In this document: positions 1 to 37,462 of the stretch, one piece after another
Position numbering within the stretch: the stretch's first letter is position 1
How the letters are laid out: the number at the start of each line of letters is the position of its first letter
Virus record (IMG/VR): IMGVR_UViG_2778261530_000007
DNA: 37,462 nucleotides
DNA from: a virus
Lineage: Duplodnaviria > Heunggongvirae > Uroviricota > Caudoviricetes
Reading direction: 5' to 3' (one strand)
Notes under the pieces: model-generated
The model's database searches: none
What the model saw: the letters and a program-made list of their open reading frames with translations, nothing else
What the model was told of the DNA's origin: nothing
Position numbers and translations under genes: made by a program

Positions 1-1008
1 CTAATCGATGGACAGTTTATGGACACTTTCAGCCAGCGGATTAAAGTTGATCGCGTCCTGTAAAAAGTCCGGCGAAAAATGAGCGTACGTCATTGTTTGC
101 TGAATCGTTGCGTGCCCCAGGATTCGTTGCAACGTAACAATATTTCCGCCATTCATCATAAAGTGTGTGGCAAATGTATGACGCATGACATGCGTAGCCT
201 GCCCCTTCGGCAAATCCGGTTTCACCTCCTGAAGAATCTCCCGGAACTTCAGATAATCAACCTGATACAATAACCCCGTTCGACGGGTTTTAATCAGAGG
301 CACGACCGAATCCGCCACAGGAACCGAACGGGATTTTCCGTTTTTGGTGTTAAAGAACGTCACCCGGTTGCCAACGATATGCTCTCCACGTAGTTCCGAT
401 GCTTCACTCCATCGGGCACCAGTAGAAAGACACAGAATGGCAACACGACGCGCATCACCCTCCAGTCGCTCAAGAAGCCGTTCAATCTCATCATCAGAAA
501 GAAAGGCCATCTCTGTGTTCTGAACTTTCAGTTTTCGTATACCGCGTACAGGGTTCGCGTTGTGAAAGACCTCAGCTTCAATCAGCACCGTGAACATGGT
601 AGACAGTACGCATAAGTCACGATTAATACTGGACGGCATTAATCCGGCCTGTAATTTCTCTGACCGATATTCAAGCATAAATTTTCGCGTCATCTGACTG
701 GCGCGAGGATCTCCCATTTCACGAACAACCTTCCCTAGCCTAACCCTGTAGCTATCCCCGTAAGCCTGATTACGCCCATCAAGCATCCACCACGCATCAA
801 GCAGCTCTGATAATCGCCGCTGATCAGCTGGCTTAGCCTGCCATGGCTTGTCATGAAAGTTCTGTAACACATACTTCTCAAACTCCTGAGCCTTTGATTT
901 CAGGGCAAAGATTTTTCGAATCCGCTTTCCTTCCGCCCCCTGCGGTCTGACATCGACCTGATAACGTCCGTCTTTGAGTTGCTTAATCGACATGATTAGC
1001 CCCTCCAA
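1..1008 (-). CDS. int: Phage tyrosine integrase (P2 Int family); true start may be the internal Met at 993
   Basis: Translation aligns along its length with P2 Int as recalled (MSIKQLKDGRY..., LSTGARW, RHTFATHF, TLQRILGH, TMTYAHF); stop codon is at window positions 1-3. Confidence 0.93.
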   Translation of the reverse strand: MEGLIMSIKQLKDGRYQVDVRPQGAEGKRIRKIFALKSKAQEFEKYVLQNFHDKPWQAKPADQRRLSELLDAWWMLDGRNQAYGDSYRVRLGKVVREMGDPRASQMTRKFMLEYRSEKLQAGLMPSSINRDLCVLSTMFTVLIEAEVFHNANPVRGIRKLKVQNTEMAFLSDDEIERLLERLEGDARRVAILCLSTGARWSEASELRGEHIVGNRVTFFNTKNGKSRSVPVADSVVPLIKTRRTGLLYQVDYLKFREILQEVKPDLPKGQATHVMRHTFATHFMMNGGNIVTLQRILGHATIQQTMTYAHFSPDFLQDAINFNPLAESVHKLSID

Positions 1009-1062
1009 CGGATAAATTAACTAAACACTCCTTGCGATATGTAATTCGCTCAATGTGTAGAG

Positions 1063-1404
1063 TCAGCCAACATTGCGGCCTGATCGGGGTGATTTTTGGG
1101 TAATACCGATTGAAACCTGATCGCCCTCCGACTGAATAGAGCCATCAAGAGAGAGAGCCGGGGCAACCTGCCCGGCAGCGGGAAATGTTTTGTCGTGAAG
1201 TATCCACATAGTGTATTTTTCGAATCGCTCGACTTGGATTACTTTTTCTACAACCTCAATTCGCGCAGGTTTATATCCAGACTCATAATTCCCTATAGTC
1301 CCTACAGAAACCCCCGTTACTTGCGAAAACTGAGATTGTGTAAGTTTTTCTGCATTTCTGATCGCCTTTAGTTTTTTGGCGTAATCTCTTGACATGTTCA
1401 CCAT
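1063..1404 (-). CDS. Immunity repressor, HTH XRE/Cro-CI type (P2 C / 186 CI functional analogue)
   Basis: HTH motif LTQSQFSQVTGVSVGTIGNYESG; sits between int and a divergently transcribed cox-like gene; GAGG ribosome-binding site upstream of ATG at 1404. Confidence 0.75.
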   Translation of the reverse strand: MVNMSRDYAKKLKAIRNAEKLTQSQFSQVTGVSVGTIGNYESGYKPARIEVVEKVIQVERFEKYTMWILHDKTFPAAGQVAPALSLDGSIQSEGDQVSIGITQKSPRSGRNVG

Positions 1405-1427
1405 ACGATGAGTATCCTCTTTTCACT

Positions 1428-1445
1428 CTTCACCACATGGTGAAG
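1428..1445. promoter_or_regulatory. Perfect palindrome CTTCACCA-CA-TGGTGAAG in the repressor/cox switch region; candidate operator
   Basis: 8-bp inverted repeat with 2-bp spacer read directly from the sequence, lying in the 103-bp divergent intergenic region. Confidence 0.4.
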
Positions 1446-1507
1446 AAGACAAACCAAAACAAACCATCACAAGGCGCAACAAGCGCACCAACGCAAGAGG
1501 ATAACAA

Positions 1508-2029
1508 ATGCGGGACTTCATTGCCGATAAAGAGTTATCTGAACACCAACCACTTCAGGAAAGTGACACACTCAGCGGATCCATTGATGCCGCCAACGAC
1601 GACGAACACGAAGAAAACAAGAAAAAGCGTTCCTACAAAAAAGGAGCGACTTTACGGCTGGATGGTCCGATCGCCGGGCTTTGCTCTCTGGAAAAAGGCG
1701 CGGCATATATTGGGATAACAAAATCTGCACTGCGCGTAGCCATTCATCGCGGTCAAATGCCGGGACACAAGACGCGCACAAACCCGGAAGATGAAAACTC
1801 AGACGGAGTATGGTGGTTTAACGCCAAAGAGTGGGACAAGTTGGCTGATGAGCTACCAGAGCACGAGCCCCCAGAATGGCACAACTGGAAAAATTACTGG
1901 ACGTATAACCGCCAGAAAAGGAAGTTCTCTCCAGCTAATAAAGAAGACTGCCAGACCATTAACGGTAAGCGAGTTTATACAGGCAGAAGCTCAAAACTGG
2001 ACCAACTCAGAAACAACAGAGGCAACTAA
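1508..2029 (+). CDS. Cox/Apl-like HTH early protein (putative excisionase / switch regulator) with extended termini
   Basis: Central segment GAAYIGITKSALRVAIHRGQMPG resembles the Cox/AlpA-type HTH; first gene of the rightward early operon; strong RBS AAGAGGA 7 nt upstream of ATG. Confidence 0.5.
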   Translation: MRDFIADKELSEHQPLQESDTLSGSIDAANDDEHEENKKKRSYKKGATLRLDGPIAGLCSLEKGAAYIGITKSALRVAIHRGQMPGHKTRTNPEDENSDGVWWFNAKEWDKLADELPEHEPPEWHNWKNYWTYNRQKRKFSPANKEDCQTINGKRVYTGRSSKLDQLRNNRGN

Positions 2030-2033
2030 TCGT

Positions 2034-2456
2034 ATGAAAACAAACACGTCAGATTTCACAATAACTATTTCAAAAAATGACCAAGCATTAATTGATAACC
2101 TGAAATACCTTGCGGAAAAACATAATAACGGACGAATTGCAATTAATTTACGACACATCACAGGAGTAACAATTGTAACCAGTTACTGGCATCTATATCT
2201 AATCGCTAAATCAGTACTGAAAAACAAAGATTCTGTTGTCAATGGAAGAGATGTAGATACTCTTCCTGCACAAATCAAACCGATAGCCTATCAATTGCGT
2301 AATCGTTTTAAAAATGAAGGTGGGATTATATTTGACTTTCCCGCAGCTGTAGCCGTGAGCTTCTCTCGGGAGGATATACTTCACTCATTTCGTTTTGCTC
2401 TATCAGGTGACGAGACATTATGGCAGCTAGAAGATGCCGGGAGCAGCCCGGCATAA
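2034..2456 (+). CDS. Hypothetical protein (141 aa) in an AT-rich moron; start taken at the internal ATG with a GAGG RBS rather than the long ORF-track start
   Basis: Uninterrupted ORF; AT-rich composition unlike flanking phage genes; no recognisable motif. Confidence 0.5.
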   Translation: MKTNTSDFTITISKNDQALIDNLKYLAEKHNNGRIAINLRHITGVTIVTSYWHLYLIAKSVLKNKDSVVNGRDVDTLPAQIKPIAYQLRNRFKNEGGIIFDFPAAVAVSFSREDILHSFRFALSGDETLWQLEDAGSSPA

Positions 2457-2462
2457 ATCAAA

Positions 2463-2654
2463 TTAAAAATCAACCAGTTGTGTGACAGGTGGGTATTTAC
2501 GCTGAATTTTGTCAGTTACTAACGCCAGTAATATATGAATCTCTGCGTTTAATGCGTCTTTATCACCCGTCGTTTTTACCCTAGGAGGGTTAATGTTATC
2601 CAGAGCAGCACTAAGGTCACTCAACAAATTAACAACTTTTTTATCTTCTGACAT
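2463..2654 (-). CDS. Hypothetical small protein (63 aa), convergent with the preceding moron gene
   Basis: ORF with AGAGG RBS 7 nt upstream of ATG on the minus strand; same AT-rich block. Confidence 0.45.
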   Translation of the reverse strand: MSEDKKVVNLLSDLSAALDNINPPRVKTTGDKDALNAEIHILLALVTDKIQRKYPPVTQLVDF

Positions 2655-2789
2655 GAAAACCTCTAAACAATTTAATTAAACATAAGCCAGGACCTGAACC
2701 GGCCAGTCCAAGTCCTAGACACACAAAAAATACCACAAATCAATACAAGGTGACACGAGTACACCTTACCGAAGGTACAGAGTTTTAAT

Positions 2790-3140
2790 ATGAAACTACA
2801 GCGCAATTCTTCACAGCCGCGCTTCCGCAACGGTGCGGAACGCCACGCTAACCGTTTCGCTACCAGTGCATCACGTAGCAACTCTCGCTACAGCCTGAGC
2901 GAAACACACGCAACGCCGGATGGCTACCCAGTAAAACAAATCGGCGAGCATACCTGGCTGATTGAGAAAGCTGGAATTGTGGTCCACAAATGCCCACGCA
3001 ATCCGTTTACCGGAAACCGCATTTTTGCATTGAGCAACGGCGACAATCAGTTCGGACAGGATTTTACATTGTACGAAGCGCTACGCACGGTTGACCGCTT
3101 AATTGCAGGACGTAGTTTTCAGCATCCACGGGGGAATTAA
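2790..3140 (+). CDS. Hypothetical early protein (116 aa)
   Basis: ORF in the rightward early operon; no recognisable motif. Confidence 0.5.
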   Translation: MKLQRNSSQPRFRNGAERHANRFATSASRSNSRYSLSETHATPDGYPVKQIGEHTWLIEKAGIVVHKCPRNPFTGNRIFALSNGDNQFGQDFTLYEALRTVDRLIAGRSFQHPRGN

Positions 3141-3143
3141 CCA

Positions 3144-3398
3144 ATGGCAACAACGACAAAAAACATGGTAGAGATAGCCTCGGCCTACACTCTTATCATA
3201 CACCGACTCATAGATAATAATGCCCGTGATGCATTAAATACGGTGAAACCTTTATCGGAAGCAAAAAGCGATACTATCAGCGGATTAAAGTCACTACAGG
3301 AATGCGCACGCTATGCAGGTGATCACGCCGCATACATGGCCATTAACGATGCAATTGAGCGCATTGAATCAGGTAAACCATTAAGAGATTTTGTTTAA
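3144..3398 (+). CDS. Hypothetical early protein (84 aa)
   Basis: Tightly packed ORF starting 4 nt after the previous stop. Confidence 0.55.
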   Translation: MATTTKNMVEIASAYTLIIHRLIDNNARDALNTVKPLSEAKSDTISGLKSLQECARYAGDHAAYMAINDAIERIESGKPLRDFV

Positions 3399-3418
3399 TT
3401 GTTTTCCGGGAAAATGCA

Positions 3419-3661
3419 ATGGGCAAAGAATATAAAACTCTCATTAACAAAGCACTTGAGCGTTTTTATTTTCGCTTAAGTGCATCAGGCGCTCATGCTG
3501 AACGCGCAGCCCGTGACTCATTGACCAGGGCAATCCGGAGTCTGTATGACGTGGCTTTTTACGCTGATGATCTGGATGCACTTAACGAACTTTCCGAACT
3601 CGTCTGCGCCGCAGAATGCGGAGAACATATTGAACCGTATAAGCTGGGGAATATCGCATGA
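3419..3661 (+). CDS. Hypothetical early protein (80 aa)
   Basis: ORF in operon context. Confidence 0.55.
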   Translation: MGKEYKTLINKALERFYFRLSASGAHAERAARDSLTRAIRSLYDVAFYADDLDALNELSELVCAAECGEHIEPYKLGNIA

Positions 3662-3771
3662 GTATATTTATGTCATGGATTGTTCTGATTATTTCGGTGG
3701 CCTGCGCCATTGGGATTATGCGAATTATTCATTCAGTGAAAAAGATTGAACGTTTTTTCTCTGACGAATAA
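3658..3771 (+). CDS. Small hydrophobic protein (37 aa, MSIFMSWIVLIISVACAIGIMRIIHSVKKIERFFSDE), single predicted TM helix
   Basis: Hand-translated; ATGA overlap with the upstream stop; below the ORF-track length cut-off. Confidence 0.35.
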   Translation: MSIFMSWIVLIISVACAIGIMRIIHSVKKIERFFSDE

Positions 3772-3864
3772 CAGCACAAACAAAACACCAGATTAAACAA
3801 GAAAACGTGAAAACCATCCGCATTAGCGGAGGTATTCGCACACGTAAATAACGGAGATACAAAA

Positions 3865-4275
3865 ATGAACGCAAAAGAAAAAGGCATTGTAACTGCGCTA
3901 AAAAATATATCAGAGACCGCAAACAGAGCCATTCAGGATGCAACAAATGCAGGAATGATTGGGCCTGCCACCACGGCCATGATGATAACAAGAGTAACCG
4001 CCGAAGCAGCCGAAATCATCGAAAAACAGGATGCTGAACTAACGGTTCTCAAAACACAACCAACCACCAGACTGAATTTATCTGACATTGGACACCTTAT
4101 TCATATTATTGGCTCGGAGCTACAGCAATACATCATTATCGCCGAATTGCAGGACAAATACCTGATTACCCCTTACCCCGTAAGAGAGTCAGAAGTTCTG
4201 ACAAATCTCCGCCTGATAGAACGCACTCAGGCCGCATTCATTGATGGCACGCAACGTGCCGTATTTAACGCATAG
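3865..4275 (+). CDS. Hypothetical early protein (136 aa)
   Basis: ORF in operon context. Confidence 0.55.
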   Translation: MNAKEKGIVTALKNISETANRAIQDATNAGMIGPATTAMMITRVTAEAAEIIEKQDAELTVLKTQPTTRLNLSDIGHLIHIIGSELQQYIIIAELQDKYLITPYPVRESEVLTNLRLIERTQAAFIDGTQRAVFNA

Positions 4276-4280
4276 GGCTA

Positions 4281-4502
4281 TTGGACAAAGAGAGCGTAAT
4301 GGCAATTAAGCATTTTCCCGTCGTTCGCTTTACCTCCAGAGGGCGCGAATACGAGGTCGACGAACGCCTGATTACCACTATCGACAAACACCGTTCAGAA
4401 AAAGATGCACATCACATCTATCTCACTGACGGCACTTACTTCTGCGCCACGAATGTGGCGCGGGTGAACCTTATCCGACAGGTACAGGAGTCACGCAGAT
4501 GA
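4281..4502 (+). CDS. Hypothetical early protein (73 aa)
   Basis: ORF; stop overlaps the next start. Confidence 0.45.
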   Translation: MDKESVMAIKHFPVVRFTSRGREYEVDERLITTIDKHRSEKDAHHIYLTDGTYFCATNVARVNLIRQVQESRR

Positions 4503-4744
4503 CCATTCTGGACTACATCGCCGCCAATCCGGGTTGTAGCGGTGGAGAAATCGCCGCAGCACTGAATACCCCAACCACAACCATTAATGCGGAGTTACGC
4601 CGACTCTGGCGCGACGGCTTAGTCATCAGAGAAGAACGCAAAACAGGCGGTCGGTTCTCTTACCAGGTAAACCCGATGCCGTTCGGGTGCAGCAACCCAC
4701 TCACCCGCATGTTTAACCAGCTACTGAAGGAAGCCAGAGCATGA
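4499..4744 (+). CDS. Small putative winged-helix DNA-binding protein (81 aa)
   Basis: Sequence pattern GGEIAAALNTPTTTINAELRRLWRDGLVIRE typical of a wHTH recognition helix plus wing; overlapping start/stop with neighbours. Confidence 0.5.
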   Translation: MTILDYIAANPGCSGGEIAAALNTPTTTINAELRRLWRDGLVIREERKTGGRFSYQVNPMPFGCSNPLTRMFNQLLKEARA

Positions 4745-5040
4745 GCACCATCAACCACCAGGAACTACGCGAACTGGCGACTGACCTGCAACGAATGGCA
4801 ACGCATCAAAAATTACTGGCGTTTCGCGCAATGCTCTCGCCATCTGCCGTGTTGGCACTACTGGATGAACTGGAGCACGCCAGAACCACAGCGCCAGCCA
4901 TTCGCCTGACGCTCCATCATGAAATCGCTGATTTCTGTGCACCACTGGGTTCACCTGGCGAACCGGAAACACCGGAAACAATGCAGCGAGAGCTGCTGCA
5001 ACGCATCGACAAGGTTTTTGATTTTTTCCTTAACCAGTAA
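4741..5040 (+). CDS. Hypothetical early protein (99 aa)
   Basis: ORF, translationally coupled to the upstream gene. Confidence 0.55.
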   Translation: MSTINHQELRELATDLQRMATHQKLLAFRAMLSPSAVLALLDELEHARTTAPAIRLTLHHEIADFCAPLGSPGEPETPETMQRELLQRIDKVFDFFLNQ

Positions 5041-5051
5041 GGGATCGCAGC

Positions 5052-5255
5052 ATGAACAAAAAGACCTGGTTTCGCGCATACATGTGGGCGCTGGTATGCG
5101 TCCTCGTTTCTCTCATTCTGTATGCAGGACTACTCCCCCGAATGATTTCATCAGACAGCTCCTTCCTGGTATTGCTGGGCATTTTCATTGCCATGCTGTA
5201 CCCGGCAGGCGTTGTTCGCCTTTTCAGTAAGTACATCAAGGAAATCAAACAATGA
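5052..5255 (+). CDS. Small membrane protein with two predicted TM helices (67 aa); possible partner of the downstream SPFH protein
   Basis: Two hydrophobic stretches (WALVCVLVSLILYAGLL and FLVLLGIFIAMLYPAGVV); stop overlaps the SPFH gene start (ATGA). Confidence 0.55.
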   Translation: MNKKTWFRAYMWALVCVLVSLILYAGLLPRMISSDSSFLVLLGIFIAMLYPAGVVRLFSKYIKEIKQ

Positions 5256-6082
5256 AGAAATTCAAACTCTTTCAGATTATCCCTCTTTTTGCCGCCATCC
5301 TGCTGGTTGGTTGCGATCGTGTTGAGCCAGGTAATGTGGGCATCAAAGTCAACAAACTGGGCGACGATAAAGGCGTCGGTGAAGTGGTTGGTGTTGGCCG
5401 CTACTGGACTGGCTGGAATACCGAGGTTTACATCTTCCCGACCTTCAAACAAATGAAGACCTACGATGAGCCGTTCAGCTTCCAGATGAGTGACGGCACA
5501 ACCATCGGCTATCACATCGGTGTGGCCTACAAGGTTGATCCATCCAAAGTTACTACAGTGTTTCAGACCTACCGCAAAGGCGTGGATGACATTACCGACA
5601 CTGACCTGCGCCAGAAGATAGCCGACGCACTCAACCGACTGGCCAGCAAAATGACCACCGACAAATTTATCGACGGCGGGAAATCTGAACTACTGGATGC
5701 AGCTCTTAAAGACATTCAGGAGGAAATGACACCCATCGGTATTCAGGTAATGAGCCTCTCATATGTGGGTAAGCCGGAGTACCCGTCAACCGTTATCGAC
5801 AGCATTAATGCCAAAGTCACGGCAAACCAGAAAACCCTGCAACGCGAACAGGAAGTCAAGCAACGTGAAGCAGAAGCCAACATGTTGCGCGCAGAAGCTG
5901 CCGGACAGGCTGATGCGATTCGCACAAAAGCCCAGGCTGAAGCCGACGCTATTCGTTTACGCGGTGAAGCTCTGCGCCAGAATCCCGGCGTTATGGAGCT
6001 GGAAGCAATCAACAAATGGAACGGCACGCTGCCGCAATACATGACCAGCAATACCGCTGTTCCGTTTGTTCCGGTGAAGTAA
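5252..6082 (+). CDS. SPFH/band-7 (prohibitin/flotillin-like) domain lipoprotein
   Basis: Lipobox signal peptide ending LLVGC; SPFH-like core followed by an Ala/Glu/Gln-rich coiled-coil (EQEVKQREAEANMLRAEAAGQADAIRTKAQAEADAIRLRGEA). Confidence 0.8.
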   Translation: MKKFKLFQIIPLFAAILLVGCDRVEPGNVGIKVNKLGDDKGVGEVVGVGRYWTGWNTEVYIFPTFKQMKTYDEPFSFQMSDGTTIGYHIGVAYKVDPSKVTTVFQTYRKGVDDITDTDLRQKIADALNRLASKMTTDKFIDGGKSELLDAALKDIQEEMTPIGIQVMSLSYVGKPEYPSTVIDSINAKVTANQKTLQREQEVKQREAEANMLRAEAAGQADAIRTKAQAEADAIRLRGEALRQNPGVMELEAINKWNGTLPQYMTSNTAVPFVPVK

Positions 6083-6088
6083 TTAAAC

Positions 6089-6113
6089 CCGGCCAGTGAA
6101 AATCACTGGCCGG
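6089..6113 (+). terminator. Strong stem-loop (11-bp stem CCGGCCAGTGA / TCACTGGCCGG) just after the SPFH gene
   Basis: Perfect inverted repeat read from the sequence; a T-run follows about 10 nt downstream. Confidence 0.5.
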
Positions 6114-6250
6114 AGCAGTATCAGGATTTTTTAGTATGCCGTTCTCACAAAAAAACCGCTTGCCATGCCGCAATCAGTCAGGTTACATTTCCGCTGCACC
6201 TCATAAAACGGGTGCCGGGATTGGAACCCCGCTGACAACCAAAGCGCACA

Positions 6251-6270
6251 ACCGCGCCAGCGGTTTTTTT
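6251..6270 (+). terminator. Rho-independent terminator (ACCGCGCCAGCGGT followed by T7)
   Basis: GC stem followed directly by TTTTTTT. Confidence 0.55.
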
Positions 6271-6449
6271 GTGCGTACCGTATCGCCACGTCGTTTTCGC
6301 ACACGAATTATGGTGGGGCGTATGGGGCCGACTTCGGTCGGGCCGGGTTCTTTGGTTGCCGGTAGTTCCAACCCTGTACGTCTCACCACCCCGAGCTTGG
6401 AACCTCTGGATGGTGAGTTTTCAAAACTTACAACCAAAGAGGCCACACC

Positions 6450-6680
6450 ATGGCAAACCGCAAACAACAGCGCACATACGCTGCGCGTCGTCACATCCAG
6501 ACTGAAATCAACCGCAGACTTTTCCGCGCATTCCGCGTCGCGCAAATCATGCACATCAATATGCTGCATGAGCGCAGCCACGCACTATCAAACATTTATT
6601 CCGCCTCTGTTTTCAGCTATCTGGCAGATGATCTGCGCGAGCTTCAGCAGCTCATCCAGCAGCAAAACAAACTCCATTAA
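6450..6680 (+). CDS. Hypothetical basic protein (76 aa)
   Basis: ORF with AAGAGG RBS about 8 nt upstream of ATG. Confidence 0.5.
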   Translation: MANRKQQRTYAARRHIQTEINRRLFRAFRVAQIMHINMLHERSHALSNIYSASVFSYLADDLRELQQLIQQQNKLH

Positions 6681-6752
6681 TTCCTGTTCCGGGCCTTTCC
6701 TGCACCTTGCGGCGGGAGGCCTTCGCACATCTGTAACAAGAGGATTGCCGCA

Positions 6753-7118
6753 ATGATTCTCGCCAACGACTTTCTTGAATACCTGCTCAACACAGAGCGT
6801 GATCTTGCCGCTCGCGTGCGTGATCGTTATGACATGTACCTGAAATCCCTGCCTGTACCGCAGCTCGCTGACGGAAAGATTGTTATTGATGGTCGCTACA
6901 TGATTGACAGCCACGAGGGAAATTACAGGCTTTACCGCATTGAAGGTGGCACCCCGTCCATTATTGGCATTTACCAGCGCCCATCCTCTGCAATCGTCGA
7001 TGTGATTGCCGACAGCATCCGCATCACACATCGCCATGCCGACACAGAAGACACCGTGCTGGAAATTCAGCGGCTGGCTACAGTCTGCCGCGACACCCTG
7101 TATGGCATGACGAAGTAA
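6753..7118 (+). CDS. Hypothetical protein immediately upstream of gene A (121 aa)
   Basis: ORF in operon context. Confidence 0.55.
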   Translation: MILANDFLEYLLNTERDLAARVRDRYDMYLKSLPVPQLADGKIVIDGRYMIDSHEGNYRLYRIEGGTPSIIGIYQRPSSAIVDVIADSIRITHRHADTEDTVLEIQRLATVCRDTLYGMTK

Positions 7119-7124
7119 ATCACT

Positions 7125-9947
7125 ATGACGGCAGAGTACATCAGGGACTGGCAACAACCGCGCCACGCAGTGGGGCGTGAAGGAACGGGGATCCCCGCTC
7201 CTGAATCCGCGCTTTCCTCCTGGCTGGATGCCTACCGGGCAGAGAACGAGCGCCGCCAGGAAATGGCTGATGCGGCGTTCTCCGCCACGCCGCTGGGCAA
7301 CCTGATTAATAAAAACCTGGACGCACAGGAAAAACAGGACAAAACCATCACACTGGCAGGAGACGCCAGAAAACAGGCACGCGGCGCGGTGGATGAAGCC
7401 ATGGCCTCGCTGCGCCTGCTGCCGTCCTATCTGCGCGATCCGCTTATTCGCCACCTCTCCTTCCTGCGCAAAAAACAGGAAGCCGATCGCCGGAAAGGCA
7501 AAAAGAGCTGGCAGGCGGAACGCTATGCACGCGGAACCCTGCGCAAAATATTCGAACGTCTGGATCGCACTGACGGACACTGGCTGACACCGGGTTATCG
7601 CTCCCTTGCCGGACGCGAACGCCTGGACGATTTGCTTTACCTGCCGCAGCTCAACAAACACCAGATACAGACGCTGGCCACCATGACGGCGGCGATGTTC
7701 AGCAGCACCTTCGAAAAACTCTGCGATGGCTTTGGCGCGACCGATGGCGAACTGACCATGGATGTAACGCTGAAGGCGTATCAGATGCTGGCCCGCATGG
7801 CGTTACACCTGCACATCATGCCTCCACATTATGACGCACTGACAACAGATAAAGACCGGAGGAACGAACCGGACACGGAGCTGCTGCCGGGCGCAATCCT
7901 TCGCCTGACCTGTGCGGAATGGTGGAAACGCAAACTGTGGCTGTTACGTTGCGAGTGGAGAGAAGAACAACTCCGCGCCGCCTGTCTGGTTTCCAGAAAA
8001 ACATCACCCTATCTGAGCCAGGACGCGTTAAGCGAGTTTCGCGCACAGCGCGAGAAAACACGCGATTTCCTGAAAAGTTTCATGCTGGAAAACGAAGACG
8101 GGTTCACGATTGATCTCGAGACAGTGTATTACGCGGGAGTAAGTAACCCGGTTCACCGTAAGGCAGAAATGATGGCCACCATGAAGGGGCTGGAACTTCT
8201 GGCCGAAGCCCGTGGCGACAAAGCGGTGTTTCTGACTGTCACCTGCCCGTCAAAATACCACGCCACAACAGAGAACGGTCATCCGAATCCCAGATGGAAC
8301 GGGGCCACCATGCGCGACTCCAGCGATTACCTGGTTAACACGTTTTTTGCAGCGGTCCGCAAGAAACTGAACCGCGATGGCCTGCGCTGGTATGGCATCC
8401 GCACGGTGGAGCCTCACCATGACGGCACCGTGCACTGGCATATGATGGTCTTTGCTCATCCGGAAGAAATCGACAGCATTGTGGCCATCACCCGCGATAT
8501 TGCCATTCAGGAAGACCGCCACGAGCTGGGCGATGACATAACTCCGCGTTTTAAGGCGGAGTACGTAGACGGCTCAAAAGGCACACCAACCAGCTATATC
8601 GCGACCTACATCGGAAAAAACCTGGACAGCCGCGCCGTGGATGGCATCGACCCGAAAACGGGCAAGCCACGCGTTGACCACGAAACCGGAAAATCAATGG
8701 CAGAGAGCGTGGAACGCGCCATCGGCTGGGCGCGCCTTCACCGGGTCCGCCAGTTCCAGTTCTTTGGTATCCCCTCCCGTCAGGTGTGGCGTGAACTGCG
8801 TCGCCTTGCCAGCCAGATGGCACGCAACCCGGAAGGCCCGCAACGGCTGAAGGATGACGCAATGGACTCGGTTCTTGCTGCCGCTGATGCCGGATGTTTT
8901 GCCACCTACATAGAGAAACAGGGCGGCGTACTTGTTCCACGCAAAGACTACCTGATTCGCACCGCCTACGACCTCGCAGATGAGCTGAACGATTACGGCG
9001 AACAGAGCGTACAGATTTACGGGATCTGGTCACCACTCATCGGGGAATCCTCCCGTGTGTGCACGCATCCGGATAACTGGAAGCTGGTAAGACGTAAACC
9101 AGAACCGGAAGACAACGCCCACGAAAATGGTTTTGACCTTCAGGGCGGCCCTGCCGCCCCTTGGACTCGTGGCAATAACTGTCCCCGTGTACAGGAAACG
9201 GACAACAACGGGACAGAACAGCCGGAAGAACGGCCAGCACCGTGGCCGCAGCTCCCTGACGGCGTTGAAGTGAACGAATGGATGCGCTCACTGAAACGGC
9301 ACGAACGCCGGGCGCTGATGCGTTCGCTTCGTGACAAACAGGCAAAAAACAGCAGTGATGAAATGCAGAGCTGGACACAGAGCCGCAAACAGCAGCGGCC
9401 TTTGCCTGATAACCACGAATTACTCGCTAAAGAATGGCGGGAGTCTGCTGAATCTCTCGGCCTGCATATCGGTGAACAACAGATGCAGCACCTGTTACGG
9501 GGCGGCAGTCTGTACGTTGACGGCAGCATCATTGCACCGCAGGGATTTGAAATTGTACGCAAACCGGATACCCGCCCGGACAGCCGAATCACGCAGCTCT
9601 GGCAGCGCCTGAGCCGTAATCATGGCGTAAGCAGCACGGAGATCCGCCATAACCCGGTCGCCAGCTATCTGGCACAGCTGGGGGCATCAGACCCTGAAGC
9701 CGCCGCACGCCTGGCATCCACACTTCAGCAGGACCAGAACACCATGAAAACACCCGTTACCGTGCTTTCTGACATGCTGCGCGCCATCCGCGACGCAGAG
9801 CACGCACAGAGAATCAGTGAAACCACTGAACGCGCCAGCCGCAAAGCAGACCTGCTGCGGGGTGGCCTGACCAGTGGAAACAAAAAACAGACAGAAACGG
9901 GACTCACGAATCCCGTAAATGAGCAAAAAACGTGCCGCGATATATGA
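7125..9947 (+). CDS. A: Replication initiation endonuclease (P2 gpA family, rolling-circle nickase); 940 aa with a long C-terminal extension
   Basis: HUH-type metal motif (TVHWHMMVF) and paired-tyrosine active-site motif (YIATYIGKN); position after the early genes. Confidence 0.9.
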   Translation: MTAEYIRDWQQPRHAVGREGTGIPAPESALSSWLDAYRAENERRQEMADAAFSATPLGNLINKNLDAQEKQDKTITLAGDARKQARGAVDEAMASLRLLPSYLRDPLIRHLSFLRKKQEADRRKGKKSWQAERYARGTLRKIFERLDRTDGHWLTPGYRSLAGRERLDDLLYLPQLNKHQIQTLATMTAAMFSSTFEKLCDGFGATDGELTMDVTLKAYQMLARMALHLHIMPPHYDALTTDKDRRNEPDTELLPGAILRLTCAEWWKRKLWLLRCEWREEQLRAACLVSRKTSPYLSQDALSEFRAQREKTRDFLKSFMLENEDGFTIDLETVYYAGVSNPVHRKAEMMATMKGLELLAEARGDKAVFLTVTCPSKYHATTENGHPNPRWNGATMRDSSDYLVNTFFAAVRKKLNRDGLRWYGIRTVEPHHDGTVHWHMMVFAHPEEIDSIVAITRDIAIQEDRHELGDDITPRFKAEYVDGSKGTPTSYIATYIGKNLDSRAVDGIDPKTGKPRVDHETGKSMAESVERAIGWARLHRVRQFQFFGIPSRQVWRELRRLASQMARNPEGPQRLKDDAMDSVLAAADAGCFATYIEKQGGVLVPRKDYLIRTAYDLADELNDYGEQSVQIYGIWSPLIGESSRVCTHPDNWKLVRRKPEPEDNAHENGFDLQGGPAAPWTRGNNCPRVQETDNNGTEQPEERPAPWPQLPDGVEVNEWMRSLKRHERRALMRSLRDKQAKNSSDEMQSWTQSRKQQRPLPDNHELLAKEWRESAESLGLHIGEQQMQHLLRGGSLYVDGSIIAPQGFEIVRKPDTRPDSRITQLWQRLSRNHGVSSTEIRHNPVASYLAQLGASDPEAAARLASTLQQDQNTMKTPVTVLSDMLRAIRDAEHAQRISETTERASRKADLLRGGLTSGNKKQTETGLTNPVNEQKTCRDI

Positions 9948-9995
9948 AGCGCGCACAAAACAGGCAAAAGCGGGATTTAAAAATCCTGTAAACGA
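9899..9995. promoter_or_regulatory. Two copies of a 25-bp site CGGGA-N7-ATCC(C/T)G-TAAA(T/C)GA (9899..9923 and 9972..9996), each with an internal inverted repeat; candidate ParR-binding (parC-like) site or promoter operator for parM
   Basis: Read directly: CGGGACTCACGAATCCCGTAAATGA and CGGGATTTAAAAATCCTGTAAACGA, about 73 bp apart, immediately upstream of parM. Confidence 0.4.
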
Positions 9996-10023
9996 TTAAT
10001 TAATCAACATAAGGAAAAGCGAC

Positions 10024-10983
10024 ATGAAAATTTGTATCGACGACGGCTCCACCAACATCAAGCTGGCATGGACTGAGAACGGCGAACGCCGCAACGCCAT
10101 CAGCCCGAACAGCTTCAAGTCGGAATGGTCTGCGCCGTTCGGTGGCACGCAGCCCGCGAACTACATGCTTGATGGCGTGCGCTATGGTTTTGATCCGGTC
10201 AGCGATCGCTTTGTCCAGACGACCGACACGCAATACCAGTACAGCGATGTGAATGTCATTGCCATTCATCACGCGCTGGTCAAATCAGGCATCACGCCAC
10301 AGGAGGTGGATGTGGTTGTCACCCTGCCACTGAGCGAGTATTTCGACACAAACGCACAGCCGGACATAGCCAACATCAACCGCAAAAAAGCGAACGTTAT
10401 GCGCCCGGTGGAGTACCAGAACGGCGAAGCATTCACTATCCGTAACGTGCGGGTTATGCCTGAATCCATTCCGGCTGGCTTTAAGGCACTGGCTGACATG
10501 AGTCCGTTTGAATCCCTGCTGATTGTGGATTTGGGCGGAACCACGCTGGATGTGGCAAAGGTTCAGGGGCAACTGGCAGGTATCAGCCAGGTGTTTTGCG
10601 ATCCACACGTAGGCGTTTCTATGATGGCCGATGCCGTACTGTCGGTGATGGCCACTAACGGTATGCGCACCAGTCACCACATCGCCAATACCATTATCGA
10701 ACATCGCCATGATGAAGCCTGGCTGCGCCAGCACATCCACAATGACGCGCATTACGCCAGCCTGATGGCGGTTATTCGTGAAAAGGAAGAAACACTGAAA
10801 CAACGCGTGATCCGCGCACTGGCGGGTTTTTCGGGTTACGGGCGGGTGATGGTTGTCGGTGGCGGGGCGGAGATTGTGGCACCCGCTATCCGCGAAGCCT
10901 GCGGAGTTAATGCGACTTTCATCGCGGACGGGGTGCCACAGTTTGCTCTGGTTAATGGGCTGTACGCAATGGACAAGGAGTAA
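10024..10983 (+). CDS. parM: ParM/StbA-family actin-like segregation ATPase
   Basis: Strong similarity to plasmid R1 ParM as recalled (ICIDDGSTNIKLAW, ISPNSFK, YQYSDVNV, VMPESIPAG, DLGGTTLDV, GGGAEI, LVNGLY). Confidence 0.88.
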   Translation: MKICIDDGSTNIKLAWTENGERRNAISPNSFKSEWSAPFGGTQPANYMLDGVRYGFDPVSDRFVQTTDTQYQYSDVNVIAIHHALVKSGITPQEVDVVVTLPLSEYFDTNAQPDIANINRKKANVMRPVEYQNGEAFTIRNVRVMPESIPAGFKALADMSPFESLLIVDLGGTTLDVAKVQGQLAGISQVFCDPHVGVSMMADAVLSVMATNGMRTSHHIANTIIEHRHDEAWLRQHIHNDAHYASLMAVIREKEETLKQRVIRALAGFSGYGRVMVVGGGAEIVAPAIREACGVNATFIADGVPQFALVNGLYAMDKE

Positions 10984-10987
10984 ACCA

Positions 10988-11299
10988 ATGACGACACCAA
11001 CCAGACGGATAAGTTTCTATCTGAAGCCCGCCGCCGTCAAGAACGAAGGTGAAGCATGCGCCTGGCTGGACAGCCTTACACCAGAAGCGCGCAAAAGCGG
11101 CCAACGCGTGGCTTTTCTGGCCGGGCTGGCACTTCTGAAAATGAATCCGGCAGAGGCTTACCGACTGGCTGCATGGGCTGATGATGAAGCGTTATCAGTG
11201 ACACAAACCAGGACAGAACGCCCCGCGTCACAGCCAGTATCAACCGCACAGATAACCAGTCAGATGGCCGGAAATATCCGGGCGTTATTTCCCGAATAA
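10988..11299 (+). CDS. parR: ParR-like partition adaptor protein
   Basis: Immediately downstream of parM with AAGGAG RBS; motifs shared with R1 ParR as recalled (RRISFYLKP vs RRTIAFKLNP; FLAGLALL vs LTAGLALY; IRALFPE vs ILRSLFPKE). Confidence 0.7.
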   Translation: MTTPTRRISFYLKPAAVKNEGEACAWLDSLTPEARKSGQRVAFLAGLALLKMNPAEAYRLAAWADDEALSVTQTRTERPASQPVSTAQITSQMAGNIRALFPE

Positions 11300-11304
11300 C
11301 ACAA

Positions 11305-11328
11305 CATCAGGGCGCATCCGCCCTGATG
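11305..11328 (+). terminator. Perfect hairpin (10-bp stem CATCAGGGCG / CGCCCTGATG, 4-nt loop) between parR and the ZBD gene; terminator, attenuator or protein-binding palindrome
   Basis: Inverted repeat read from the sequence. Confidence 0.4.
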
Positions 11329-11362
11329 ACTTTAACCCGGGAACATAAACAAGGGGGACACA

Positions 11363-11698
11363 ATGCAACGCATTGACAGAGAAAAAGCGCAGCGACTGAT
11401 TGAGCGGATGGAAGCGCTGGCGAAAGAAGAAAATGTCAACATCCAAAAAATAGCTGAATGTGGCCAGATAGTTCTTCGTCGTGAAAAAGACCTCAAACAA
11501 CTGATGTCTGGCGAAACCAGCAAAACATGGACTTCAGGTGAGGAGACGATTTATTGCAGCTTCTGCAATAAATCCCAGTACGAAGTCACAAAGGTGATTG
11601 CCGGACCGTCTGTTTACATCTGCAATGAGTGCGTTGATTTGTGCAATGAAGTTATCAGGAGAGAAGTGACAGACCATGAAGAAAAAACGCATGAATGA
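11363..11698 (+). CDS. Small protein with a C-terminal ClpX-type C4 zinc-binding domain (ZBD) and a novel N-terminal helical region; lacks the AAA+ module
   Basis: C-terminus [39 protein letters not shown] closely matches the ClpX N-terminal zinc finger as recalled ([39 protein letters not shown]). Confidence 0.8.
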
Positions 11699-11864
11699 CG
11701 AATTTGACGGCTTTTAATTTTATCGGGGCGCACTGTCGCCCTGCATGGAGAAAAACAATAAAAAAGATGAATAACTGCTCATGTCAGACGCGCTGCGGGC
11801 AAGTCTGGCACCCTGCCCTGTCTCCGCAAAGGCTGTTGTCTTAACACGACAGAGTATGCCAGCA

Positions 11865-12272
11865 TTAAATATAATCTTCTTCGTAGTCGCTGATTAATTC
11901 ATTGCCATAATCAGACAGCAATTTCAAAGCAAAGGTAACTTCCTCAAGGGTAGCTATCCCCATTGCTGAAAACACCGTTAATTTAACCAGCAGCAGGGAG
12001 TTTGAAAGTTCGGAAGAGTTCATCATTAAAAATATTGATGCAGCCTGAAAAGCTGTGCGTTTATTCCCATCATGAAAGGCATGAGCCTTGGCTATACCAA
12101 TCAAATACATAGCAGCCAGAGCATGAATATCATCAACCCCTTCATAGTAGTGTAGTGTCCTGACGCGATTTAAAGCACCTTCAAGTAGCCCGTCATTGGC
12201 ATTTCCGCTCTGGGGTAAAGTTTCAGCATGGATACGTTCTACTTGTTCTTTTGACAAAAACACTATGTCCAT
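11865..12272 (-). CDS. doc: Doc (death-on-curing) Fic-fold toxin
   Basis: Fic/Doc signature HAFHDGNKRTA; start overlaps the stop of the upstream antitoxin gene (TGATG). Confidence 0.85.
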   Translation of the reverse strand: MDIVFLSKEQVERIHAETLPQSGNANDGLLEGALNRVRTLHYYEGVDDIHALAAMYLIGIAKAHAFHDGNKRTAFQAASIFLMMNSSELSNSLLLVKLTVFSAMGIATLEEVTFALKLLSDYGNELISDYEEDYI

Positions 12273-12628
12273 CAGTTATCCTCAAGCTTTTTAATGATAT
12301 CCGCATGTTTTTCTCTTGTACGCTTCATTGCATCTTCAAAAGACAATCCTTTTTTTCTCTGTGCGACAAGAGCTGGATGACGTTTTTCCAGATCTCTCAC
12401 TGCATTTATTAAGAGTGGTTGCTTCATTTTGTTTATTTGATCCCGCAGTTTTTTGGTTTTGCCAAGGACAGCCCGTATTTCAGGACTAAGATCAGAACCA
12501 GCAAGAACAACATCCTTCCCTCCCTGCGCCGTGATAACGACACTGCCACCGGAAGAAAGGTAATCCAGAATTTCACTCAGGTTCTCACGAAATTCATCAT
12601 CAGTTACAGTTTTCATATTCATTTCCAT
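12272..12628 (-). CDS. phd: Putative Phd/YefM-type antitoxin with C-terminal extension, cognate to Doc
   Basis: Upstream of and translationally coupled to doc; N-terminal region resembles the Phd/YefM fold pattern (EFRENLSEILDYLSSGGSVVITAQGGKDVVL). Confidence 0.6.
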   Translation of the reverse strand: MEMNMKTVTDDEFRENLSEILDYLSSGGSVVITAQGGKDVVLAGSDLSPEIRAVLGKTKKLRDQINKMKQPLLINAVRDLEKRHPALVAQRKKGLSFEDAMKRTREKHADIIKKLEDN

Positions 12629-12702
12629 TATGCACGCCCATAACGTAAGTATAACGGCTTGTTGGGCAGTAATAACACCGCCATATTTTCATTTTATACA
12701 CC

Positions 12703-12799
12703 GCACAATAGTGCACAAATTTGCACAATTTTTTTGAACAACTTTTTACCCTTCCGGCCCGCGTGGCGACTGGATCCGTCAAGGATCCGTGCGTGCACA
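12703..12799. repeat. Direct repeats of TGCACAA at 10-bp phasing (12703..12728) with a further copy at 12793..12799, plus GGATCCGT-N3-GGATCCGT (12772..12790), in the non-coding region between phd and Q
   Basis: Read directly from the sequence; function unknown (operator, packaging or centromere-like site). Confidence 0.35.
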
Positions 12800-13103
12800 A
12801 AAAAACGCGCTTTTTCTGCGCGCAGGTGACGGGGGAACAGCCCGCGTTTCAGGGGGTAAATAGCATCCCCTGAACGATGTCGCAGCGACACAACAGAATG
12901 GCTGTATTTCTCACGCTGAGCGTGAAAAAGACGTGAGGGCTTTTGATTTGATGGGGTGAAAGGTAAGGCCGTCAAAATCGCACTGAGACGGCGAGAACAT
13001 GCAGTCAACGCGGTGGGATTGCGTAAGAGTCTGACTGTCGATGATGGCAATAAGCAGGAAAGCGTCGTGAAATTATCTGATTGATACAGGAGCTGGAGAG
13101 TCG

Positions 13104-13126
13104 GGGCATAAATTTTTTATGCCCCG
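13104..13126. other. Perfect 10-bp-stem hairpin GGGGCATAAA-TTT-TTTATGCCCC just downstream of Q on the minus strand
   Basis: Inverted repeat read from the sequence; may be the Q/P operon terminator or part of the packaging region. Confidence 0.35.
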
Positions 13127-13152
13127 GCGAAGCAGCAGACAAGCGAAGCGCG

Positions 13153-14199
13153 TCAGGATGTGGGCTGGGTGTCTAACAGTGCGTAAGGGTTAAAGCGGAT
13201 CACCTCTTCGCCAAGCCAGTCATTGATGTGCTTTATGGCCTCCATGACAGGCATCAGCTCGTTAATTGCGTAAACCCGCGCGGCCTTCTCCACATCGCCA
13301 AACGCACTTTTTTCGCCCGGCATCGCCCCCATCAGTTGCGGCGGAACGCGGTGCGCAGCCAGCACATCATCACGGGATGCCGCCTTAACATTCATGAACT
13401 CATCCTTTGCGGTGATCTGCTGGAACGGCAAAATTTGCACCCCCTCTTTGCCCCCGTTGGGCGCATGGATGAGCACGTTTTTAAACGCACCACCACCACG
13501 CGCACCCTGTAACGTTTCTTTCAGGGAGTCCATGCTTTCGCGGTTTACCTGCGCTGCACCGATGTAGATGATGCACCCGGCGTGGGATCCATTGTCGTAA
13601 TACAGTTTTCTGAACATGTCCGCCGAATGAGACAGGCTGGCCGAGAGTAATGCGCCAAGATATTCCGGCATGCCGTAAATTTCCTGGTTAATGTCCGGAT
13701 TCATCAGGTGGCACACTTTGCCAGGGCGAAACTGAAACGCGTCCTTGCCATCCTGCACATACCACCATGATTCAAGATCGCTTCCGCGTCGCATGTATTT
13801 CGCCAGTGCGTGCCGTAATTTAAGTGGTTCGCCGAGCATATTGCTCCGAAGCTCAAGGAATGCGTTACCGAACACAAACCAGTCCAGCGCCAGCGCCGAG
13901 AAATCCTGCCGGGAAAGCAGCGGGTGCGGGATGTAGCAACCGAGCAATACATTGCGCTTAAAGTAAAGCGCAGACTGATGCCAGGACGTTTGCCGGGCAG
14001 CTCTTGCCAGACCGTACCAGTCCACCGGGGTTTCATACCACCGCCCGTTATCAGCACAGTACATATTGTCCAGCAGGTCATGCCCGGTCAGGCGATAAGG
14101 ACCATCAAATGTGAATGCACTGAGCGATGATTCTTTCCTGAGCGCATCAGCGAGATCAATGCGTGAACTCATGCGCACTTTTTTATTTTTTCTGCTCAT
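13153..14199 (-). CDS. Q: Portal protein (P2 gpQ)
   Basis: Position and length match P2 Q; coupled to the terminase gene (stop/start overlap at 14199). Confidence 0.9.
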   Translation of the reverse strand: MSRKNKKVRMSSRIDLADALRKESSLSAFTFDGPYRLTGHDLLDNMYCADNGRWYETPVDWYGLARAARQTSWHQSALYFKRNVLLGCYIPHPLLSRQDFSALALDWFVFGNAFLELRSNMLGEPLKLRHALAKYMRRGSDLESWWYVQDGKDAFQFRPGKVCHLMNPDINQEIYGMPEYLGALLSASLSHSADMFRKLYYDNGSHAGCIIYIGAAQVNRESMDSLKETLQGARGGGAFKNVLIHAPNGGKEGVQILPFQQITAKDEFMNVKAASRDDVLAAHRVPPQLMGAMPGEKSAFGDVEKAARVYAINELMPVMEAIKHINDWLGEEVIRFNPYALLDTQPTS

Positions 14200-15950
14200 C
14201 AGAACTCCATAACCGTGAAACGCTCGTTTTCTCCTTCGCCGCCAATCGGTTCGTTAATGACAGCAAGCATGGTTGCCCACGCAAGGTCGCCGTGGCTGAT
14301 CCCCCTCGCACGGTCCGTTTCGTAAGTGATAAAGCCGCCCGGTGTTTTCACCTTACGCACGGCGTTAAAGGCCGCGACCAGCTCGCGTTCGGCGCGATCG
14401 TATTCCCACCGCCCGGCACGCATTATTTGCAGCATTTTCAGTACCAGCGACCGTTTTGATGACAGCGTGAAGGTGTACGGAATAGCAGCAGGGAAAAACC
14501 GTTTCACTATCTGATAAACAGCCTCCCCGTTCCCGCCCGTCACATCAATGCCGATGTGTTCCACGTTGTAGCGATACGTGAACTCTTCAATGACTCTGGC
14601 CTGTTCTTCAAACTCCAGCCCCTGAACGCGTCGCGTCTCCACCGTTCGAAAACGGCCACCAGGAACAGCCGGAGGAACCACCACGGACACAGCGCCGCTG
14701 TCGCCGTTTCCACTGCTGCCGTTTGCGTCATACCCAATCCATACCGGACGATTCCCCATCGGGCGGGGAGCAAAAGGTTTCCAGTCTTTCCAGTCGTCGT
14801 ATCCGTCAACACCGCAGCCAATCAGGATATTCAGGTTAAATGCCGATTCCCCTTCGCGGACAAATTCACACATATAGAGATTGCGGAACTCGTCTTCGGT
14901 GTTTTCATCACGAATTTCGTCGATATCGGTGTGTTTCCAGCCGTGATTAACCACATCTTCCAGCGTGACAATTTGCCGCCACGTCCGGTCAGGGCAGATA
15001 AGCCCGTTATGCAGCGTTTTCCAGTCCACAGAAAAACGCTGGCGTTTATGCGAGGCCTTTTTCTCGTTCCAGCGGTCACCGTTCCAGTAGGCGTATGCCT
15101 CGTGCGTTTCGGTGGATGGCGTGGAGAAGTAGGTGCGCCGCAGTCCGCTGAGGGTTGCCATAGCGCCAGCCACCTTGCGCAGTTCAGCAAAGCGACTGAC
15201 CCAGAAGAATTCATCAAAATAAAAATTGCCCGTATAGGACTGTGCCGACGCAGCAGAAGTGCCGAGAAAATGCAGCTCTGCGCCGTTGGAGAGGATGATT
15301 TTATCGCCCCCTTTCAGCTCCACATCAACTTCAGCCGCGGCCTTCTGAATAATGCTTTTAAACTGGAACGCCTGACGACGCGACGCAGACAAAAAAATCT
15401 GGTTACGCTGGTAAGGTTGCGCCACATCGTCACGCAGCGCCATCAGCAGTGCTTCCTGTGCAAAATACCAGGTCGCCCCAATCTGTCGGGATTTCAGGAT
15501 CATCCTGTTACGTATCCCGGCTTCCCTGCAAAGGGTCAGGGAGTCAAACCAGCCCCGCTGATGCCACTCCAGCCTGCTGATGATTTTTTCCCGCAGTGCG
15601 GCAATCTGTTCCGGCGTGAAATGATTTTTGAGTTTTTTCGCCCGGCCTTTCTTTCCTGTGGCCGTCGCATCCGGCTGGCCATCATGCAGTTTTTTAAGCT
15701 GCCGGGTCAGCAGGTCTATTTCCTTGAAGTCACCACCTGTTTTATTCTGTTTTTCAGTGAGCTGGATGAGGCGCGCATCGATGGACTGCGTGACACGCTG
15801 CACGGGTGGTGTTTCATCCCACTGGTCGCGTTTTTTCCACGCATAAATCGTGTTCGGGTTTATTCCCATCAGACGTGATATTTCTGCGGGCGGATAACCC
15901 TGCCAGTAAAGTTGTCGCGCACGCTGGCGCACAAAAGCGTCCTGAATCAT
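14199..15950 (-). CDS. P: Terminase large (ATPase) subunit (P2 gpP)
   Basis: 583 aa, divergent from the capsid operon as in P2; position upstream of Q. Confidence 0.92.
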   Translation of the reverse strand: MIQDAFVRQRARQLYWQGYPPAEISRLMGINPNTIYAWKKRDQWDETPPVQRVTQSIDARLIQLTEKQNKTGGDFKEIDLLTRQLKKLHDGQPDATATGKKGRAKKLKNHFTPEQIAALREKIISRLEWHQRGWFDSLTLCREAGIRNRMILKSRQIGATWYFAQEALLMALRDDVAQPYQRNQIFLSASRRQAFQFKSIIQKAAAEVDVELKGGDKIILSNGAELHFLGTSAASAQSYTGNFYFDEFFWVSRFAELRKVAGAMATLSGLRRTYFSTPSTETHEAYAYWNGDRWNEKKASHKRQRFSVDWKTLHNGLICPDRTWRQIVTLEDVVNHGWKHTDIDEIRDENTEDEFRNLYMCEFVREGESAFNLNILIGCGVDGYDDWKDWKPFAPRPMGNRPVWIGYDANGSSGNGDSGAVSVVVPPAVPGGRFRTVETRRVQGLEFEEQARVIEEFTYRYNVEHIGIDVTGGNGEAVYQIVKRFFPAAIPYTFTLSSKRSLVLKMLQIMRAGRWEYDRAERELVAAFNAVRKVKTPGGFITYETDRARGISHGDLAWATMLAVINEPIGGEGENERFTVMEF

Positions 15951-16104
15951 TGCTCCCCCTGAGTAATTACAGGAAGATTACCCGCGCGCGAAACTGTTCT
16001 CCTTAACCCCCTGTTCTGGCCGTTTTCTTACAACAAAAGCCCTTTGTATCAGCCTGTTACGCTTTGCCATCATGACTGAAGAACCAGTCAGAGGGGCAAA
16101 AACT

Positions 16105-16941
16105 ATGGCTAATGAAAAAAAGACATCCCGCAAAAAGTTTCGCGTGGCTGTCTCCGGATCAACTGTTGATGGCCGTGAAATCAGTCCGGTGCATCTGCGT
16201 GAAGCCGCCGAGAACTTCAACCCGGATGTTTACGCTGCCCGCGTGAACGTTGAGCACTATCTCTCGCCATGCCCATCAAGCGAATTTTCCGCAATGGGCG
16301 ATGTCACCGCACTGAGTACGGAAGACATTACGGAAGGTCCGCTGGCCGGACGTACTGCGCTGTATGCAGAAATCGAACCGACCGAGCGCATGAAGCAGCT
16401 TGTCGCGGACGGCAAGAAAATCTATTCCAGTATCGAACTGCACCCGCAGTTCTCCGTTAACGGGCGCGCCTATCTGGTCGGGCTGGCGATGACCGACACC
16501 CCGGCAAGCCTGGGCACTGAGCGCCTGAAATTCACGGCACAGCAGCGTCAGGCGGTGATGACGTTCAACAGTATCCAGGGTGAAGCACCGCTTATCTCCG
16601 AAGCCATCGAGTCTGAAATCATCGAAATGGCAGAACAACGCCAGGAAGAAGGCACCCAGTGGTTTAACCGCGTAATGGGGATTATTGGTCGTGGCCGCAA
16701 AGCGGATGACGCCAGTTTCTCCCGTATTCAGGAAGCGGTGGAAGGCGTCGCAACGTCACAGGCCGACATTATCGACCGTTTTAATGTGCTGGAAACCCGC
16801 CATCAGCAGGACCGCCAGAAAATCACGTCACTGACCACAGAGCTGACAGCACTGAAGGAAAAGCTGCGCACGCAGGACGGCGATCCGCAGAACCGGTTCA
16901 CCGCAACGGGCGCAGCCTCCGACCAGCTGGCTGACTTCTGA
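16105..16941 (+). CDS. O: Capsid scaffolding protein (P2 gpO); start placed at the ATG preceded by a GAGGGG RBS
   Basis: Similarity to P2 O as recalled (KKFRVAVSGSTVDGREISP, YLVGLAMTDTPASLGTE). Confidence 0.85.
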   Translation: MANEKKTSRKKFRVAVSGSTVDGREISPVHLREAAENFNPDVYAARVNVEHYLSPCPSSEFSAMGDVTALSTEDITEGPLAGRTALYAEIEPTERMKQLVADGKKIYSSIELHPQFSVNGRAYLVGLAMTDTPASLGTERLKFTAQQRQAVMTFNSIQGEAPLISEAIESEIIEMAEQRQEEGTQWFNRVMGIIGRGRKADDASFSRIQEAVEGVATSQADIIDRFNVLETRHQQDRQKITSLTTELTALKEKLRTQDGDPQNRFTATGAASDQLADF

Positions 16942-16964
16942 TAAGACAAAGGAGCAAATTTTTT

Positions 16965-18017
16965 ATGAATCTGGTGATGTCAGATAATGCCCGTAACAAG
17001 CTGGGCTGCTACATGACGCGACAGGCGTCGATTAACAATATCCCGGTTTCTGGACTGGTATCGCGATTTACCGTGGAACCCTCGGTGCAACAGCGTTTTG
17101 AAAACGCCTCAAAGGAAAGCACCGAATTTACAAAAAGAATTAACGTGATCGGCGTGACCGACCAGAAAGGCGAAAAAATCCTCCTGGATACCACCGGGCC
17201 GATTGCGCGCACGAATACCAGTTATGACGGCACAGATCGCCGCAACCCGATTAACGCTGTCGACCTAAAGTCCCGTCAGTACCAGTGTGAGCAGGTGAAC
17301 TACGACACGTTTATTTCGTATCCGCGGCTTGATGCCTGGGCGGCGCACAATGACTTCCAGACCCGCATCAGCGCACAGATTGCCCGACAGGTGGCGCTTG
17401 ACCGCATCATGATCGGCTTTAACGGCACGTTACACGCGGAAAAATCCAACTTCAGCACCAACAAGCTGCTTCAGGACGTTAACGTGGGGTGGCTGGAGCA
17501 CATCAGAACCAATGCCAGCGCGCGCGTAATGAATGGCGTGACGCTGACCTCCCGCAACATGGACAACACCGTGGCGCACGCGGGTAAGTATGCGAACGCT
17601 GATGCACTGGTACAGGACGCACGCTCATCCCTGCTGGATGAATGGCACAAGGAAGCTGACGACCTCGTGGTGATTATGGGGCGCAACATGTTTAACTCGC
17701 TGCGTCTGCCCGTGCTGAACAGCATCAGCGGCCAGAATCCCAATGCGGAATTACTTGCCGGGCAGCTCATCCTGTCATCGCGCACCATTGGCGGGCTGGG
17801 CGTGTTTCTTGCGCCGTTCTTCCCGGATGCAACGATGCTGATCACCTCGTTCAACAACCTGTCGATTTACTGGCAGAAAGGTTCAATGCGTCGTCTGATG
17901 AAAGACGAACCGGAATACAACCGCATCGCCACCTACCAGTCCATCAATGACGCTTATGTCGTTGAAGACTATGGCAAGTGCGCGATGGTCACTGGCCTGA
18001 AGTTCGCCGACAGCTAA
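16965..18017 (+). CDS. N: Major capsid protein (P2 gpN)
   Basis: Similarity to P2 N as recalled (FTVEPSV, IMIGFNG, VGWL, ARVM, LSIYW, YVVEDYG); AAGGAG RBS. Confidence 0.92.
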   Translation: MNLVMSDNARNKLGCYMTRQASINNIPVSGLVSRFTVEPSVQQRFENASKESTEFTKRINVIGVTDQKGEKILLDTTGPIARTNTSYDGTDRRNPINAVDLKSRQYQCEQVNYDTFISYPRLDAWAAHNDFQTRISAQIARQVALDRIMIGFNGTLHAEKSNFSTNKLLQDVNVGWLEHIRTNASARVMNGVTLTSRNMDNTVAHAGKYANADALVQDARSSLLDEWHKEADDLVVIMGRNMFNSLRLPVLNSISGQNPNAELLAGQLILSSRTIGGLGVFLAPFFPDATMLITSFNNLSIYWQKGSMRRLMKDEPEYNRIATYQSINDAYVVEDYGKCAMVTGLKFADS

Positions 18018-18062
18018 TCAACTCACGGCGGGCATCATGCCCGCCTGTAACGGAGAGAAAAA

Positions 18063-18863
18063 ATGATTACTCCTGCACAACAACACTGGCAGAACGTGAT
18101 GGCACAGCGCGCAGGTCGGGCGAATGAAGGCGTGGACCACGCCGCGCGTACCGCGCATGAAGAGGTGCTGTATCGTCTGCGTCTGGCACAGGCCCGGCTT
18201 AAGGGCGTACAGGCCAGAAGCGCGAAAGCCGCCATCAAAAAAGAGTTGTTGCCGGATTTTTCCGGCTGGATTGAGGGAACGCTGGAGGCTGACGGCGGGC
18301 AGCAGGATGAAGTGATTGCCACGCTGATGGTGTGGGCGATTGACTGCGGCGATCTTCCGCTTGCGTTGCGTATTGGTGCGTATGTGGTCCGTCATAACCT
18401 CATTATGCCGGATAACTTTGGCCGTACTGCTGCCACGGTACTGACCGAAGAAATCTGCAACCCGGTACTGACGCAGGCCGGGACGGATGCTGACGCGGAT
18501 TTGTCCGCCTTTATCGAACCACTGGACACCCTCCGGGAGATTGTCACAGACCAGGACATGCCGGACGAAGTGCGCGCCAAATTATGCAAGGCGTGCGCCT
18601 TTGCCCGTCGTGGTCTGACCGATGCGGACAGCATGGCCCTGTCACTGAAGCTGCTGCGCGAAGCGATGCACCTGAACCCGAACGCAGGTGTGAAACGCGA
18701 GATTGCAACCCTTTTCCGCACCCTGAAAAAAGCCGATTCCGCAGCCGCACCAGAAGACGCCAGCACACCGCAGGCGCAGGACGAAAGCAGCAAAAGTAAA
18801 AAGACAACGCGGAAGCCTGCAACACGAAAAACCACCGCGACGCAGAAGGCGAAGCGCGGTTAA
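18063..18863 (+). CDS. M: Terminase small / endonuclease subunit (P2 gpM)
   Basis: Similarity to P2 M as recalled (DMPDEVRAKL, basic C-terminal tail). Confidence 0.9.
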   Translation: MITPAQQHWQNVMAQRAGRANEGVDHAARTAHEEVLYRLRLAQARLKGVQARSAKAAIKKELLPDFSGWIEGTLEADGGQQDEVIATLMVWAIDCGDLPLALRIGAYVVRHNLIMPDNFGRTAATVLTEEICNPVLTQAGTDADADLSAFIEPLDTLREIVTDQDMPDEVRAKLCKACAFARRGLTDADSMALSLKLLREAMHLNPNAGVKREIATLFRTLKKADSAAAPEDASTPQAQDESSKSKKTTRKPATRKTTATQKAKRG

Positions 18864-18964
18864 CGACTGACCCCGTCAGCGGGCGGCGTGCGCGGTGTTC
18901 CGGTTTGACTCCGTGACCGTTTACACCGCGCACCCACCGCCCGATTTTTTCAGGAGTGAACCCC

Positions 18965-19459
18965 ATGAGTATGGTTGCCAGAACCAACCCCGGCCCCGCA
19001 GAGGACGACATCACCGATACCGATGATGGTGATACCCGTATTTCAGCGGGTGCATTCTGGCCGGATATTGTGCTGCGTGAGCTGCGTCTGGCGATACGAC
19101 TGCCGGGCCGTGTGACCACCTCCCGCCTGCTGCATACCGCCACCGGGGCCGTGGCACACGTTACCCGCGAGCTGGAAGCGTGGCAGCAGGAACAGCAGGC
19201 GGCTGGCCATCAGACGCTGGCCGATGTTCCGGCCCCCGTAATTAACGGAGAAAGCGTCAATCTCTGGCACTGGCGCAATGCTGTTTATACCGCCACACGC
19301 GCCCTGATTCTGGAGCGTTACCGCGATGCGGACACAACGGATAAGGGCGACCGCCGGGCGGACGCACTGGATATACAGACATCGGATTTGTGGCGCGATG
19401 TGAGCTGGGCCATCTCTGACATTCTGCGCCGCCCGCGAATTTTTGCGGAGTTGTGCTGA
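18965..19459 (+). CDS. L: Head completion / stabilisation protein (P2 gpL)
   Basis: Position after M; start placed at the ATG with an AGGAG RBS (the ORF track starts 9 nt earlier at a GTG). Confidence 0.8.
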   Translation: MSMVARTNPGPAEDDITDTDDGDTRISAGAFWPDIVLRELRLAIRLPGRVTTSRLLHTATGAVAHVTRELEAWQQEQQAAGHQTLADVPAPVINGESVNLWHWRNAVYTATRALILERYRDADTTDKGDRRADALDIQTSDLWRDVSWAISDILRRPRIFAELC

Positions 19460-19659
19460 TGAAAGTGAAGGCACTGGAAGGCGACACCGTAGATTCGCTC
19501 TGTTTCCGGTACTACGGCACGACGCAGGGCGTCACCGAAAAGGTGCTGGATGCCAACCCCGGACTCTGTCAGCAGGCATTTCTGGACGCCGGGCAGGAAG
19601 TGGAGATGCCGGAGCCGGAGAAGAAGAAACGAGAAATGATTCAGTTGTGGGGGGGGTAG
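19459..19659 (+). CDS. X: Tail protein X (P2 gpX)
   Basis: Similarity to P2 X as recalled (ALxGDTxDxxCxRYYG, ANPGL); start overlaps the L stop. Confidence 0.8.
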   Translation: MKVKALEGDTVDSLCFRYYGTTQGVTEKVLDANPGLCQQAFLDAGQEVEMPEPEKKKREMIQLWGG

Positions 19660-19661
19660 CA

Positions 19662-19985
19662 GTGAGCACCATTCAAACAGGGATCACAGAGCAGGTTATT
19701 GCGTGGCTCTTTGACCACCTGCCAACGGTGTATGCAGTAGGCGCGGCGGTCAGCATTTCCGCGCTGATGAGTCTTTATGACGGGCGGACACTGGTTCAGA
19801 CCGTAACGGGATCGCTGGCGTGCGGCGTTCTTGCCATGGCCGTGGCCGGGTCGTTGCGCTTCTTCGGGTTTCCTGAAGATGCCGTGACGTTTATCGGCGC
19901 ATCAATCGGTTTTATGGGCGCAGAGAAAGCACGCGACAAGGTTATTGCGGCCTTTAATCGCAGGGTGAAGGAGAAGGACGAATGA
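19662..19985 (+). CDS. Putative holin (three predicted TM segments), probable GTG start
   Basis: Three hydrophobic helices and a charged C-terminus; immediately upstream of the endolysin. Confidence 0.55.
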   Translation: MSTIQTGITEQVIAWLFDHLPTVYAVGAAVSISALMSLYDGRTLVQTVTGSLACGVLAMAVAGSLRFFGFPEDAVTFIGASIGFMGAEKARDKVIAAFNRRVKEKDE

Positions 19986-20374
19986 GCAACACATTTAAAT
20001 TCAGCAGCCGGAGCGAAAAGAATTTGCAGGGCGTAAATCCTGATCTGGTGAAAGTGACCCGACGGGCACTGGAAATCTCGGAAGTGGATTTTGGTATCAC
20101 CGAAGGGTTGCGCAGCCGTTACCGCCAGAAGCAACTTGTGGCCACAGGTAAGAGCCAGACCATGAACAGCCGCCACCTTACGGGGCATGCCGTGGATGTT
20201 GTGGCTTATATCGGCAGCCAGGTGTCATGGGAATGGCCGCTGTACGAAAAAATCGCAGCAGCATTCAGACAGGCCAGCCGGGAACTGAATATTCCGGTGG
20301 AATGGGGCGGCGACTGGAAGACCCTGAAAGACGGACCGCATTTTCAGTTACCACACGGAGCCTATCCGGCATGA
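19982..20374 (+). CDS. Endolysin, peptidase M15 (VanY-like L-alanyl-D-glutamate endopeptidase) type
   Basis: Zinc-site motif SRHLTGHAVDV; position in the lysis cassette. Confidence 0.8.
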   Translation: MSNTFKFSSRSEKNLQGVNPDLVKVTRRALEISEVDFGITEGLRSRYRQKQLVATGKSQTMNSRHLTGHAVDVVAYIGSQVSWEWPLYEKIAAAFRQASRELNIPVEWGGDWKTLKDGPHFQLPHGAYPA

Positions 20375-20778
20375 AGCTCTGGCCCACGCTGGGCGTCGCT
20401 TTCCTTCTGATTGCCGCATGGGGAACATCCATGCGTCTGTCGTGGTCGCTGGGCCGGGAGAACGCCAGAAACGAAGCGCAGGCCAGCGCCCTGAAAAGTA
20501 CCGTCGACACCCTGAATATCATCAGCACCGGGGTACAGGATATGCAGCAGGTGCTGGCGCAACTCCGCGTGGAAAATCAACAGCGAAATCAGGACGGAGA
20601 GGCCAGACGTGAACAGCTACGCAACGATATTGCAAAAGATGAATGCGCCCACGCTTTGCCTGACGCTCGTTTTACTGACAGGTTGCGCAGGCACGCAGAA
20701 CGCGCCACGGCCAGCGCCGTCAGTCCGGCTTATACCGCAGACGCTGACCATACCGGTAACGCCTCCCCCCTTCCCTGA
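20371..20778 (+). CDS. lysB: Inner-membrane spanin (LysB / Rz-like)
   Basis: N-terminal TM helix then coiled-coil; contains an embedded out-of-frame lipoprotein ORF. Confidence 0.7.
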   Translation: MKLWPTLGVAFLLIAAWGTSMRLSWSLGRENARNEAQASALKSTVDTLNIISTGVQDMQQVLAQLRVENQQRNQDGEARREQLRNDIAKDECAHALPDARFTDRLRRHAERATASAVSPAYTADADHTGNASPLP

Positions 20779-20929
20779 TACTCCCACATGGGGAAATCTC
20801 GGTATATGGGGCGACCGCCTTCTGGATGCACTGGAAACCTGTAACGCGGATAAACGGGCCATTGAATTACTGGAACAGCGCAGGCTGCAACGACTGAACA
20901 ACGAGGATAACAACCATGCTGAAAACTGA
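20609..20929 (+). CDS. lysC: Outer-membrane lipoprotein spanin (LysC / Rz1-like), embedded in and extending beyond lysB; start may be 20639
   Basis: Lipobox LLTGC, proline-rich mature region, +1 frame overlap with lysB. Confidence 0.65.
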   Translation: MNSYATILQKMNAPTLCLTLVLLTGCAGTQNAPRPAPSVRLIPQTLTIPVTPPPFPDTPTWGNLGIWGDRLLDALETCNADKRAIELLEQRRLQRLNNEDNNHAEN

Positions 20930-21383
20930 TTCCCTGCGTGAAGCCATGACCCGTTCATGCCGATGGTGTCAGGCCAACCCGGAAAAATTCACCATTTTCG
21001 TGGAGAGCGGCAACATTGAAACGACCGGAGAAACTCCCTCGTTTGTTTACCGCTATCAGATGGTGATGTTTGTCATGGATTACGCCGGAGAGCTGGACGA
21101 CCTCACGCTGCCGCTGCTGGCGTGGTTATCCGAAAATCAGCCACAGTTGTTGCTCAATCCGGAGCGTAATCAGGACATCAAATTTTCCGCCGTTATCAAT
21201 GACGATGACAGCGCCGATCTCCTGTTTACGCTTCCCCTGCGGGAACGCGTTCGCATTACGCGCAGCAGTCAGGGGACACCGCAGGCAGAACACCTGCCGG
21301 AGCCAAAACCCCGCCTGCCATCTTCCGAAGGCGACTGGTCGCATGTATTCCAGGATGTGACGTGGGGTGAAAGCGATGGATAA
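20916..21383 (+). CDS. R: Tail completion protein R (P2 gpR)
   Basis: Similarity to P2 R as recalled (MLKxDSLR, LAWLxENQP). Confidence 0.85.
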   Translation: MLKTDSLREAMTRSCRWCQANPEKFTIFVESGNIETTGETPSFVYRYQMVMFVMDYAGELDDLTLPLLAWLSENQPQLLLNPERNQDIKFSAVINDDDSADLLFTLPLRERVRITRSSQGTPQAEHLPEPKPRLPSSEGDWSHVFQDVTWGESDG

Positions 21384-22011
21384 GGCATTCACCCGCGTGG
21401 ATGAAACCTTTGAGGCCATCCGCGACAGCCTGAATCAGCAGGCCATCAATAACATCGCCAGAAAGCTGGCACAGGATTTACGCCGCGCCCAGCAGGCGCG
21501 CATCCGGTCACAGAAAGCGCCGGACGGGACCGCGTGGACACCACGCAGACGCCGCGTAACCCGGATACAGGAGCGCATTCGCTTTATCTGGAATAACGAA
21601 GCACGCACGCTGAAAAACTGGCATCACGACACGGGGAAATACGGGCGAACCATCACCGGGTGGGATGAGGATAAAAACACCATCCGCACGTTTTACCGGG
21701 ATGACATCGACCGCTTTCTGGAAATACGCACCCGGCGCATCAACCAGGACAGCACAAAGCGCGTCCCCATGTTCGTAAAACTGCGCACCGCCCGCTACCT
21801 GAAAGCCCGTGCAGATGCTTCCGGTGTGACGGTGGGTTACAGCGGCGTGGCCGCACGTATTGCACGCGTTCATCAGTTCGGTGAGCGCGATCAGGTTGCG
21901 CCGGGCATTTTCACCGATTACCCGGTACGTGAGCTGCTGGGTATCAGCCAGGCAGATGAGCGCCTGATTTATAACACGGTGCTGGGCCGGATTGCGGAGG
22001 CTGTACGGTGA
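21376..22011 (+). CDS. S: Tail completion / virion morphogenesis protein (gpS position)
   Basis: Position between R and V; ATG overlaps the R stop. Confidence 0.7.
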   Translation: MDKAFTRVDETFEAIRDSLNQQAINNIARKLAQDLRRAQQARIRSQKAPDGTAWTPRRRRVTRIQERIRFIWNNEARTLKNWHHDTGKYGRTITGWDEDKNTIRTFYRDDIDRFLEIRTRRINQDSTKRVPMFVKLRTARYLKARADASGVTVGYSGVAARIARVHQFGERDQVAPGIFTDYPVRELLGISQADERLIYNTVLGRIAEAVR

Positions 22012-22589
22012 GCGCAGAACTCATGCGACTGCTGAGCAACATCATTCGCACCGGGATCATCTCTGAAGTTGATGAGAAGTCCTGGCGCGTGCGCGTTCGC
22101 AGCGGCGAACTGGAAACAGGCTGGTTGCGCTGGAACACCACGCGCGCGGGAGCCTTCAATGTGTGGCTGCCGCCATCACCCGGCGAACAGGTGGTAATTG
22201 CCTGCATTGGCGGCAACCCGGAAACCGCCATGATAATTGGCAGCCTGTGGAGTGATGCCAGTCCGGCCCCCGGCAAAAGCCTGAAAGAAATCGTGGTCAG
22301 CGCGCCGGATGGCGCGGTGTTCCGCTACGACGCGGACGCTGGCGCACTGAGCGCCAGCGGCATGAAAACAGCCACCCTGCAGGCATCCGTCAGCGTGACA
22401 CTGGATACGCCCGTCGTGGAATGCACAGACCTTCTGAGAACAGCGACGCTTGACGTCACAAAAGGGGGAAAGATGAGCGGCAATATCACGCACAGCGGCG
22501 GCGATTTCACCTCAAACGGCATCACAGTGCATACGCATAAGCACGGTGGCGTTAAAGGTGGCAGCGATTCGACAGGAGGCCCGCAGTGA
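22008..22589 (+). CDS. V: Baseplate spike protein V (P2 gpV)
   Basis: Similarity to P2 V as recalled (IRTGII, HTHKHGG near the C-terminus); GTG start overlapping the S stop. Confidence 0.88.
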   Translation: MSAELMRLLSNIIRTGIISEVDEKSWRVRVRSGELETGWLRWNTTRAGAFNVWLPPSPGEQVVIACIGGNPETAMIIGSLWSDASPAPGKSLKEIVVSAPDGAVFRYDADAGALSASGMKTATLQASVSVTLDTPVVECTDLLRTATLDVTKGGKMSGNITHSGGDFTSNGITVHTHKHGGVKGGSDSTGGPQ

Positions 22590-22936
22590 CAACCCGCTAC
22601 ACAGGAATGAATCCGGACGGGACGGGAAACCTGAACGATACGGAGCACCTGAAACAGTCAGTCAGGGACATCCTGACCACCCCGCTGGCAAGCCGGGTTA
22701 TGCGACGGGAATATGGCAGCCTTGTGCCTGATTTAATTGACGAACCCATGAATAACACCACGCGTCTGCAATGCATGAGTGCTGCCGTGATTGCGCTGAC
22801 ACGATGGGAACCCCGCATTGCCCTGGACGCCATCGACGTTGTCTGGAAGGCAGGAGGCCGCGCCGGGGTGACGCTGTCGGGCACTGTCATGCAGACCATG
22901 CAGAATGTTGAATTAACCATCACGCTAAGGGAGTAA
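22586..22936 (+). CDS. W: Baseplate protein W (P2 gpW)
   Basis: Similarity to P2 W as recalled (RYxGMN, RVMRRxYGSL, WEPR). Confidence 0.88.
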   Translation: MTTRYTGMNPDGTGNLNDTEHLKQSVRDILTTPLASRVMRREYGSLVPDLIDEPMNNTTRLQCMSAAVIALTRWEPRIALDAIDVVWKAGGRAGVTLSGTVMQTMQNVELTITLRE

Positions 22937-22939
22937 ATC

Positions 22940-23836
22940 ATGCCTGCTGTTGACCTTTCCCAGTTACCGGAAACCGCCATCATCGCGGAGCCTGATTTTG
23001 AGGCAATTCTGGCTGACACAAAGGCCATGATGATTGCGTCCTATCCTGCCGAACAGCGTGAAGCCGTCTCCGCCGCGCTGGAGCTGGAATCGGAACCCCT
23101 GAACGTTATCGCTCAAACCATGTCTTTTCGTGAAATGCTGTTACGCCAGCGGGTCAATGAGGGTGCACGCGCCTGCATGCTAAGCCACAGCGCCGGGACA
23201 GACCTGGACAACCTCGCGGGCAATATGAACACAAAGCGCCTGGTTATCACTCCGGCAACGGATACCACCGACGCAGTGATGGAAAGTGACACCTCGCTGA
23301 GACTACGGGCGCAACGGGCATATGACGGTCTGAGTGTTGCTGGCCCGTCAGGTGCATACGAGTATTTTGCACGCAGCGCCAGCGGTCTGGTGCGCGATGC
23401 GCGGGCTATCAGTCCGTCTCCGGCCTGTGTGACGGTTTCCATCCTGTCCACTGAAGGCGACGGCACAGCAACGGAGGCGTTGCTTAATACCGTTCGCGCC
23501 GTTCTGAATGCAGAGGATACCCGCCCGGTGGCCGACCGCCTGACCGTACAGAGCGCCAGAATCGTGACATGGCGGCTGAATGCAAAACTGTACTTTTACC
23601 CCGGCCCGGAATCCGAACCTATTCTGGCCGCGGCTGAATCGTCGTTCAGGAAGTGGCTGGCTGAGCAGGGGCTTATCGGTCAGGACGTGGCGTTGTCCGC
23701 CATTGCTGCCGCACTGCATGTGCACGGTGTGCAACGCGTGGAGATAATCGAACCCACACAGAATATGTCCATCAGCGACATACAGGCGGCGCGCTGTGAG
23801 TCATTCACCATCAGCGAAGGTGGACGCAATGAGTAA
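22940..23836 (+). CDS. J: Baseplate protein J (P2 gpJ)
   Basis: Size and position between W and I. Confidence 0.85.
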   Translation: MPAVDLSQLPETAIIAEPDFEAILADTKAMMIASYPAEQREAVSAALELESEPLNVIAQTMSFREMLLRQRVNEGARACMLSHSAGTDLDNLAGNMNTKRLVITPATDTTDAVMESDTSLRLRAQRAYDGLSVAGPSGAYEYFARSASGLVRDARAISPSPACVTVSILSTEGDGTATEALLNTVRAVLNAEDTRPVADRLTVQSARIVTWRLNAKLYFYPGPESEPILAAAESSFRKWLAEQGLIGQDVALSAIAAALHVHGVQRVEIIEPTQNMSISDIQAARCESFTISEGGRNE

Positions 23837-24356
23837 TTCGTTATTACCACCATCAGCCAGCAATTTCATGCGTTGTGCCGAAGCCGTCGGAACACGCATT
23901 ACAGACATTCCGGTAGACCTCAACACGCTGTGGTCGCCGGACACCTGCCCGGTGCATCTGCTGCCTTATCTCGCCTGGGCATTTTCCGTTGACCGCTGGG
24001 ATCGCAACTGGCCGGAAGAGACAAAGCGACAGGTGATTCGTGATGCATGGCTGATACACCGACACAAGGGAACCATCAGCGCACTGCGCCGGGCCATTGA
24101 GCCGCTGGGATACCTCATTCGTGTGTCTGAGTGGTGGGAGTTCGGCGGAGAACCTGGAACATTCAAGGTTGATGTTGGCACGCTGGACAGTGGTGTGACC
24201 GAGGAAATGTATCTGGAAATGGAACGGCTGATTGCCGACGCCAAACCCGCAAGTCGCCACCTTATCGGCCTGAACATTATCCAGGACATTCCTGGCTATC
24301 TGTATACAGGCGGTGTGGTCTGTGATGGTGATGTTATTACTGTTTATCCCGGATAA
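23829..24356 (+). CDS. I: Baseplate / tail protein I (P2 gpI)
   Basis: Strong similarity to P2 I as recalled (LWSPDTCP, LLPYLAWAFSVDRWD, ERLIADAKPASRHLIGLNI, GDVITVYPG). Confidence 0.9.
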   Translation: MSNSLLPPSASNFMRCAEAVGTRITDIPVDLNTLWSPDTCPVHLLPYLAWAFSVDRWDRNWPEETKRQVIRDAWLIHRHKGTISALRRAIEPLGYLIRVSEWWEFGGEPGTFKVDVGTLDSGVTEEMYLEMERLIADAKPASRHLIGLNIIQDIPGYLYTGGVVCDGDVITVYPG

Positions 24357-24366
24357 GTGAGAAACA

Positions 24367-27141
24367 ATGAGCACGAAATTTAAAACCGTTATCACTACTG
24401 CCGGAGCCGCAAAGCTGGCAGCTGCCACTGCCCCCGGCGGGAAAAAAGTAACCCTGTCTGCAATGGCCGTGGGTGACGGTAATGGCAAATTGCCGGTGCC
24501 GGATGCCGGTCAGACGAAACTGGTGCATGAGGTCTGGCGTCACGCTCTGAATAAAGTCAGCGTGGATAACAAGAATAAAAACTATATCGTGGCTGAACTG
24601 GTTGTACCGCCCGAAGTGGGCGGCTTCTGGATGCGTGAGCTTGGTCTGTATGACGATGCCGGAACACTGATTGCGGTATCCAACATGGCAGAAAGCTATA
24701 AACCAGAACTGGCTGAAGGCTCCGGACGTGCGCAGACCTGCCGCATGGTTATTATTGTCAGTAACGTGGCGTCTGTTGAGCTGACTATTGATGCCAGCAC
24801 AGTGATGGCGACGCAGGATTACGTCGATGACAAAATCGCAGAGCATGAGCAGTCCCGCCGCCATCCTGACGCCACGCTGACAGAAAAAGGTTTTACTCAG
24901 TTAAGCAGTGCAACAAACAGCACCAGTGAAAAGCTGGCGGCAACGCCAAAAGCGGTCAAGGCAGCAAATGACAACGCAAATTCACGTCTGGCGAAAAATC
25001 AGAACGGTGCAGATATCCAGGATAAATCAGCTTTTCTGGACAATATTAGTGTTACCAGCCTGACGTTTATGAAAAACAACGGCGAAATGCCGGTTGATGC
25101 TGATCTGAATACATTTGGTCCTGTTAAGGCTTATTCAGGTATCTGGTCTAAAGCAACGTCCACCAACGCAACACTGGAGAAAAATTTCCCGGAAGATAAT
25201 GCTGTCGGTGTGCTTGAGGTTTTTACTGGCGGCAATTTTGCAGGCACGCAACGCTATACCACACGTGACGGAAATTTGTATATCCGCAAACTCATTGGAA
25301 CATGGAATGGTAATGATGGACCATGGGGAGCATGGCGCCATGTTCAGGCTGTAACGCGTGCTCTAAGTACGACCATTGACCTTAACTCTCTCGGTGGCGC
25401 AGAACATTTAGGTCTATGGAGAAACAGCAGTTCAGCAATAGCTTCTTTTGAACGACATTACCCTGAGCAGGGAGGAAACGCGCAGGGCATTCTGGAAATT
25501 TTCGAAGGTGGGCTATATGGACGCACGCAGCGTTATACAACCCGTAACGGGACTATGTATATTCGCGGCCTGACAGCCAAATGGGATGCAGAAAATCCAC
25601 AGTGGGAAGACTGGATCCAAATTGGTTATCAGACCAGTAGTACCTTCTATGAGGATGACCTGGATGATTTGATGTCTCCGGGTATTTACAGTGTGACAGG
25701 CAAAGCGACCCACACCCCAATCCAGGGGCAGTCTGGTTTTCTGGAAGTCATCAGGCGCAAGGATGGTGTCTATGTTTTGCAACGTTACACGACCACAGGA
25801 ACCAGCGCAGCTACAAAAGACCGTTTATATGAGCGAGTGTTTCTTGGTGGCTCATTTAACGCGTGGGGGGAGTGGCGACAGATTTATAACTCAAACTCTT
25901 TGCCGTTAGAGTTGGGCATCGGTGGCGCTGTGGCAAAACTCTCCAGCCTGGACTGGCAGACCTACGACTTTGTGCCGGGCAGTCTGATAACCGTTCGGCT
26001 TGATAACATGACCAACATTCCCGACGGTATGGACTGGGGCGTCATTGATGGCAACCTGATAAACATCGCAGTTGGTCCGAGTGATGATTCCGGTACGGGG
26101 CGCTCAATGCATGTATGGCGCAGCACTGTAAGTAAAGCCAACTACCGCTTTTTTATGGTGCGTATTTCAGGAAATCCGGGAAGCCGCACGATCACGACAA
26201 GACGTGTGCCAATTATCGACGAAGCTCAGACATGGGCGGCGAAACAAACCTTCAGCGCCGGTCTTTCAGGCGAACTGTCCGGCAATGCGGCTACAGCTAC
26301 AAAGCTGAAAACGGCAAGGACAATTAACGGCGTGAAATTTGATGGTTCTGGCAATATCAATATTAATACGCTGGTATCCAGGAATCGCGTTGCTGCATTA
26401 AGCGGGAGTGAGAAGGGGGTGCCTGGTATTCAGATGTATGAGGCATATAACAATGGCTACCCTTATGCCTATGGCAATGTGCTTCATCTTACGGGGGTAT
26501 CCGCAACCGGAGAAGGTGAGTTACTTATCGGCTGGAGTGGAACCAGCGGTGCTTATGCACCAGCATATATTCGTTCAAGGCGGGATACAGATGGCGCTCA
26601 ATGGTCTGGATGGGCACAGCTTTATACGACAGCACATAAACCATCCGCTGGTGATGTTGGTGCTTTACCGATATCCGGTGGCACTATTACAGGCGGTTTA
26701 ACTGTTGATGGGGAAGTTGTTTCAAGGTCAGCAAACGGTTATCGCATCGTATGTGGGAACTATGGATTCTTTATCCGAAATGATGGTAATTTCACCCATT
26801 TCATGTTGACCAACTCCGGTGACAGTATGGGGGGATGGAGTAGTTTAAGCCCATTCTATATTCAGAATTCCACTGGTGGAGTCACTATTGGCCATGGATT
26901 AACTGTTGCCGGACAAGTTGTGCCAAGTAACTACGGTAATTTCGACGGGCGTTATGTGATGGATGTTCGCCTGGGAACACGTGTTGTTCAATTGATGGCG
27001 CGTGGCGGGCGTTATGAGATGGCCGGACACACAATTACCGGATTAAGAATTATTGGTGAAGTTGATGGCGATGATGAAGCCATCTTCAGACCGATACAAA
27101 AATACATCAATGGCACATGGTATAACGTCGCACAGGTGTAA
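24367..27141 (+). CDS. H: Tail fibre protein H, mosaic: P2-like N- and C-termini with a divergent repeat-containing central region
   Basis: N-terminus ([25 protein letters not shown]) and C-terminus ([63 protein letters not shown]) match P2 H as recalled. Confidence 0.9.
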
Positions 27142-27144
27142 GTT

Positions 27145-27672
27145 ATGCAGCATTTAAAAAATATAAGGTCAGGAAATCCGAAAACCATTGAACAATATCA
27201 ACTAACAAAAAAATTCGACGTTATCTGGTTATTTTCAGAGGATGGAAAAAACTGGTATGAAGAGGTAAAGCATTTTCAGGAAGACACAATAAAGATTGTT
27301 TACGATGAGAATAATATTATTGTCGCCATTACCAAAGATGCATCAACGCTTAATCCAGAGGGGTTCAGCGTCGTTGAAGTCCCTGATATTACCGCCAACC
27401 GACGAGCTGATGACTCAGGTAAATGGATGTTTAAGGACGGTGCCGTGATTAAGCGGATTTATACGGCAGACGAACAGCAGCAACAGGCGGAGTCAAAAAA
27501 GGCAGCTTTGCTTTCCGAAGCTGAATCCGTGATTTTGCCGCTGGAGCGCGCTGTCAGGCTGAATATGGCAACAGATGAGGAGCGCACACGACTGGAAGCC
27601 TGGGAACGCTACAGCGTTCTGGTCAGCCGTGTGGATACAGCAAAGCCCGAATGGCCACAAAAGCCTGAGTAA
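27145..27672 (+). CDS. G: Tail fibre assembly chaperone (P2 gpG family)
   Basis: Position directly after H; typical length (175 aa). Confidence 0.8.
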
Positions 27673-27890
27673 AAATTAAGCTCCGATATCGGGCCTTCTC
27701 TCATTCTGGTTGTTCGGGAAACGTTACTGGCAGGCCGGAGGTGTCTGTGGATTCGACTTTCTACGCGTAGAGCATCCATTCGGTTAATTTTTGTTTATTC
27801 TCGTCGGAAATGATGCCCAGCCGTAGCTGTGAGCCCCATAGGCGATATACAGACTGAAGAAACAACCAGGCAGATCCAGGAAAAAGAAAA

Positions 27891-27918
27891 CCGCTAATCT
27901 GAACATTAGCGGTTTTTT
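27891..27918. terminator. Bidirectional rho-independent terminator (CCGCTAATCTGAACATTAGCGG flanked by an A-run and a T-run) between convergent G and U
   Basis: Perfect hairpin with TTTTTT on the plus strand and TTTTCTTTTT on the minus strand. Confidence 0.65.
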
Positions 27919-27926
27919 GCGTTAAT

Positions 27927-28421
27927 TCAGAACAGCCCTTTAACTGAACTGGTTGCGCTGTTAAGAGATGATGTCACCTTATCTTTGAAGCCGGACAGCA
28001 TATCGCTGAACGATGAGGATTGCAGGCGCTCCCGCAAATCCTCATCACAGCGTTCAAGGGTCAGTGAAAATTCTATCTTTTTCGCCTTACCGTAGCGATC
28101 AAACTCGGAACGGGTCGTATTCGTTTCGGTCAGAACATACATGCCGTAAATCTGCCCGACGCCATCAATAAGAGGCCAGGGGCGTCCTGTATACGCCTGC
28201 GTGGTCAGCAGCGACAGCGACACTTCACCACCTGTAATTTCAGGATAAAGCACACCAGAAAGAACAATACGATCATCGCCTGCCCCGATATACTGCCAGC
28301 TTGCTGAACGGTTAACGCGTTCATTTTTCACATGTCGCCAGCTTTTATTTTGCTGTAACTGCTGATGCGGCAATGTGCGCAGCTCAAAAACAAACATGCC
28401 GTAGATCATCATCATGGCCAT
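27927..28421 (-). CDS. U: Tail protein U (P2 gpU)
   Basis: Similarity to P2 U as recalled (FVF..P, GAGDDRIVLSGVLYPE, WPLI). Confidence 0.88.
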   Translation of the reverse strand: MAMMMIYGMFVFELRTLPHQQLQQNKSWRHVKNERVNRSASWQYIGAGDDRIVLSGVLYPEITGGEVSLSLLTTQAYTGRPWPLIDGVGQIYGMYVLTETNTTRSEFDRYGKAKKIEFSLTLERCDEDLRERLQSSSFSDMLSGFKDKVTSSLNSATSSVKGLF

Positions 28422-28427
28422 GACTCC

Positions 28428-31277
28428 TCAATCTTTATCGTAAAAACTGCCACGTCCGGCACGGGCGCGCCGTTCCACCTCTGCCCTGACCATTTCACCG
28501 ACCAGTTTCGCCAGTTCGCGGGGATTCTGCGTAACAACGTTATGCAGATGAACATGAATTTCACCACCAAATCCGGAGGCAACAGGCTCCCGGTTACGGG
28601 AAGTTACAGGAACTGATGCCACTGGCGATCGTATGGCCTCCGCCACCGGGCGGGAGCTGGCCGCAACAACAGGGACCAGCGCCGGAGGCAGCGGAGCCGG
28701 GACCACGGGTGTGATATTAATTGCGGGGGCAGGCTTACTGACATGCGCAATCTTCCGCTCCTGCCACTCCCCACGAACAGCAAGTGCGCGGGGCAGGTTC
28801 TTAAAGACAATATCGCCGGGGCCAATGCGTTTTTTCGTCTCATCAACCAGCTTACCTGTGTTATCAGCAATTTTGCTGAGCCTGCGTAGCGTACCGGTAT
28901 TGTTGTCTGTGAGCGGTTTGTTGTCTTTGGGTTTATCGCCTTTTTTGTCGTCGACCTTATCTGACGGGGCCGGGCCGGGAGTCCATGGTTTCTGAACCAT
29001 TTTCTTGAGAACCGGATCCCATTCCCACATTACAGGAGCCTTTGAAGCGTTCTCTATTTTCTTTCTCGCCCGTTCCGCTTCATCCGGAAGCACTCCGAGC
29101 TTTTCAAGTATCCACGCCAGTGAATCCATCAATGCTTTTGTTGGCGTCAGGACAAGCTCTATCGCTCCACCGAGTACCCTGCCGAATACCTCGCCAGCAC
29201 TGGTACATTTATCCAGCGTTTCCTTGCTGGACTCCATCGGTGACAGCAGCGATTTAAACCAGTTAAACACCTGGCTGATCCCGCTTCCGATTGTGTCAAA
29301 AACAGGACCAAACCGTTCAAAGGTTTCGCGCAACGGGGTCAGCCTTTCCATAATCCCGCTGAACACCCCGGCAAAAAATGCCCTGATGGGATCCCAGTAT
29401 TTCCAGATAAGAACGGCAGCTCCGGCAAGCGCAGCCACAATAAGACCAACCGGACTGAACAACGCCCCGATGGCGCCTCCCAGTAAAGAAACGGAACCCG
29501 TCACCATTCCCCACAGCGCAGGCAACACCCTGACGACATTCATTGACCGGGTAAGAATGTCAAAACCAAGACGCAGGGTGGCCAGCTTCCCGTAAAGCAC
29601 CCCAATAACCAGCGACAACGAGCCAATCGTTGCAGTCATTGCCAGCAACGCACCGCCTGCTATCAGTAGCTGGCGCGTCAGTACCGGATGGGCCTGCGCC
29701 AGCGAGGTGATTTTTTCAAGCACCCGCGTGAGCCACTGCGTGACAGAACGCAGCGGACCGTCAACCAGATCACTGATGCGAATACGAAGACCTTCCCATG
29801 CGCTGTCGAGATTTTTCAGGTCCCCATCAAGATTATCGGCCATTACTTTTGCGACGCGATCGGCCTCTCCCCTTGCCCCCTGCAATTCTCTGGTCAGTTT
29901 TTGCAGCTCTCCTGAACCAGCCGCCGCAACAAGCGTCTGCAAACCAACGAACGCCTCTTCTCCGGCGATGCCCTTGAAGAAGGAAACCTGGTCCACCTGT
30001 CCGTATTTTTGTGTCGCCTTATAGAGATCAAGCAGCACATCCTCCATCGGGCGCATTTTGCCTCTGGCGTCAGCAACTGACACCCCCAGCTCTTTCAGTG
30101 CATCAGCCGCAGCTTTTGGCGGTGATGCAAGGCGGGACAGACTTGCGCGCATGGCCGTACCAGCATCGCTTCCGCGAAGACCATTATTGGCAAGCATCCC
30201 GGCCATGGCCGCCGCTTCTTCAAGACTGATACCAAGTTTTGCGGCAACCGGACCGGTATACTTCATGGTTTCGCCCAGCGCGCGTAAATCAGTATTGGTC
30301 CGGGTGAATGCTGCTGTCAGCGTATCGCCAACACGGTCCATTTGATCGGCTGTCAGGTTGAACTGTGTGAGGATATTGGAGCCTATATCAGCCGTCTCGC
30401 CGAGTTCGACGCCACCTGCCAGCGCCATATTAAGAACACCGGGCAATGCGGCCTGAATGGCCTGCGGAGTAAAACCAGCCATTGCCAGAAAGCTCTGCCC
30501 ACTGGCGGCATCACTCGCAGTAAACTGTGTTTCAGAGCCAAGTTTTAACGCCTGCTCACGCAGCGCCTTAAACTGCGGGCTGTTTTTGTCGATTCGCGTC
30601 AGTGCCTGAACGCGGGACATCTCTTTGCCGAACCCGATCGCAGGCTGCAAAAAACGCCCGGCAGCATAGCCGCCCGCCGTTGCCGCACCAATTGCCAGCG
30701 CACCACCTGTTTTCAGTTTTCCCGCTGTTTCCTGCGCGCGCGAATACCGCTCACGCGCCCGTGTTACACGCGCAAGCGCCTGCCGTTCGCGTTCAAGCTG
30801 GTTGTTGTACTGTTCGGTGCGTCTGATGGCCTGCTGGATGGTGTTATCGCTGCCTGTCAGGGAAATGCCGTGGCGTTTCAGCTCTCCGCCAAGCTCCCGC
30901 ATTTTCTGAATTTCCCGTGTGCGCGATTCATTCAGGCGTTCAAGCCGGGTGCTTAACTGCTGCATCAGCTTTTGTTGTTTTTCGCTGAGCACTGTACCCG
31001 TGCGTTGTAACTGATTAAGGGCGTTAAGCTGGCGTCGTGCTTTCAATATGCCAGCATCCGCTTTACTGACAGCGTCACGGGCGCGCTCAAATGAACGCGC
31101 CTGACGCTCGAGATTTTTGATCGCCCCCTGCGTTCGCTGGATGGAGTCACCAAACTGCCCCATCAGGCGGCGGGCGTTTTCGGCAGGCCGGGTCAGCCTG
31201 TCAACGGCGCTGAAAGCGACCCGGATGTCAAGAGTCTTCATTGTCTGCATTCCCGCTGCGAAGTGCCGCCCGCTCAC
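28428..31277 (-). CDS. T: Tail tape measure protein (P2 gpT)
   Basis: 949 aa, coiled-coil N-terminus, Gly/Ala-rich hydrophobic core; position between E and U. Confidence 0.9.
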   Translation of the reverse strand: MSGRHFAAGMQTMKTLDIRVAFSAVDRLTRPAENARRLMGQFGDSIQRTQGAIKNLERQARSFERARDAVSKADAGILKARRQLNALNQLQRTGTVLSEKQQKLMQQLSTRLERLNESRTREIQKMRELGGELKRHGISLTGSDNTIQQAIRRTEQYNNQLERERQALARVTRARERYSRAQETAGKLKTGGALAIGAATAGGYAAGRFLQPAIGFGKEMSRVQALTRIDKNSPQFKALREQALKLGSETQFTASDAASGQSFLAMAGFTPQAIQAALPGVLNMALAGGVELGETADIGSNILTQFNLTADQMDRVGDTLTAAFTRTNTDLRALGETMKYTGPVAAKLGISLEEAAAMAGMLANNGLRGSDAGTAMRASLSRLASPPKAAADALKELGVSVADARGKMRPMEDVLLDLYKATQKYGQVDQVSFFKGIAGEEAFVGLQTLVAAAGSGELQKLTRELQGARGEADRVAKVMADNLDGDLKNLDSAWEGLRIRISDLVDGPLRSVTQWLTRVLEKITSLAQAHPVLTRQLLIAGGALLAMTATIGSLSLVIGVLYGKLATLRLGFDILTRSMNVVRVLPALWGMVTGSVSLLGGAIGALFSPVGLIVAALAGAAVLIWKYWDPIRAFFAGVFSGIMERLTPLRETFERFGPVFDTIGSGISQVFNWFKSLLSPMESSKETLDKCTSAGEVFGRVLGGAIELVLTPTKALMDSLAWILEKLGVLPDEAERARKKIENASKAPVMWEWDPVLKKMVQKPWTPGPAPSDKVDDKKGDKPKDNKPLTDNNTGTLRRLSKIADNTGKLVDETKKRIGPGDIVFKNLPRALAVRGEWQERKIAHVSKPAPAINITPVVPAPLPPALVPVVAASSRPVAEAIRSPVASVPVTSRNREPVASGFGGEIHVHLHNVVTQNPRELAKLVGEMVRAEVERRARAGRGSFYDKD

Positions 31278-31766
31278 GCCAGCTAACCACTTCGCCGGGC
31301 GTCATCATGAAGATTTCGGCGGGCGACCAGTTAAAAATGGCGGCGATATCTGCCACCAGATCTTCGATGTGCTCAAAGCACACCAGGGTGATTACGCTGC
31401 CGTCTCCTGCACGCTCTTCGCGCCAGAGTCTGGCTCGCTCATAAAATTTACAGCCACAGCGCACAACTGAATAAAATCGCGTGACGACATTTTTTTAATC
31501 ATCACTTCATCCAGTCGTGGCGAGGTCACGCGAGGCAACAGCGTAAACATGGTATCCGCTTTCAGATTCAGCACATCAGACAGCGACAGACCACGCAGGG
31601 ATCCAGCCTGCTCAATAGCCCCGGTGATCTCCACATACGTGATTTTTTCGCCACCACGCTCAATTGGTCGGGTCAGTTTTACGCCACGTTCGACAGCCAT
31701 ATCCTCACCTGCCGTCACATCATCCGCCACGGTGTTATTCCGGGTTTCAGTATCGATGTCTTTCAT
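31228..31766 (-). CDS. E': E+E' programmed -1 frameshift product (E body fused to the E' extension); predicted slippery site A7 at plus-strand 31490..31496
   Basis: The E' frame is -1 relative to E and opens at a TAA inside ATT-AAA-AAA-ATG (hand-checked); P2 is known to make E+E' by frameshifting. Confidence 0.6.
31392..31766 (-). CDS. E: Tail assembly chaperone E (P2 gpE)
   Basis: Position between FII and T; overlapping -1 frame ORF downstream. Confidence 0.85.
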   Translation of the reverse strand: MKDIDTETRNNTVADDVTAGEDMAVERGVKLTRPIERGGEKITYVEITGAIEQAGSLRGLSLSDVLNLKADTMFTLLPRVTSPRLDEVMIKKMSSRDFIQLCAVAVNFMSEPDSGAKSVQETAA

Positions 31767-31821
31767 CAGTTGTCTCCTTTTCAGTCAGAGGCGACGCACT
31801 GCGCCGCCTGCATATTACTTA

Positions 31822-32334
31822 TCAGCCAAGCCCGAGCGCGGAACGGATGCGATCGGGCACAATGTCCTTGCCGTCCTTCCGGTAAATGAAGTTCAGCAGG
31901 TCAATCTCCCACAACGGGCGATCGTTAACACTCAGCTTGTAGTAGGTGTTTTTAATGGCGTAAGTGTGTGATGTGGCTTCGCCCTGTTTGGCTTCCCCCA
32001 TATCAATTTCCGTCACACGTCCGCGCATTTCGACTTCATACAGGTCGCTTTCTGCATCGGTGTAGTATTCACCCGCAAAACGCAGCAGCGTGCCGTCAAT
32101 CGTGCCGCCATACTTAAGGAACAGCGCACGAACAGCTCCCCCCATAACAAAGCTCGCATCAAGCGCGGAGTCGTCCAGACCGAGATCAATACTTACCGCA
32201 CCCATCATGCCACCACCCCGGTAGCTGTCGGTTTTGCGCGTCAGCTTAGGCAGAGTGACGGACGTCACCTTACCCACTTCGTTTTCACCATCCACAAACA
32301 GCGTAAAAAAGCGAAGATGTTTTGGTACAGCCAT
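31822..32334 (-). CDS. FII: Tail tube protein FII (P2 gpFII)
   Basis: 170 aa, position directly after the sheath gene. Confidence 0.88.
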   Translation of the reverse strand: MAVPKHLRFFTLFVDGENEVGKVTSVTLPKLTRKTDSYRGGGMMGAVSIDLGLDDSALDASFVMGGAVRALFLKYGGTIDGTLLRFAGEYYTDAESDLYEVEMRGRVTEIDMGEAKQGEATSHTYAIKNTYYKLSVNDRPLWEIDLLNFIYRKDGKDIVPDRIRSALGLG

Positions 32335-33518
32335 CAGGCACCTCCCAGCACCGCAAATGCGGGACCAAAGAATTCATCAGTAAACGACTGGTAAAGCTCC
32401 ATGTCTTCCAGCGGGGGAACAGGCGTATATTTGTAGCGAATACGCACGCGCCCCTGACGTAAATTCGTGGTGCCGTTATCCACCACGTCATACCAGCACT
32501 CCGCACCAATCAGTTTCCCGGCAGTAACCAGCGAATCCAGTTTTGCCCTGATGGCACTGATAACATCCTTCACGTTCGCAGGCGTCAGTGGACTGTCGAT
32601 GGTTTCAAACTGCGCTTCCGCAATTGAATCAGCCAGCACCTGTGCGGTTCGGGTATACACCTCAAAGATGTAGGCGTTCGTTTCCGGTGTGCGGTTGCCC
32701 CAGAAGCGGAACCCGTTGCGACGAATAATGGTCGTGATTTCTTTGTTATTGAGGCTGTTGGCATCACTGTCTTCGGCCTGCAACGACCAGAACACATGCC
32801 TGGACATTCCCAGCACATTTTTAACCGGAACGTTGGACAGCGATTTGTGCCAGCCCTGCTCATGGTCAATGTACGCACGAAGGCCGCACGCATAAGCAGG
32901 CGCGGGGAACGTTTCGTTTTTGCCACTTTTCGGGTTGTAGGCGATGAAGTCAGGCCATAAGAGCATCACCTCACGTTCGTTGAATTTCTGGCGGTAGGTA
33001 ATCGCCTCAGCCATCGTGTTACAACCATGACATGTGGCATACACAAACGCGCGCAGTTTACCCGCAATCACGCACAGGGATTTTGTCACCGCCTCCGTGT
33101 CCAGCTCCGGCGCGGCCAGAATACGCGGACGGTATCCGATGCTTTCATCCTGCTCTGCAACAAGCAGCGCATACATCCCCGTATAGCTGCCGTCAGATTC
33201 AGAACCACCGATAACCAGTTGATCCTGCGTCTTTCCGTTTTCTTCTTTGTGTTCAGCCACGCGAACGACGATCACCTTTGTGCTCACCTGGTCTGCGATG
33301 GCCTTAAGCGCACGATAAAGCGTCCCCGTTGTTCCGCATTTTCCCAGCACGTCATTGACGCGGGTCAGCAGTGTGGGCTTGTTCAGCGGGAACAGCTCCG
33401 CATCCGCATCATCCGCCGTTGCCACGATACCGATAACGCTGGAATCAACATCGTTAATCGCTGTTACCAGGTCGGTATTTTCCGTAACACGGGCACCATG
33501 AAAACGAGTTTCACTCAT
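32334..33518 (-). CDS. FI: Tail sheath protein FI (P2 gpFI)
   Basis: Similarity to P2 FI as recalled (FPLNKP, LQAIADQ, KLRAF, YRQ, WPDF, LRAxIDxEQGWHK, LIRRxGFRFWGNRT, YTRTAQV, YxYTPVPPLE). Confidence 0.92.
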   Translation of the reverse strand: MSETRFHGARVTENTDLVTAINDVDSSVIGIVATADDADAELFPLNKPTLLTRVNDVLGKCGTTGTLYRALKAIADQVSTKVIVVRVAEHKEENGKTQDQLVIGGSESDGSYTGMYALLVAEQDESIGYRPRILAAPELDTEAVTKSLCVIAGKLRAFVYATCHGCNTMAEAITYRQKFNEREVMLLWPDFIAYNPKSGKNETFPAPAYACGLRAYIDHEQGWHKSLSNVPVKNVLGMSRHVFWSLQAEDSDANSLNNKEITTIIRRNGFRFWGNRTPETNAYIFEVYTRTAQVLADSIAEAQFETIDSPLTPANVKDVISAIRAKLDSLVTAGKLIGAECWYDVVDNGTTNLRQGRVRIRYKYTPVPPLEDMELYQSFTDEFFGPAFAVLGGA

Positions 33519-33675
33519 AGCTTCAGCCCCTTGTATCCGTTAAATGATTCGGCAACAATCATCACCCACCACGCGCGTAATCTCACCCCTGCGCCGTTCT
33601 CCCGACCCAGCGACAACAAAAAGCAGTAACCCCCTCCGCACGCACATGCGACCATGCCGCACAGGGAGGGAACAG

Positions 33676-34785
33676 ATGACCGACACCACCATGCAATTGC
33701 TCAGTCAGGGCACAGACCCCGTGAAAATGCCGGATTTTGATATTCTCGCGGAGGGTAAAACGCTGTCAGGCGTGGCAGAGCGCCTGATGAGCCTGTCACT
33801 GACCGACAACCGGGGATTTGAGGCGGACCAGCTCACCATCACGCTGGATGATGCGGATGGTCAGTTGCAGCTACCGCCACGGGGCGCGCGTCTGACGGTT
33901 CTCATTGGCTGGAAAGGGGAACCGCTGACAGAAAAAGGCACTTACATTGTTGATGAAATCGCTCACGAAGGACCGCCGGACAGGCTGACTGTTTCAGCCA
34001 GAAGCGCAGATTTTCGGGATGAATTTAACGTTAAACGTGAGGTGTCCTGGCATGATGTGACCCTTGAGCGTGTGGTATCCGCCATCGCTCATCGGTATAG
34101 TCTGAAACCACAAATCAGCGAAATGCTGATGGATATCGAAATCGACCACGCCGACCAGACCGAAGAAAGCGACATGTCCTTCCTTACGCGCATGGCGGAA
34201 ATGCTGGGCGCAATCACCACGGTAAAAAGCGGCAATCTGTTATTCATCATGCCAGGTGGTGGCGTGAACGCACAGGGCCAGCCGTTGCCCTCGTTCGCCA
34301 TTACACGCAGCAGCGGCGATCGCCATCAGTTCCGTATTGCTGACCGCGAGGCGTATACGGGGGTACGCGCCTACTGGCTTGATCTTAATTACGGGAAGAA
34401 GAAAAAAGTCAGCGTGAAACGCCGCAAACCGCCAAAACCCAAAAAGGAGAAAAGCAGCAGCCGTGAAGGTGATTATATGGAAGGCGCGGAAGGCAATGTG
34501 TTTGTGTTACGCAAGACTTATCAGAACGAGCAGGCAGCAAGACGCGCAGCGGCGGCAAAGTGGCAGCAGCTACAACGCGGAGCCGCATCATTCTCCATCA
34601 CGCTGGCGCGTGGACGTGCAGAACTCTACCCCGAAATGCATGGCACAGTAACAGGCTTTAAAAGCGAGATTAATAATCAGGACTGGATTATTGCAAAAGC
34701 CGAGCACACCATTGATAACAGCGGCTTTACCACACAGCTTGAGCTTGAAGCAAAAATCCCGGAATGGATAGCAGAAACAGAATGA
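33676..34785 (+). CDS. D: Tail / late control protein D (P2 gpD); start chosen at the ATG with a GGGAGGG RBS
   Basis: Similarity to P2 D as recalled (SLTDNRGFEADQL, ITRS.GDRH, WxxLQRG, SGFTTxLELE). Confidence 0.85.
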   Translation: MTDTTMQLLSQGTDPVKMPDFDILAEGKTLSGVAERLMSLSLTDNRGFEADQLTITLDDADGQLQLPPRGARLTVLIGWKGEPLTEKGTYIVDEIAHEGPPDRLTVSARSADFRDEFNVKREVSWHDVTLERVVSAIAHRYSLKPQISEMLMDIEIDHADQTEESDMSFLTRMAEMLGAITTVKSGNLLFIMPGGGVNAQGQPLPSFAITRSSGDRHQFRIADREAYTGVRAYWLDLNYGKKKKVSVKRRKPPKPKKEKSSSREGDYMEGAEGNVFVLRKTYQNEQAARRAAAAKWQQLQRGAASFSITLARGRAELYPEMHGTVTGFKSEINNQDWIIAKAEHTIDNSGFTTQLELEAKIPEWIAETE

Positions 34786-35219
34786 CCCGAATTAATTCAA
34801 TACGACAGTTGACTCTGACATCAGATATTCCGGACAGGGTCGTATTTTTGCCTCTGGACAAAGCAACTGATTATCTGAATCAGCTCAATAGCGCGCAGCG
34901 AATACTTCTGGAATCTGCTATCAGTGACCGACAGGCCATAGGCAAAGGAACGCTTTTTGCAATCAACGAAGGAAGAATAAAAAAAATTTGCAAGGAAGTC
35001 ATAAAACACAATATGCGAGTCAAGGAAGCAATAAACATTGCTATGCAACCGGACAATCTTGCTCGCTTGTTCCCAGACAATCCTGAACAAAGAGCCCGTT
35101 ACAGGAGTTTATTAATTTGTTTTGGTCGGGCTATTGCCCAAAGTGAATTTATTGCCCGCGATATAATTAATGCGATGGAGCAATGCACTGCCTCATTCAC
35201 CGAACATCTGGACCAATAG
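34782..35219 (+). CDS. Hypothetical protein (145 aa) in an AT-rich moron between D and ogr
   Basis: ORF with ATGA overlap to the D stop; AT-rich composition; no recognisable motif. Confidence 0.5.
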   Translation: MTRINSIRQLTLTSDIPDRVVFLPLDKATDYLNQLNSAQRILLESAISDRQAIGKGTLFAINEGRIKKICKEVIKHNMRVKEAINIAMQPDNLARLFPDNPEQRARYRSLLICFGRAIAQSEFIARDIINAMEQCTASFTEHLDQ

Positions 35220-35275
35220 CAAAAACAGAGTGAGCAACCTAGAATAGCGGCAGCACCACGTTAAGGGAGGTCGCT

Positions 35276-35536
35276 ATGTTCCGTTGTCCGCTTTGTGGCG
35301 CATCTGCCCGTATCCGCACCAGTCGTCCGGAAAATGATTCAAACACCGTGCGGCAAAAGTATTACCAGTGTAACAACCTGGAATGCGGCGTATGCTTCTC
35401 AACACTGGAAGCTTTCCATAAATTCACATCGAAACACGCCTCCGGCGTTCACTCTTCAGAAGGTATCCCGTGGCATGAGCTGCCAGCTTCGCACAGGGGA
35501 AACAATCAGATGAGCTTGCCTTTACCTCAGAATTAA
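35276..35536 (+). CDS. ogr: Ogr/Delta-family zinc-finger late-gene transcriptional activator
   Basis: MFRCPLCGASARIRTSR ... YYQCNNLECGVCF matches the Ogr C4 zinc-finger pattern. Confidence 0.85.
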   Translation: MFRCPLCGASARIRTSRPENDSNTVRQKYYQCNNLECGVCFSTLEAFHKFTSKHASGVHSSEGIPWHELPASHRGNNQMSLPLPQN

Positions 35537-35596
35537 CGGGCAGAATTGCCGGATTAACAAAAAAGCGATAGATTACACGCGGGTGCCTTTCGGCTG

Positions 35597-35809
35597 ATGG
35601 TCGGAGGGAATACCCGAAGGCCGGATGTGGAAAGGCCCCGGAAAACATTTCTGTTTAACCGAGGCCCTGACCATACAACCTTCGCAAGTCGTAGGTTAGC
35701 GCCTCTCCAACAAAGGAGCAAGCGCTATGTCGCAAAAATCGCTTACGGCCATCACGTTCTGCGTGACGGCAATCCTCATCATCTGGATGCTGCACGGTTC
35801 GCTGTGTGA
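35597..35809 (+). CDS. mok: Mok-like overlapping reading frame of a hok/mok/sok-type locus
   Basis: 70-aa ORF overlapping hok in another frame, as in characterised hok/sok loci. Confidence 0.45.
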   Translation: MVGGNTRRPDVERPRKTFLFNRGPDHTTFASRRLAPLQQRSKRYVAKIAYGHHVLRDGNPHHLDAARFAV

Positions 35810-35867
35810 AATACGGATGAGCTTCTGGGGAGCGGAGTTTGCGGCGTTCTTACAGTGTAAGCAGTAA
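35727..35867 (+). CDS. hok: Hok/Gef-family type I toxin (46 aa membrane peptide)
   Basis: Hand-translated MSQKSLTAITFCVTAILIIWMLHGSLCEIRMSFWGAEFAAFLQCKQ: N-terminal TM helix then the family-typical LCEIR and AAF motifs; GGAG RBS. Confidence 0.75.
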   Translation: MSQKSLTAITFCVTAILIIWMLHGSLCEIRMSFWGAEFAAFLQCKQ

Positions 35868-35959
35868 GGAAACCGCGACGGGGGAGCAATCCCCCGTCAA
35901 TCGGTTGCCAGGGTAAAGGTCGAAAAGGCACCCTATTTCCAGTTGACGTGAACAACAAG

Positions 35960-35991
35960 CCCGCAGCGTAAAAACTGCGGGTTTTCTTTTT
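35960..35991 (+). terminator. Rho-independent terminator (CCCGCAG-loop-CTGCGGG followed by a T-run) after the hok locus
   Basis: Hairpin plus TTTTCTTTTT. Confidence 0.55.
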
Positions 35992-36022
35992 GGTTCCCTC
36001 ACTCATGAGGACACCAAAAACA

Positions 36023-36053
36023 AAGCCCATAGCATAGAAGCTGTGGGCTTTTT
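36023..36053 (+). terminator. Second terminator-like hairpin (AGCCCATAGC...GCTGTGGGCT followed by TTTTT)
   Basis: Near-perfect inverted repeat with a T-run. Confidence 0.45.
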
Positions 36054-36127
36054 GCATTCAAAGATGGACGTTATATGGACACTTAAAAATAAAATCCATT
36101 TATTTTCAAATGATTAAACCTTTACTT

Positions 36128-36150
36128 AAAGCGCCCGCAGGCGCTTTTTA
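36128..36150. terminator. Bidirectional terminator downstream of serS (AAAGCGCC-CGCA-GGCGCTTTTT)
   Basis: GC stem flanked by an A-run and a T-run, 20 bp past the serS stop. Confidence 0.55.
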
Positions 36151-36169
36151 GATTCAGAAAAATTGGGTA

Positions 36170-37462
<1,293 letters not shown>

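Follow-up and report, generated by a model that had tools for sequence, protein, structure and literature searches.

A probable cos packaging site between the phd-doc cargo and the portal gene of a P88-type prophage of the P2 family

What is the role of the repeat-rich DNA that lies between the phd-doc cassette and the portal gene of a P2-like prophage? The window, i.e., the whole 37,462-nt stretch of DNA that was analysed, carries a P2-like prophage, in which a gap at 12629-13152 separates the leftward phd-doc genes from the 3' end of the likewise leftward portal gene. Open reading frames and Pfam matches place the head module to the right of the gap, with Q and P oriented leftward and O, N and M (scaffold, capsid and small terminase) rightward, while gpA, ParM and cargo genes are found to its left. 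Genes for ParM (PF06406, PF21523) and for a Plasmid_stab_B protein lie 1.4-2.7 kb left of the repeats described below, and the ParM/ParR-like partition genes span 10024-11299. In the annotation of P2 and 186, cos is located immediately beyond the 3' end of the portal gene, an arrangement as in the window. A preliminary description of the gap had expected cos and terminase recognition elements here, had listed several repeats and a hairpin, and had proposed as an alternative that the repeats form the promoter-operator of phd. As far as can be told, the gap is non-coding. Two small ORFs (12956-13084 and 13005-13142) were rejected as genes; 58-61 of 100 relatives have them intact, and their third-position bias is weak or absent. 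No Rfam family matches the gap at or near the gathering score, all hits lying far below it (gyrA RNA, 22 bits versus 45).

The stretch from 12702 to 12847 (~146 bp) very probably is the cos packaging site of a P88-type (Xuanwuvirus-like) prophage of the P2 family, as judged from its sequence (Table 1). It is best read as an ordinary phage element, namely a P2-family cos site that has diverged and lacks annotation. Observed for the block are its position, a conserved layout, a characteristic pattern of conservation and its independence from the cargo. As for the position, the block is located between the variable gpA-proximal cargo and the portal 3' end of a P2-type head module, and a Q homologue adjoins the core on its right side in 113 of 120 IMG/VR loci. 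None of the approximately 70 E. coli records listed carries an annotated feature under the block, and the literature searched contains no description of P88-type cos end mapping, of a P88-type cos sequence or of a Xuanwuvirus cos.

Table 1. Elements of the predicted cos block and neighbouring features of the window
Feature	Position	Strand	Remarks
Whole conserved cos block (predicted)	12702-12847	+	boxes 1-4, spacer, nick context, cohesive-end core and short right flank
Box 1, CGCACAA	12702-12708	+	TGCAC(A/G)A in most relatives; ~123 bp before core; at cargo/backbone junction
Box 2, TGCACAA	12712-12718	+	~113 bp before core
Box 3, TGCACAA, then T7 tract (12729-12735)	12722-12735	+	~103 bp before core
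GGATCCGT-N3-GGATCCGT, also GGATCC-N5-GGATCC dyad	12772-12790	+	spacer; lineage-specific
Box 4, TGCACAA with A7 tract (12799-12805)	12794-12805	+	~31 bp before core; 72 bp after box 3
GC hairpin CGCGC-TTTTTCT-GCGCG	12806-12822	.	on the minus strand followed by T7, intrinsic-terminator-like
GC-rich context TGCGCGCA	12817-12824	+	just before predicted top-strand nick 12824^12825
Predicted cohesive-end core GGTGACGGGGGAACAGCCC	12825-12843	+	G-rich 19-mer; ends uncertain by ~2 nt
Spacer between cos and Q	12848-13101	.	several hairpins; lineage-specific, not conserved outside P88 group
Perfect 11-bp hairpin	13102-13126	-	arms 13102-13112 and 13116-13126; 3-nt loop; 27 nt after Q stop
doc	11865-12272	-	Fic/DOC PF02661; swappable cargo left of cos
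phd	12272-12628	-	PF02604, slightly under cut-off; cargo left of cos, outside cos element
Portal gene, P2 gpQ homologue (Q)	13153-14199	-	PF04860
Large terminase, P2 gpP homologue	14199-15950	-	PF03237, PF17289, PF06056; N-terminal helix-turn-helix domain
Small terminase, P2 gpM homologue	18063-18863	+	PF05944 (E = 6e-37); 36% identical to P2 gpM

The left part of the block consists of short direct repeats. GCACAA starts at 12703, 12713 and 12723, at a spacing of exactly 10 bp; for a shuffled window, 0.01 phased triples of this kind are expected. The TGCACAA repeats noticed earlier are therefore real, with the qualification that the first 7-mer (12702) reads CGCACAA and differs at its first base from the TGCACAA copies at 12712 and 12722. 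The word TGCACAA itself is not enriched in the window (6 copies versus 9.6 expected); three of the six are found within 90 bp here. A further copy that had been reported to start at 12793 does exist, but occupies 12794-12800, position 12793 being the start of GTGCACAA. These four repeats are referred to as boxes 1 to 4. Box 3 is present in all 21 unique loci selected by Q homology, and the T-tract behind it is nearly invariant. In the spacer, the direct repeat GGATCCGT-N3-GGATCCGT was found as described, is non-random (chance expectation 0.01) and is conserved to ~60-66%; other GC-rich dyads replace it in other genera and in P2, 186 and P4. Judged by these alignments, the GGATCCGT pair is confined to the P88 group of E. 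coli and Salmonella and lies outside the core cos elements. TGT-N12-ACA dyads, which resemble late-activator sites, were also considered and dropped; they are not enriched (7 versus 9.6 expected), and none is located in the boxes.

The cos sites of P2, 186, PSP3 and P4 are attributed to Ziermann and Calendar (1990) in the passages of PMC9122126 and PMC3931495 that cite this work. For the comparison, the annotated GenBank ends of P2 (NC_001895), 186 (NC_001317), PSP3 (NC_005340) and the satellite P4 (NC_001609) were joined, and the box layout that is used here as a criterion for cos was derived from these four genomes and 108 P2-type loci. In all four genomes, TGCAT boxes start ~124, 111, 101 and 29 bp ahead of the mapped 19-nt end. 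From the third TGCAT to the fourth it is 72 bp; AAAA comes next, and a GC-rich element, the 19-nt end and TGCGCGC complete the series. This layout recurs in the window, with TGCAC boxes 123, 113, 103 and 31 bp before 12825. Box occupancy at the set offsets amounts to 0.79-0.93 in 102 unique P88-type loci and to 0.43-0.95 in 108 unique P2-type loci, compared to a background rate of 0.0015 per position. Box 4 is the counterpart of TGCATTAAAA in P2, 186, P4 and PSP3 and reaches an occupancy of 0.93-0.95 in both cos types. The alignment to the P2 and 186 cos regions that had been proposed as a check yields a matching layout, comprising three phased boxes, a fourth box with an A-run and a putative G-rich core.

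The place of P2's GGCGAGGCGGGGAAAGCAC is occupied by GGTGACGGGGGAACAGCCC in the window. An ungapped comparison of 12825-12843 with the P2 cos gives 13 identical positions out of 19, which is not significant alone, as nine other places in the window score equally. It is because of this divergence of the core (13/19) that a P2-type cos could not be seen by eye. Direct matching of the ends of P2, 186, phiCTX, RSA1 and Smp131 was likewise discarded as stand-alone evidence, since the best match in the gap, 13/19, is chance-like. Because the match of the core to P2 is not significant alone, the cos assignment rests on the layout, the conservation and two intermediate loci. Across the 21 unique Q-selected loci, the core follows the 19-nt pattern GGTGACGGGGG-NNN-AGCCC. 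The preceding context TGCGCGCA is nearly invariant across genera and resembles the bottom-strand nick context of P2, GCGCGCA^GTGC. One intermediate, L366, combines P88-type boxes with GCGCGCA directly before a P2-like GGCGAGGCGGGG, the P2-like stretch there reading GGCGAGGCGGGGG, and the other, L343, has GGCGCCGGGGGG at the core position. On the sequence level, these intermediates link the P88-type and the P2-type cos; they fix the register with P2, which suggests a top-strand cut at 12824^12825. A 19-nt overhang with 5' polarity is assumed from the relatives, lengths of 18, 19 or 21 nt having been considered. No public record or IMG/VR contig has its physical end at the block. The record LR595891 (P88_4B11) starts inside it, at the equivalent of window position 12747, and was rejected as a physical end, as its base 1 was chosen relative to reference genomes; the apparent end of one IMG/VR contig (L120) is only the edge of the fetched sequence.

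A blastn search of the gap against phage records identified Xuanwuvirus phages such as P88, phiSM and P88_4B11 with 92-96% identity, and in nearly all of these P88-type phages the match begins at 12703, i.e., in the first box. In an alignment of 100 unique relatives from IMG/VR, identity jumps from ~20-30% to at least 90% at the same position. Enterobacter phage phiT5282H (Novemvirus) matches the gap only at 12703-12846, and Reipivirus phages of Klebsiella match only 12813-12846; the block is the sole part of the gap that is conserved across genera. Since the IMG/VR loci were selected with an 18-mer of the core, the invariance of the core among them is circular, and only the phiT5282H blastn match, the Reipivirus matches and the loci found by Q homology are independent of this selection. 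The latter form an unbiased sample of 39 loci, which were fetched by portal-protein homology alone with one genome per species. Of the 39, 25 carry the exact 11-mer GGTGACGGGGG no more than 1.2 kb downstream of Q (~0.0006 expected per locus), and the portal proteins of these 25 loci are 63-99% identical to that of the window on the amino-acid level. Q-selected loci were obtained from Salmonella, Citrobacter, Edwardsiella, Serratia, Symbiopectobacterium, Kluyvera, Kosakonia, Enterobacter, Mixta, Pantoea, Klebsiella, Izhakiella and Erwinia. Their 21 unique sequences align without gaps, with boxes present in 15-21 of the 21, and are conserved from box 1 to approximately +22 after the core start. 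One IMG/VR match that lacks a Q homologue despite ample flank (L112) was rejected as a cos locus and is a chance match inside an ORF. The prediction that cos and terminase recognition elements reside in the gap is supported by the box layout, the cross-genus conservation of the block and the intermediates. Of the features originally listed in this context, the boxes belong to the putative cos; the GGATCCGT pair and the hairpin at 13102-13126 are lineage-specific and do not count among its core elements.

The sequences to the left of the block behave differently. The variable cargo between gpA and cos is known as the P2 hotspot (Rousset et al. 2022, PMC9122126). In the relatives, at least six sequences without mutual relation are found directly next to box 1, and P88 and phiSM carry different genes left of the block. 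Among 5426 complete E. coli genomes, the cos block (from the boxes to Q) was found in 1142 and the phd-doc cassette in 20; strain BCE049 (NZ_CP042250.1) carries a copy of the block that is 100% identical. Since homology starts at box 1, the cargo differs and the two counts are so far apart, the boxes are part of the phage backbone and not of phd-doc.

Several hairpins are predicted between the core and Q. Folding z-scores of -3.4 to -3.9 were obtained for 12840-12940; the hairpins at 12848-12874 and 12904-12932 were rejected as conserved RNAs, as natural variants break their pairs and do not compensate. The hairpin next to Q is perfect, as had been stated, with arms that are 100% complementary, but it has 11 bp and spans 13102-13126 instead of 10 bp at 13104-13126. 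Folding gives z = -3.3 for the minus strand and z = -5.6 for the plus strand, and the hairpin is located where P2 annotates tQ and 186 annotates tW. No U-tract follows the stem on either strand, the terminator scan made no call, and other subgroups lack the hairpin, so that its function can only be deduced: it probably forms the 3' end of the leftward P-Q transcript, as a hairpin or terminator, and lies outside cos. For the GC hairpin at 12806-12822, the terminator scan reported a terminator-like site on the minus strand at 12823-12805; the fold energy is not unusual (z = -0.7), and P2 has a hairpin at the equivalent position.

The idea that the phased TGCACAA repeats are the promoter-operator of phd-doc, bound by Phd or Phd-Doc for autoregulation, is suggested by their location 75-100 bp upstream of the leftward phd gene. 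In P2, the mRNA starts of the cargo genes old-tin are annotated 27-29 bp left of box 1; the -35 region of this promoter overlaps box 1, and the boxes could therefore supply part of any cargo promoter at this place. However, homology to relatives with different cargo begins exactly at box 1, the site does not travel with the cassette, as the genome counts given above demonstrate, and boxes are found in P2, 186, PSP3, P4, phiT5282H and Klebsiella phages, which have no phd there. The repeats are also direct and not palindromic, whereas typical Phd/YefM operators are palindromic, and a promoter scan detected no sigma-70-type site on the minus strand here. An operator function is accordingly highly improbable, and the proposal may survive only in the sense that the boxes overlap the upstream part of a cargo promoter. 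The 10-bp phasing could also be taken as a sign of iterons, which would form either a parC centromere for the ParM/ParR-like genes or a replication origin. Centromeres and origins typically contain direct repeats in helical phase, the ParM and Plasmid_stab_B genes are nearby, and no parC-like iteron array was found next to them. On the other hand, the same box offsets occur in P2, 186, PSP3 and P4, for which no ParM is annotated (in all of P4 and in the cos-proximal parts of the others), and boxes are also present in phiT5282H, with no ParM among the annotated neighbours. Moreover, it is relative to the G-rich core and to Q that the boxes have a constant position, and not relative to parM. The origin of P2 lies inside gene A. 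There is only a very slim chance that the repeats are iterons.

Two further readings concern the right part of the gap. A cut site could be located elsewhere, e.g., at 13095-13113 (GGAGAGTCGGGGCATAAAT), where it would overlap the perfect hairpin and leave the boxes as accessory or unrelated elements. This sequence is near the end of Q and matches the P2 and 186 ends at 12 of 19 positions, almost as well as 12825-12843. It is, however, conserved only in the E. coli P88 group and gives way to unrelated sequence where relatives have retained the boxes and GGTGACGGGGG; it also lacks a box 4 with A-tract and a GC-rich nick context at the distances seen in P2, 186 and P4, and the intermediates L366 and L343 put a P2-like core at the position of 12825. 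A cut at 13095-13113 is therefore extremely unlikely. Alternatively, the features might mainly serve as transcriptional punctuation, with the hairpins at 13102-13126 and 12806-12822 ending the leftward P-Q transcript before the cargo and the repeats being incidental. The terminator-like minus-strand site and the stable hairpin behind Q, at the place equivalent to tQ of P2 and tW of 186, are in line with this; four boxes at fixed offsets and the cross-genus invariance of GCGCGCAGGTGACGGGGG would be left unexplained, and the hairpin at 12806-12822 is lost in the phiT5282H-type subgroup, in which the A-tract and the core are kept. As the main function, punctuation is quite unlikely; it would fit beside the cos reading as an additional role and does not replace it.

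How could the predicted cos site work? Protein binding, cut positions and overhang length of the P88-type cos are predictions of the following scheme, which is drawn up by analogy with P2/P4 and with lambda cosB-cosN. In P2-type phages, monomeric circles are the substrate of packaging. The terminase, composed of the small and the large subunit (Table 1), would recognise circular phage DNA late in infection via the four direct TGCAC boxes. Three boxes follow each other at a distance of one helical turn and precede the T-tract, and box 4 with its A-tract is found 72 bp, or about seven turns, further on; this phasing would place all four boxes on one face of the helix. The T- and A-tracts should bend the DNA, and an oligomeric small terminase could wrap the bent segment. 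In this way, the large subunit would be positioned with its nuclease ~30 bp away, at the quasi-symmetric, GC-rich sequences on either side of GGTGACGGGGGAACAGCCC. Staggered nicks, on the top strand probably at 12824^12825, would then create 5' cohesive ends of roughly 19 nt. The gpM homologue is proposed to bind the boxes because the layout resembles cosB of lambda, in which sites for the small terminase, together with a bend, set the large subunit on cosN; the boxes may be read by the gpM homologue, by the N-terminal helix-turn-helix of gpP (PF06056) or by a host factor. The cos region is reported to be all that P4-like satellites have in common with their helpers (PMC9122126). The sampled P4-like satellites keep the whole block from the boxes to the core, and conservation stops 7 bp after the core, which suggests that the packaging signal includes the boxes.

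The satellites also offer a view on packaging specificity. Among the P88-type cos loci listed from IMG/VR, none of 119 is P4-like (113 have Q adjacent and the rest are incomplete), whereas ~23 of 120 exact P2-type cos matches listed are located beside psu or other P4 genes (Fisher p = 7e-8 among the matches listed). All 73 readable P4-like loci have a core of the P2/186 type, and no P4-like satellite with a P88-type cos variant was present in the sampled loci. P2/P4 specificity is characterised by the core GGCG(A/T)GGCGGGG... and TGCAT boxes; the window has GGTGACGGGGG and TGCAC boxes instead. In the 5426 E. coli genomes, the 148-bp cos block occurs at 1323 places and the 450-bp block from cos to Q at 1308; cos copies that lack the Q-side flank therefore do not form a sizeable population. 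It may tentatively be proposed, with rather less than even confidence, that the P88-type cos (TGCAC boxes plus GGTGACGGGGG...AGCCC) defines a second packaging-specificity group of enterobacterial P2-like phages, which is orthogonal to P2/186/P4 and is not exploited by P4-like satellites. The P2 terminase may still cross-recognise the P88-type cos, or other satellite families may carry it. If the proposal holds true, the divergence of cos would be an escape from satellite piracy, and the 146-bp block would provide an independent cosmid and packaging system.

About a fifth of the complete E. coli genomes contain the block, as do many other Enterobacterales. Its identification as cos would show where the genomes of P88-type phages physically end and where their records should start, and it fixes the right border of a hotspot for defence and other cargo genes to the base. 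The boxes common to P2, 186 and P4 are concrete candidates for terminase recognition sites in the P2 family, and the absence of the P88-type cos from the sampled P4-like satellites suggests distinct helper-satellite specificity groups. The understanding of cos packaging as such is unchanged by these findings.

The closest known systems are the cos regions of P2, 186, PSP3 and P4. As in these, the block of the window is located between the cargo hotspot and the portal 3' end and shares the order and the spacing of the elements, and the small and large terminases and the portal are homologous. In contrast to their TGCAT boxes with a spacing of 12-13 and 10 bp, the window has TGCAC(A/G)A boxes with a spacing of 10 and 10 bp, and while their ends are mapped, those of the P88 type are predicted. 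Compared to P2, the core is GGTGACGGGGGAACAGCCC instead of GGCGAGGCGGGGAAAGCAC (13/19 identical), TGCGCGC precedes the core and does not follow it, and the gap between cos and Q comprises ~310 bp instead of 167 bp. Besides the divergence of the small terminase from gpM (36% identity), the portal is only ~45-49% identical to those of the aligned loci with a P2-type cos. The phd-doc cassette occupies the hotspot between gpA and cos, as has been described for P2 cargo (PMC9122126); in comparison to that work, the conserved right border is placed here to the base, at box 1 (12702/12703).

For phiCTX (NC_003278), cosL and cosR of 21 nt, the repeats R3-R6 and an IHF site are annotated around cos. 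This P2-family cos is likewise flanked by short repeats and a site for a bending protein, and it has a TGCAGAAAAA element ~27 bp before the core AGGCGTGGCGGGGGGACGACT and GCGCGC after the core; it differs in its CGCAGAAAG-like repeats, its 21-nt end and its Pseudomonas host. A last comparison can be made with lambda, whose ends are 12 nt long. The lambda cosB-cosN region consists of R sites, the IHF site I1 and a nicking site (general account in PMC7617512). There is no sequence homology to the block described here, and the small terminase of the window belongs to another family (PF05944) than lambda Nu1. Nevertheless, both systems would share the same design: repeated sites for the small terminase, putative in the case of the P88 type, lie to one side of a quasi-symmetric nicking site, and the DNA between them is bent.

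Among the P4-like satellites (compared loci L132-L211), conservation of the cos block, the predicted packaging site, stops 7 bp past the cohesive end, after TGCGCGC, and the variable cargo starts directly behind this sequence. Several of these satellites carry the core variants GGCGTGGCGGGGAGAGCAT and GGCGTGGCGGGGGGAGCAT, in which P2-like and 186-like positions are mixed. The cargo-specific leader upstream of phd in the window contains an ATAACG-N5-ATAACG direct repeat (12639-12655), which is a more plausible place to search for a Phd operator than the TGCAC boxes; the repeat may, however, be a chance occurrence.

LR595891.1 (P88_4B11; ends: loci L003 and L392) is opened in the interval between box 3 and the spacer, corresponding to window position 12746/12747. 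Base 1 was considered as a physical genome end and rejected, since the record was linearised within the cos block. NZ_JBQPOM010000071.1 (L365), from an assembly labelled Vagococcus sp. WN89Y, carries a P88-type portal gene with 99% identity to that of the window and has an identical cos block. Vagococcus is a Gram-positive genus; the label probably reflects contamination or a mislabelled assembly.

Further features of the prophage are listed in the table. Both Rfam RNAs (6196-6393, plus strand) precede the gpA-like replication gene. No iteron-like centromere for the partition pair was found in 9900-10060 or 11280-11380. The P88 counterpart of the zinc-finger ORF is inconsistently annotated, either as 'carboxylate-amine ligase' or as ClpX.

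Features located left of doc in the window
Feature	Position	Strand	Evidence	Context
isrK Hfq-binding RNA	6196-6270	+	Rfam, 69.5 bits, above gathering score	
C4 antisense RNA	6306-6393	+	Rfam, 84.4 bits, above gathering score	
ParM and Plasmid_stab_B (ParR-like) pair	10024-11299		ParM: PF06406, PF21523	inside prophage, between gpA and cargo
111-aa ORF, ClpX-type C4 zinc finger	11363-11698		PF06689	flanked by partition genes and doc

The cos core usually lies ~210-340 bp from the portal gene Q, whereas this distance is 600-1150 bp in 15 of 113 IMG/VR loci (L009-L128) and likewise in three genome loci (L340, L345 and L375). The longer interval points to a second site of insertion, smaller than the first, in the stretch from cos to Q, as has been reported for phiRSY1-like phages (PMC5694545).

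Follow-up and report, generated by a model that had tools for sequence, protein, structure and literature searches.

A recombined P2-family tail fibre with P2-like ends and predicted pyocin-type knobs in the tail fibre gene H of a P88-like Escherichia coli prophage

Introduction

When a tail fibre has P2-like ends and a foreign middle, is the exchanged middle the part that recognises the host? This question is raised by gene H of the viral sequence IMGVR_UViG_2778261530_000007, the whole 37,462-nucleotide stretch of which is referred to below as the window. The original prediction, made from the sequence of the window, was that the central repeats of the fibre are its receptor-binding region, that their exchange switched the host range and that the adjacent chaperone G adapted to them. 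Here we map the modules of this fibre, trace their donors and weigh that reading against others.

Results

The ORF lies exactly where originally placed (Table 1), and is the tail fibre gene of a P88-like (Xuanwuvirus, Peduoviridae) E. coli prophage, whose gene order is that of PhiR44_2 and P88 and whose backbone is 97% identical to these phages over 11.6 kb. A profile search puts H in PHROG 381 (tail fibre, E 7e-196), and the ORFs flanking it match Baseplate_J, Tail_P2_I and Caudo_TAP. NCBI already lists an identical protein as an E. coli "phage tail protein", and titles many homologues "pyocin knob domain-containing protein"; the exact protein is known under a generic name and is a new allele within a known fibre type. 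Among 5426 complete E. coli genomes, 2 contain the full H combination at a query coverage of at least 80%; H is the sole member of its own 90% protein cluster. An NCBIfam scan of the H and G proteins gave no match, and aa 212-754 of H are without any Pfam model.

Table 1. Coordinates of the fibre gene H, its predicted modules and its neighbours in the window (nucleotide positions; residues are those of H).
Feature	Position	Strand	Evidence
gpI baseplate protein	23829..24356	+	Probable ATG start within GTG ORF from 23796; Tail_P2_I, E 1e-51
gpH-type tail fibre gene, whole	24367..27141	+	ORF, 924 aa; Pfam PF12571, PF03406, PF21446
Baseplate-attachment (tail-collar fibre) domain, N-terminal, aa 1-151	24367..24819	+	PF12571, E 3.6e-58, full-length model match
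Phage_fiber_2 repeat, aa 170-211	24874..24999	+	PF03406, E 3.7e-21; resembles Mu S 111-175 (5YVQ alignment)
Knob-like domain 1, aa 236-326	25072..25344	+	
Knob cassette, phage-899 type	25114..25912	+	About 98-100% to 899 DNA; FY26 50-89% per 100 nt, mostly 64-71%
Knob-like domain 2, aa 327-419	25345..25623	+	z = 30 against knob 1
Knob-like domain 3, aa 420-507	25624..25887	+	z = 5.7 and 3.1 against knobs 1 and 2; 32% identity; same modelled strand pattern
Shaft domain, fold unassigned, aa 508-636	25888..26274	+	No Pfam; PHROG tail-fibre families only; AF2 confidence <50
Linker motif, highly conserved, aa 637-660	26275..26346	+	L.GNA.TATKL.T.R.IN.V.FDG; 17 invariant columns in 34-sequence alignment
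Distal shaft segment, aa 661-763	26347..26655	+	Weak knob-profile match; T4 gp34 alignment of aa 733-780
T4 gp34 C-terminal trimerisation-type domain, aa 764-858	26656..26940	+	PF21446, E 2.3e-24; 5YVQ, 4UXE and 5NXF alignments; Mu S 252-344
P2/Mu-type C-terminal tip, aa 859-924, plus stop codon	26941..27141	+	Last 70 aa 94% to P2 H; aligns to Mu S 385-503 (5YVQ)
gpG tail-fibre assembly protein (chaperone), 175 aa	27145..27672	+	PF02413, E 2e-35
Hairpin plus T-run, terminator-like, between convergent G (+) and U (-)	27887..27916	.	Consensus scan, weak: 1 site against 0.8 expected in shuffles

H has the hallmarks of a P2 gpH-type fibre, namely a PF12571 N-terminus, a position after J and I, a Caudo_TAP gene next to it and a tip of the P2 H/Mu S type, but it is not colinear with P2 gpH across its whole length. 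Residues 1-207 and 830-924 are respectively 85% and 80% identical to P2 H (669 aa, NC_001895), and the last 70 are 94% identical, whereas aa 208-829 gave no significant alignment with it. The expectation of P2-like ends around a different middle was therefore correct, both ends (207 and 95 aa) being somewhat longer than had been estimated. Nor is H a repeat-free protein that follows P2 H throughout: aa 208-829 have no P2 counterpart and the repeats within them are real.

These repeats are marked by the motifs G[VIF]LE[VI], beginning at aa 281, 374 and 457, and QRYTT, beginning at aa 295, 388 and 472; the motif cores of the three copies occupy nt 25207-25884. Three tandem repeats of about 50 aa had been predicted. 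The three copies stand, but each repeat is a domain some 90 aa long, of which the motif of about 47 aa is just the conserved core; the copy starts are spaced 93 and 83 aa apart. BLASTP of H against itself returned the identity match alone, and we instead compared local alignment scores of the copies with those of 500 shuffles of one partner. Copies 1 and 2 scored 182 against 27 +/- 5 for the shuffles (z = 30), while copy 3 reached only z = 5.7 against copy 1 and z = 3.1 against copy 2 and is thus much more diverged. In a three-way alignment the pairwise identity is 32-38%, with 78-90 positions aligned. A chance origin of the repeat was considered and rejected. At the DNA level, neither a direct-repeat search nor Tandem Repeats Finder detected the knob repeat in H, the output being limited to short pairs of the kind that arise by chance, along with a 20-nt microsatellite.

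Copies that lie adjacent, head to tail and with a clear common motif could have arisen not long ago by tandem duplication within this particular gene, through slippage or unequal crossing-over. This scenario, to which we attach very little probability, is refuted by the divergence of the copies, by the missing DNA repeat and by orthology: all three copies have orthologues in 899, PhiR44_2 and L-413C, and copy 1 is closer to copy 1 of other phages than to its own copy 2. As judged from these alignments, the three knobs go back to an old triplication and not to a recent duplication.

An AF2 monomer model of the repeats (pLDDT 70-86) has five to six strands per unit, and at this model level each unit has the size (about 85-95 aa) and the antiparallel five- or six-strand sheet of a pyocin-type knob. 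Foldseek matched the model to 6CL5 and 6CL6, the R1/R2 pyocin fibre knobs (E 6e-7 and 2e-6), and it is structurally similar to Knob1 and Knob2 of these entries; these are also the relatives listed by Buth et al. for the pyocin knobs (PMC6116203). Profile comparison gave E 0.01 for gp47 of 9B45 and 0.016 for 6CL5, borderline values that unrelated proteins reach equally; the middle of P2 H was not matched (probability 0.3%). On the strength of the monomer model, itself of moderate confidence, we assign aa 236-507 to pyocin-type knob domains. The most likely role of the knobs is in the folding and spacing of the trimer, and they may also bind glycans in an accessory capacity.

The AF2 monomer model of aa 500-924 had a mean pLDDT of 51, unfit for a fold search, and the distal half was assigned by sequence alignment to the Mu S and T4 gp34 structures (Table 1). 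The knob profile found one weak match there with hhalign (aa 733-753, E 0.0013); as this covers just 21 columns, we make no claim for aa 661-763, which are possibly a fourth, diverged knob-like domain.

Identity per 100-nt window and mismatch positions against donor phages and prophages revealed sharp switches of DNA type along the locus, the mismatch maps pinning the junctions to a few bases. Positions 23896-24195 are of P88 type (96-97% identical), 24215-26195 of 899 type (mostly 96-100% per 100 nt, dipping to 84-86% around 24896-25095) and 26196-27595 of FY26 type (98-100%); identity to P2 DNA attains 81-90% solely from about 26996 onward. The junction from backbone to P2-type sequence falls inside the gpI gene, at about 24195-24215; gpI is 98% identical to that of PhiR44_2 and 89% to that of P88, its C-terminal 50 or so residues being P2-like. 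The conserved linker sits inside the zone of the switch from 899 to FY26 type (26196-26346), mismatches to 899 starting at 26196 and becoming dense past 26313. The fibre DNA of strain FY26 is about 99-100% identical over 25913-27587, and its H protein is 90% identical overall, differing almost exclusively at aa ~257-514. The FY26 homologue was also considered as a pseudogene; this was rejected, its ORF being intact.

H is thus clearly a recombinational mosaic with P2-like ends, as predicted, assembled from donors (P88/PhiR44_2, phage 899, strain FY26) that match it at 96-100%. The search of its central region against other phage fibres, which the original prediction had called for, found the knob allele of 899, with three-knob orthologues in PhiR44_2 and L-413C. 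The C-terminal part of gpI and the N-terminal part of H make up one module, the knob cassette another and the distal shaft a third, and the tip forms the last together with G. Within this arrangement the knob triplet behaves as an exchangeable cassette, H being the FY26 fibre with the 899 knob allele. Mosaicism of this sort is familiar from P2-family fibres, and the present case is real but ordinary.

Which of these modules might recognise the host? Several observations favour the central repeats. The middle of H is entirely non-P2, strongly diverged knob alleles have been exchanged between otherwise identical fibres, the second knob of R-type pyocins is among their most variable, putatively specificity-determining regions (PMC6116203), and Garcia et al., according to PMC7460101, credited the mosaic H for the specificity of L-413C. 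Against this reading, the distal end of the fibre has remained a conserved P2-like tip, which aligns to the distal domains of Mu fibre S (5YVQ). Moreover, L-413C, with a three-knob middle, and P2, which has no knobs, depend on identical LPS-core residues when infecting Y. pestis (PMC3182234). This common receptor was measured on Y. pestis rather than E. coli, and the tip of L-413C is just 79% identical to the present one. Synonymous divergence (pS) is saturated at 0.70-0.84 for knobs 2 and 3 against PhiR44_2 and for all three against L-413C, while in the N-terminal segment of H it is 0.03-0.18. With synonymous sites so saturated, a Nei-Gojobori analysis found no positive selection on the knobs; since dN/dS was at most 0.36 where measurable, there is no sign of it at this resolution.

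The chaperone is relevant here too. G shares 89% identity with P2 G and 96% with FY26 G. Among six comparator phages, which are related and non-independent, the identity of its N-terminal 95 aa tracks that of the final 70 aa of H (Spearman 0.97, n = 6); in five of these phages the 70 aa of H just before that stretch show no relationship (19-27%). The expectation that G must match the new middle is not borne out, G being P2-like and co-varying with the tip. In Mu, the chaperone Tfa uses a variable N-terminal domain to bind the distal end of the fibre (PMC9608196). Here the tip is probably inherited together with the N-terminal half of G, as one module. On balance, we find it quite improbable that the exchange of the repeats replaced the receptor-binding region and switched the host range; the recombination that had been predicted is upheld, but the swapped part is the shaft and not the distal tip.

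Between G and U, phage P88, with the same backbone, encodes a DNA invertase along with Tfa and a second, inverted tip. H could on this ground be part of a host-range switch that works by inversion, like those of Mu, P1 and P88 itself, and its mosaic structure would then reflect alternative tips. Here the interval between G and U is just 254 bp, with no ORF for an invertase, inverted tip or Tfa, and PhiR44_2 is likewise without an invertase. Such a switch is accordingly ruled out for this prophage, and its residual probability is almost nil.

Discussion

The explanation that we consider probable is that H is a modular, recombined P2-family fibre in which the tip and G form the receptor and chaperone module and the knobs belong to the shaft. 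The map of domains, the donors with their junctions, the co-variation of G with the tip and, at model level, the knob fold are results of the analysis; which receptor is bound, how G docks and what the knobs do are inferred from them. The P2-type N-terminal domain, imported with the last 50 or so residues of gpI, would anchor the trimer to the baseplate. The shaft then comprises three tandem predicted knobs of pyocin-fibre type, each of about 90 aa, and an unassigned domain, followed outward by the universally conserved linker motif and a distal shaft of the P1 S/Mu S/T4 gp34 type. A P2-type C-terminal tip, presumably the LPS-core-binding and chaperone-docking end, closes the fibre and would contact the LPS core, and G would dock on it, folding and trimerising the fibre. 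The gene was probably put together by recurrent homologous recombination at short segments of conserved sequence.

A receptor role for the knobs is nonetheless possible, since Buth et al. found pyocin Knob2 among the most variable fibre parts and proposed it as a second binding site (PMC6116203), and the knobs may contribute to fine host specificity. It is conceivable, though unlikely, that the three knobs constitute a further determinant of specificity, open to exchange without the tip, and that they bind a surface glycan, for instance O-antigen or outer core, along the shaft. If so, P2-family fibres would hold two separately swappable recognition modules, the knobs and the tip with G, whose combinations set the host range. 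This H and that of FY26 are a natural pair differing almost only in the knob cassette, and thus a ready test of the knobs in host range. Beyond annotation the significance of the locus is slight: it is another well-mapped case of P2-family fibre reshuffling at conserved linkers. The mapped module junctions are, however, information for designing chimeric fibres or retargeted pyocins.

Among known systems, P2 gpH (NP_046775, 669 aa) shares with H its N-terminal 207 aa (85%) and last 95 aa (80%), its position after gpI and its type of G (89%), but is 255 aa shorter, and its middle has neither similarity to H nor a knob-profile match. The fibre of FY26 and of the NCTC11151 prophage is 90% identical but has another knob allele, while the fibre of phage 899 and Yersinia phage GMG73 matches through the 899-type span, knob cassette included, but has another distal shaft and a tip of 79% identity; neither type has the combination found here. 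The tandem beta-sheet knobs of about 90 aa in the contractile-tail fibre shaft of the R1/R2 pyocins (6CL5, 6CL6, 6CU2; Buth et al. 2018) are the best structural matches to our model, although the pyocin fibre has two of them rather than three, at about 17-21% sequence identity, and ends in a lectin-like foot instead of a P2/Mu-type tip. Of the S fibres of Mu and P1 (5YVQ, 8JU3), that of Mu aligns with aa 168-232 and 764-923 of H, and P1-type S proteins share 49-61% identity with the distal 273 aa of H; the C-terminal region of T4 gp34 aligns with aa 766-858. Unlike these S fibres, H has a P2-type N-terminal attachment and no invertible segment, and at the sequence level Mu S lacks the three-knob insert. 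Finally, the gpH of L-413C, for which Garcia et al. 2008, according to PMC7460101, described P2-like ends and a mosaic middle, has the same architecture (913 against 924 aa): a P2-like N-terminus of 207 aa and a P2-like C-terminus flank a non-P2 middle in both. Its knobs, which the profile places at aa 236-326, 328-419 and 420-510, are colinear with those of H, placed by it at aa 236-326, 328-419 and 420-506; the profile scores are circular because the model was built from those same sequences, but the pairwise alignment agrees. The two proteins are 66% identical overall (30-60% in knobs 1 and 3), with aa 661-857 of another type in L-413C (6-56% identical per 30-aa window), and the G of L-413C is P2-type and 90% identical; L-413C is a Peduovirus and this prophage a Xuanwuvirus.

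Setting of the fibre gene

The prophage surrounding H, the gene for a gpH-type tail fibre, is not that of P2 itself: positions 12704-24366 are 97% identical to the Escherichia phages PhiR44_2, 520873 and P88 (genus Xuanwuvirus). With an integrase gene at its left end and the host serS at its right, the window comprises essentially the whole prophage plus the chromosomal edge. The Pfam domains of H, together with the Baseplate_J and Tail_P2_I ORFs upstream and the Caudo_TAP gene (G, the tail-fibre assembly chaperone) downstream, show that H and G are the fibre-chaperone pair of a phage of the P2 family. On the minus strand (27927-33518), opposite to the P2 orientation, lie the genes for gpU, the tape measure, E/E', tube and sheath; this is the usual Xuanwuvirus (P88-like) order, with no rearrangement in the window. 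Between G and U, P88 carries a DNA invertase and a second inverted fibre tip and chaperone (5417-7565 of its locus, L004); the gap here is only 254 bp (27673-27926), as in PhiR44_2, and includes a hairpin followed by a T-run (27887-27916). Among the accessory genes are those for an SPFH/Band 7 protein, for a ParM-like actin with StbA_N and ParM C-terminal domains, and for a Fic/Doc toxin together with a Phd-type antitoxin. In the 940-aa gpA replication protein (7125-9947), the Phage_GPA domain is limited to aa 179-503, with long N- and C-terminal extensions.

Features of the window and of the fibre H
Feature	Window (nt)	H (aa)	Strand	Remark
Phage integrase	1-1008		-	left end
Accessory genes	5252-6082, 10024-10983, 11865-12628		- (Fic/Doc, Phd-type antitoxin)
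Baseplate_J and Tail_P2_I ORFs	upstream of H			Pfam
Most of gene I	23896-24195			P88/PhiR44_2 type, 96-97%; P2-type phages ~65%
899-type stretch	~24215-26195			mostly 96-100% per 100-nt window to 899
FY26-like patch within it	24951-25029			899 down to 84-86% around patch
Knob cassette	25114-25912			899 type; FY26, PhiR44_2 50-91% per window (mostly 64-73%)
Matching both 899 and FY26	25913-26195
FY26/NCTC11151-type stretch	26196-27587			98-100%; 899 down to 28-63%
P2 and P88 similarity resumes	from ~26996			81-92%
H ORF	24367-27141	1-924	+
PF12571, tail-collar fibre N-terminal domain		1-151		Pfam E 3.6e-58
Phage_fiber_2 repeat		170-211		Pfam E 3.7e-21
Repeat domains 1, 2, 3		236-326, 327-419, 420-507
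PF21446, T4 gp34 C-terminal trimerisation domain		755-832		Pfam E 2.3e-24
G, Caudo_TAP assembly protein (175 aa)	27145-27672			Pfam
Host serS (seryl-tRNA synthetase)	36170-37462		-	right end

Mosaic structure of H

The original prediction, a P2-like fibre with a non-P2 middle that arose by recombination, is confirmed in both respects. BLASTP against P2 H (669 aa, NC_001895) aligned only the two ends significantly, aa 1-207 (85% identity) and aa 830-924 (80%, rising to 94% over the last 70 residues), and gave no alignment for aa 208-829. Pairwise alignments of positions 23796-27672 with five relatives demonstrate the recombination itself, since the closest DNA relative switches from P88/PhiR44_2 to phage 899 and then to the prophage of E. 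coli FY26. The junction between the P88-type backbone and P2-type sequence, also present in PhiR44_2, falls at ~24195-24215, inside gene I (23829-24356); thus the last ~50 aa of the baseplate protein gpI were imported along with the H N-terminus, which suggests that the two interact. The switch from 899 to FY26 type occurs in and just ahead of the motif L.GNA.TATKL.T.R.IN.V.FDG (aa 637-660), whose 17 invariant positions across 34 diverse fibres make it a natural crossover point. G+C content is 44-53% in the H-G module (24200-27500) but 55-64% in the baseplate genes next to it, as would fit acquisition from a phage lineage of lower G+C.

The FY26 H gene (6001-8781 of locus L003, NZ_CP101741) is a single intact 926-aa ORF, as in NCTC11151; its division into three partial pseudogene fragments in RefSeq probably arose in annotation because the protein is a mosaic. 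The FY26 protein shares 90% identity with the window H, and nearly all the differences lie at aa ~257-514. The window H is therefore an FY26-type fibre with an 899-type knob cassette, or the reverse. Of 5426 complete E. coli genomes, 69 contain the 899-type knob allele (at least 95% identity) and only 2 the FY26-type distal segment. In NCBI the exact 924-aa protein comes from draft genomes of E. coli, under the names "phage tail protein" and "phage tail-collar fiber domain-containing protein", and is alone in its own 90% protein cluster, on 7 contigs.

Three tandem repeats, modelled as knob domains

The three tandem repeats predicted for the middle of H are indeed there (z-scores against 500 shuffles: 30 for copies 1 and 2, 5.7 for 1 and 3, 3.1 for 2 and 3), but the unit is ~90 rather than ~50 aa, the ~50-aa motif (copies beginning at aa 281, 374 and 457) being its conserved core. 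The copies are 32-38% identical to each other, and DNA-level repeat searches did not detect the knob repeat in H. Since phage 899, PhiR44_2 and the Yersinia phage L-413C all have three units at equal positions, and each window unit is nearest to its positional counterpart, the triplication must be old.

Residues 225-640 were modelled as a monomer with AlphaFold2, from an alignment of 27 homologues; the model has pLDDT 70-86 and five or six beta-strands per unit across the three units, and is unreliable past aa 508. Among its Foldseek matches the R1 pyocin fibre ranks first (E 5.8e-7) and the R2 fibre third (1.7e-6). Pyocin Knob1 and Knob2 are five- or six-strand antiparallel sheets derived from a duplication, and the same set of relatives is listed for them (Buth et al., PMC6116203). 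The sequence-profile match to knobs, taken alone, is borderline; many homologues are already named "pyocin knob domain-containing protein" in NCBI. From the modelled fold we conclude that aa 236-507 would form three tandem knob domains. A strongly diverged fourth knob-like unit is possible at aa 661-763 (26347-26655): here just 21 columns from the C-terminal part of the knob profile align with the stretch [21 protein letters not shown] (hhalign E 0.0013), which also aligns to T4 gp34.

Synonymous divergence between the knob alleles has reached saturation, with pS of 0.70-0.84 for knobs 2 and 3 against PhiR44_2 and for all three against L-413C, compared with 0.03-0.18 in the H N-terminal segment; dN/dS is at most 0.36 wherever measurable. 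The differences stem from exchange of alleles that separated long ago and evolve under purifying selection; they do not reflect local adaptation.

Tip, chaperone and receptor

The interpretation given with the original prediction is partly supported: the proposal that the swapped part is the receptor-binding region finds no support, and the prediction that G must match the new middle is wrong. It is the shaft and knobs that were replaced, and the receptor-proximal tip and G remained P2-type: G shares 89% identity with its P2 counterpart, and its N-terminal identity follows that of the tip (Spearman 0.97, n=6 related, non-independent phages). The 70 aa preceding the tip are unrelated (19-27%) in five of the six comparators, the exception being FY26.

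Identity to the window proteins in six comparators
Phage	H, last 70 aa	G, N-terminal 95 aa
FY26	99%	100%
P2	94%	92%
P88	91%	92%
899	79%	89%
L-413C	79%	91%
PhiR44_2	41%	71%

This co-variation fits the report that Mu Tfa remains attached at the distal end of the fibre, which it contacts through a variable N-terminal domain, trimerisation being driven by its conserved C-terminal domain (PMC9608196). In alignment to the solved structure 5YVQ, H aa 764-856 and 811-923 correspond to Mu S residues 252-344 and 385-503; aa 766-858 align to T4 gp34, and over its last 273 aa H shares 49-61% identity with P1-type S proteins. The distal end of H is therefore the familiar P2/Mu/P1 tip.

The same mutants in the Y. 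pestis LPS core resist both L-413C and P2; the terminal GlcNAc is the critical residue, and HepII/HepIII and HepI/Glc play a part too (PMC3182234). As the three-knob middle is present in L-413C and absent from P2, this shared requirement would most simply mean that the LPS core is bound by the conserved tip, which G folds, and that receptor binding does not depend primarily on the knobs. The exchangeable knob cassette may contribute to host specificity; the window and FY26 fibres form a natural pair differing almost only in it.

Comparison with known mosaic fibres

That tail-fibre segments are exchanged horizontally among P2, Mu, P1 and the T-even phages is textbook knowledge, reportedly dating back to the 1992 paper by Haggard-Ljungquist et al. 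on the sequence of P2 H and G. The pattern originally predicted here has already been published for L-413C gpH: as summarised in PMC7460101, Garcia et al. (2008) describe its N-terminal 207 aa and C-terminal 137 aa as P2 H-like and its middle as pieced together in turn from other enterobacterial fibres. The L-413C protein (913 aa) is colinear with the window H (924 aa) at 66% identity, and the latter adds one more allele to an established kind of mosaic fibre.

Follow-up and report, generated by a model that had tools for sequence, protein, structure and literature searches.

The window is the whole stretch of DNA analysed, 37,462 nucleotides, and it is an E. coli prophage of the P2 family, P88-like (Xuanwuvirus-type) and inserted beside serS. 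Structural and lysogeny genes of the P2 type are present in P2 order (tblastn and PHROG assignments), except for a block of tail genes from FI to U that is flipped. The features in and around the block, and one related site elsewhere, are as follows.

16013..16034, no strand: dyad GTTCT-N12-ACAAC in the P-O divergent spacer, matching that at 33596..33617; counterpart of the shared pP/pO activator site of P2
24367..27141, plus: tail fibre gene H (PHROG, tblastn)
27145..27672, plus: tail fibre assembly gene G, 89% identical to P2 G (PHROG, tblastn)
27701..27841, minus: remnant of G′, the alternative tail-fibre assembly gene of an invertible segment (alignment to P88, translation)
27842..27897, plus: remnant of the 3′ end of a DNA invertase gene, its product ending VSPIGDIQTEETTRQIQEKENR-stop (comparison with relatives, translation)
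27885..27918, no strand: predicted bidirectional intrinsic terminator, 14-bp stem and 6-nt loop, A-run upstream and T-run downstream
27927..28421, minus: tail gene U (PHROG, tblastn)
28428..31277, minus: tape measure gene T, longest ORF (ORF, PHROG)
31392-31766, minus: tail chaperone gene E (ORF, PHROG)
31228..31766, minus: E plus E′, the latter an ORF in the -1 frame that overlaps E and ends at 31228 (ORF layout)
31822..32334, minus: tail tube gene FII (PHROG, tblastn)
32334..33518, minus: tail sheath gene FI (PHROG, tblastn)
33519..33675, no strand: FI-D divergent spacer, proposed bidirectional late promoter
33596..33617, no strand: predicted Ogr-type activator dyad GTTCT-N12-ACAAC, centre 33606.5 (motif conservation)
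33676..34785, plus: tail/baseplate hub gene D, 48% identical to P2 D (PHROG, tblastn)
35276..35536, plus: ogr-like late activator gene, Ogr_Delta zinc finger with the motif CX2CX24CX4C

The N-terminal 207 aa of H are 85% identical to P2 H, the remainder being similar to S of P1, Mu and P7, and G is the final gene of the rightward baseplate/fibre operon. The start of T in the annotation of relatives lies ~36 nt further in, i.e. near 31241 in the window. A GpE family protein is annotated at the place equivalent to E/E′ in P88 and UTI89. The PHROG match to D begins at residue 43-45 of the long ORF, and therefore translation starts at the ATG at 33676, which follows GGGAGGG. The ogr-like product matches Pfam PF04606 with an E-value of 5e-14, and the match passes the curated cut-off.

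The genes FI-FII-E-T-U run from 33518 to 27927 on the minus strand, and D resumes the plus strand at 33676 (ORF layout and PHROG assignments). On searching the window with the P2 proteins by tblastn, 25 of 35 were matched; from Q to int these are collinear and on the P2 strand, barring FI, FII, E, T and U, which are flipped as a single block with their internal order preserved. The canonical F operon of P2 (i.e. FI-FII-E-E′-T-U-D on one strand, downstream of G and co-directional with it) is absent from the window, where D is detached from the F operon. Every gene of the block is an intact ORF. An earlier note on this DNA had placed the block on the strand opposite to G and D, unlike P2, with coordinates that leave 254 nt between G and U (27673-27926) and 157 nt between FI and D (33519-33675); the ORF layout and the search with all P2 proteins bear out the orientation, and the same spacer lengths were recovered. 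The gene layout likewise agrees with its view that FI and D are divergent and need late promoters on both sides. A search for inverted repeats around the block gave only pairs of 16-19 nt, at chance level, with none bracketing it, in keeping with the note's observation on the two junctions. The lineages have diverged too far for the inversion breakpoints to be located to the base. The N-terminus of D (~18 aa) and the C-terminus of U are unalignable to P2, although U can be aligned over almost its whole length to canonical Klebsiella phages.

The flipped layout is also found in the isolated phages P88, Shae_phiSM, PhiR44_2 and SEN5, in Klebsiella phage Kp4871-3 and in E. coli UTI89, at the same serS site. 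PhiR44_2 has E. coli C as host in its record. P88 is inducible and phiSM is spontaneously active (PMC6456863). Among 5,426 complete E. coli genomes 603 are collinear with at least 80% of window 26500-35000, the best matches crossing both junctions, while a synthetic junction in the canonical orientation was found in none of the 5,426. Relatives were chosen by similarity of D, and the orientation is flipped in all 43 informative prophages, from more than 20 genera of Enterobacterales, with D identities of 63-98%. The canonical comparison consisted of six other genera, all with the canonical orientation. With this sampling, a canonical member within the clade, or another independent inversion in some other part of the family, could have escaped. 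Neighbour-joining trees of tblastn segments recover the inverted group as monophyletic in 100/100 bootstraps, both for FI+FII+U and, separately, for D; the agreement between block proteins and D points to one old inversion of the resident block. The flipped block is real, and is the fixed, inherited gene order of a large P2-related group (P88-like phages and their relatives) that makes working particles. This gene order is already known from deposited annotated genomes, not from a published description: the inversion is not mentioned in the literature found on Xuanwuvirus, P88, SEN4/SEN5 or phiSM, nor in a 2026 survey of P2-like virus diversity. A paper on a Xenorhabdus tailocin was set aside, as it deals with tail-fibre inversions and a sheath-adjacent variable region, which are a different matter.

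The nearest relatives are P88 and other Xuanwuvirus genomes (P884B11, Shae_phiSM/phiSM, PhiR44_2 and 500465-2) and the UTI89 serS prophage, with 92-96% nucleotide identity over 26500-35000; for the P88 type this is 92-93% over 91% of the 8.5-kb query, and the early region differs in places. Their gene order is that of the window, namely H G, U T E′ E FII FI (reverse), D ogr; their FI-D spacer is likewise 157 bp long and contains the same dyad, and in them too the terminator follows U. The full Xuanwuvirus order, i.e. H G (G′ H′ inv), reversed block, D ogr, is found in the window with the bracketed cassette as a scar. What sets the window apart from these relatives is an additional orphan ORF of ~450 bp, lying between D and ogr, and other cargo in the early region. 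SEN4/SEN5 (Salmonella, Senquatrovirus) and Kp4871-3 (Reginaelenavirus) also have the inverted block, divergent FI and D, and a 157-bp spacer with the dyad, but their D is 62-70% identical and their tail fibres and early genes differ.

The dyad in the FI-D spacer agrees with the TGT-N12-ACA consensus, which has been described together with a common PP′/PO′ site (PMC3931495), with one mismatch, the left half-site reading TCT and not TGT. An exact TGT-N12-ACA scan of the window gave seven matches, none in the late spacers; the dyads there were missed because they read TCT-N12-ACA, and they came to light when the P-O and FI-D spacers were compared by eye and the pattern was then searched for. Of the extended motif GTTCT-N12-ACAACAAAA the window has exactly two copies, one in each of these spacers; both dyads are one mismatch off the consensus and are conserved in relatives. 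In a generic sigma-70 scan promoter-like sites were less numerous than in shuffles and the spacer yielded nothing of use, as expected because the promoters would be activator-dependent.

On either side of the dyad lie -10-like hexamers, GATGAT on the minus strand (33563-33558) and GACCAT on the plus strand (33650-33655), both ending 48.5 nt from its centre. Late transcripts are predicted to start near 33551 (minus) and 33662 (plus), with a D leader of only ~14 nt. In the P-O spacer of the window the -10-like boxes are also symmetric about the dyad. The P2 record AF063097 annotates a single activator site for both pO and pP, and the two starts are each 55.5 nt from the centre of a GTTGT-N12-ATCCG dyad that we located inside that site.

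In 40 of 40 distinct FI-D spacers from relatives the dyad lies at one fixed column with invariant 12-nt spacing. The ACAAC half is retained in 39 whereas the spacer bases vary, and the dyad is present with at most two mismatches in 37 of the 40, compared with 5% of shuffles; in many relatives its left half has two mismatches. Conservation extends to the -10-like boxes on the two flanks. In inverted genomes the dyad lies 81.5-88.5 nt from the FI ATG; four of the canonical genomes had a dyad upstream of FI, and there the distance is 78.5-82.5 nt. In P2 the tail gene D is essential, and so presumably needs late expression. We infer that the FI-D spacer acts as one bidirectional late promoter, i.e. 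the F promoter moved with the block, with D on its other face. No description of this spacer as a second bidirectional late promoter was found in the searchable literature.

At the other end of the block, the hairpin at 27885-27918 can form on either strand (-16.6 and -15.7 kcal/mol; z -3.8 and -3.5), in each direction followed by a U-run, and it is conserved in P88, Shae_phiSM and PhiR44_2. By these properties it is the predicted terminator common to the G-side and U-side transcripts, so that the earlier reading of G and U as convergent across a bidirectional terminator holds. An alignment of 26929-27841 to P88 extends beyond G into the 3′ end of G′ (87%). What is left of G′ is the last 47 codons (LGIISDENKQKLTEWMLYA-stop-KVESTDTSGLPVTFPEQPE-stop, the in-frame TAG at 27761-27763), and of the invertase ~56 nt of the 3′ end; compared with Shae_phiSM, ~1.7 kb is missing between the two remnants. 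PhiR44_2 has the identical scar, while P88, Shae_phiSM and UTI89 retain the invertible G′/H′ cassette and a full invertase between G and U. An intact invertible tail-fibre segment of the Gin/Cin/Pin type (i.e. a serine invertase with crossover repeats bracketing H′/G′) is absent from the window, and no inverted repeats were found in 24300-28000, whereas P88 has pairs of 65-161 nt. The G-U junction had been described as free of cargo. That is correct for an intact cassette, but not for its remnants: by alignment, the "empty" junction is the scar left by deletion of the tail-fibre inversion cassette with its invertase, and the predicted bidirectional terminator comes after it.

We have considered other origins for the flipped block. 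The earlier note had raised a rearrangement of this prophage or a misassembly, allowing that the same orientation in close relatives would make it a lineage variant, and because close and distant relatives do have the same orientation, both readings are refuted. A recent private inversion that may have crippled this one prophage would fit the departure of its layout from P2, and the missing invertase and alternative fibre genes could suggest decay. Yet the identical arrangement is found in hundreds of independent genomes and isolated phages, the block genes are all intact and the spacer dyad and -10-like boxes are conserved, making such an event most improbable. For an assembly error that flipped a segment of the contig, a formal possibility, there is nothing specific in favour; both junctions recur at 92-96% identity in many independently assembled complete and phage genomes, the alternative junction is in none of the E. 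coli genomes, and we regard its chance as negligible. We likewise give practically no weight to the idea that the block is a programmed, reversible invertible segment. A Gin/Cin/Pin-type invertase does adjoin it in relatives, but this is on the canonical strand there and is therefore not part of the flipped segment, and the orientation is invariant in all genomes examined, including the window and PhiR44_2, which have no invertase. Moreover the long inverted repeats of P88 lie within the tail-fibre region around H/G-G′/H′ and not around the tail block, which has no flanking inverted repeats. Repeat-mediated and invertase-mediated inversion were both rejected on the chance-level repeat pairs.

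A foreign tail module from another phage lineage, inserted backwards, is somewhat easier to imagine than these but still improbable. Genomes of the P2 family are mosaic, and I, the N-terminus of H and G are much nearer to P2 (67-89%) than the other window proteins, indicating module exchange next door. However, FI, FII, E, T and U (33-46% identical to P2 by tblastn) have diverged like Q, P, N, V, W and D (42-48%), the flanking proteins overall being at 42-54%; the trees of block proteins and of D give the same inverted clade; and the distance of the pF dyad from FI matches that in the canonical relatives where it was found. Lastly, the lineage trait could be real while D has an independent promoter, or the dyad serves FI only. 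The imperfect left half-site in the window and the shortness of the predicted D leader would fit this, and we consider it a possibility, though an unlikely one, given that in 40 spacers a -10-like box is conserved towards D at a constant, symmetric distance, a geometry equal to that of the annotated common pP/pO site of P2, and given the presumed need of D for late expression.

The account that we prefer, to which as a whole we assign a probability of roughly 85%, is that of a P88-like prophage with one ancestral inversion, pF being carried along and shared by FI and D, and a cassette-deletion scar. One old inversion of FI-FII-E-E′-T-U would have taken place in the common ancestor of a large clade, with at least Xuanwuvirus, Senquatrovirus, Reginaelenavirus and prophages across Enterobacterales, and its orientation is fixed in the lineage and compatible with production of infective particles. 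The inversion would have taken the F late promoter along, so that pF would now lie between FI and D, the single Ogr-binding dyad at 33596-33617 driving FI-FII-E-E′-T-U leftward and D rightward, in parallel with the one activator site of P2 for divergent pP and pO. The leftward block transcript and the rightward V-to-G transcript would both stop at the hairpin at 27885-27918. A deletion of ~1.7 kb removed the alternative cassette (G′ and H′) and most of the DNA invertase, leaving the short G-U spacer and a tail fibre fixed in one form. As to why the inversion was fixed, we lean slightly towards the Ogr dyad being inherently two-faced: the orphaned D could have taken the unused face, with only a -10 box to evolve. 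If true, the case would illustrate in practice how a symmetric activator site can buffer a rearrangement that breaks an operon.

The F operon of P2 (FI-FII-E-E′-T-U-D from pF) has in common with the window its gene set and internal order, an activator of the Ogr family and, ~80 nt before FI, a TGT-N12-ACA dyad. The window differs in that the block is flipped, D has been separated from it and diverges from FI, there is no Z/fun and the proteins are only 33-48% identical. The FI-D spacer resembles the pP/pO region of P2 in having a single dyad midway in a short divergent spacer, and unlike P2 the window would have a second such region there. In Stenotrophomonas phage Smp131, also P2-like, the tail operons are rearranged and one TGT-N12-ACA site was read as PP′ and PO′ (PMC3931495). 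This is a different rearrangement (V moved between operons) in a distant host lineage, but it likewise shows that phages of the P2 family can vary in which genes belong to which late operon.

The prophage in the window, like PhiR44_2, can no longer switch its tail fibre and is confined to a single receptor specificity. A minor point is that the clade as a whole probably has a further divergent late promoter region, built round one activator dyad; the FI-D spacer may be a simple case of how an essential gene such as D, cut from its operon, can keep its correct late timing. The main import is for annotation. P2 synteny is not the sole normal layout in the family, so that an enterobacterial P2-like prophage whose sheath-to-U block is flipped should not be marked as damaged or misassembled on that account.

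The genes of the tail region were placed by an ORF map together with PHROG matches, as follows.

24367-27141, plus, tail fibre H
27145-27672, plus, fibre assembly G
27927-28421, minus, U
28428-31277, minus, tape measure T
31392-31766, minus, E
31822-32334, minus, tube FII
32334-33518, minus, sheath FI
33544-34785, plus, long ORF containing D, with its start at ATG 33676

The start of D is placed at 33676 because the family match within the long ORF begins only at residue 43-45 and the ATG is preceded by GGGAGGG. Homologues of 25 of the 35 P2 proteins were found by tblastn against the window; these follow the order and strand of P2, with the exception of FI, FII, E, T and U, which form a single flipped block with its internal order as in P2. 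These analyses bear out the earlier note, which had placed the block opposite in strand to G and D. The block is separated from G by 254 nt and from D by 157 nt, and a repeat search at its flanks found no inverted repeats bracketing it, again as had been reported. The prophage is a P2-family member with a P88-like gene order, and a single F operon is the only canonical feature of the family that it lacks.

The orientation is shared by relatives, so that this is not the rearrangement private to one prophage that the earlier note had considered. The closest phage genomes belong to Xuanwuvirus (P884B11, P88, Shae_phiSM, PhiR44_2 and 500465-2; 92-96% identical). Their matches lie on one strand, uninterrupted over both junctions, and their annotated order is that of the window, with H and G followed by the reversed block U T E' E FII FI and this in turn by D. 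Of 5,426 complete E. coli genomes, 603 match at least 80% of 26500-35000 collinearly; the best hits cover 433-8286 of the 8,501-nt query and therefore include both junctions. The right flank of the window is serS, 99.1% identical to that of E. coli UTI89, where a prophage of the same layout occupies the same site. A scan of one genome per species gave 46 loci, and all 43 having both FI and D read U, T, E, FII and FI on the minus strand followed by D and ogr on the plus (D identity 63-98%). The hosts include Salmonella, Edwardsiella, Serratia, Erwinia, Pantoea, Klebsiella, Kosakonia, Brenneria, Pectobacterium and Symbiopectobacterium, among others. The inverted layout also occurs in Salmonella phage SEN5 (Senquatrovirus, D 62%) and in Klebsiella phage Kp4871-3 (Reginaelenavirus, D 70%), while P2, Kapieceevirus, Felsduovirus (SopEPhi), Dagavirus, Arsenicumvirus and Entnonagintavirus are canonical (D 48-52%). 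A synthetic canonical junction (the 3′ end of G and the G-U spacer, joined to the FI-D spacer in flipped form and the 5′ end of FI) provides a direct test of orientation polymorphism; it was found in none of the 5,426 E. coli genomes, the best matches covering the FI half only. Some phages with the inverted layout are known to be active, P88 being inducible and phiSM spontaneously produced (PMC6456863). The deposited record of PhiR44_2, also inverted, gives E. coli C as host.

Two loci labelled as Firmicutes (Vagococcus sp. WN89Y and Planococcaceae bacterium UBA3378) have the same tail block and a D 98-99% identical to that of the window; contamination of those assemblies is the most likely source of this enterobacterial-type D. 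At the Trabulsiella odontotermitis locus (L049, 1246-2936) the I gene and H N-terminus are on the opposite strand and adjoin an invertase, and D is fragmentary; the locus either has been rearranged further or belongs to a prophage in decay.

Inverted genomes form one group with 100/100 bootstraps both in a tree of FI+FII+U (38 inverted and five canonical taxa) and in a separate tree of D (45 inverted and six canonical). The trees are neighbour-joining, built from tblastn segments, with relatives sampled by D similarity and a canonical comparison set of six genera. The block proteins are 33-46% identical to those of P2 by tblastn, and the surrounding genes are similarly distant (Q 48, P 44, N 42, V 46, W 44 and D 48%). 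One old inversion of a resident block is the simplest reading, rather than a foreign module inserted backwards.

At the G-U junction a hairpin at 27885-27918 folds stably on either strand, has U-runs after it in both directions and is conserved in relatives, in agreement with the bidirectional terminator proposed between the convergent G and U. The rest of the spacer is, on alignment, a scar. The window aligns without break to P88 over 26929-27841, through G and as far as the 3′ end of G', an alternative tail-fibre assembly gene in the opposite orientation; from 27839 onward its match is to the terminal 59 nt of the invertase gene of Shae_phiSM, followed by U. Translations of the spacer agree with these remnants (minus strand, ending in LGIISDENKQKLTEWMLYA, a stop, KVESTDTSGLPVTFPEQPE and a stop; plus strand, ending in VSPIGDIQTEETTRQIQEKENR and a stop). 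Compared with Shae_phiSM, about 1.7 kb has been lost, comprising the remainder of G', the variable part of H', a crossover site and most of the invertase, with an overlap of only about 3 nt at the join. Inverted repeats of 65-161 nt are present in the tail-fibre region of P88, and there are none in that of the window. The same scar occurs in PhiR44_2 and several E. coli prophages. The junction is therefore empty of cargo now, as had been noted, but it formerly held the invertible cassette usual for the lineage; with the cassette deleted, the tail fibre of this prophage is locked in one form.

Cargo is found elsewhere. Between D and ogr, 34764-35219 (plus) is an insertion of about 450 bp with an orphan ORF of 145-151 aa lacking any Pfam or PHROG match. 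P88, PhiR44_2 and UTI89 lack the insertion, and in them ogr lies within about 45 nt downstream of D. A search of 5.8 billion proteins yielded only nine homologues, from E. coli, Morganella and Vibrio; NCBI names them SufA, although no Fe-S scaffold domain was detected. The insertion probably represents a rare moron that occupies a second site for cargo. A low-GC region (0.44) between the replication/partition genes and portal gene Q, corresponding in position to old/tin of P2, encodes a Fic/Doc-family toxin and Phd/YefM-like antitoxin pair plus an unassigned 118-aa ORF (11865-12628 and 12694-13050, both minus), with weak PADLOC hits to the candidate defence families PDC-S23 and PDC-M59B. Downstream of replication gene A, as in P88, 10024-11299 (plus) encodes a ParM-type actin-like segregation protein and a Plasmid_stab_B protein, which suggests that phages of this lineage might be maintained as plasmid-like episomes. 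At the right end of the prophage by serS (35597-35809, plus), P88 gp52 and UTI89 annotate an equivalently placed gene for a Hok/Gef-family host-killing peptide.

The inversion is ordinary and plain in many deposited annotated genomes, including the widely used reference strain UTI89; the available literature on P88, SEN4/SEN5, phiSM and P2-like virus diversity does not comment on it. Another operon rearrangement in a P2-like phage is that of Smp131 (PMC3931495).

The P2 GenBank record has one "activator binding site; pO, pP promoters" at 3057-3087 and puts the starts of the P and O transcripts at 3016 and 3127, each 55.5 nt from the centre of the dyad located within that site. In the window GTTCT-N12-ACAACAAAA is common to the P-O and FI-D spacers, the only two exact copies in 37 kb. 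Its core, GT[TCT]-N12-[ACA]AC, has one mismatch to TGT-N12-ACA, the late-promoter consensus of the P2 family (cited in PMC3931495). For the scaffold gene O the longest ORF is 16072-16941, but the start at 16072 has no ribosome-binding site; ATG 16105 lies behind AGGAG, fits both the N-terminus of P2 O and the 278-aa protein annotated in P88, and leaves space for transcription to begin 55 nt from the P-O dyad.

A third dyad-like element, GTGGT-N12-AGAAC at 20442-20463, lies inside the Rz-like spanin gene (20227-20778) and is identical in P88 (18642-18663). It matches the opposite strand of the FI-D dyad at 20 of 22 positions, including 11 of the 12 spacer bases, far above chance. S and V overlap (22008-22011), leaving no spacer where P2 has pV; the element could be a late promoter within the operon that serves the genes from R to G, or else a sequence copied from elsewhere in the phage. 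GTTAT-N12-ACAAC at 11284-11305, at the end of the partition genes, has one mismatch to the late dyad and is conserved in P88 (10116-10137), but may be a chance match.

When 40 distinct FI-D spacers from relatives were aligned, the dyad occupied one fixed column block with invariant 12-nt spacing. ACAAC is retained in 39 and a perfect GTTGT-N12-ACAAC is present in 11; 37 have no more than two mismatches, compared with 5% of shuffled spacers. The 12 intervening bases vary freely, and the pattern as a whole is typical of a protein-binding dyad. The dyad centre is 81.5-88.5 nt from the FI start codon in inverted genomes. For P2, SopEPhi and two Klebsiella phages the corresponding distance upstream of FI is 78.5-82.5 nt, and given these similar values the F promoter appears to have moved together with the block. 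In the Shewanella and Erwinia phages the region upstream of FI gave no convincing dyad. The start of D, on the other side, is 69.5-76.5 nt away from the centre, and a conserved box lies at a fixed distance from the dyad (consensus CGCGCGCGTGAAATCAT; window ACGCACATGCGACCAT). The remaining elements are as follows.

33563-33558, minus, -10-like hexamer GATGAT, ending 48.5 nt from the dyad centre at 33606.5
33650-33655, plus, -10-like hexamer GACCAT, ending 48.5 nt from the same centre
35276-35536, Ogr/Delta zinc-finger gene

Because of the position of the hexamers, transcripts are predicted to start near 33551 and near 33662, at about 55.5 nt from the centre, which is the distance for pP and pO of P2. 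By inference, the FI-D spacer is a putative second bidirectional Ogr-dependent late promoter. A symmetric activator site shared by both sides would allow D to keep its late expression after separation from its operon, and this is the one modestly new idea to come from the analysis.

Follow-up and report, generated by a model that had tools for sequence, protein, structure and literature searches.

In 1,203 of 5,426 complete E. coli genomes, and in phage P88, the genes D and ogr lie about 42 nt apart. In the window (the whole stretch of DNA analysed here, 37,462 nt), which belongs to a P88-like (Xuanwuvirus, P2-like) prophage of E. coli, the same two genes are separated by an open reading frame of 145 aa at positions 34782..35219 of the + strand. 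The question is what this frame encodes, how it came to lie there and why it has persisted. Gene D (33676..34785, +) encodes a tail/baseplate hub protein of 369 aa (PF05954, E 1e-16; PHROG 52, E 2e-164) and is called, likewise with 369 aa, at all related loci. In the downstream flank lies ogr (35276..35536, +), which encodes an Ogr/Delta zinc-finger late activator of 86 aa (PF04606, E 5e-14). No att repeats of at least 18 nt were found within the window, whose start probably lies inside the prophage. The sequence-only reading of this locus described the frame as an AT-rich moron gene without a recognisable motif, acquired horizontally and inserted between D and ogr, with its start overlapping the D stop codon.

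The frame is a real coding gene and not a chance reading frame, given homologues at E values of 1e-86 to 1e-30, a structure prediction with a mean pLDDT of 83.8 and dN/dS values well below 1. Its extent between D and ogr was confirmed, as was the overlap of its ATG (34782-34784) with the D stop codon TGA (34783-34785) as ATGA. An alternative in-frame ATG at 34764 would give a protein of 151 aa; every relative starts at the overlap position instead. No good Shine-Dalgarno sequence was found ahead of the ATG, and the minus-strand frames at 34821-35090 and 34880-35080 within the region are without support. The AT-rich composition also holds, with a GC content of 0.425 (42.5%) and a GC3 of 0.404, compared with 0.534 and 0.578 for D, a GC content of 0.502 for ogr and 0.526 (52.6%) for the whole window. 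Comparison of the D–ogr junction across relatives, which the sequence-only reading had proposed, revealed three states: empty, solo (the frame without a toxin gene) and paired (a longer homologue followed by a toxin gene). The junction is 448 bp shorter in the E. coli genomes that lack the frame and in P88, which bears out an insertion, and the reading of the DNA as horizontally acquired also holds.

At the paired loci, found at the D–ogr junction of related P88-like prophages, a 208-aa gene is followed by a 126-aa gene for a YafO-family toxin (PF13957). The 208-aa protein (P0004), present at this junction in six loci, is 79% identical to the product of the solo ORF over the common part, and the toxin gene (PF13957 YafO_toxin, E 4e-25) follows it at a 1-nt overlap. 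At 24 loci a full-length homologue is followed by enough DNA to judge (L001, L003-08, L017-24, L034-42 and L044-46, without one contig that breaks off at the gene), and at every one of them a complete YafO gene comes 0-23 nt after it. These YafO-paired loci occur in prophages, on a Pantoea plasmid and on Vibrio-, Photorhabdus- and Enterobacter-type chromosomes, and they include the rne-sbcB chromosomal site, Photorhabdus and other prophage positions. Neither the window nor any solo locus gave a YafO match by tblastn. Other P88-like phages and a distant P2-like phage have, downstream of ogr, another allele of the full pair that is about 52% identical and is represented by L037-L042, so such phages do meet YafO modules.

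The YafO-partner family comprises 46 clusters at 90% identity and 32 at 50%, and an exhaustive profile search gave 32 representatives. From N- to C-terminus, the full-length protein (~205 aa) comprises a hydrophobic motif, a three-helix bundle and a conserved tail. Conservation across the family is highest in two elements, LAPVPA(K/N)S at the N-terminus and EH(K/R)xLGLxxPxF in the C-terminal tail, the latter in its fuller form ...MPxxxxVKAMIAAEH(K/R)NLGLSAPEF. The solo ORF has the central-domain homology, including the FGRAxA helix, R50, K81 and GKG. It begins at family position ~38, without the hydrophobic segment that carries LAPVPA(K/N)S, and it lacks both the conserved C-terminal tail and a YafO gene immediately downstream. 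Erosion has taken other forms among family members, with frameshifts in P0035 and P0044 and a YafO stub of 46 aa behind P0025. The 80-aa P0067 was considered as a minimal, tail-only partner and rejected as the mis-called start of an ORF of ~203-218 aa. Neither the solo ORF nor full-length P0004 had a credible match in Pfam, PHROGs, NCBIfam or PADLOC; weak matches to FATC (E 0.1), PADLOC MTase_II (E 0.0013, 15 bits) and Pneumo_ncap (E 0.006) were treated as noise. In a profile search of the PDB the best E value was only 0.62, and no published description of the family was found in the literature on YafO partners (NetFlax, YafO-like). The earlier statement that the frame has no recognisable motif holds for curated libraries; it does not hold beyond them, where the proposed remote homology search uncovered a clear, uncharacterised family with no Pfam, PHROG or PDB relative.

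Nucleotide and protein alignments place the solo ORF on codons 38-177 of the 208-aa gene. The homologous segment (34786..35201, +) is 85% identical in nucleotide sequence to positions 6113-6531 of the paired locus L003 in pairwise alignment. In L003 the 90-bp upstream region occupies positions 5912-6000, the 208-aa gene 6001-6627 and the toxin gene 6627-7007. Two deletions separate the paired from the solo state. The left one, of 201 nt, took the 90-bp upstream region, including its Shine-Dalgarno sequence, and the first 37 codons of the 208-aa gene, and fused the leftover frame to the D stop codon as ATGA. With the right one, of 466 nt, the conserved C-terminal tail was lost along with the toxin gene, of which just the last 10 nt remain. 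An imperfect direct repeat of ~28 nt flanks the cassette. In the alignments its left copy (34762..34785, +; GAATGGATAGCAGAAACAGAATGA) is the 3' end of D, cut directly after the D stop codon by the left deletion, and its right copy (35210..35237, +; GGACCAATAGCAAAAACAGAGTGAGCAA) holds the stop codon TAG of the ORF (35217-35219). Empty sites have a single copy of the 15-mer AAACAGAGTGAGCAA, as does the paired locus L004, whereas the other five of the six paired loci have two. The last codon of D is GAA here, compared with GAG in empty and paired loci; the change is synonymous in D and creates the ATG of the ORF, which is found in four of the five solo alleles, whereas empty and paired loci have GTG. 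The 3' relic of the toxin gene (35202..35211, +; GAACATCTGG, compared with GAACTCCTGA in L003) is now out of the toxin frame. Together with the intergenic DNA beyond, it is read as the C-terminal tail of the ORF, TEHLDQ. The solo alleles read this stretch in three frames, as TEHLDQ, IHRTPESIVKTE and HSPTT, each followed by a stop codon.

It is nearly certain from these alignments that the solo ORF is a remnant of the gene in the antitoxin position of a YafO cassette, and non-collinearity with the 208-aa gene is effectively excluded. The view of the frame as a stand-alone moron of an unrecognised kind consequently gives way to that of a doubly truncated upstream gene, whose cassette is intact in sister prophages. 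The structure prediction proposed earlier returned a confident three-helix bundle. In the AlphaFold2 model of the solo protein, pLDDT is 86-98 over residues 20-137, helices span residues 25-53, 63-87, 90-96 and 101-136, the bundle covers residues ~20-137, and residues 1-17 and 138-145 are disordered. In the full-length model both deletion ends sit in linkers of low confidence, and what remains is, according to these monomer-only predictions, exactly the central three-helix-bundle domain.

Because its start overlaps the D stop codon, the solo ORF should share the transcript of D. Between D and ogr no terminator was found on the + strand, and a scan found no promoter- or terminator-like site belonging to the solo ORF. 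The Ogr-type late promoter dyad TGT-N12-ACA was not found in positions 33519-33675 upstream of D, and its total in the window is below chance. A -10-like hexamer, TAGAAT (35240..35245, +), was read from the sequence 30 nt upstream of the ogr ATG and is kept in empty, solo and paired loci; the consensus scan reported no promoter there. It is a probable ogr promoter element, located downstream of the solo ORF. A moron in the strict sense has its own promoter and its own terminator. The solo ORF does lie between genes that are adjacent in relatives and has a deviant base composition. It has, however, neither a promoter nor a terminator of its own for expression in the prophage, its ancestral 90-bp upstream region having been deleted, and in this it differs from the morons of P2-like phages and from the strict sense of the earlier term.

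The solo form is rare. A blastn search in 'distant' mode found no solo ORF in P88 or in the 1,203 genomes with the short junction, blastn found its allele in 0 of 5,426 complete E. coli genomes, and tblastn gave no match in 50,697 phage GenBank records. Only five solo allele clusters exist among 5.8 billion protein clusters. The ORF is not absent or disrupted in all close relatives: it is missing in most and intact wherever it is present (five alleles).

The preferred explanation is that the solo ORF is the remnant of an eroded two-gene cassette, trimmed and kept for binding to an ancestral partner, and a probability of roughly 0.55 is assigned to this explanation as a whole. A toxin-antitoxin-like cassette, with a ~208-aa gene and a 126-aa YafO-family toxin gene, would have been inserted between D and ogr of a P88-like prophage. 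The toxin was probably deleted first and the upstream region second, since loss of the upstream region with an intact toxin should be lethal. The solo protein would then be made solely in the lytic cycle, from the D transcript, and translated by termination-reinitiation coupling at ATGA. It would have been retained because the bundle still binds its ancestral partner. Competing P2-like prophages or plasmids would supply that partner, most likely a YafO-type toxin, the complex of such a toxin with its antitoxin, or the operator of the cassette. The role of the solo protein would be that of an anti-addiction or counter-defence module and not that of half of a working toxin-antitoxin pair.

The specific mechanism, a late, antitoxin-derived binding module aimed at the YafO modules of rivals, is a guess. 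It is doubtful that the solo ORF encodes a domesticated antitoxin core which, made late and coupled to D, disarms or mis-regulates the YafO modules of rival P2-like prophages or plasmids. The solo form has lost precisely the two most conserved elements of the family. In most type II antitoxins, the C-terminal tail is the toxin-neutralising part. If this applies here, the solo protein cannot neutralise YafO, and the missing tail argues against a retained toxin-neutralising determinant.

The main alternative to a retained binding domain is that the solo ORF is a non-functional relic of a decaying cassette, translated only through the abutting D stop codon. Its apparent constraint would then be due to a recent origin, to recombination with alleles from paired loci or to selection acting against a toxic, misfolded product. 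This is possible, though on the unlikely side. In the decay of toxin-antitoxin cassettes, the toxin is usually lost first. A relic would also be in keeping with the loss of the most conserved parts (N-terminal motif and C-terminal tail), the drift of the tails of the solo alleles across three reading frames, the further erosion states in P0035, P0044 and P0025, the extreme rarity of the solo form, with its absence from 1,203 genomes having the same junction, and the well-documented erosion of toxin-antitoxin systems (PMC13617665).

The five solo alleles have diverged under purifying selection, and both junctions are common to all. Solo-solo pairs show dS values of 0.19-0.60 and dN/dS values of 0.19-0.39. 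The latter are 5-10 times those of D (0.02-0.09). Constraint on the solo ORF is thus far more relaxed, a point in favour of a relic, and a dN/dS of 0.2-0.4 could arise if a highly translated relic were selected not to misfold. Yet despite this dS, not one stop codon or frameshift occurs in the 135 core codons of the five alleles, and every one of the 14 core residues that are invariant in the family is retained, among them R50, G56, K81 and F114-G115-R116. A significant nonsynonymous deficit relative to the neutral expectation is found even inside solo-only sub-lineages, namely the pairs that share solo-specific tails (L013-L014, P = 9e-4; window-L009, P = 4e-3). The dS of D is similar in the same two pairs, which indicates that their divergence arose in the solo state. 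Decay is also countered by the ending of both deletions in linkers, which leaves a complete, confidently folded domain, and by the improvement of the start codon from GTG to ATG. The paired allele nests among the solo alleles (dS 0.27 between L010 and the paired allele, compared with 0.40-0.52 to other solo alleles), which shows that recombination has taken place, and part of the divergence among solo alleles may have arisen in paired copies. Based on five alleles with common junctions and dN/dS values of 0.19-0.39, the solo ORF appears to be kept as a protein, and it is likely still functional.

A further alternative assigns the bundle a function without direct neutralisation. The basic bundle (pI ~9.2) would be the ancestral dimerisation or DNA-binding part, now acting as a trans-regulator or a dominant-negative subunit that binds related YafO operators or forms mixed oligomers with full-length antitoxins and thereby alters expression. 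Canonical type II antitoxins contact DNA through their folded domain and the toxin through their C-terminal tail. The core is indeed basic (pI 9.2-9.4), in contrast to the acidic toxin (6.2) and the acidic tail that was lost (5.6), and related paired cassettes are present in the same phage group. This alternative is nevertheless improbable: Pfam found no HTH or RHH domain in the solo ORF or the full-length partner, no other DNA-binding fold was recognised, Foldseek gave no match at E <= 1e-3, and fold searches returned generic helical bundles only. Finally, "SufA", an iron-sulfur cluster assembly scaffold, has in its favour only that most family members carry this name in NCBI and UniRef; it is a misnaming with practically no chance of being correct, refuted by the lack of any Fe-S biosynthesis/HesB match at E <= 1 in Pfam or SufA/IscA model match at E <= 10 in NCBIfam, by an all-helical predicted fold and by a genomic partner that is always the YafO toxin and never suf genes.

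Among known systems, the ancestral cassette resembles YafN-YafO of the E. coli dinB operon in its PF13957 toxin and in its upstream, co-oriented, overlapping partner. YafN is a Phd/YefM-type protein of ~97 aa, whereas the partner here has ~205 aa and no relative in Pfam, PHROGs or the PDB, and the window has the bundle only, with no toxin. Anti-addiction modules were reportedly described by Saavedra De Bast et al. in 2008. Phages use orphan antitoxin homologues as counter-defence, and orphan DarG-like enzymes of T4-like phages act against DarTG1 (PMC11825919). The solo ORF is likewise a homologue of an antitoxin-position gene, carried without a toxin in a phage genome and probably expressed during lytic growth. 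The orphan DarG-like proteins, however, keep the catalytic or neutralising domain and have demonstrated activity, whereas the presumed neutralising tail of the solo ORF is deleted. In the erosion of chromosomal toxin-antitoxin systems (PMC13617665), the toxin gene is also lost, the antitoxin-side gene persists, and several decay states exist per family; the solo ORF differs in being trimmed on both sides to one domain, coupled to a phage tail gene and represented by five conserved alleles. The D–ogr junction also carries variable, compositionally foreign cargo, as do the hotspots of P2-like phages (old/tin, Z/fun, 'tail protein-CI'), and it is not named as a main hotspot in the cited work on them (PMC9122126, PMC13586616, bioRxiv 10.1101/2024.10.15.618418). 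Cargo of other kinds is seen at this junction too: phage 500465-2 has a gene of 340 aa there, with a HEPN-like match below threshold, and phage 520873 has an ORF of 132 aa.

The analysis gives an anonymous prophage ORF a defined evolutionary origin, as one domain cut out of a toxin-antitoxin cassette and re-wired to a tail gene. It also exposes an uncharacterised family of YafO partners with an unusual three-part architecture and systematic mislabelling as "SufA" in public annotation, and it identifies the D/ogr/attR end of P88-like phages as a place where YafO cassettes recur in two positions and several decay states. If the proposed mechanism is true, the solo protein would serve in counter-defence or anti-addiction and would derive from an antitoxin family not described before, and the bundle, rather than the conserved C-terminal tail, would engage the toxin or the operator. 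Activity of the solo domain against YafO modules would make it a simple, testable case of a phage turning a module of defence or addiction to its own use as a counter-measure. Should the domain prove inert, the locus would provide a clean natural series for the erosion of toxin-antitoxin cassettes within phage genomes.

The open reading frame at 34782-35219 (+ strand, 145 aa) is an orphan, doubly truncated antitoxin-position gene of a YafO cassette. It lies in a P88-like prophage (Xuanwuvirus, family Peduoviridae) within E. coli chromosome, whose serS flank is 99% identical to that of strain UTI89. Upstream is gene D (33676-34785, +), encoding a 369-aa P2-type tail/baseplate hub (PF05954, E 1e-16; PHROG 52, E 2e-164), and the ATG of the ORF overlaps the TGA of D as ATGA. 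Downstream is ogr (35276-35536, +), which encodes an Ogr/Delta zinc-finger protein (PF04606, E 5e-14). The GC content of the ORF is 0.425 (GC3 0.404), against 0.534 (GC3 0.578) in D and 0.526 in the whole window. Both flanks, D and ogr, were found in 1,203 of the 5,426 complete E. coli genomes searched, in every case 448 bp nearer to each other than in the window, and none of the 5,426 matched the ORF itself. In the empty junctions of phage P88 and strain VCSW5, the gap between D and ogr is about 42 nt. The sequence-only reading, which described an inserted, AT-rich ORF overlapping D, was correct on these points. Its interpretation as moron cargo holds for the insertion of DNA of foreign composition between D and ogr; the ORF is not a moron in the strict sense, since its own promoter and terminator are missing. 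No + strand terminator was found between D and ogr, and a perfect Ogr-type TGT-N12-ACA dyad is absent from 33519-33675, where the sheath operon (-) and D (+) diverge.

The D-ogr junction behaves like the P2-like cargo hotspots on record, namely gpA-gpQ, Z/fun, int-att and "tail protein-CI" (PMC9122126, PMC13586616, bioRxiv 10.1101/2024.10.15.618418), in that varied genes occupy it, with different ones in phages 500465-2 and 520873. The occupant in phage 500465-2 is a 340-aa gene (locus L025, 1863-2885, -) with a weak RiboL-PSP HEPN match (E 1e-4; 22.5 bits, below the 28.4 cutoff). The one in phage 520873 (locus L026, 1900-2298, +) is a 132-aa ORF without an assigned family; the D gene of this phage is annotated in three split pieces.

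The source of the ORF is an undescribed protein family. Curated libraries gave no match for the ORF, and neither did tblastn against 50,697 phage records. Among 5.8 billion protein clusters it has six close clusters. Five are solo forms lacking the toxin (141-150 aa, sharing 73-99% identity with the window ORF), each located at a D-ogr junction and starting at the D stop codon, in prophages inserted at differing sites (serS, pheT/ihfA, uvrC/pgsA and flk). The sixth, P0004, is a full-length protein of 208 aa found at the D-ogr junction in six loci, where a 126-aa gene matching PF13957 (YafO_toxin, E 4e-25) comes next and overlaps it by 1 nt. A Pantoea plasmid bears the same pair outside any phage. 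A profile search extended the family to 46 clusters from Enterobacterales and Vibrio, almost all of them 203-210 aa long, and when 1.84 billion representative proteins were searched exhaustively by HMM, only 32 family representatives came back. Additional loci were drawn from GTDB, IMG/VR and genome assemblies and queried with the YafO protein. A complete YafO gene lies 0-23 nt downstream in 24/24 loci with a full-length homologue and downstream DNA; the same search found none in any solo locus. Members of the family are thus constantly paired with a YafO-type toxin gene downstream and occupy the place of a putative type II antitoxin. The toxin is a genuine YafO protein. Its partner differs from YafN, the Phd/YefM-type partner of E. 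coli YafO, and has no relative among curated families or solved structures. Literature searches returned no description of this family. The NCBI/UniRef name "iron-sulfur cluster assembly scaffold protein SufA", carried by P0001, P0003-P0005, P0009, P0011, P0016, P0019-P0021 and other clusters, is unsupported: no Pfam/NCBIfam model backs it and the predicted fold is all-helical. The label seems to be a misannotation passed on from record to record.

Alignment of the window with the reference paired locus L003 yields four collinear blocks: the 3' end of D (L003 5779-5911, window 34653-34785), a coding segment that is 85% identical (6113-6517, 34786-35190), its continuation (6521-6531, 35191-35201), and a stretch from the yafO 3' relic through ogr (6998-7126, 35202-35330). 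One deletion of 201 nt (L003 5912-6112) took away codons 1-37 of the 208-aa gene together with the 90 bp preceding that gene, in which its GAGGA Shine-Dalgarno sequence lay. The other, of 466 nt (L003 6532-6997), removed codons ~178-208 and the toxin gene except its last 10 nt. Both junctions are common to all five solo alleles, so a single origin is the simplest reading. The toxin deletion probably came first, because loss of the upstream region with an intact toxin should be lethal. Small indels after the deletion shift the solo C-terminal tails into three frames, TEHLDQ*, IHRTPESIVKTE* and HSPTT*, the last terminating at the old yafO stop codon. At the start overlap, empty and paired loci read GTGA and four of the five solo alleles ATGA; a change of the last D codon from GAG to GAA, synonymous in D, created the ATG. 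A ~28-nt imperfect direct repeat of the D 3' end lies on either side of the intact cassette; in the window the right copy (35210-35237) precedes a -10-like TAGAAT (35240-35245), 30 nt upstream of ogr. This duplication would preserve the D terminus and the ogr promoter and would leave the ORF upstream of that promoter, hence in the D transcript only.

The full-length model (mean pLDDT 73) comprises a low-confidence hydrophobic N-terminal helix (5-22), a disordered linker (23-56), a helical bundle predicted with confidence (57-172, pLDDT about 90) and, at the C-terminus, a further helix (186-199, pLDDT 73-80). The window ORF is modelled at a mean pLDDT of 83.8 (86-98 for residues 20-137), with helices at 25-53, 63-87, 90-96 and 101-136. 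As modelled, both deletions therefore end in linkers and spare one complete domain. Foldseek searches of PDB and BFVD gave nothing at E <= 1e-3 and no specific relative. The core is basic (pI 9.2), and the lost tail (5.6) and the toxin (6.2) are acidic. Of the elements best conserved in remote family members, an N-terminal LAPVPA(K/N)S motif, an FGRAxA helix and a C-terminal EH(K/R)xLGLxxPxF tail, the solo form retains only the helix. Residues 1-33 of P0004 consist of MKQKS, an Ala/Ser-rich hydrophobic stretch and LAPVPA followed by KS; they and the corresponding region of all full-length homologues resemble a Sec signal peptide or membrane anchor. The motif is kept even in the most remote members, which is odd beside a cytoplasmic ribosome-dependent toxin.

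YafO cassettes recur as cargo towards this end of P2-like genomes, since the pair is also found downstream of ogr. A second allele of the full 208-aa gene and YafO, ~52% identical, lies there in other P88-like phages (IMG/VR contigs L037-L042 and L046, about 2857-3863 in each; in L042 also past hok), and several of these contigs terminate directly after the pair. A distant P2-like phage, its D 50% identical, has the same order of D, ogr and the pair. In loci L032 (4001-4596) and L033 (778-1373), a different erosion state is seen: the partner gene retains its C-terminal tail and is followed only by a 46-aa YafO stub. Its call begins at MFLPL though homology reaches further upstream; L032 also has an HP1_ORF34-domain gene upstream and adjoins dsbB and nhaB. 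Between ogr and serS, the window carries a 46-aa Hok/Gef-type type I toxin gene (35727-35867, +; PF01848, E 4e-7; PHROG 251 'MokW-like', E 1e-22), kept in this position in most P88-like relatives and followed by a terminator-like hairpin (35957-35984). In the early region, isrK (6196-6270, +; Rfam, 69.5 bits) directly precedes a C4 antisense RNA (6306-6393, +; Rfam, 84.4 bits), so that this P2-like phage contains an antisense control element of the P1/P7 immI type.

The main rival explanation holds that the ORF is a non-functional relic of toxin-antitoxin erosion (cf. PMC13617665), and it is supported by other decay states within the family: P0035 and P0044 are frameshifted, and P0025 is followed by a 46-aa YafO stub. 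The solo ORF is constrained at the protein level. No stop codon or frameshift interrupts the core of any solo allele, and 14/14 family-invariant core residues are kept. Nei-Gojobori estimates on 135 core codons give dS of 0.19-0.60 and dN/dS of 0.19-0.39 between solo alleles. Two pairs each have a common solo-specific tail, so each descends from an ancestor that was already solo. Between the solo loci L013 and L014, 15/30 changes are nonsynonymous, against about 23 expected if neutral (P = 9e-4); between the window and L009 the figures are 30/50 and about 39 (P = 4e-3). The constraint is far weaker than in D, which in these two pairs has similar dS (0.12, 0.22) and dN/dS of 0.03-0.04. The paired allele falls within the group of solo alleles (dS 0.27 from L010), which shows recombination. 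Selection against misfolding could likewise keep solo dN/dS below 1.

The origin and architecture of the ORF, its coupling geometry with D and its constraint as a protein are established. It would be expressed late, from the D transcript, via reinitiation at ATGA. In the preferred function, the bundle would still bind its ancestral partner, possibly the YafO toxin, the toxin-antitoxin complex or the cassette operator, and would act in trans on the YafO modules that competing elements carry. The main argument against this function is the loss of the conserved tail, the customary toxin-binding element of type II antitoxins. In favour of the function, YafO modules are common in this phage group, and there is precedent for orphan antitoxins of phages acting in counter-defence (PMC11825919). 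The feature falls under a known kind, toxin-antitoxin erosion and orphan antitoxins in phages, and its interest would grow should the solo domain turn out to be active against such modules.

Follow-up and report, generated by a model that had tools for sequence, protein, structure and literature searches.

Our analysis of a 37,462-nt stretch of viral DNA (IMG/VR record IMGVR_UViG_2778261530_000007; hereafter the window) indicates that a P2-like (P88-like) prophage located in the serS terminator very likely carries, at its right end, a hok/sok-type type I toxin-antitoxin module as accessory cargo, a 'moron'. The module is a known kind of element and an ordinary one, already annotated (Hok/Gef in RefSeq; PHROG 251, moron). 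Its research value lies solely in a modest question, namely the purifying selection acting on relatives that are without any mok-like ORF, but it also serves as a worked example of a type I toxin module that is recognisable from RNA end-pairing alone.

The predicted toxin gene, hok (35727..35867, plus strand), encodes a peptide of 46 aa, and the assignment of this ORF to the Hok/Gef family in the initial annotation is well founded. The peptide scores 29.9 bits against Pfam HOK_GEF (PF01848), whose gathering score is 22, and 80.6 bits (E = 1.3e-22) against PHROG 251 ("MokW-like host killing", category moron), and it is identical to WP_000078916.1, a 'Hok/Gef family protein' that is the RefSeq CDS product in strain 720632. 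Against the NCBIfam models HokA (34 bits, cutoff 89) and Hok (21.6 bits, cutoff 73) it scores below the cutoffs, and it is therefore not an equivalog of HokA-E. Three hallmarks of Hok/Gef proteins are present in the peptide: a length of ~50 aa, a hydrophobic helix near the N-terminus, and the conserved C..T, LCE and E. According to a recent survey, M1, C16, T18, L30, C31, E32 and E41 are conserved in >80% of Hok peptides (bioRxiv 10.1101/2025.08.07.668861); all seven residues are found in our peptide, as M1, C12, T14, L26, C27, E28 and E37, with the same spacing as in the published logo. Within the alignment of the subfamily, G24, C27, E28, A36 and E37 do not vary. Of the 51 distinct loci that we gathered, 44 have an intact hok ORF, and the median pairwise dN/dS is 0.23. 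Judged from these sequences, hok is under purifying selection, an indirect indication at most that the peptide is toxic. Comparison of the window with one locus that has no mok-like ORF (L057) gave a dN of 0 and a dS of 0.24 for hok.

The relatives were taken from complete E. coli genomes, phage genomes, IMG/VR contigs, Salmonella and Klebsiella contigs and plasmids, with the viral contigs searched by means of a Hok family alignment, and the 51 distinct loci range from 99% down to ~66% identity. The peptides of the 80 IMG/VR loci were nearly all identical, and many of these loci end 3 nt past the stop codon; diversity came from the other contigs and the plasmids. A scan of genome contigs yielded 6 loci, among which the labels Planococcaceae, Vagococcus and Xanthomonas look like contaminated assemblies, and their taxonomy was not relied on. 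Classical plasmid hok loci are too diverged to be found by blastn with the window DNA. The module is present in 1555 of 5426 complete E. coli genomes. One DNA copy, 81.5% identical, adjoins lom in Stx2 phages, and other copies lie at the end of another Salmonella prophage, in chromosomal islets together with other toxin-antitoxin genes, and on a few plasmids. In the survey cited above, which is a preprint, 6290 Hok homologs were counted in IMG/VR and hok was four-fold enriched in prophages (bioRxiv 10.1101/2025.08.07.668861).

One end of the window (position 1) is the stop codon of a phage integrase gene on the minus strand, and the other is the start of serS (36170..37462), which is also on the minus strand. 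Upstream of the hok locus are a gpD-like tail gene (33544..34785) and then, as its immediate neighbour, ogr (35276..35536, plus strand; Pfam Ogr_Delta, 52.4 bits). On the other side, the phage DNA ends at the attR core (36128..36147), a 20-mer, AAAGCGCCCGCAGGCGCTTT, that is at the same time the serS terminator hairpin. A second copy of this 20-mer adjoins dmsA, beyond the integrase, in the closely related lysogen 720632 (attL), and K-12 has one copy, inside its 238-bp serS-dmsA spacer (attB), where hok is absent. Because AAAGCGCCCGCAGGCGCTTT occurs at both attR and attL of the lysogen and only once in K-12, all the DNA to the left of 36128 is phage DNA, with the end of the hok terminator 137 bp inside the phage end; the analysis of hok has thus also placed the edge of the prophage at the serS terminator. 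The same module is found at 93-95% DNA identity in the genomes of the free phages P88, Chuche, P884B11, PhiR44_2, 500465-2 and Shae_phiSM. In P88 (gp52) and other Xuanwuvirus/Peduoviridae it occupies the same place after ogr; collinearity between P88 and the window stops just past the hok terminator, P88 having an extra gene between this terminator and attP as well as another integration site. In a divergent Salmonella P2-like prophage at ihfA/pheT, hok likewise comes between ogr and the host DNA (gpU, gpD, ogr, hok, host); the Hok of that prophage is only 61% identical. The initial annotation had regarded the locus as possible phage cargo between ogr and the host junction, a view that the presence of hok downstream of serS in prophage-free genomes would have overturned. 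The hok-free attB of K-12, the att core and the free phages with the module all agree with that view: the module is phage cargo inside an att-bounded P2-like (Peduoviridae) genome, and a host origin is excluded. No paper on the ogr-hok-att arrangement came up in a literature search that combined hok with ogr and P2-like phages, but the arrangement is visible in deposited phage annotations.

By analogy with R1, a halt in Sok synthesis should lead the module to kill the cell, and a role in prophage retention or phage exclusion would be plausible. It is rather doubtful that it instead serves the lytic cycle, contributing to lysis or release upon induction. The model for such a role is hokW-sokW of the Stx2 prophage Sp5, which like our locus is a prophage-borne hok-family type I module of the phage moron class (PMC8621323), and whose deletion halves Sp5 release after mitomycin C (PMC8621323); the 81.5%-identical copy beside lom in Stx2 phages also speaks for it. 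But the carrier of the module in the window is a P2-like myovirus, in which the module sits between ogr and att, close to the latter and outside the lysis cassette. The characterised HokW is 51 aa long, not 46 aa, and therefore hokW may be a different locus. Moreover, plasmids and chromosomal islets carry the module as well, as would fit a general role in addiction or abortive infection, and R1 hok/sok reduces T4 plating according to work cited in PMC8621323.

The hok promoter is placed, from sequence reading and conservation, at 35546..35574 (plus strand), with a putative -35 TTGCCG (35546-51), a 17-nt spacer and a putative -10 TAGATT (35569-74). In relatives with unrelated upstream DNA the -10 (TAGATT, TAGAAT or TACATT) keeps a constant spacing to the GGGTGCC that follows, and its counterpart in the hokC alignment is the -10 TATAAT. 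Transcription is predicted to start ~7 nt downstream of the -10. The Rfam model RF01794 matches 35581-35737 over its whole length (positions 1-157; E = 8.4e-08), with 41.8 bits at the hok leader against a gathering score of 59. Though named "sok", RF01794 matches the hok-sense strand and therefore models the hok mRNA leader. An intrinsic terminator (35957..35991, plus strand) comprises 35957-35984 and a subsequent run of T. The Rfam start, the terminator and the fold together suggest a full-length hok mRNA of ~411 nt (35581..35991, plus strand), both ends being predicted. The leader of K-12 hokC(gef)/mokC/sokC aligns with that of the window base for base across the -10, the GGGTGC 5' end, AAAGCCCCG, CCGAGGCC and the AAGGAG SD, whereas HokC and the 46-aa peptide are only 30% identical over 33 aa; hokC is chromosomal and adjoins IS186, whereas the module in the window is phage-borne.

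Opposite the hok leader, a Sok-like antisense RNA of ~55-62 nt is predicted on the minus strand (35625..35686; hairpin 35632-35668). The annotated K-12 SokC maps by alignment to 35679->35625, and in its fold the predicted RNA has a 5' tail and then a hairpin of 15 bp (-27.5 kcal/mol, z = -4.3), the stem of which is conserved and includes two pairs with compensatory changes. Sequence reading gives a candidate promoter for this RNA (35693..35721, minus strand), with -35 TTGCTC (35721->35716), a 17-nt spacer and -10 TAACCT (35698->35693), which overlaps the hok SD region and presumably has the same layout as the R1 Sok promoter. Its -10, read as AGGTTA (AGGATA in two), is nearly invariant in 18 sequences, a conservation that is inseparable from that of the overlapping hok SD hairpin/dcb. 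A consensus promoter scan of 35400-36200 called no promoter, for either hok or Sok, both of which are weak by consensus. The case for a Sok-like antisense unit opposite the hok leader, as read from sequence, is thus good but indirect. The initial annotation proposed looking for a Sok-like promoter opposite the mok start; a promoter-like pair is found opposite the leader, but the Sok-complementary region falls within the 70-aa frame discussed below and not over its start.

The two ends of the predicted hok mRNA are complementary. We used the R1 hok element definitions of PMC9841398 in describing the pairing. A perfect inverted repeat of 10 nt (GGGTGCCTTT, 35581-35590, and AAAGGCACCC, 35924-35933) extends with one bulged A to 15 pairs, between 35581-35595 and 35918-35933. 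The first segment is the tac element at the mRNA 5' end (35581..35595, plus strand) and the second is its 3' partner, the fbi element (35918..35933, plus strand). Such complementarity had already been pointed out at 35583..35596 and 35925..35937; the pairing is real and conserved, but these coordinates are too high, by 2 and 4 nt, respectively. In the MFE fold of 35581..35991 (-173.6 kcal/mol, z = -5.9), the tac/fbi helix closes the molecule. When the first 18 nt are matched to the 3' UTR, the most favourable duplex (-23 to -31 kcal/mol) lies 45-54 nt past the stop codon; this holds for 45 of 47 homologs, including some that are ~67% identical overall. The inner part of the helix varies by locus (CGGCUG/CAGCCG, CGGC/GUCG, CGAC/GUCG and CGACGC/GCGAUCG). 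The outer 9 bp are nearly invariant and therefore provide no covariation evidence of their own, but the inner pairs covary. On an alignment of 18 sequences, pairing in the full-length fold reaches 88.4%, compared to 39-45% when the 3' partners are slid; in this alignment 29 pairs change on both sides, and the covariation score was reached by none of 500 shuffles.

Pairing with fbi is not the only arrangement available to the 5' end. In the predicted fold of the RNA truncated at its 3' end (35581..35912), the 5' end re-pairs with GAAAGGCCCC at 35630-39, a ucb-like box (35630..35639, plus strand) that is also part of an inverted repeat (I3). This truncated fold is as well supported as the full-length one: it is 89.2% paired across the alignment, and one pair of the tac/ucb stem (35/78) is U-A in 11 of 17 sequences and C-G in the other 6, being unpaired in none. 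A third, local arrangement is a metastable 5' hairpin that the nascent transcript is predicted to form (35586..35608, plus strand; 35586-95 with 35599-608). It comprises 9-10 bp with -11 to -16 kcal/mol and was found by predicted folding of all 11 representatives despite their differing sequences. The tac element shows coupled compensatory changes on both partner sides (fbi and ucb). Because the full-length, truncated and local-hairpin folds are each conserved, the same 5' nucleotides have three conserved partners, and this scheme matches the tac/metastable, tac/fbi and tac/ucb arrangement of R1 hok (PMC9841398). A stem-loop in the 3' UTR (35871..35906, plus strand; inverted repeat I4) is, on the R1 model, the likely stop point of 3' processing; its helix (helix 17) is 97% paired and has compensatory changes in 5 of 9 pairs.

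The resemblance to hok/mok/sok (parB) of R1 is accordingly broad. Both specify a small Hok/Gef membrane peptide (52 aa in R1, 46 aa in the window) from an mRNA of ~400 nt, with the tac/fbi end-pairing, the alternative tac/ucb stem and the metastable 5' hairpin. In both, the hok SD is buried and fbi is preceded by a 3' stem-loop. The R1 antisense RNA of ~60 nt, with a promoter that overlaps the hok SD region, has a predicted counterpart in the window. The R1 locus is plasmid-borne, whereas that of the window is phage-borne, and unlike R1 the window has no start codon after its SD-like GAGGC and a mok ORF that is not conserved. By computation, a weak promoter precedes the predicted ~411-nt hok mRNA, in which tac can pair with the neighbouring segment, with fbi (closed) or, once the 3' end has been removed, with ucb. 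If the R1 model applies, the full-length mRNA would be stable and silent, and slow 3' trimming to the stem-loop at 35871-35906 would remove fbi and cause refolding. The refolded RNA would then either be bound by the unstable Sok and destroyed or, should Sok synthesis have ended, be translated into the membrane toxin Hok. Sok synthesis might end after prophage loss, upon the shut-off of transcription by an infecting phage, or upon induction.

The step in this scheme by which hok translation would be activated is less straightforward. The hok SD is sequestered in a hairpin of the MFE fold (35697..35727, plus strand; GGAG 35715-18 with CUCC 35705-08) that is 91% paired across homologs (helix 8). 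In partition function calculations the unpaired probability of the hok SD was ~0-0.16 in all modelled states for 12 of 13 representatives, the exception being L010 (0.27-0.44). At equilibrium the hok SD is thus paired in full-length, truncated and Sok-bound RNA, and the activating step is therefore not explained by folding. We considered direct exposure of the hok SD by 3' truncation and rejected it, since the rise is only marginal (from 0 to 0.02-0.16) and is reversed by Sok binding. In R1, hok translation requires mok, whose ATG is located ~9 nt after its own SD and 58 nt before hok (PMC9841398), and the preprint survey notes that mok is hard to predict (bioRxiv 10.1101/2025.08.07.668861).

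The initial annotation described the locus as a complete hok/mok/sok system, taking a 70-aa frame (35597..35809, plus strand) as mok-like. This ORF exists, but its identification as mok is not supported, since the frame is not conserved and its product has no family match in Pfam, PHROGs or NCBIfam; the description 'complete' is likewise unsupported. The counterpart of the mok SD, GAGGC (35661..35665, plus strand), aligns to GaGGC of the Rfam model and to hokC; its pairing partner is ucb when the full-length RNA is folded, and GCCUC (35701-05) when the truncated RNA is folded. This SD-like sequence is conserved, but it is not followed by a start codon (ATG, GTG or TTG). Whereas mokC of K-12 is an in-frame, ATG-initiated extension of hokC, the position of its ATG is occupied in the window by ATA (35673-75), followed by an in-frame TAG (35697-99) that does not vary among the 18 aligned sequences. 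We also considered a conserved short upstream ORF that would terminate at this TAG and rejected it, because the candidate starts (ATG 35625 in the window; a GTG-ATA-GGT mini-ORF in relatives) are not conserved.

That the 70-aa ORF, or a frame beginning at the internal GTG 35627, is nevertheless a working mok that opens the hok SD, and the locus hence a complete hok/mok/sok system, is unlikely. The 70-aa ORF is intact in the window and in several relatives (L001, L011, L020, L022, L030, L075 and L078), it has the same relative frame (+2) as R1 mok, for which a start 58 nt before hok is given (PMC9841398), GTG 35627 has a GAAGG box 6 nt upstream, and the hok SD is predicted to be sequestered without help. 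However, the frame is interrupted or without a start codon in UTI89 (96.8% identity) and in the free phage P88, where it contains a stop. More generally, 16 of the 31 distinct leaders, those of UTI89 and P88 among them, lack a read-through ORF that extends as far as the hok SD, and in the remaining 15 the starts of such an ORF are inconsistent (-130, -103, -100, -46 and -28). The ATG at 35597 is 16 nt from the mRNA 5' end, within the tac helices and with no clear SD. The Sok-complementary region is inside the ORF. In the loop of the Sok-target hairpin, the relatives differ at one codon, some having TTC or TTG and others a stop (TAA or TAG). Finally, purifying selection on Hok persists in the relatives that have no mok. 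Most likely, then, the 70-aa frame is an unselected open frame, and hok translation in this subfamily is probably independent of a canonical mok. We tentatively suggest, as a reading with somewhat less than an even chance of being right, that the widespread phage-borne Hok subfamily of 46 aa has dispensed with mok and that its translation is controlled only by Sok and by the three-way refolding of the RNA, which would make it a mechanistic variant of the hok/mok/sok circuit known from textbooks. In that case gating may involve, for example, GAGGC acting as an anti-anti-SD against GCCUC 35701-05, or a non-AUG leader ending at the TAG at 35697. The clear purifying selection on the mok-less relatives calls into question whether the mok requirement of R1 holds family-wide.

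The absence of a conserved mok and the pairing of the SD in all modelled states could also be taken to mean that the locus is a decayed, silent hok relic, in which mok was lost, the SD is buried, the toxin is not expressed and the locus hitch-hikes with the phage. Several chromosomal hok loci of K-12 are reportedly inactive (Pedersen and Gerdes, 1999). We consider decay very unlikely here, however, given that 44 of the 51 unique copies preserve the 46-codon ORF, with the median dN/dS given above, that conservation, with compensatory changes, extends to the promoters, every RNA helix and the Sok unit, and that many phage lineages and 1555 of 5426 complete E. coli genomes retain the module. It is scarcely credible that the complementarity between the two mRNA ends is a chance inverted repeat with no role: an exact 10-mer inverted repeat is expected ~0.1 times in 461 nt by our own estimate, but the two arms of this one fall precisely on the predicted 5' end of the mRNA and 50 nt past the stop codon, and chance is ruled out by the MFE fold that the repeat closes, the conservation of the duplex position in 45 of 47 homologs and the covariation of the inner pairs.

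The Rfam model RF01794 matches the window at 35581-35737 on the plus strand, which is the hok-sense strand, and the model consensus ends at the hok AUG; therefore, although it is named 'sok antitoxin', RF01794 describes the hok mRNA leader rather than an antisense RNA. Three of the related hok-bearing loci that we collected for comparison (L015, L017 and L021), together with about 45 other prophage records from IMG/VR, terminate exactly 3 nt past the hok stop codon. These boundaries follow gene calls, and the part of the hok mRNA that carries fbi (the 3' UTR partner of the mRNA 5' end) and the terminator is cut off. The 3' regulatory elements of hok would thus escape surveys built on such records.

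Some Salmonella chromosomal islets hold this 46-aa hok module as a tandem pair, with the copies about 490 bp apart (locus positions 3001-3141 and 3491-3631 in L091, and 3001-3141 and 3495-3635 in L092), with a YafO toxin gene adjoining. This enterobacterial hok is also encoded, with 72-98% peptide identity, on genome contigs (L005, L006 and L009) that bear the labels Planococcaceae, Vagococcus and Xanthomonas pisi; these are probably contaminated or misassigned assemblies.

At the right end of the prophage, the att core (36128-36147) is the intrinsic terminator hairpin of serS. The core is duplicated by integration, and the terminator is therefore retained by serS. A second terminator-like hairpin (AAAGCCCATAGCATAGAAGCTGTGGGCTTTTT, 36024-36053) is located in the phage arm, past the hok terminator and before attR. 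The free P2-like phage P88, in contrast, has a 243-bp minus-strand gene in place of the stretch that holds this hairpin.

Upstream of hok, the junction between the gpD-like tail gene and ogr carries an insertion of about 430 bp (34786-35215, within the region 34764-35219), which was found in none of the approximately 100 related loci fetched. The 151-aa ORF inside it had no match in Pfam, PHROG or NCBIfam, and only 9 matching protein clusters were found in a set of 5.8 billion proteins; some of these clusters bear the NCBI label 'SufA' but have no recorded Pfam domain. The ORF looks like a rare orphan moron at a second cargo hot spot. Because the same junction in a related prophage, L011 (IMGVR_UViG_2737471845_000016), holds another, different insert, about 1.9 kb long (between locus positions 578 and 2506), the gpD-ogr junction appears to be a site of variable cargo.

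Two adjacent Rfam matches were observed on the plus strand in the prophage's early region, the Hfq-binding RNA isrK (6196-6270) and the C4 antisense RNA (6306-6393), each above its gathering score (69.5 and 84.4 bits, respectively).
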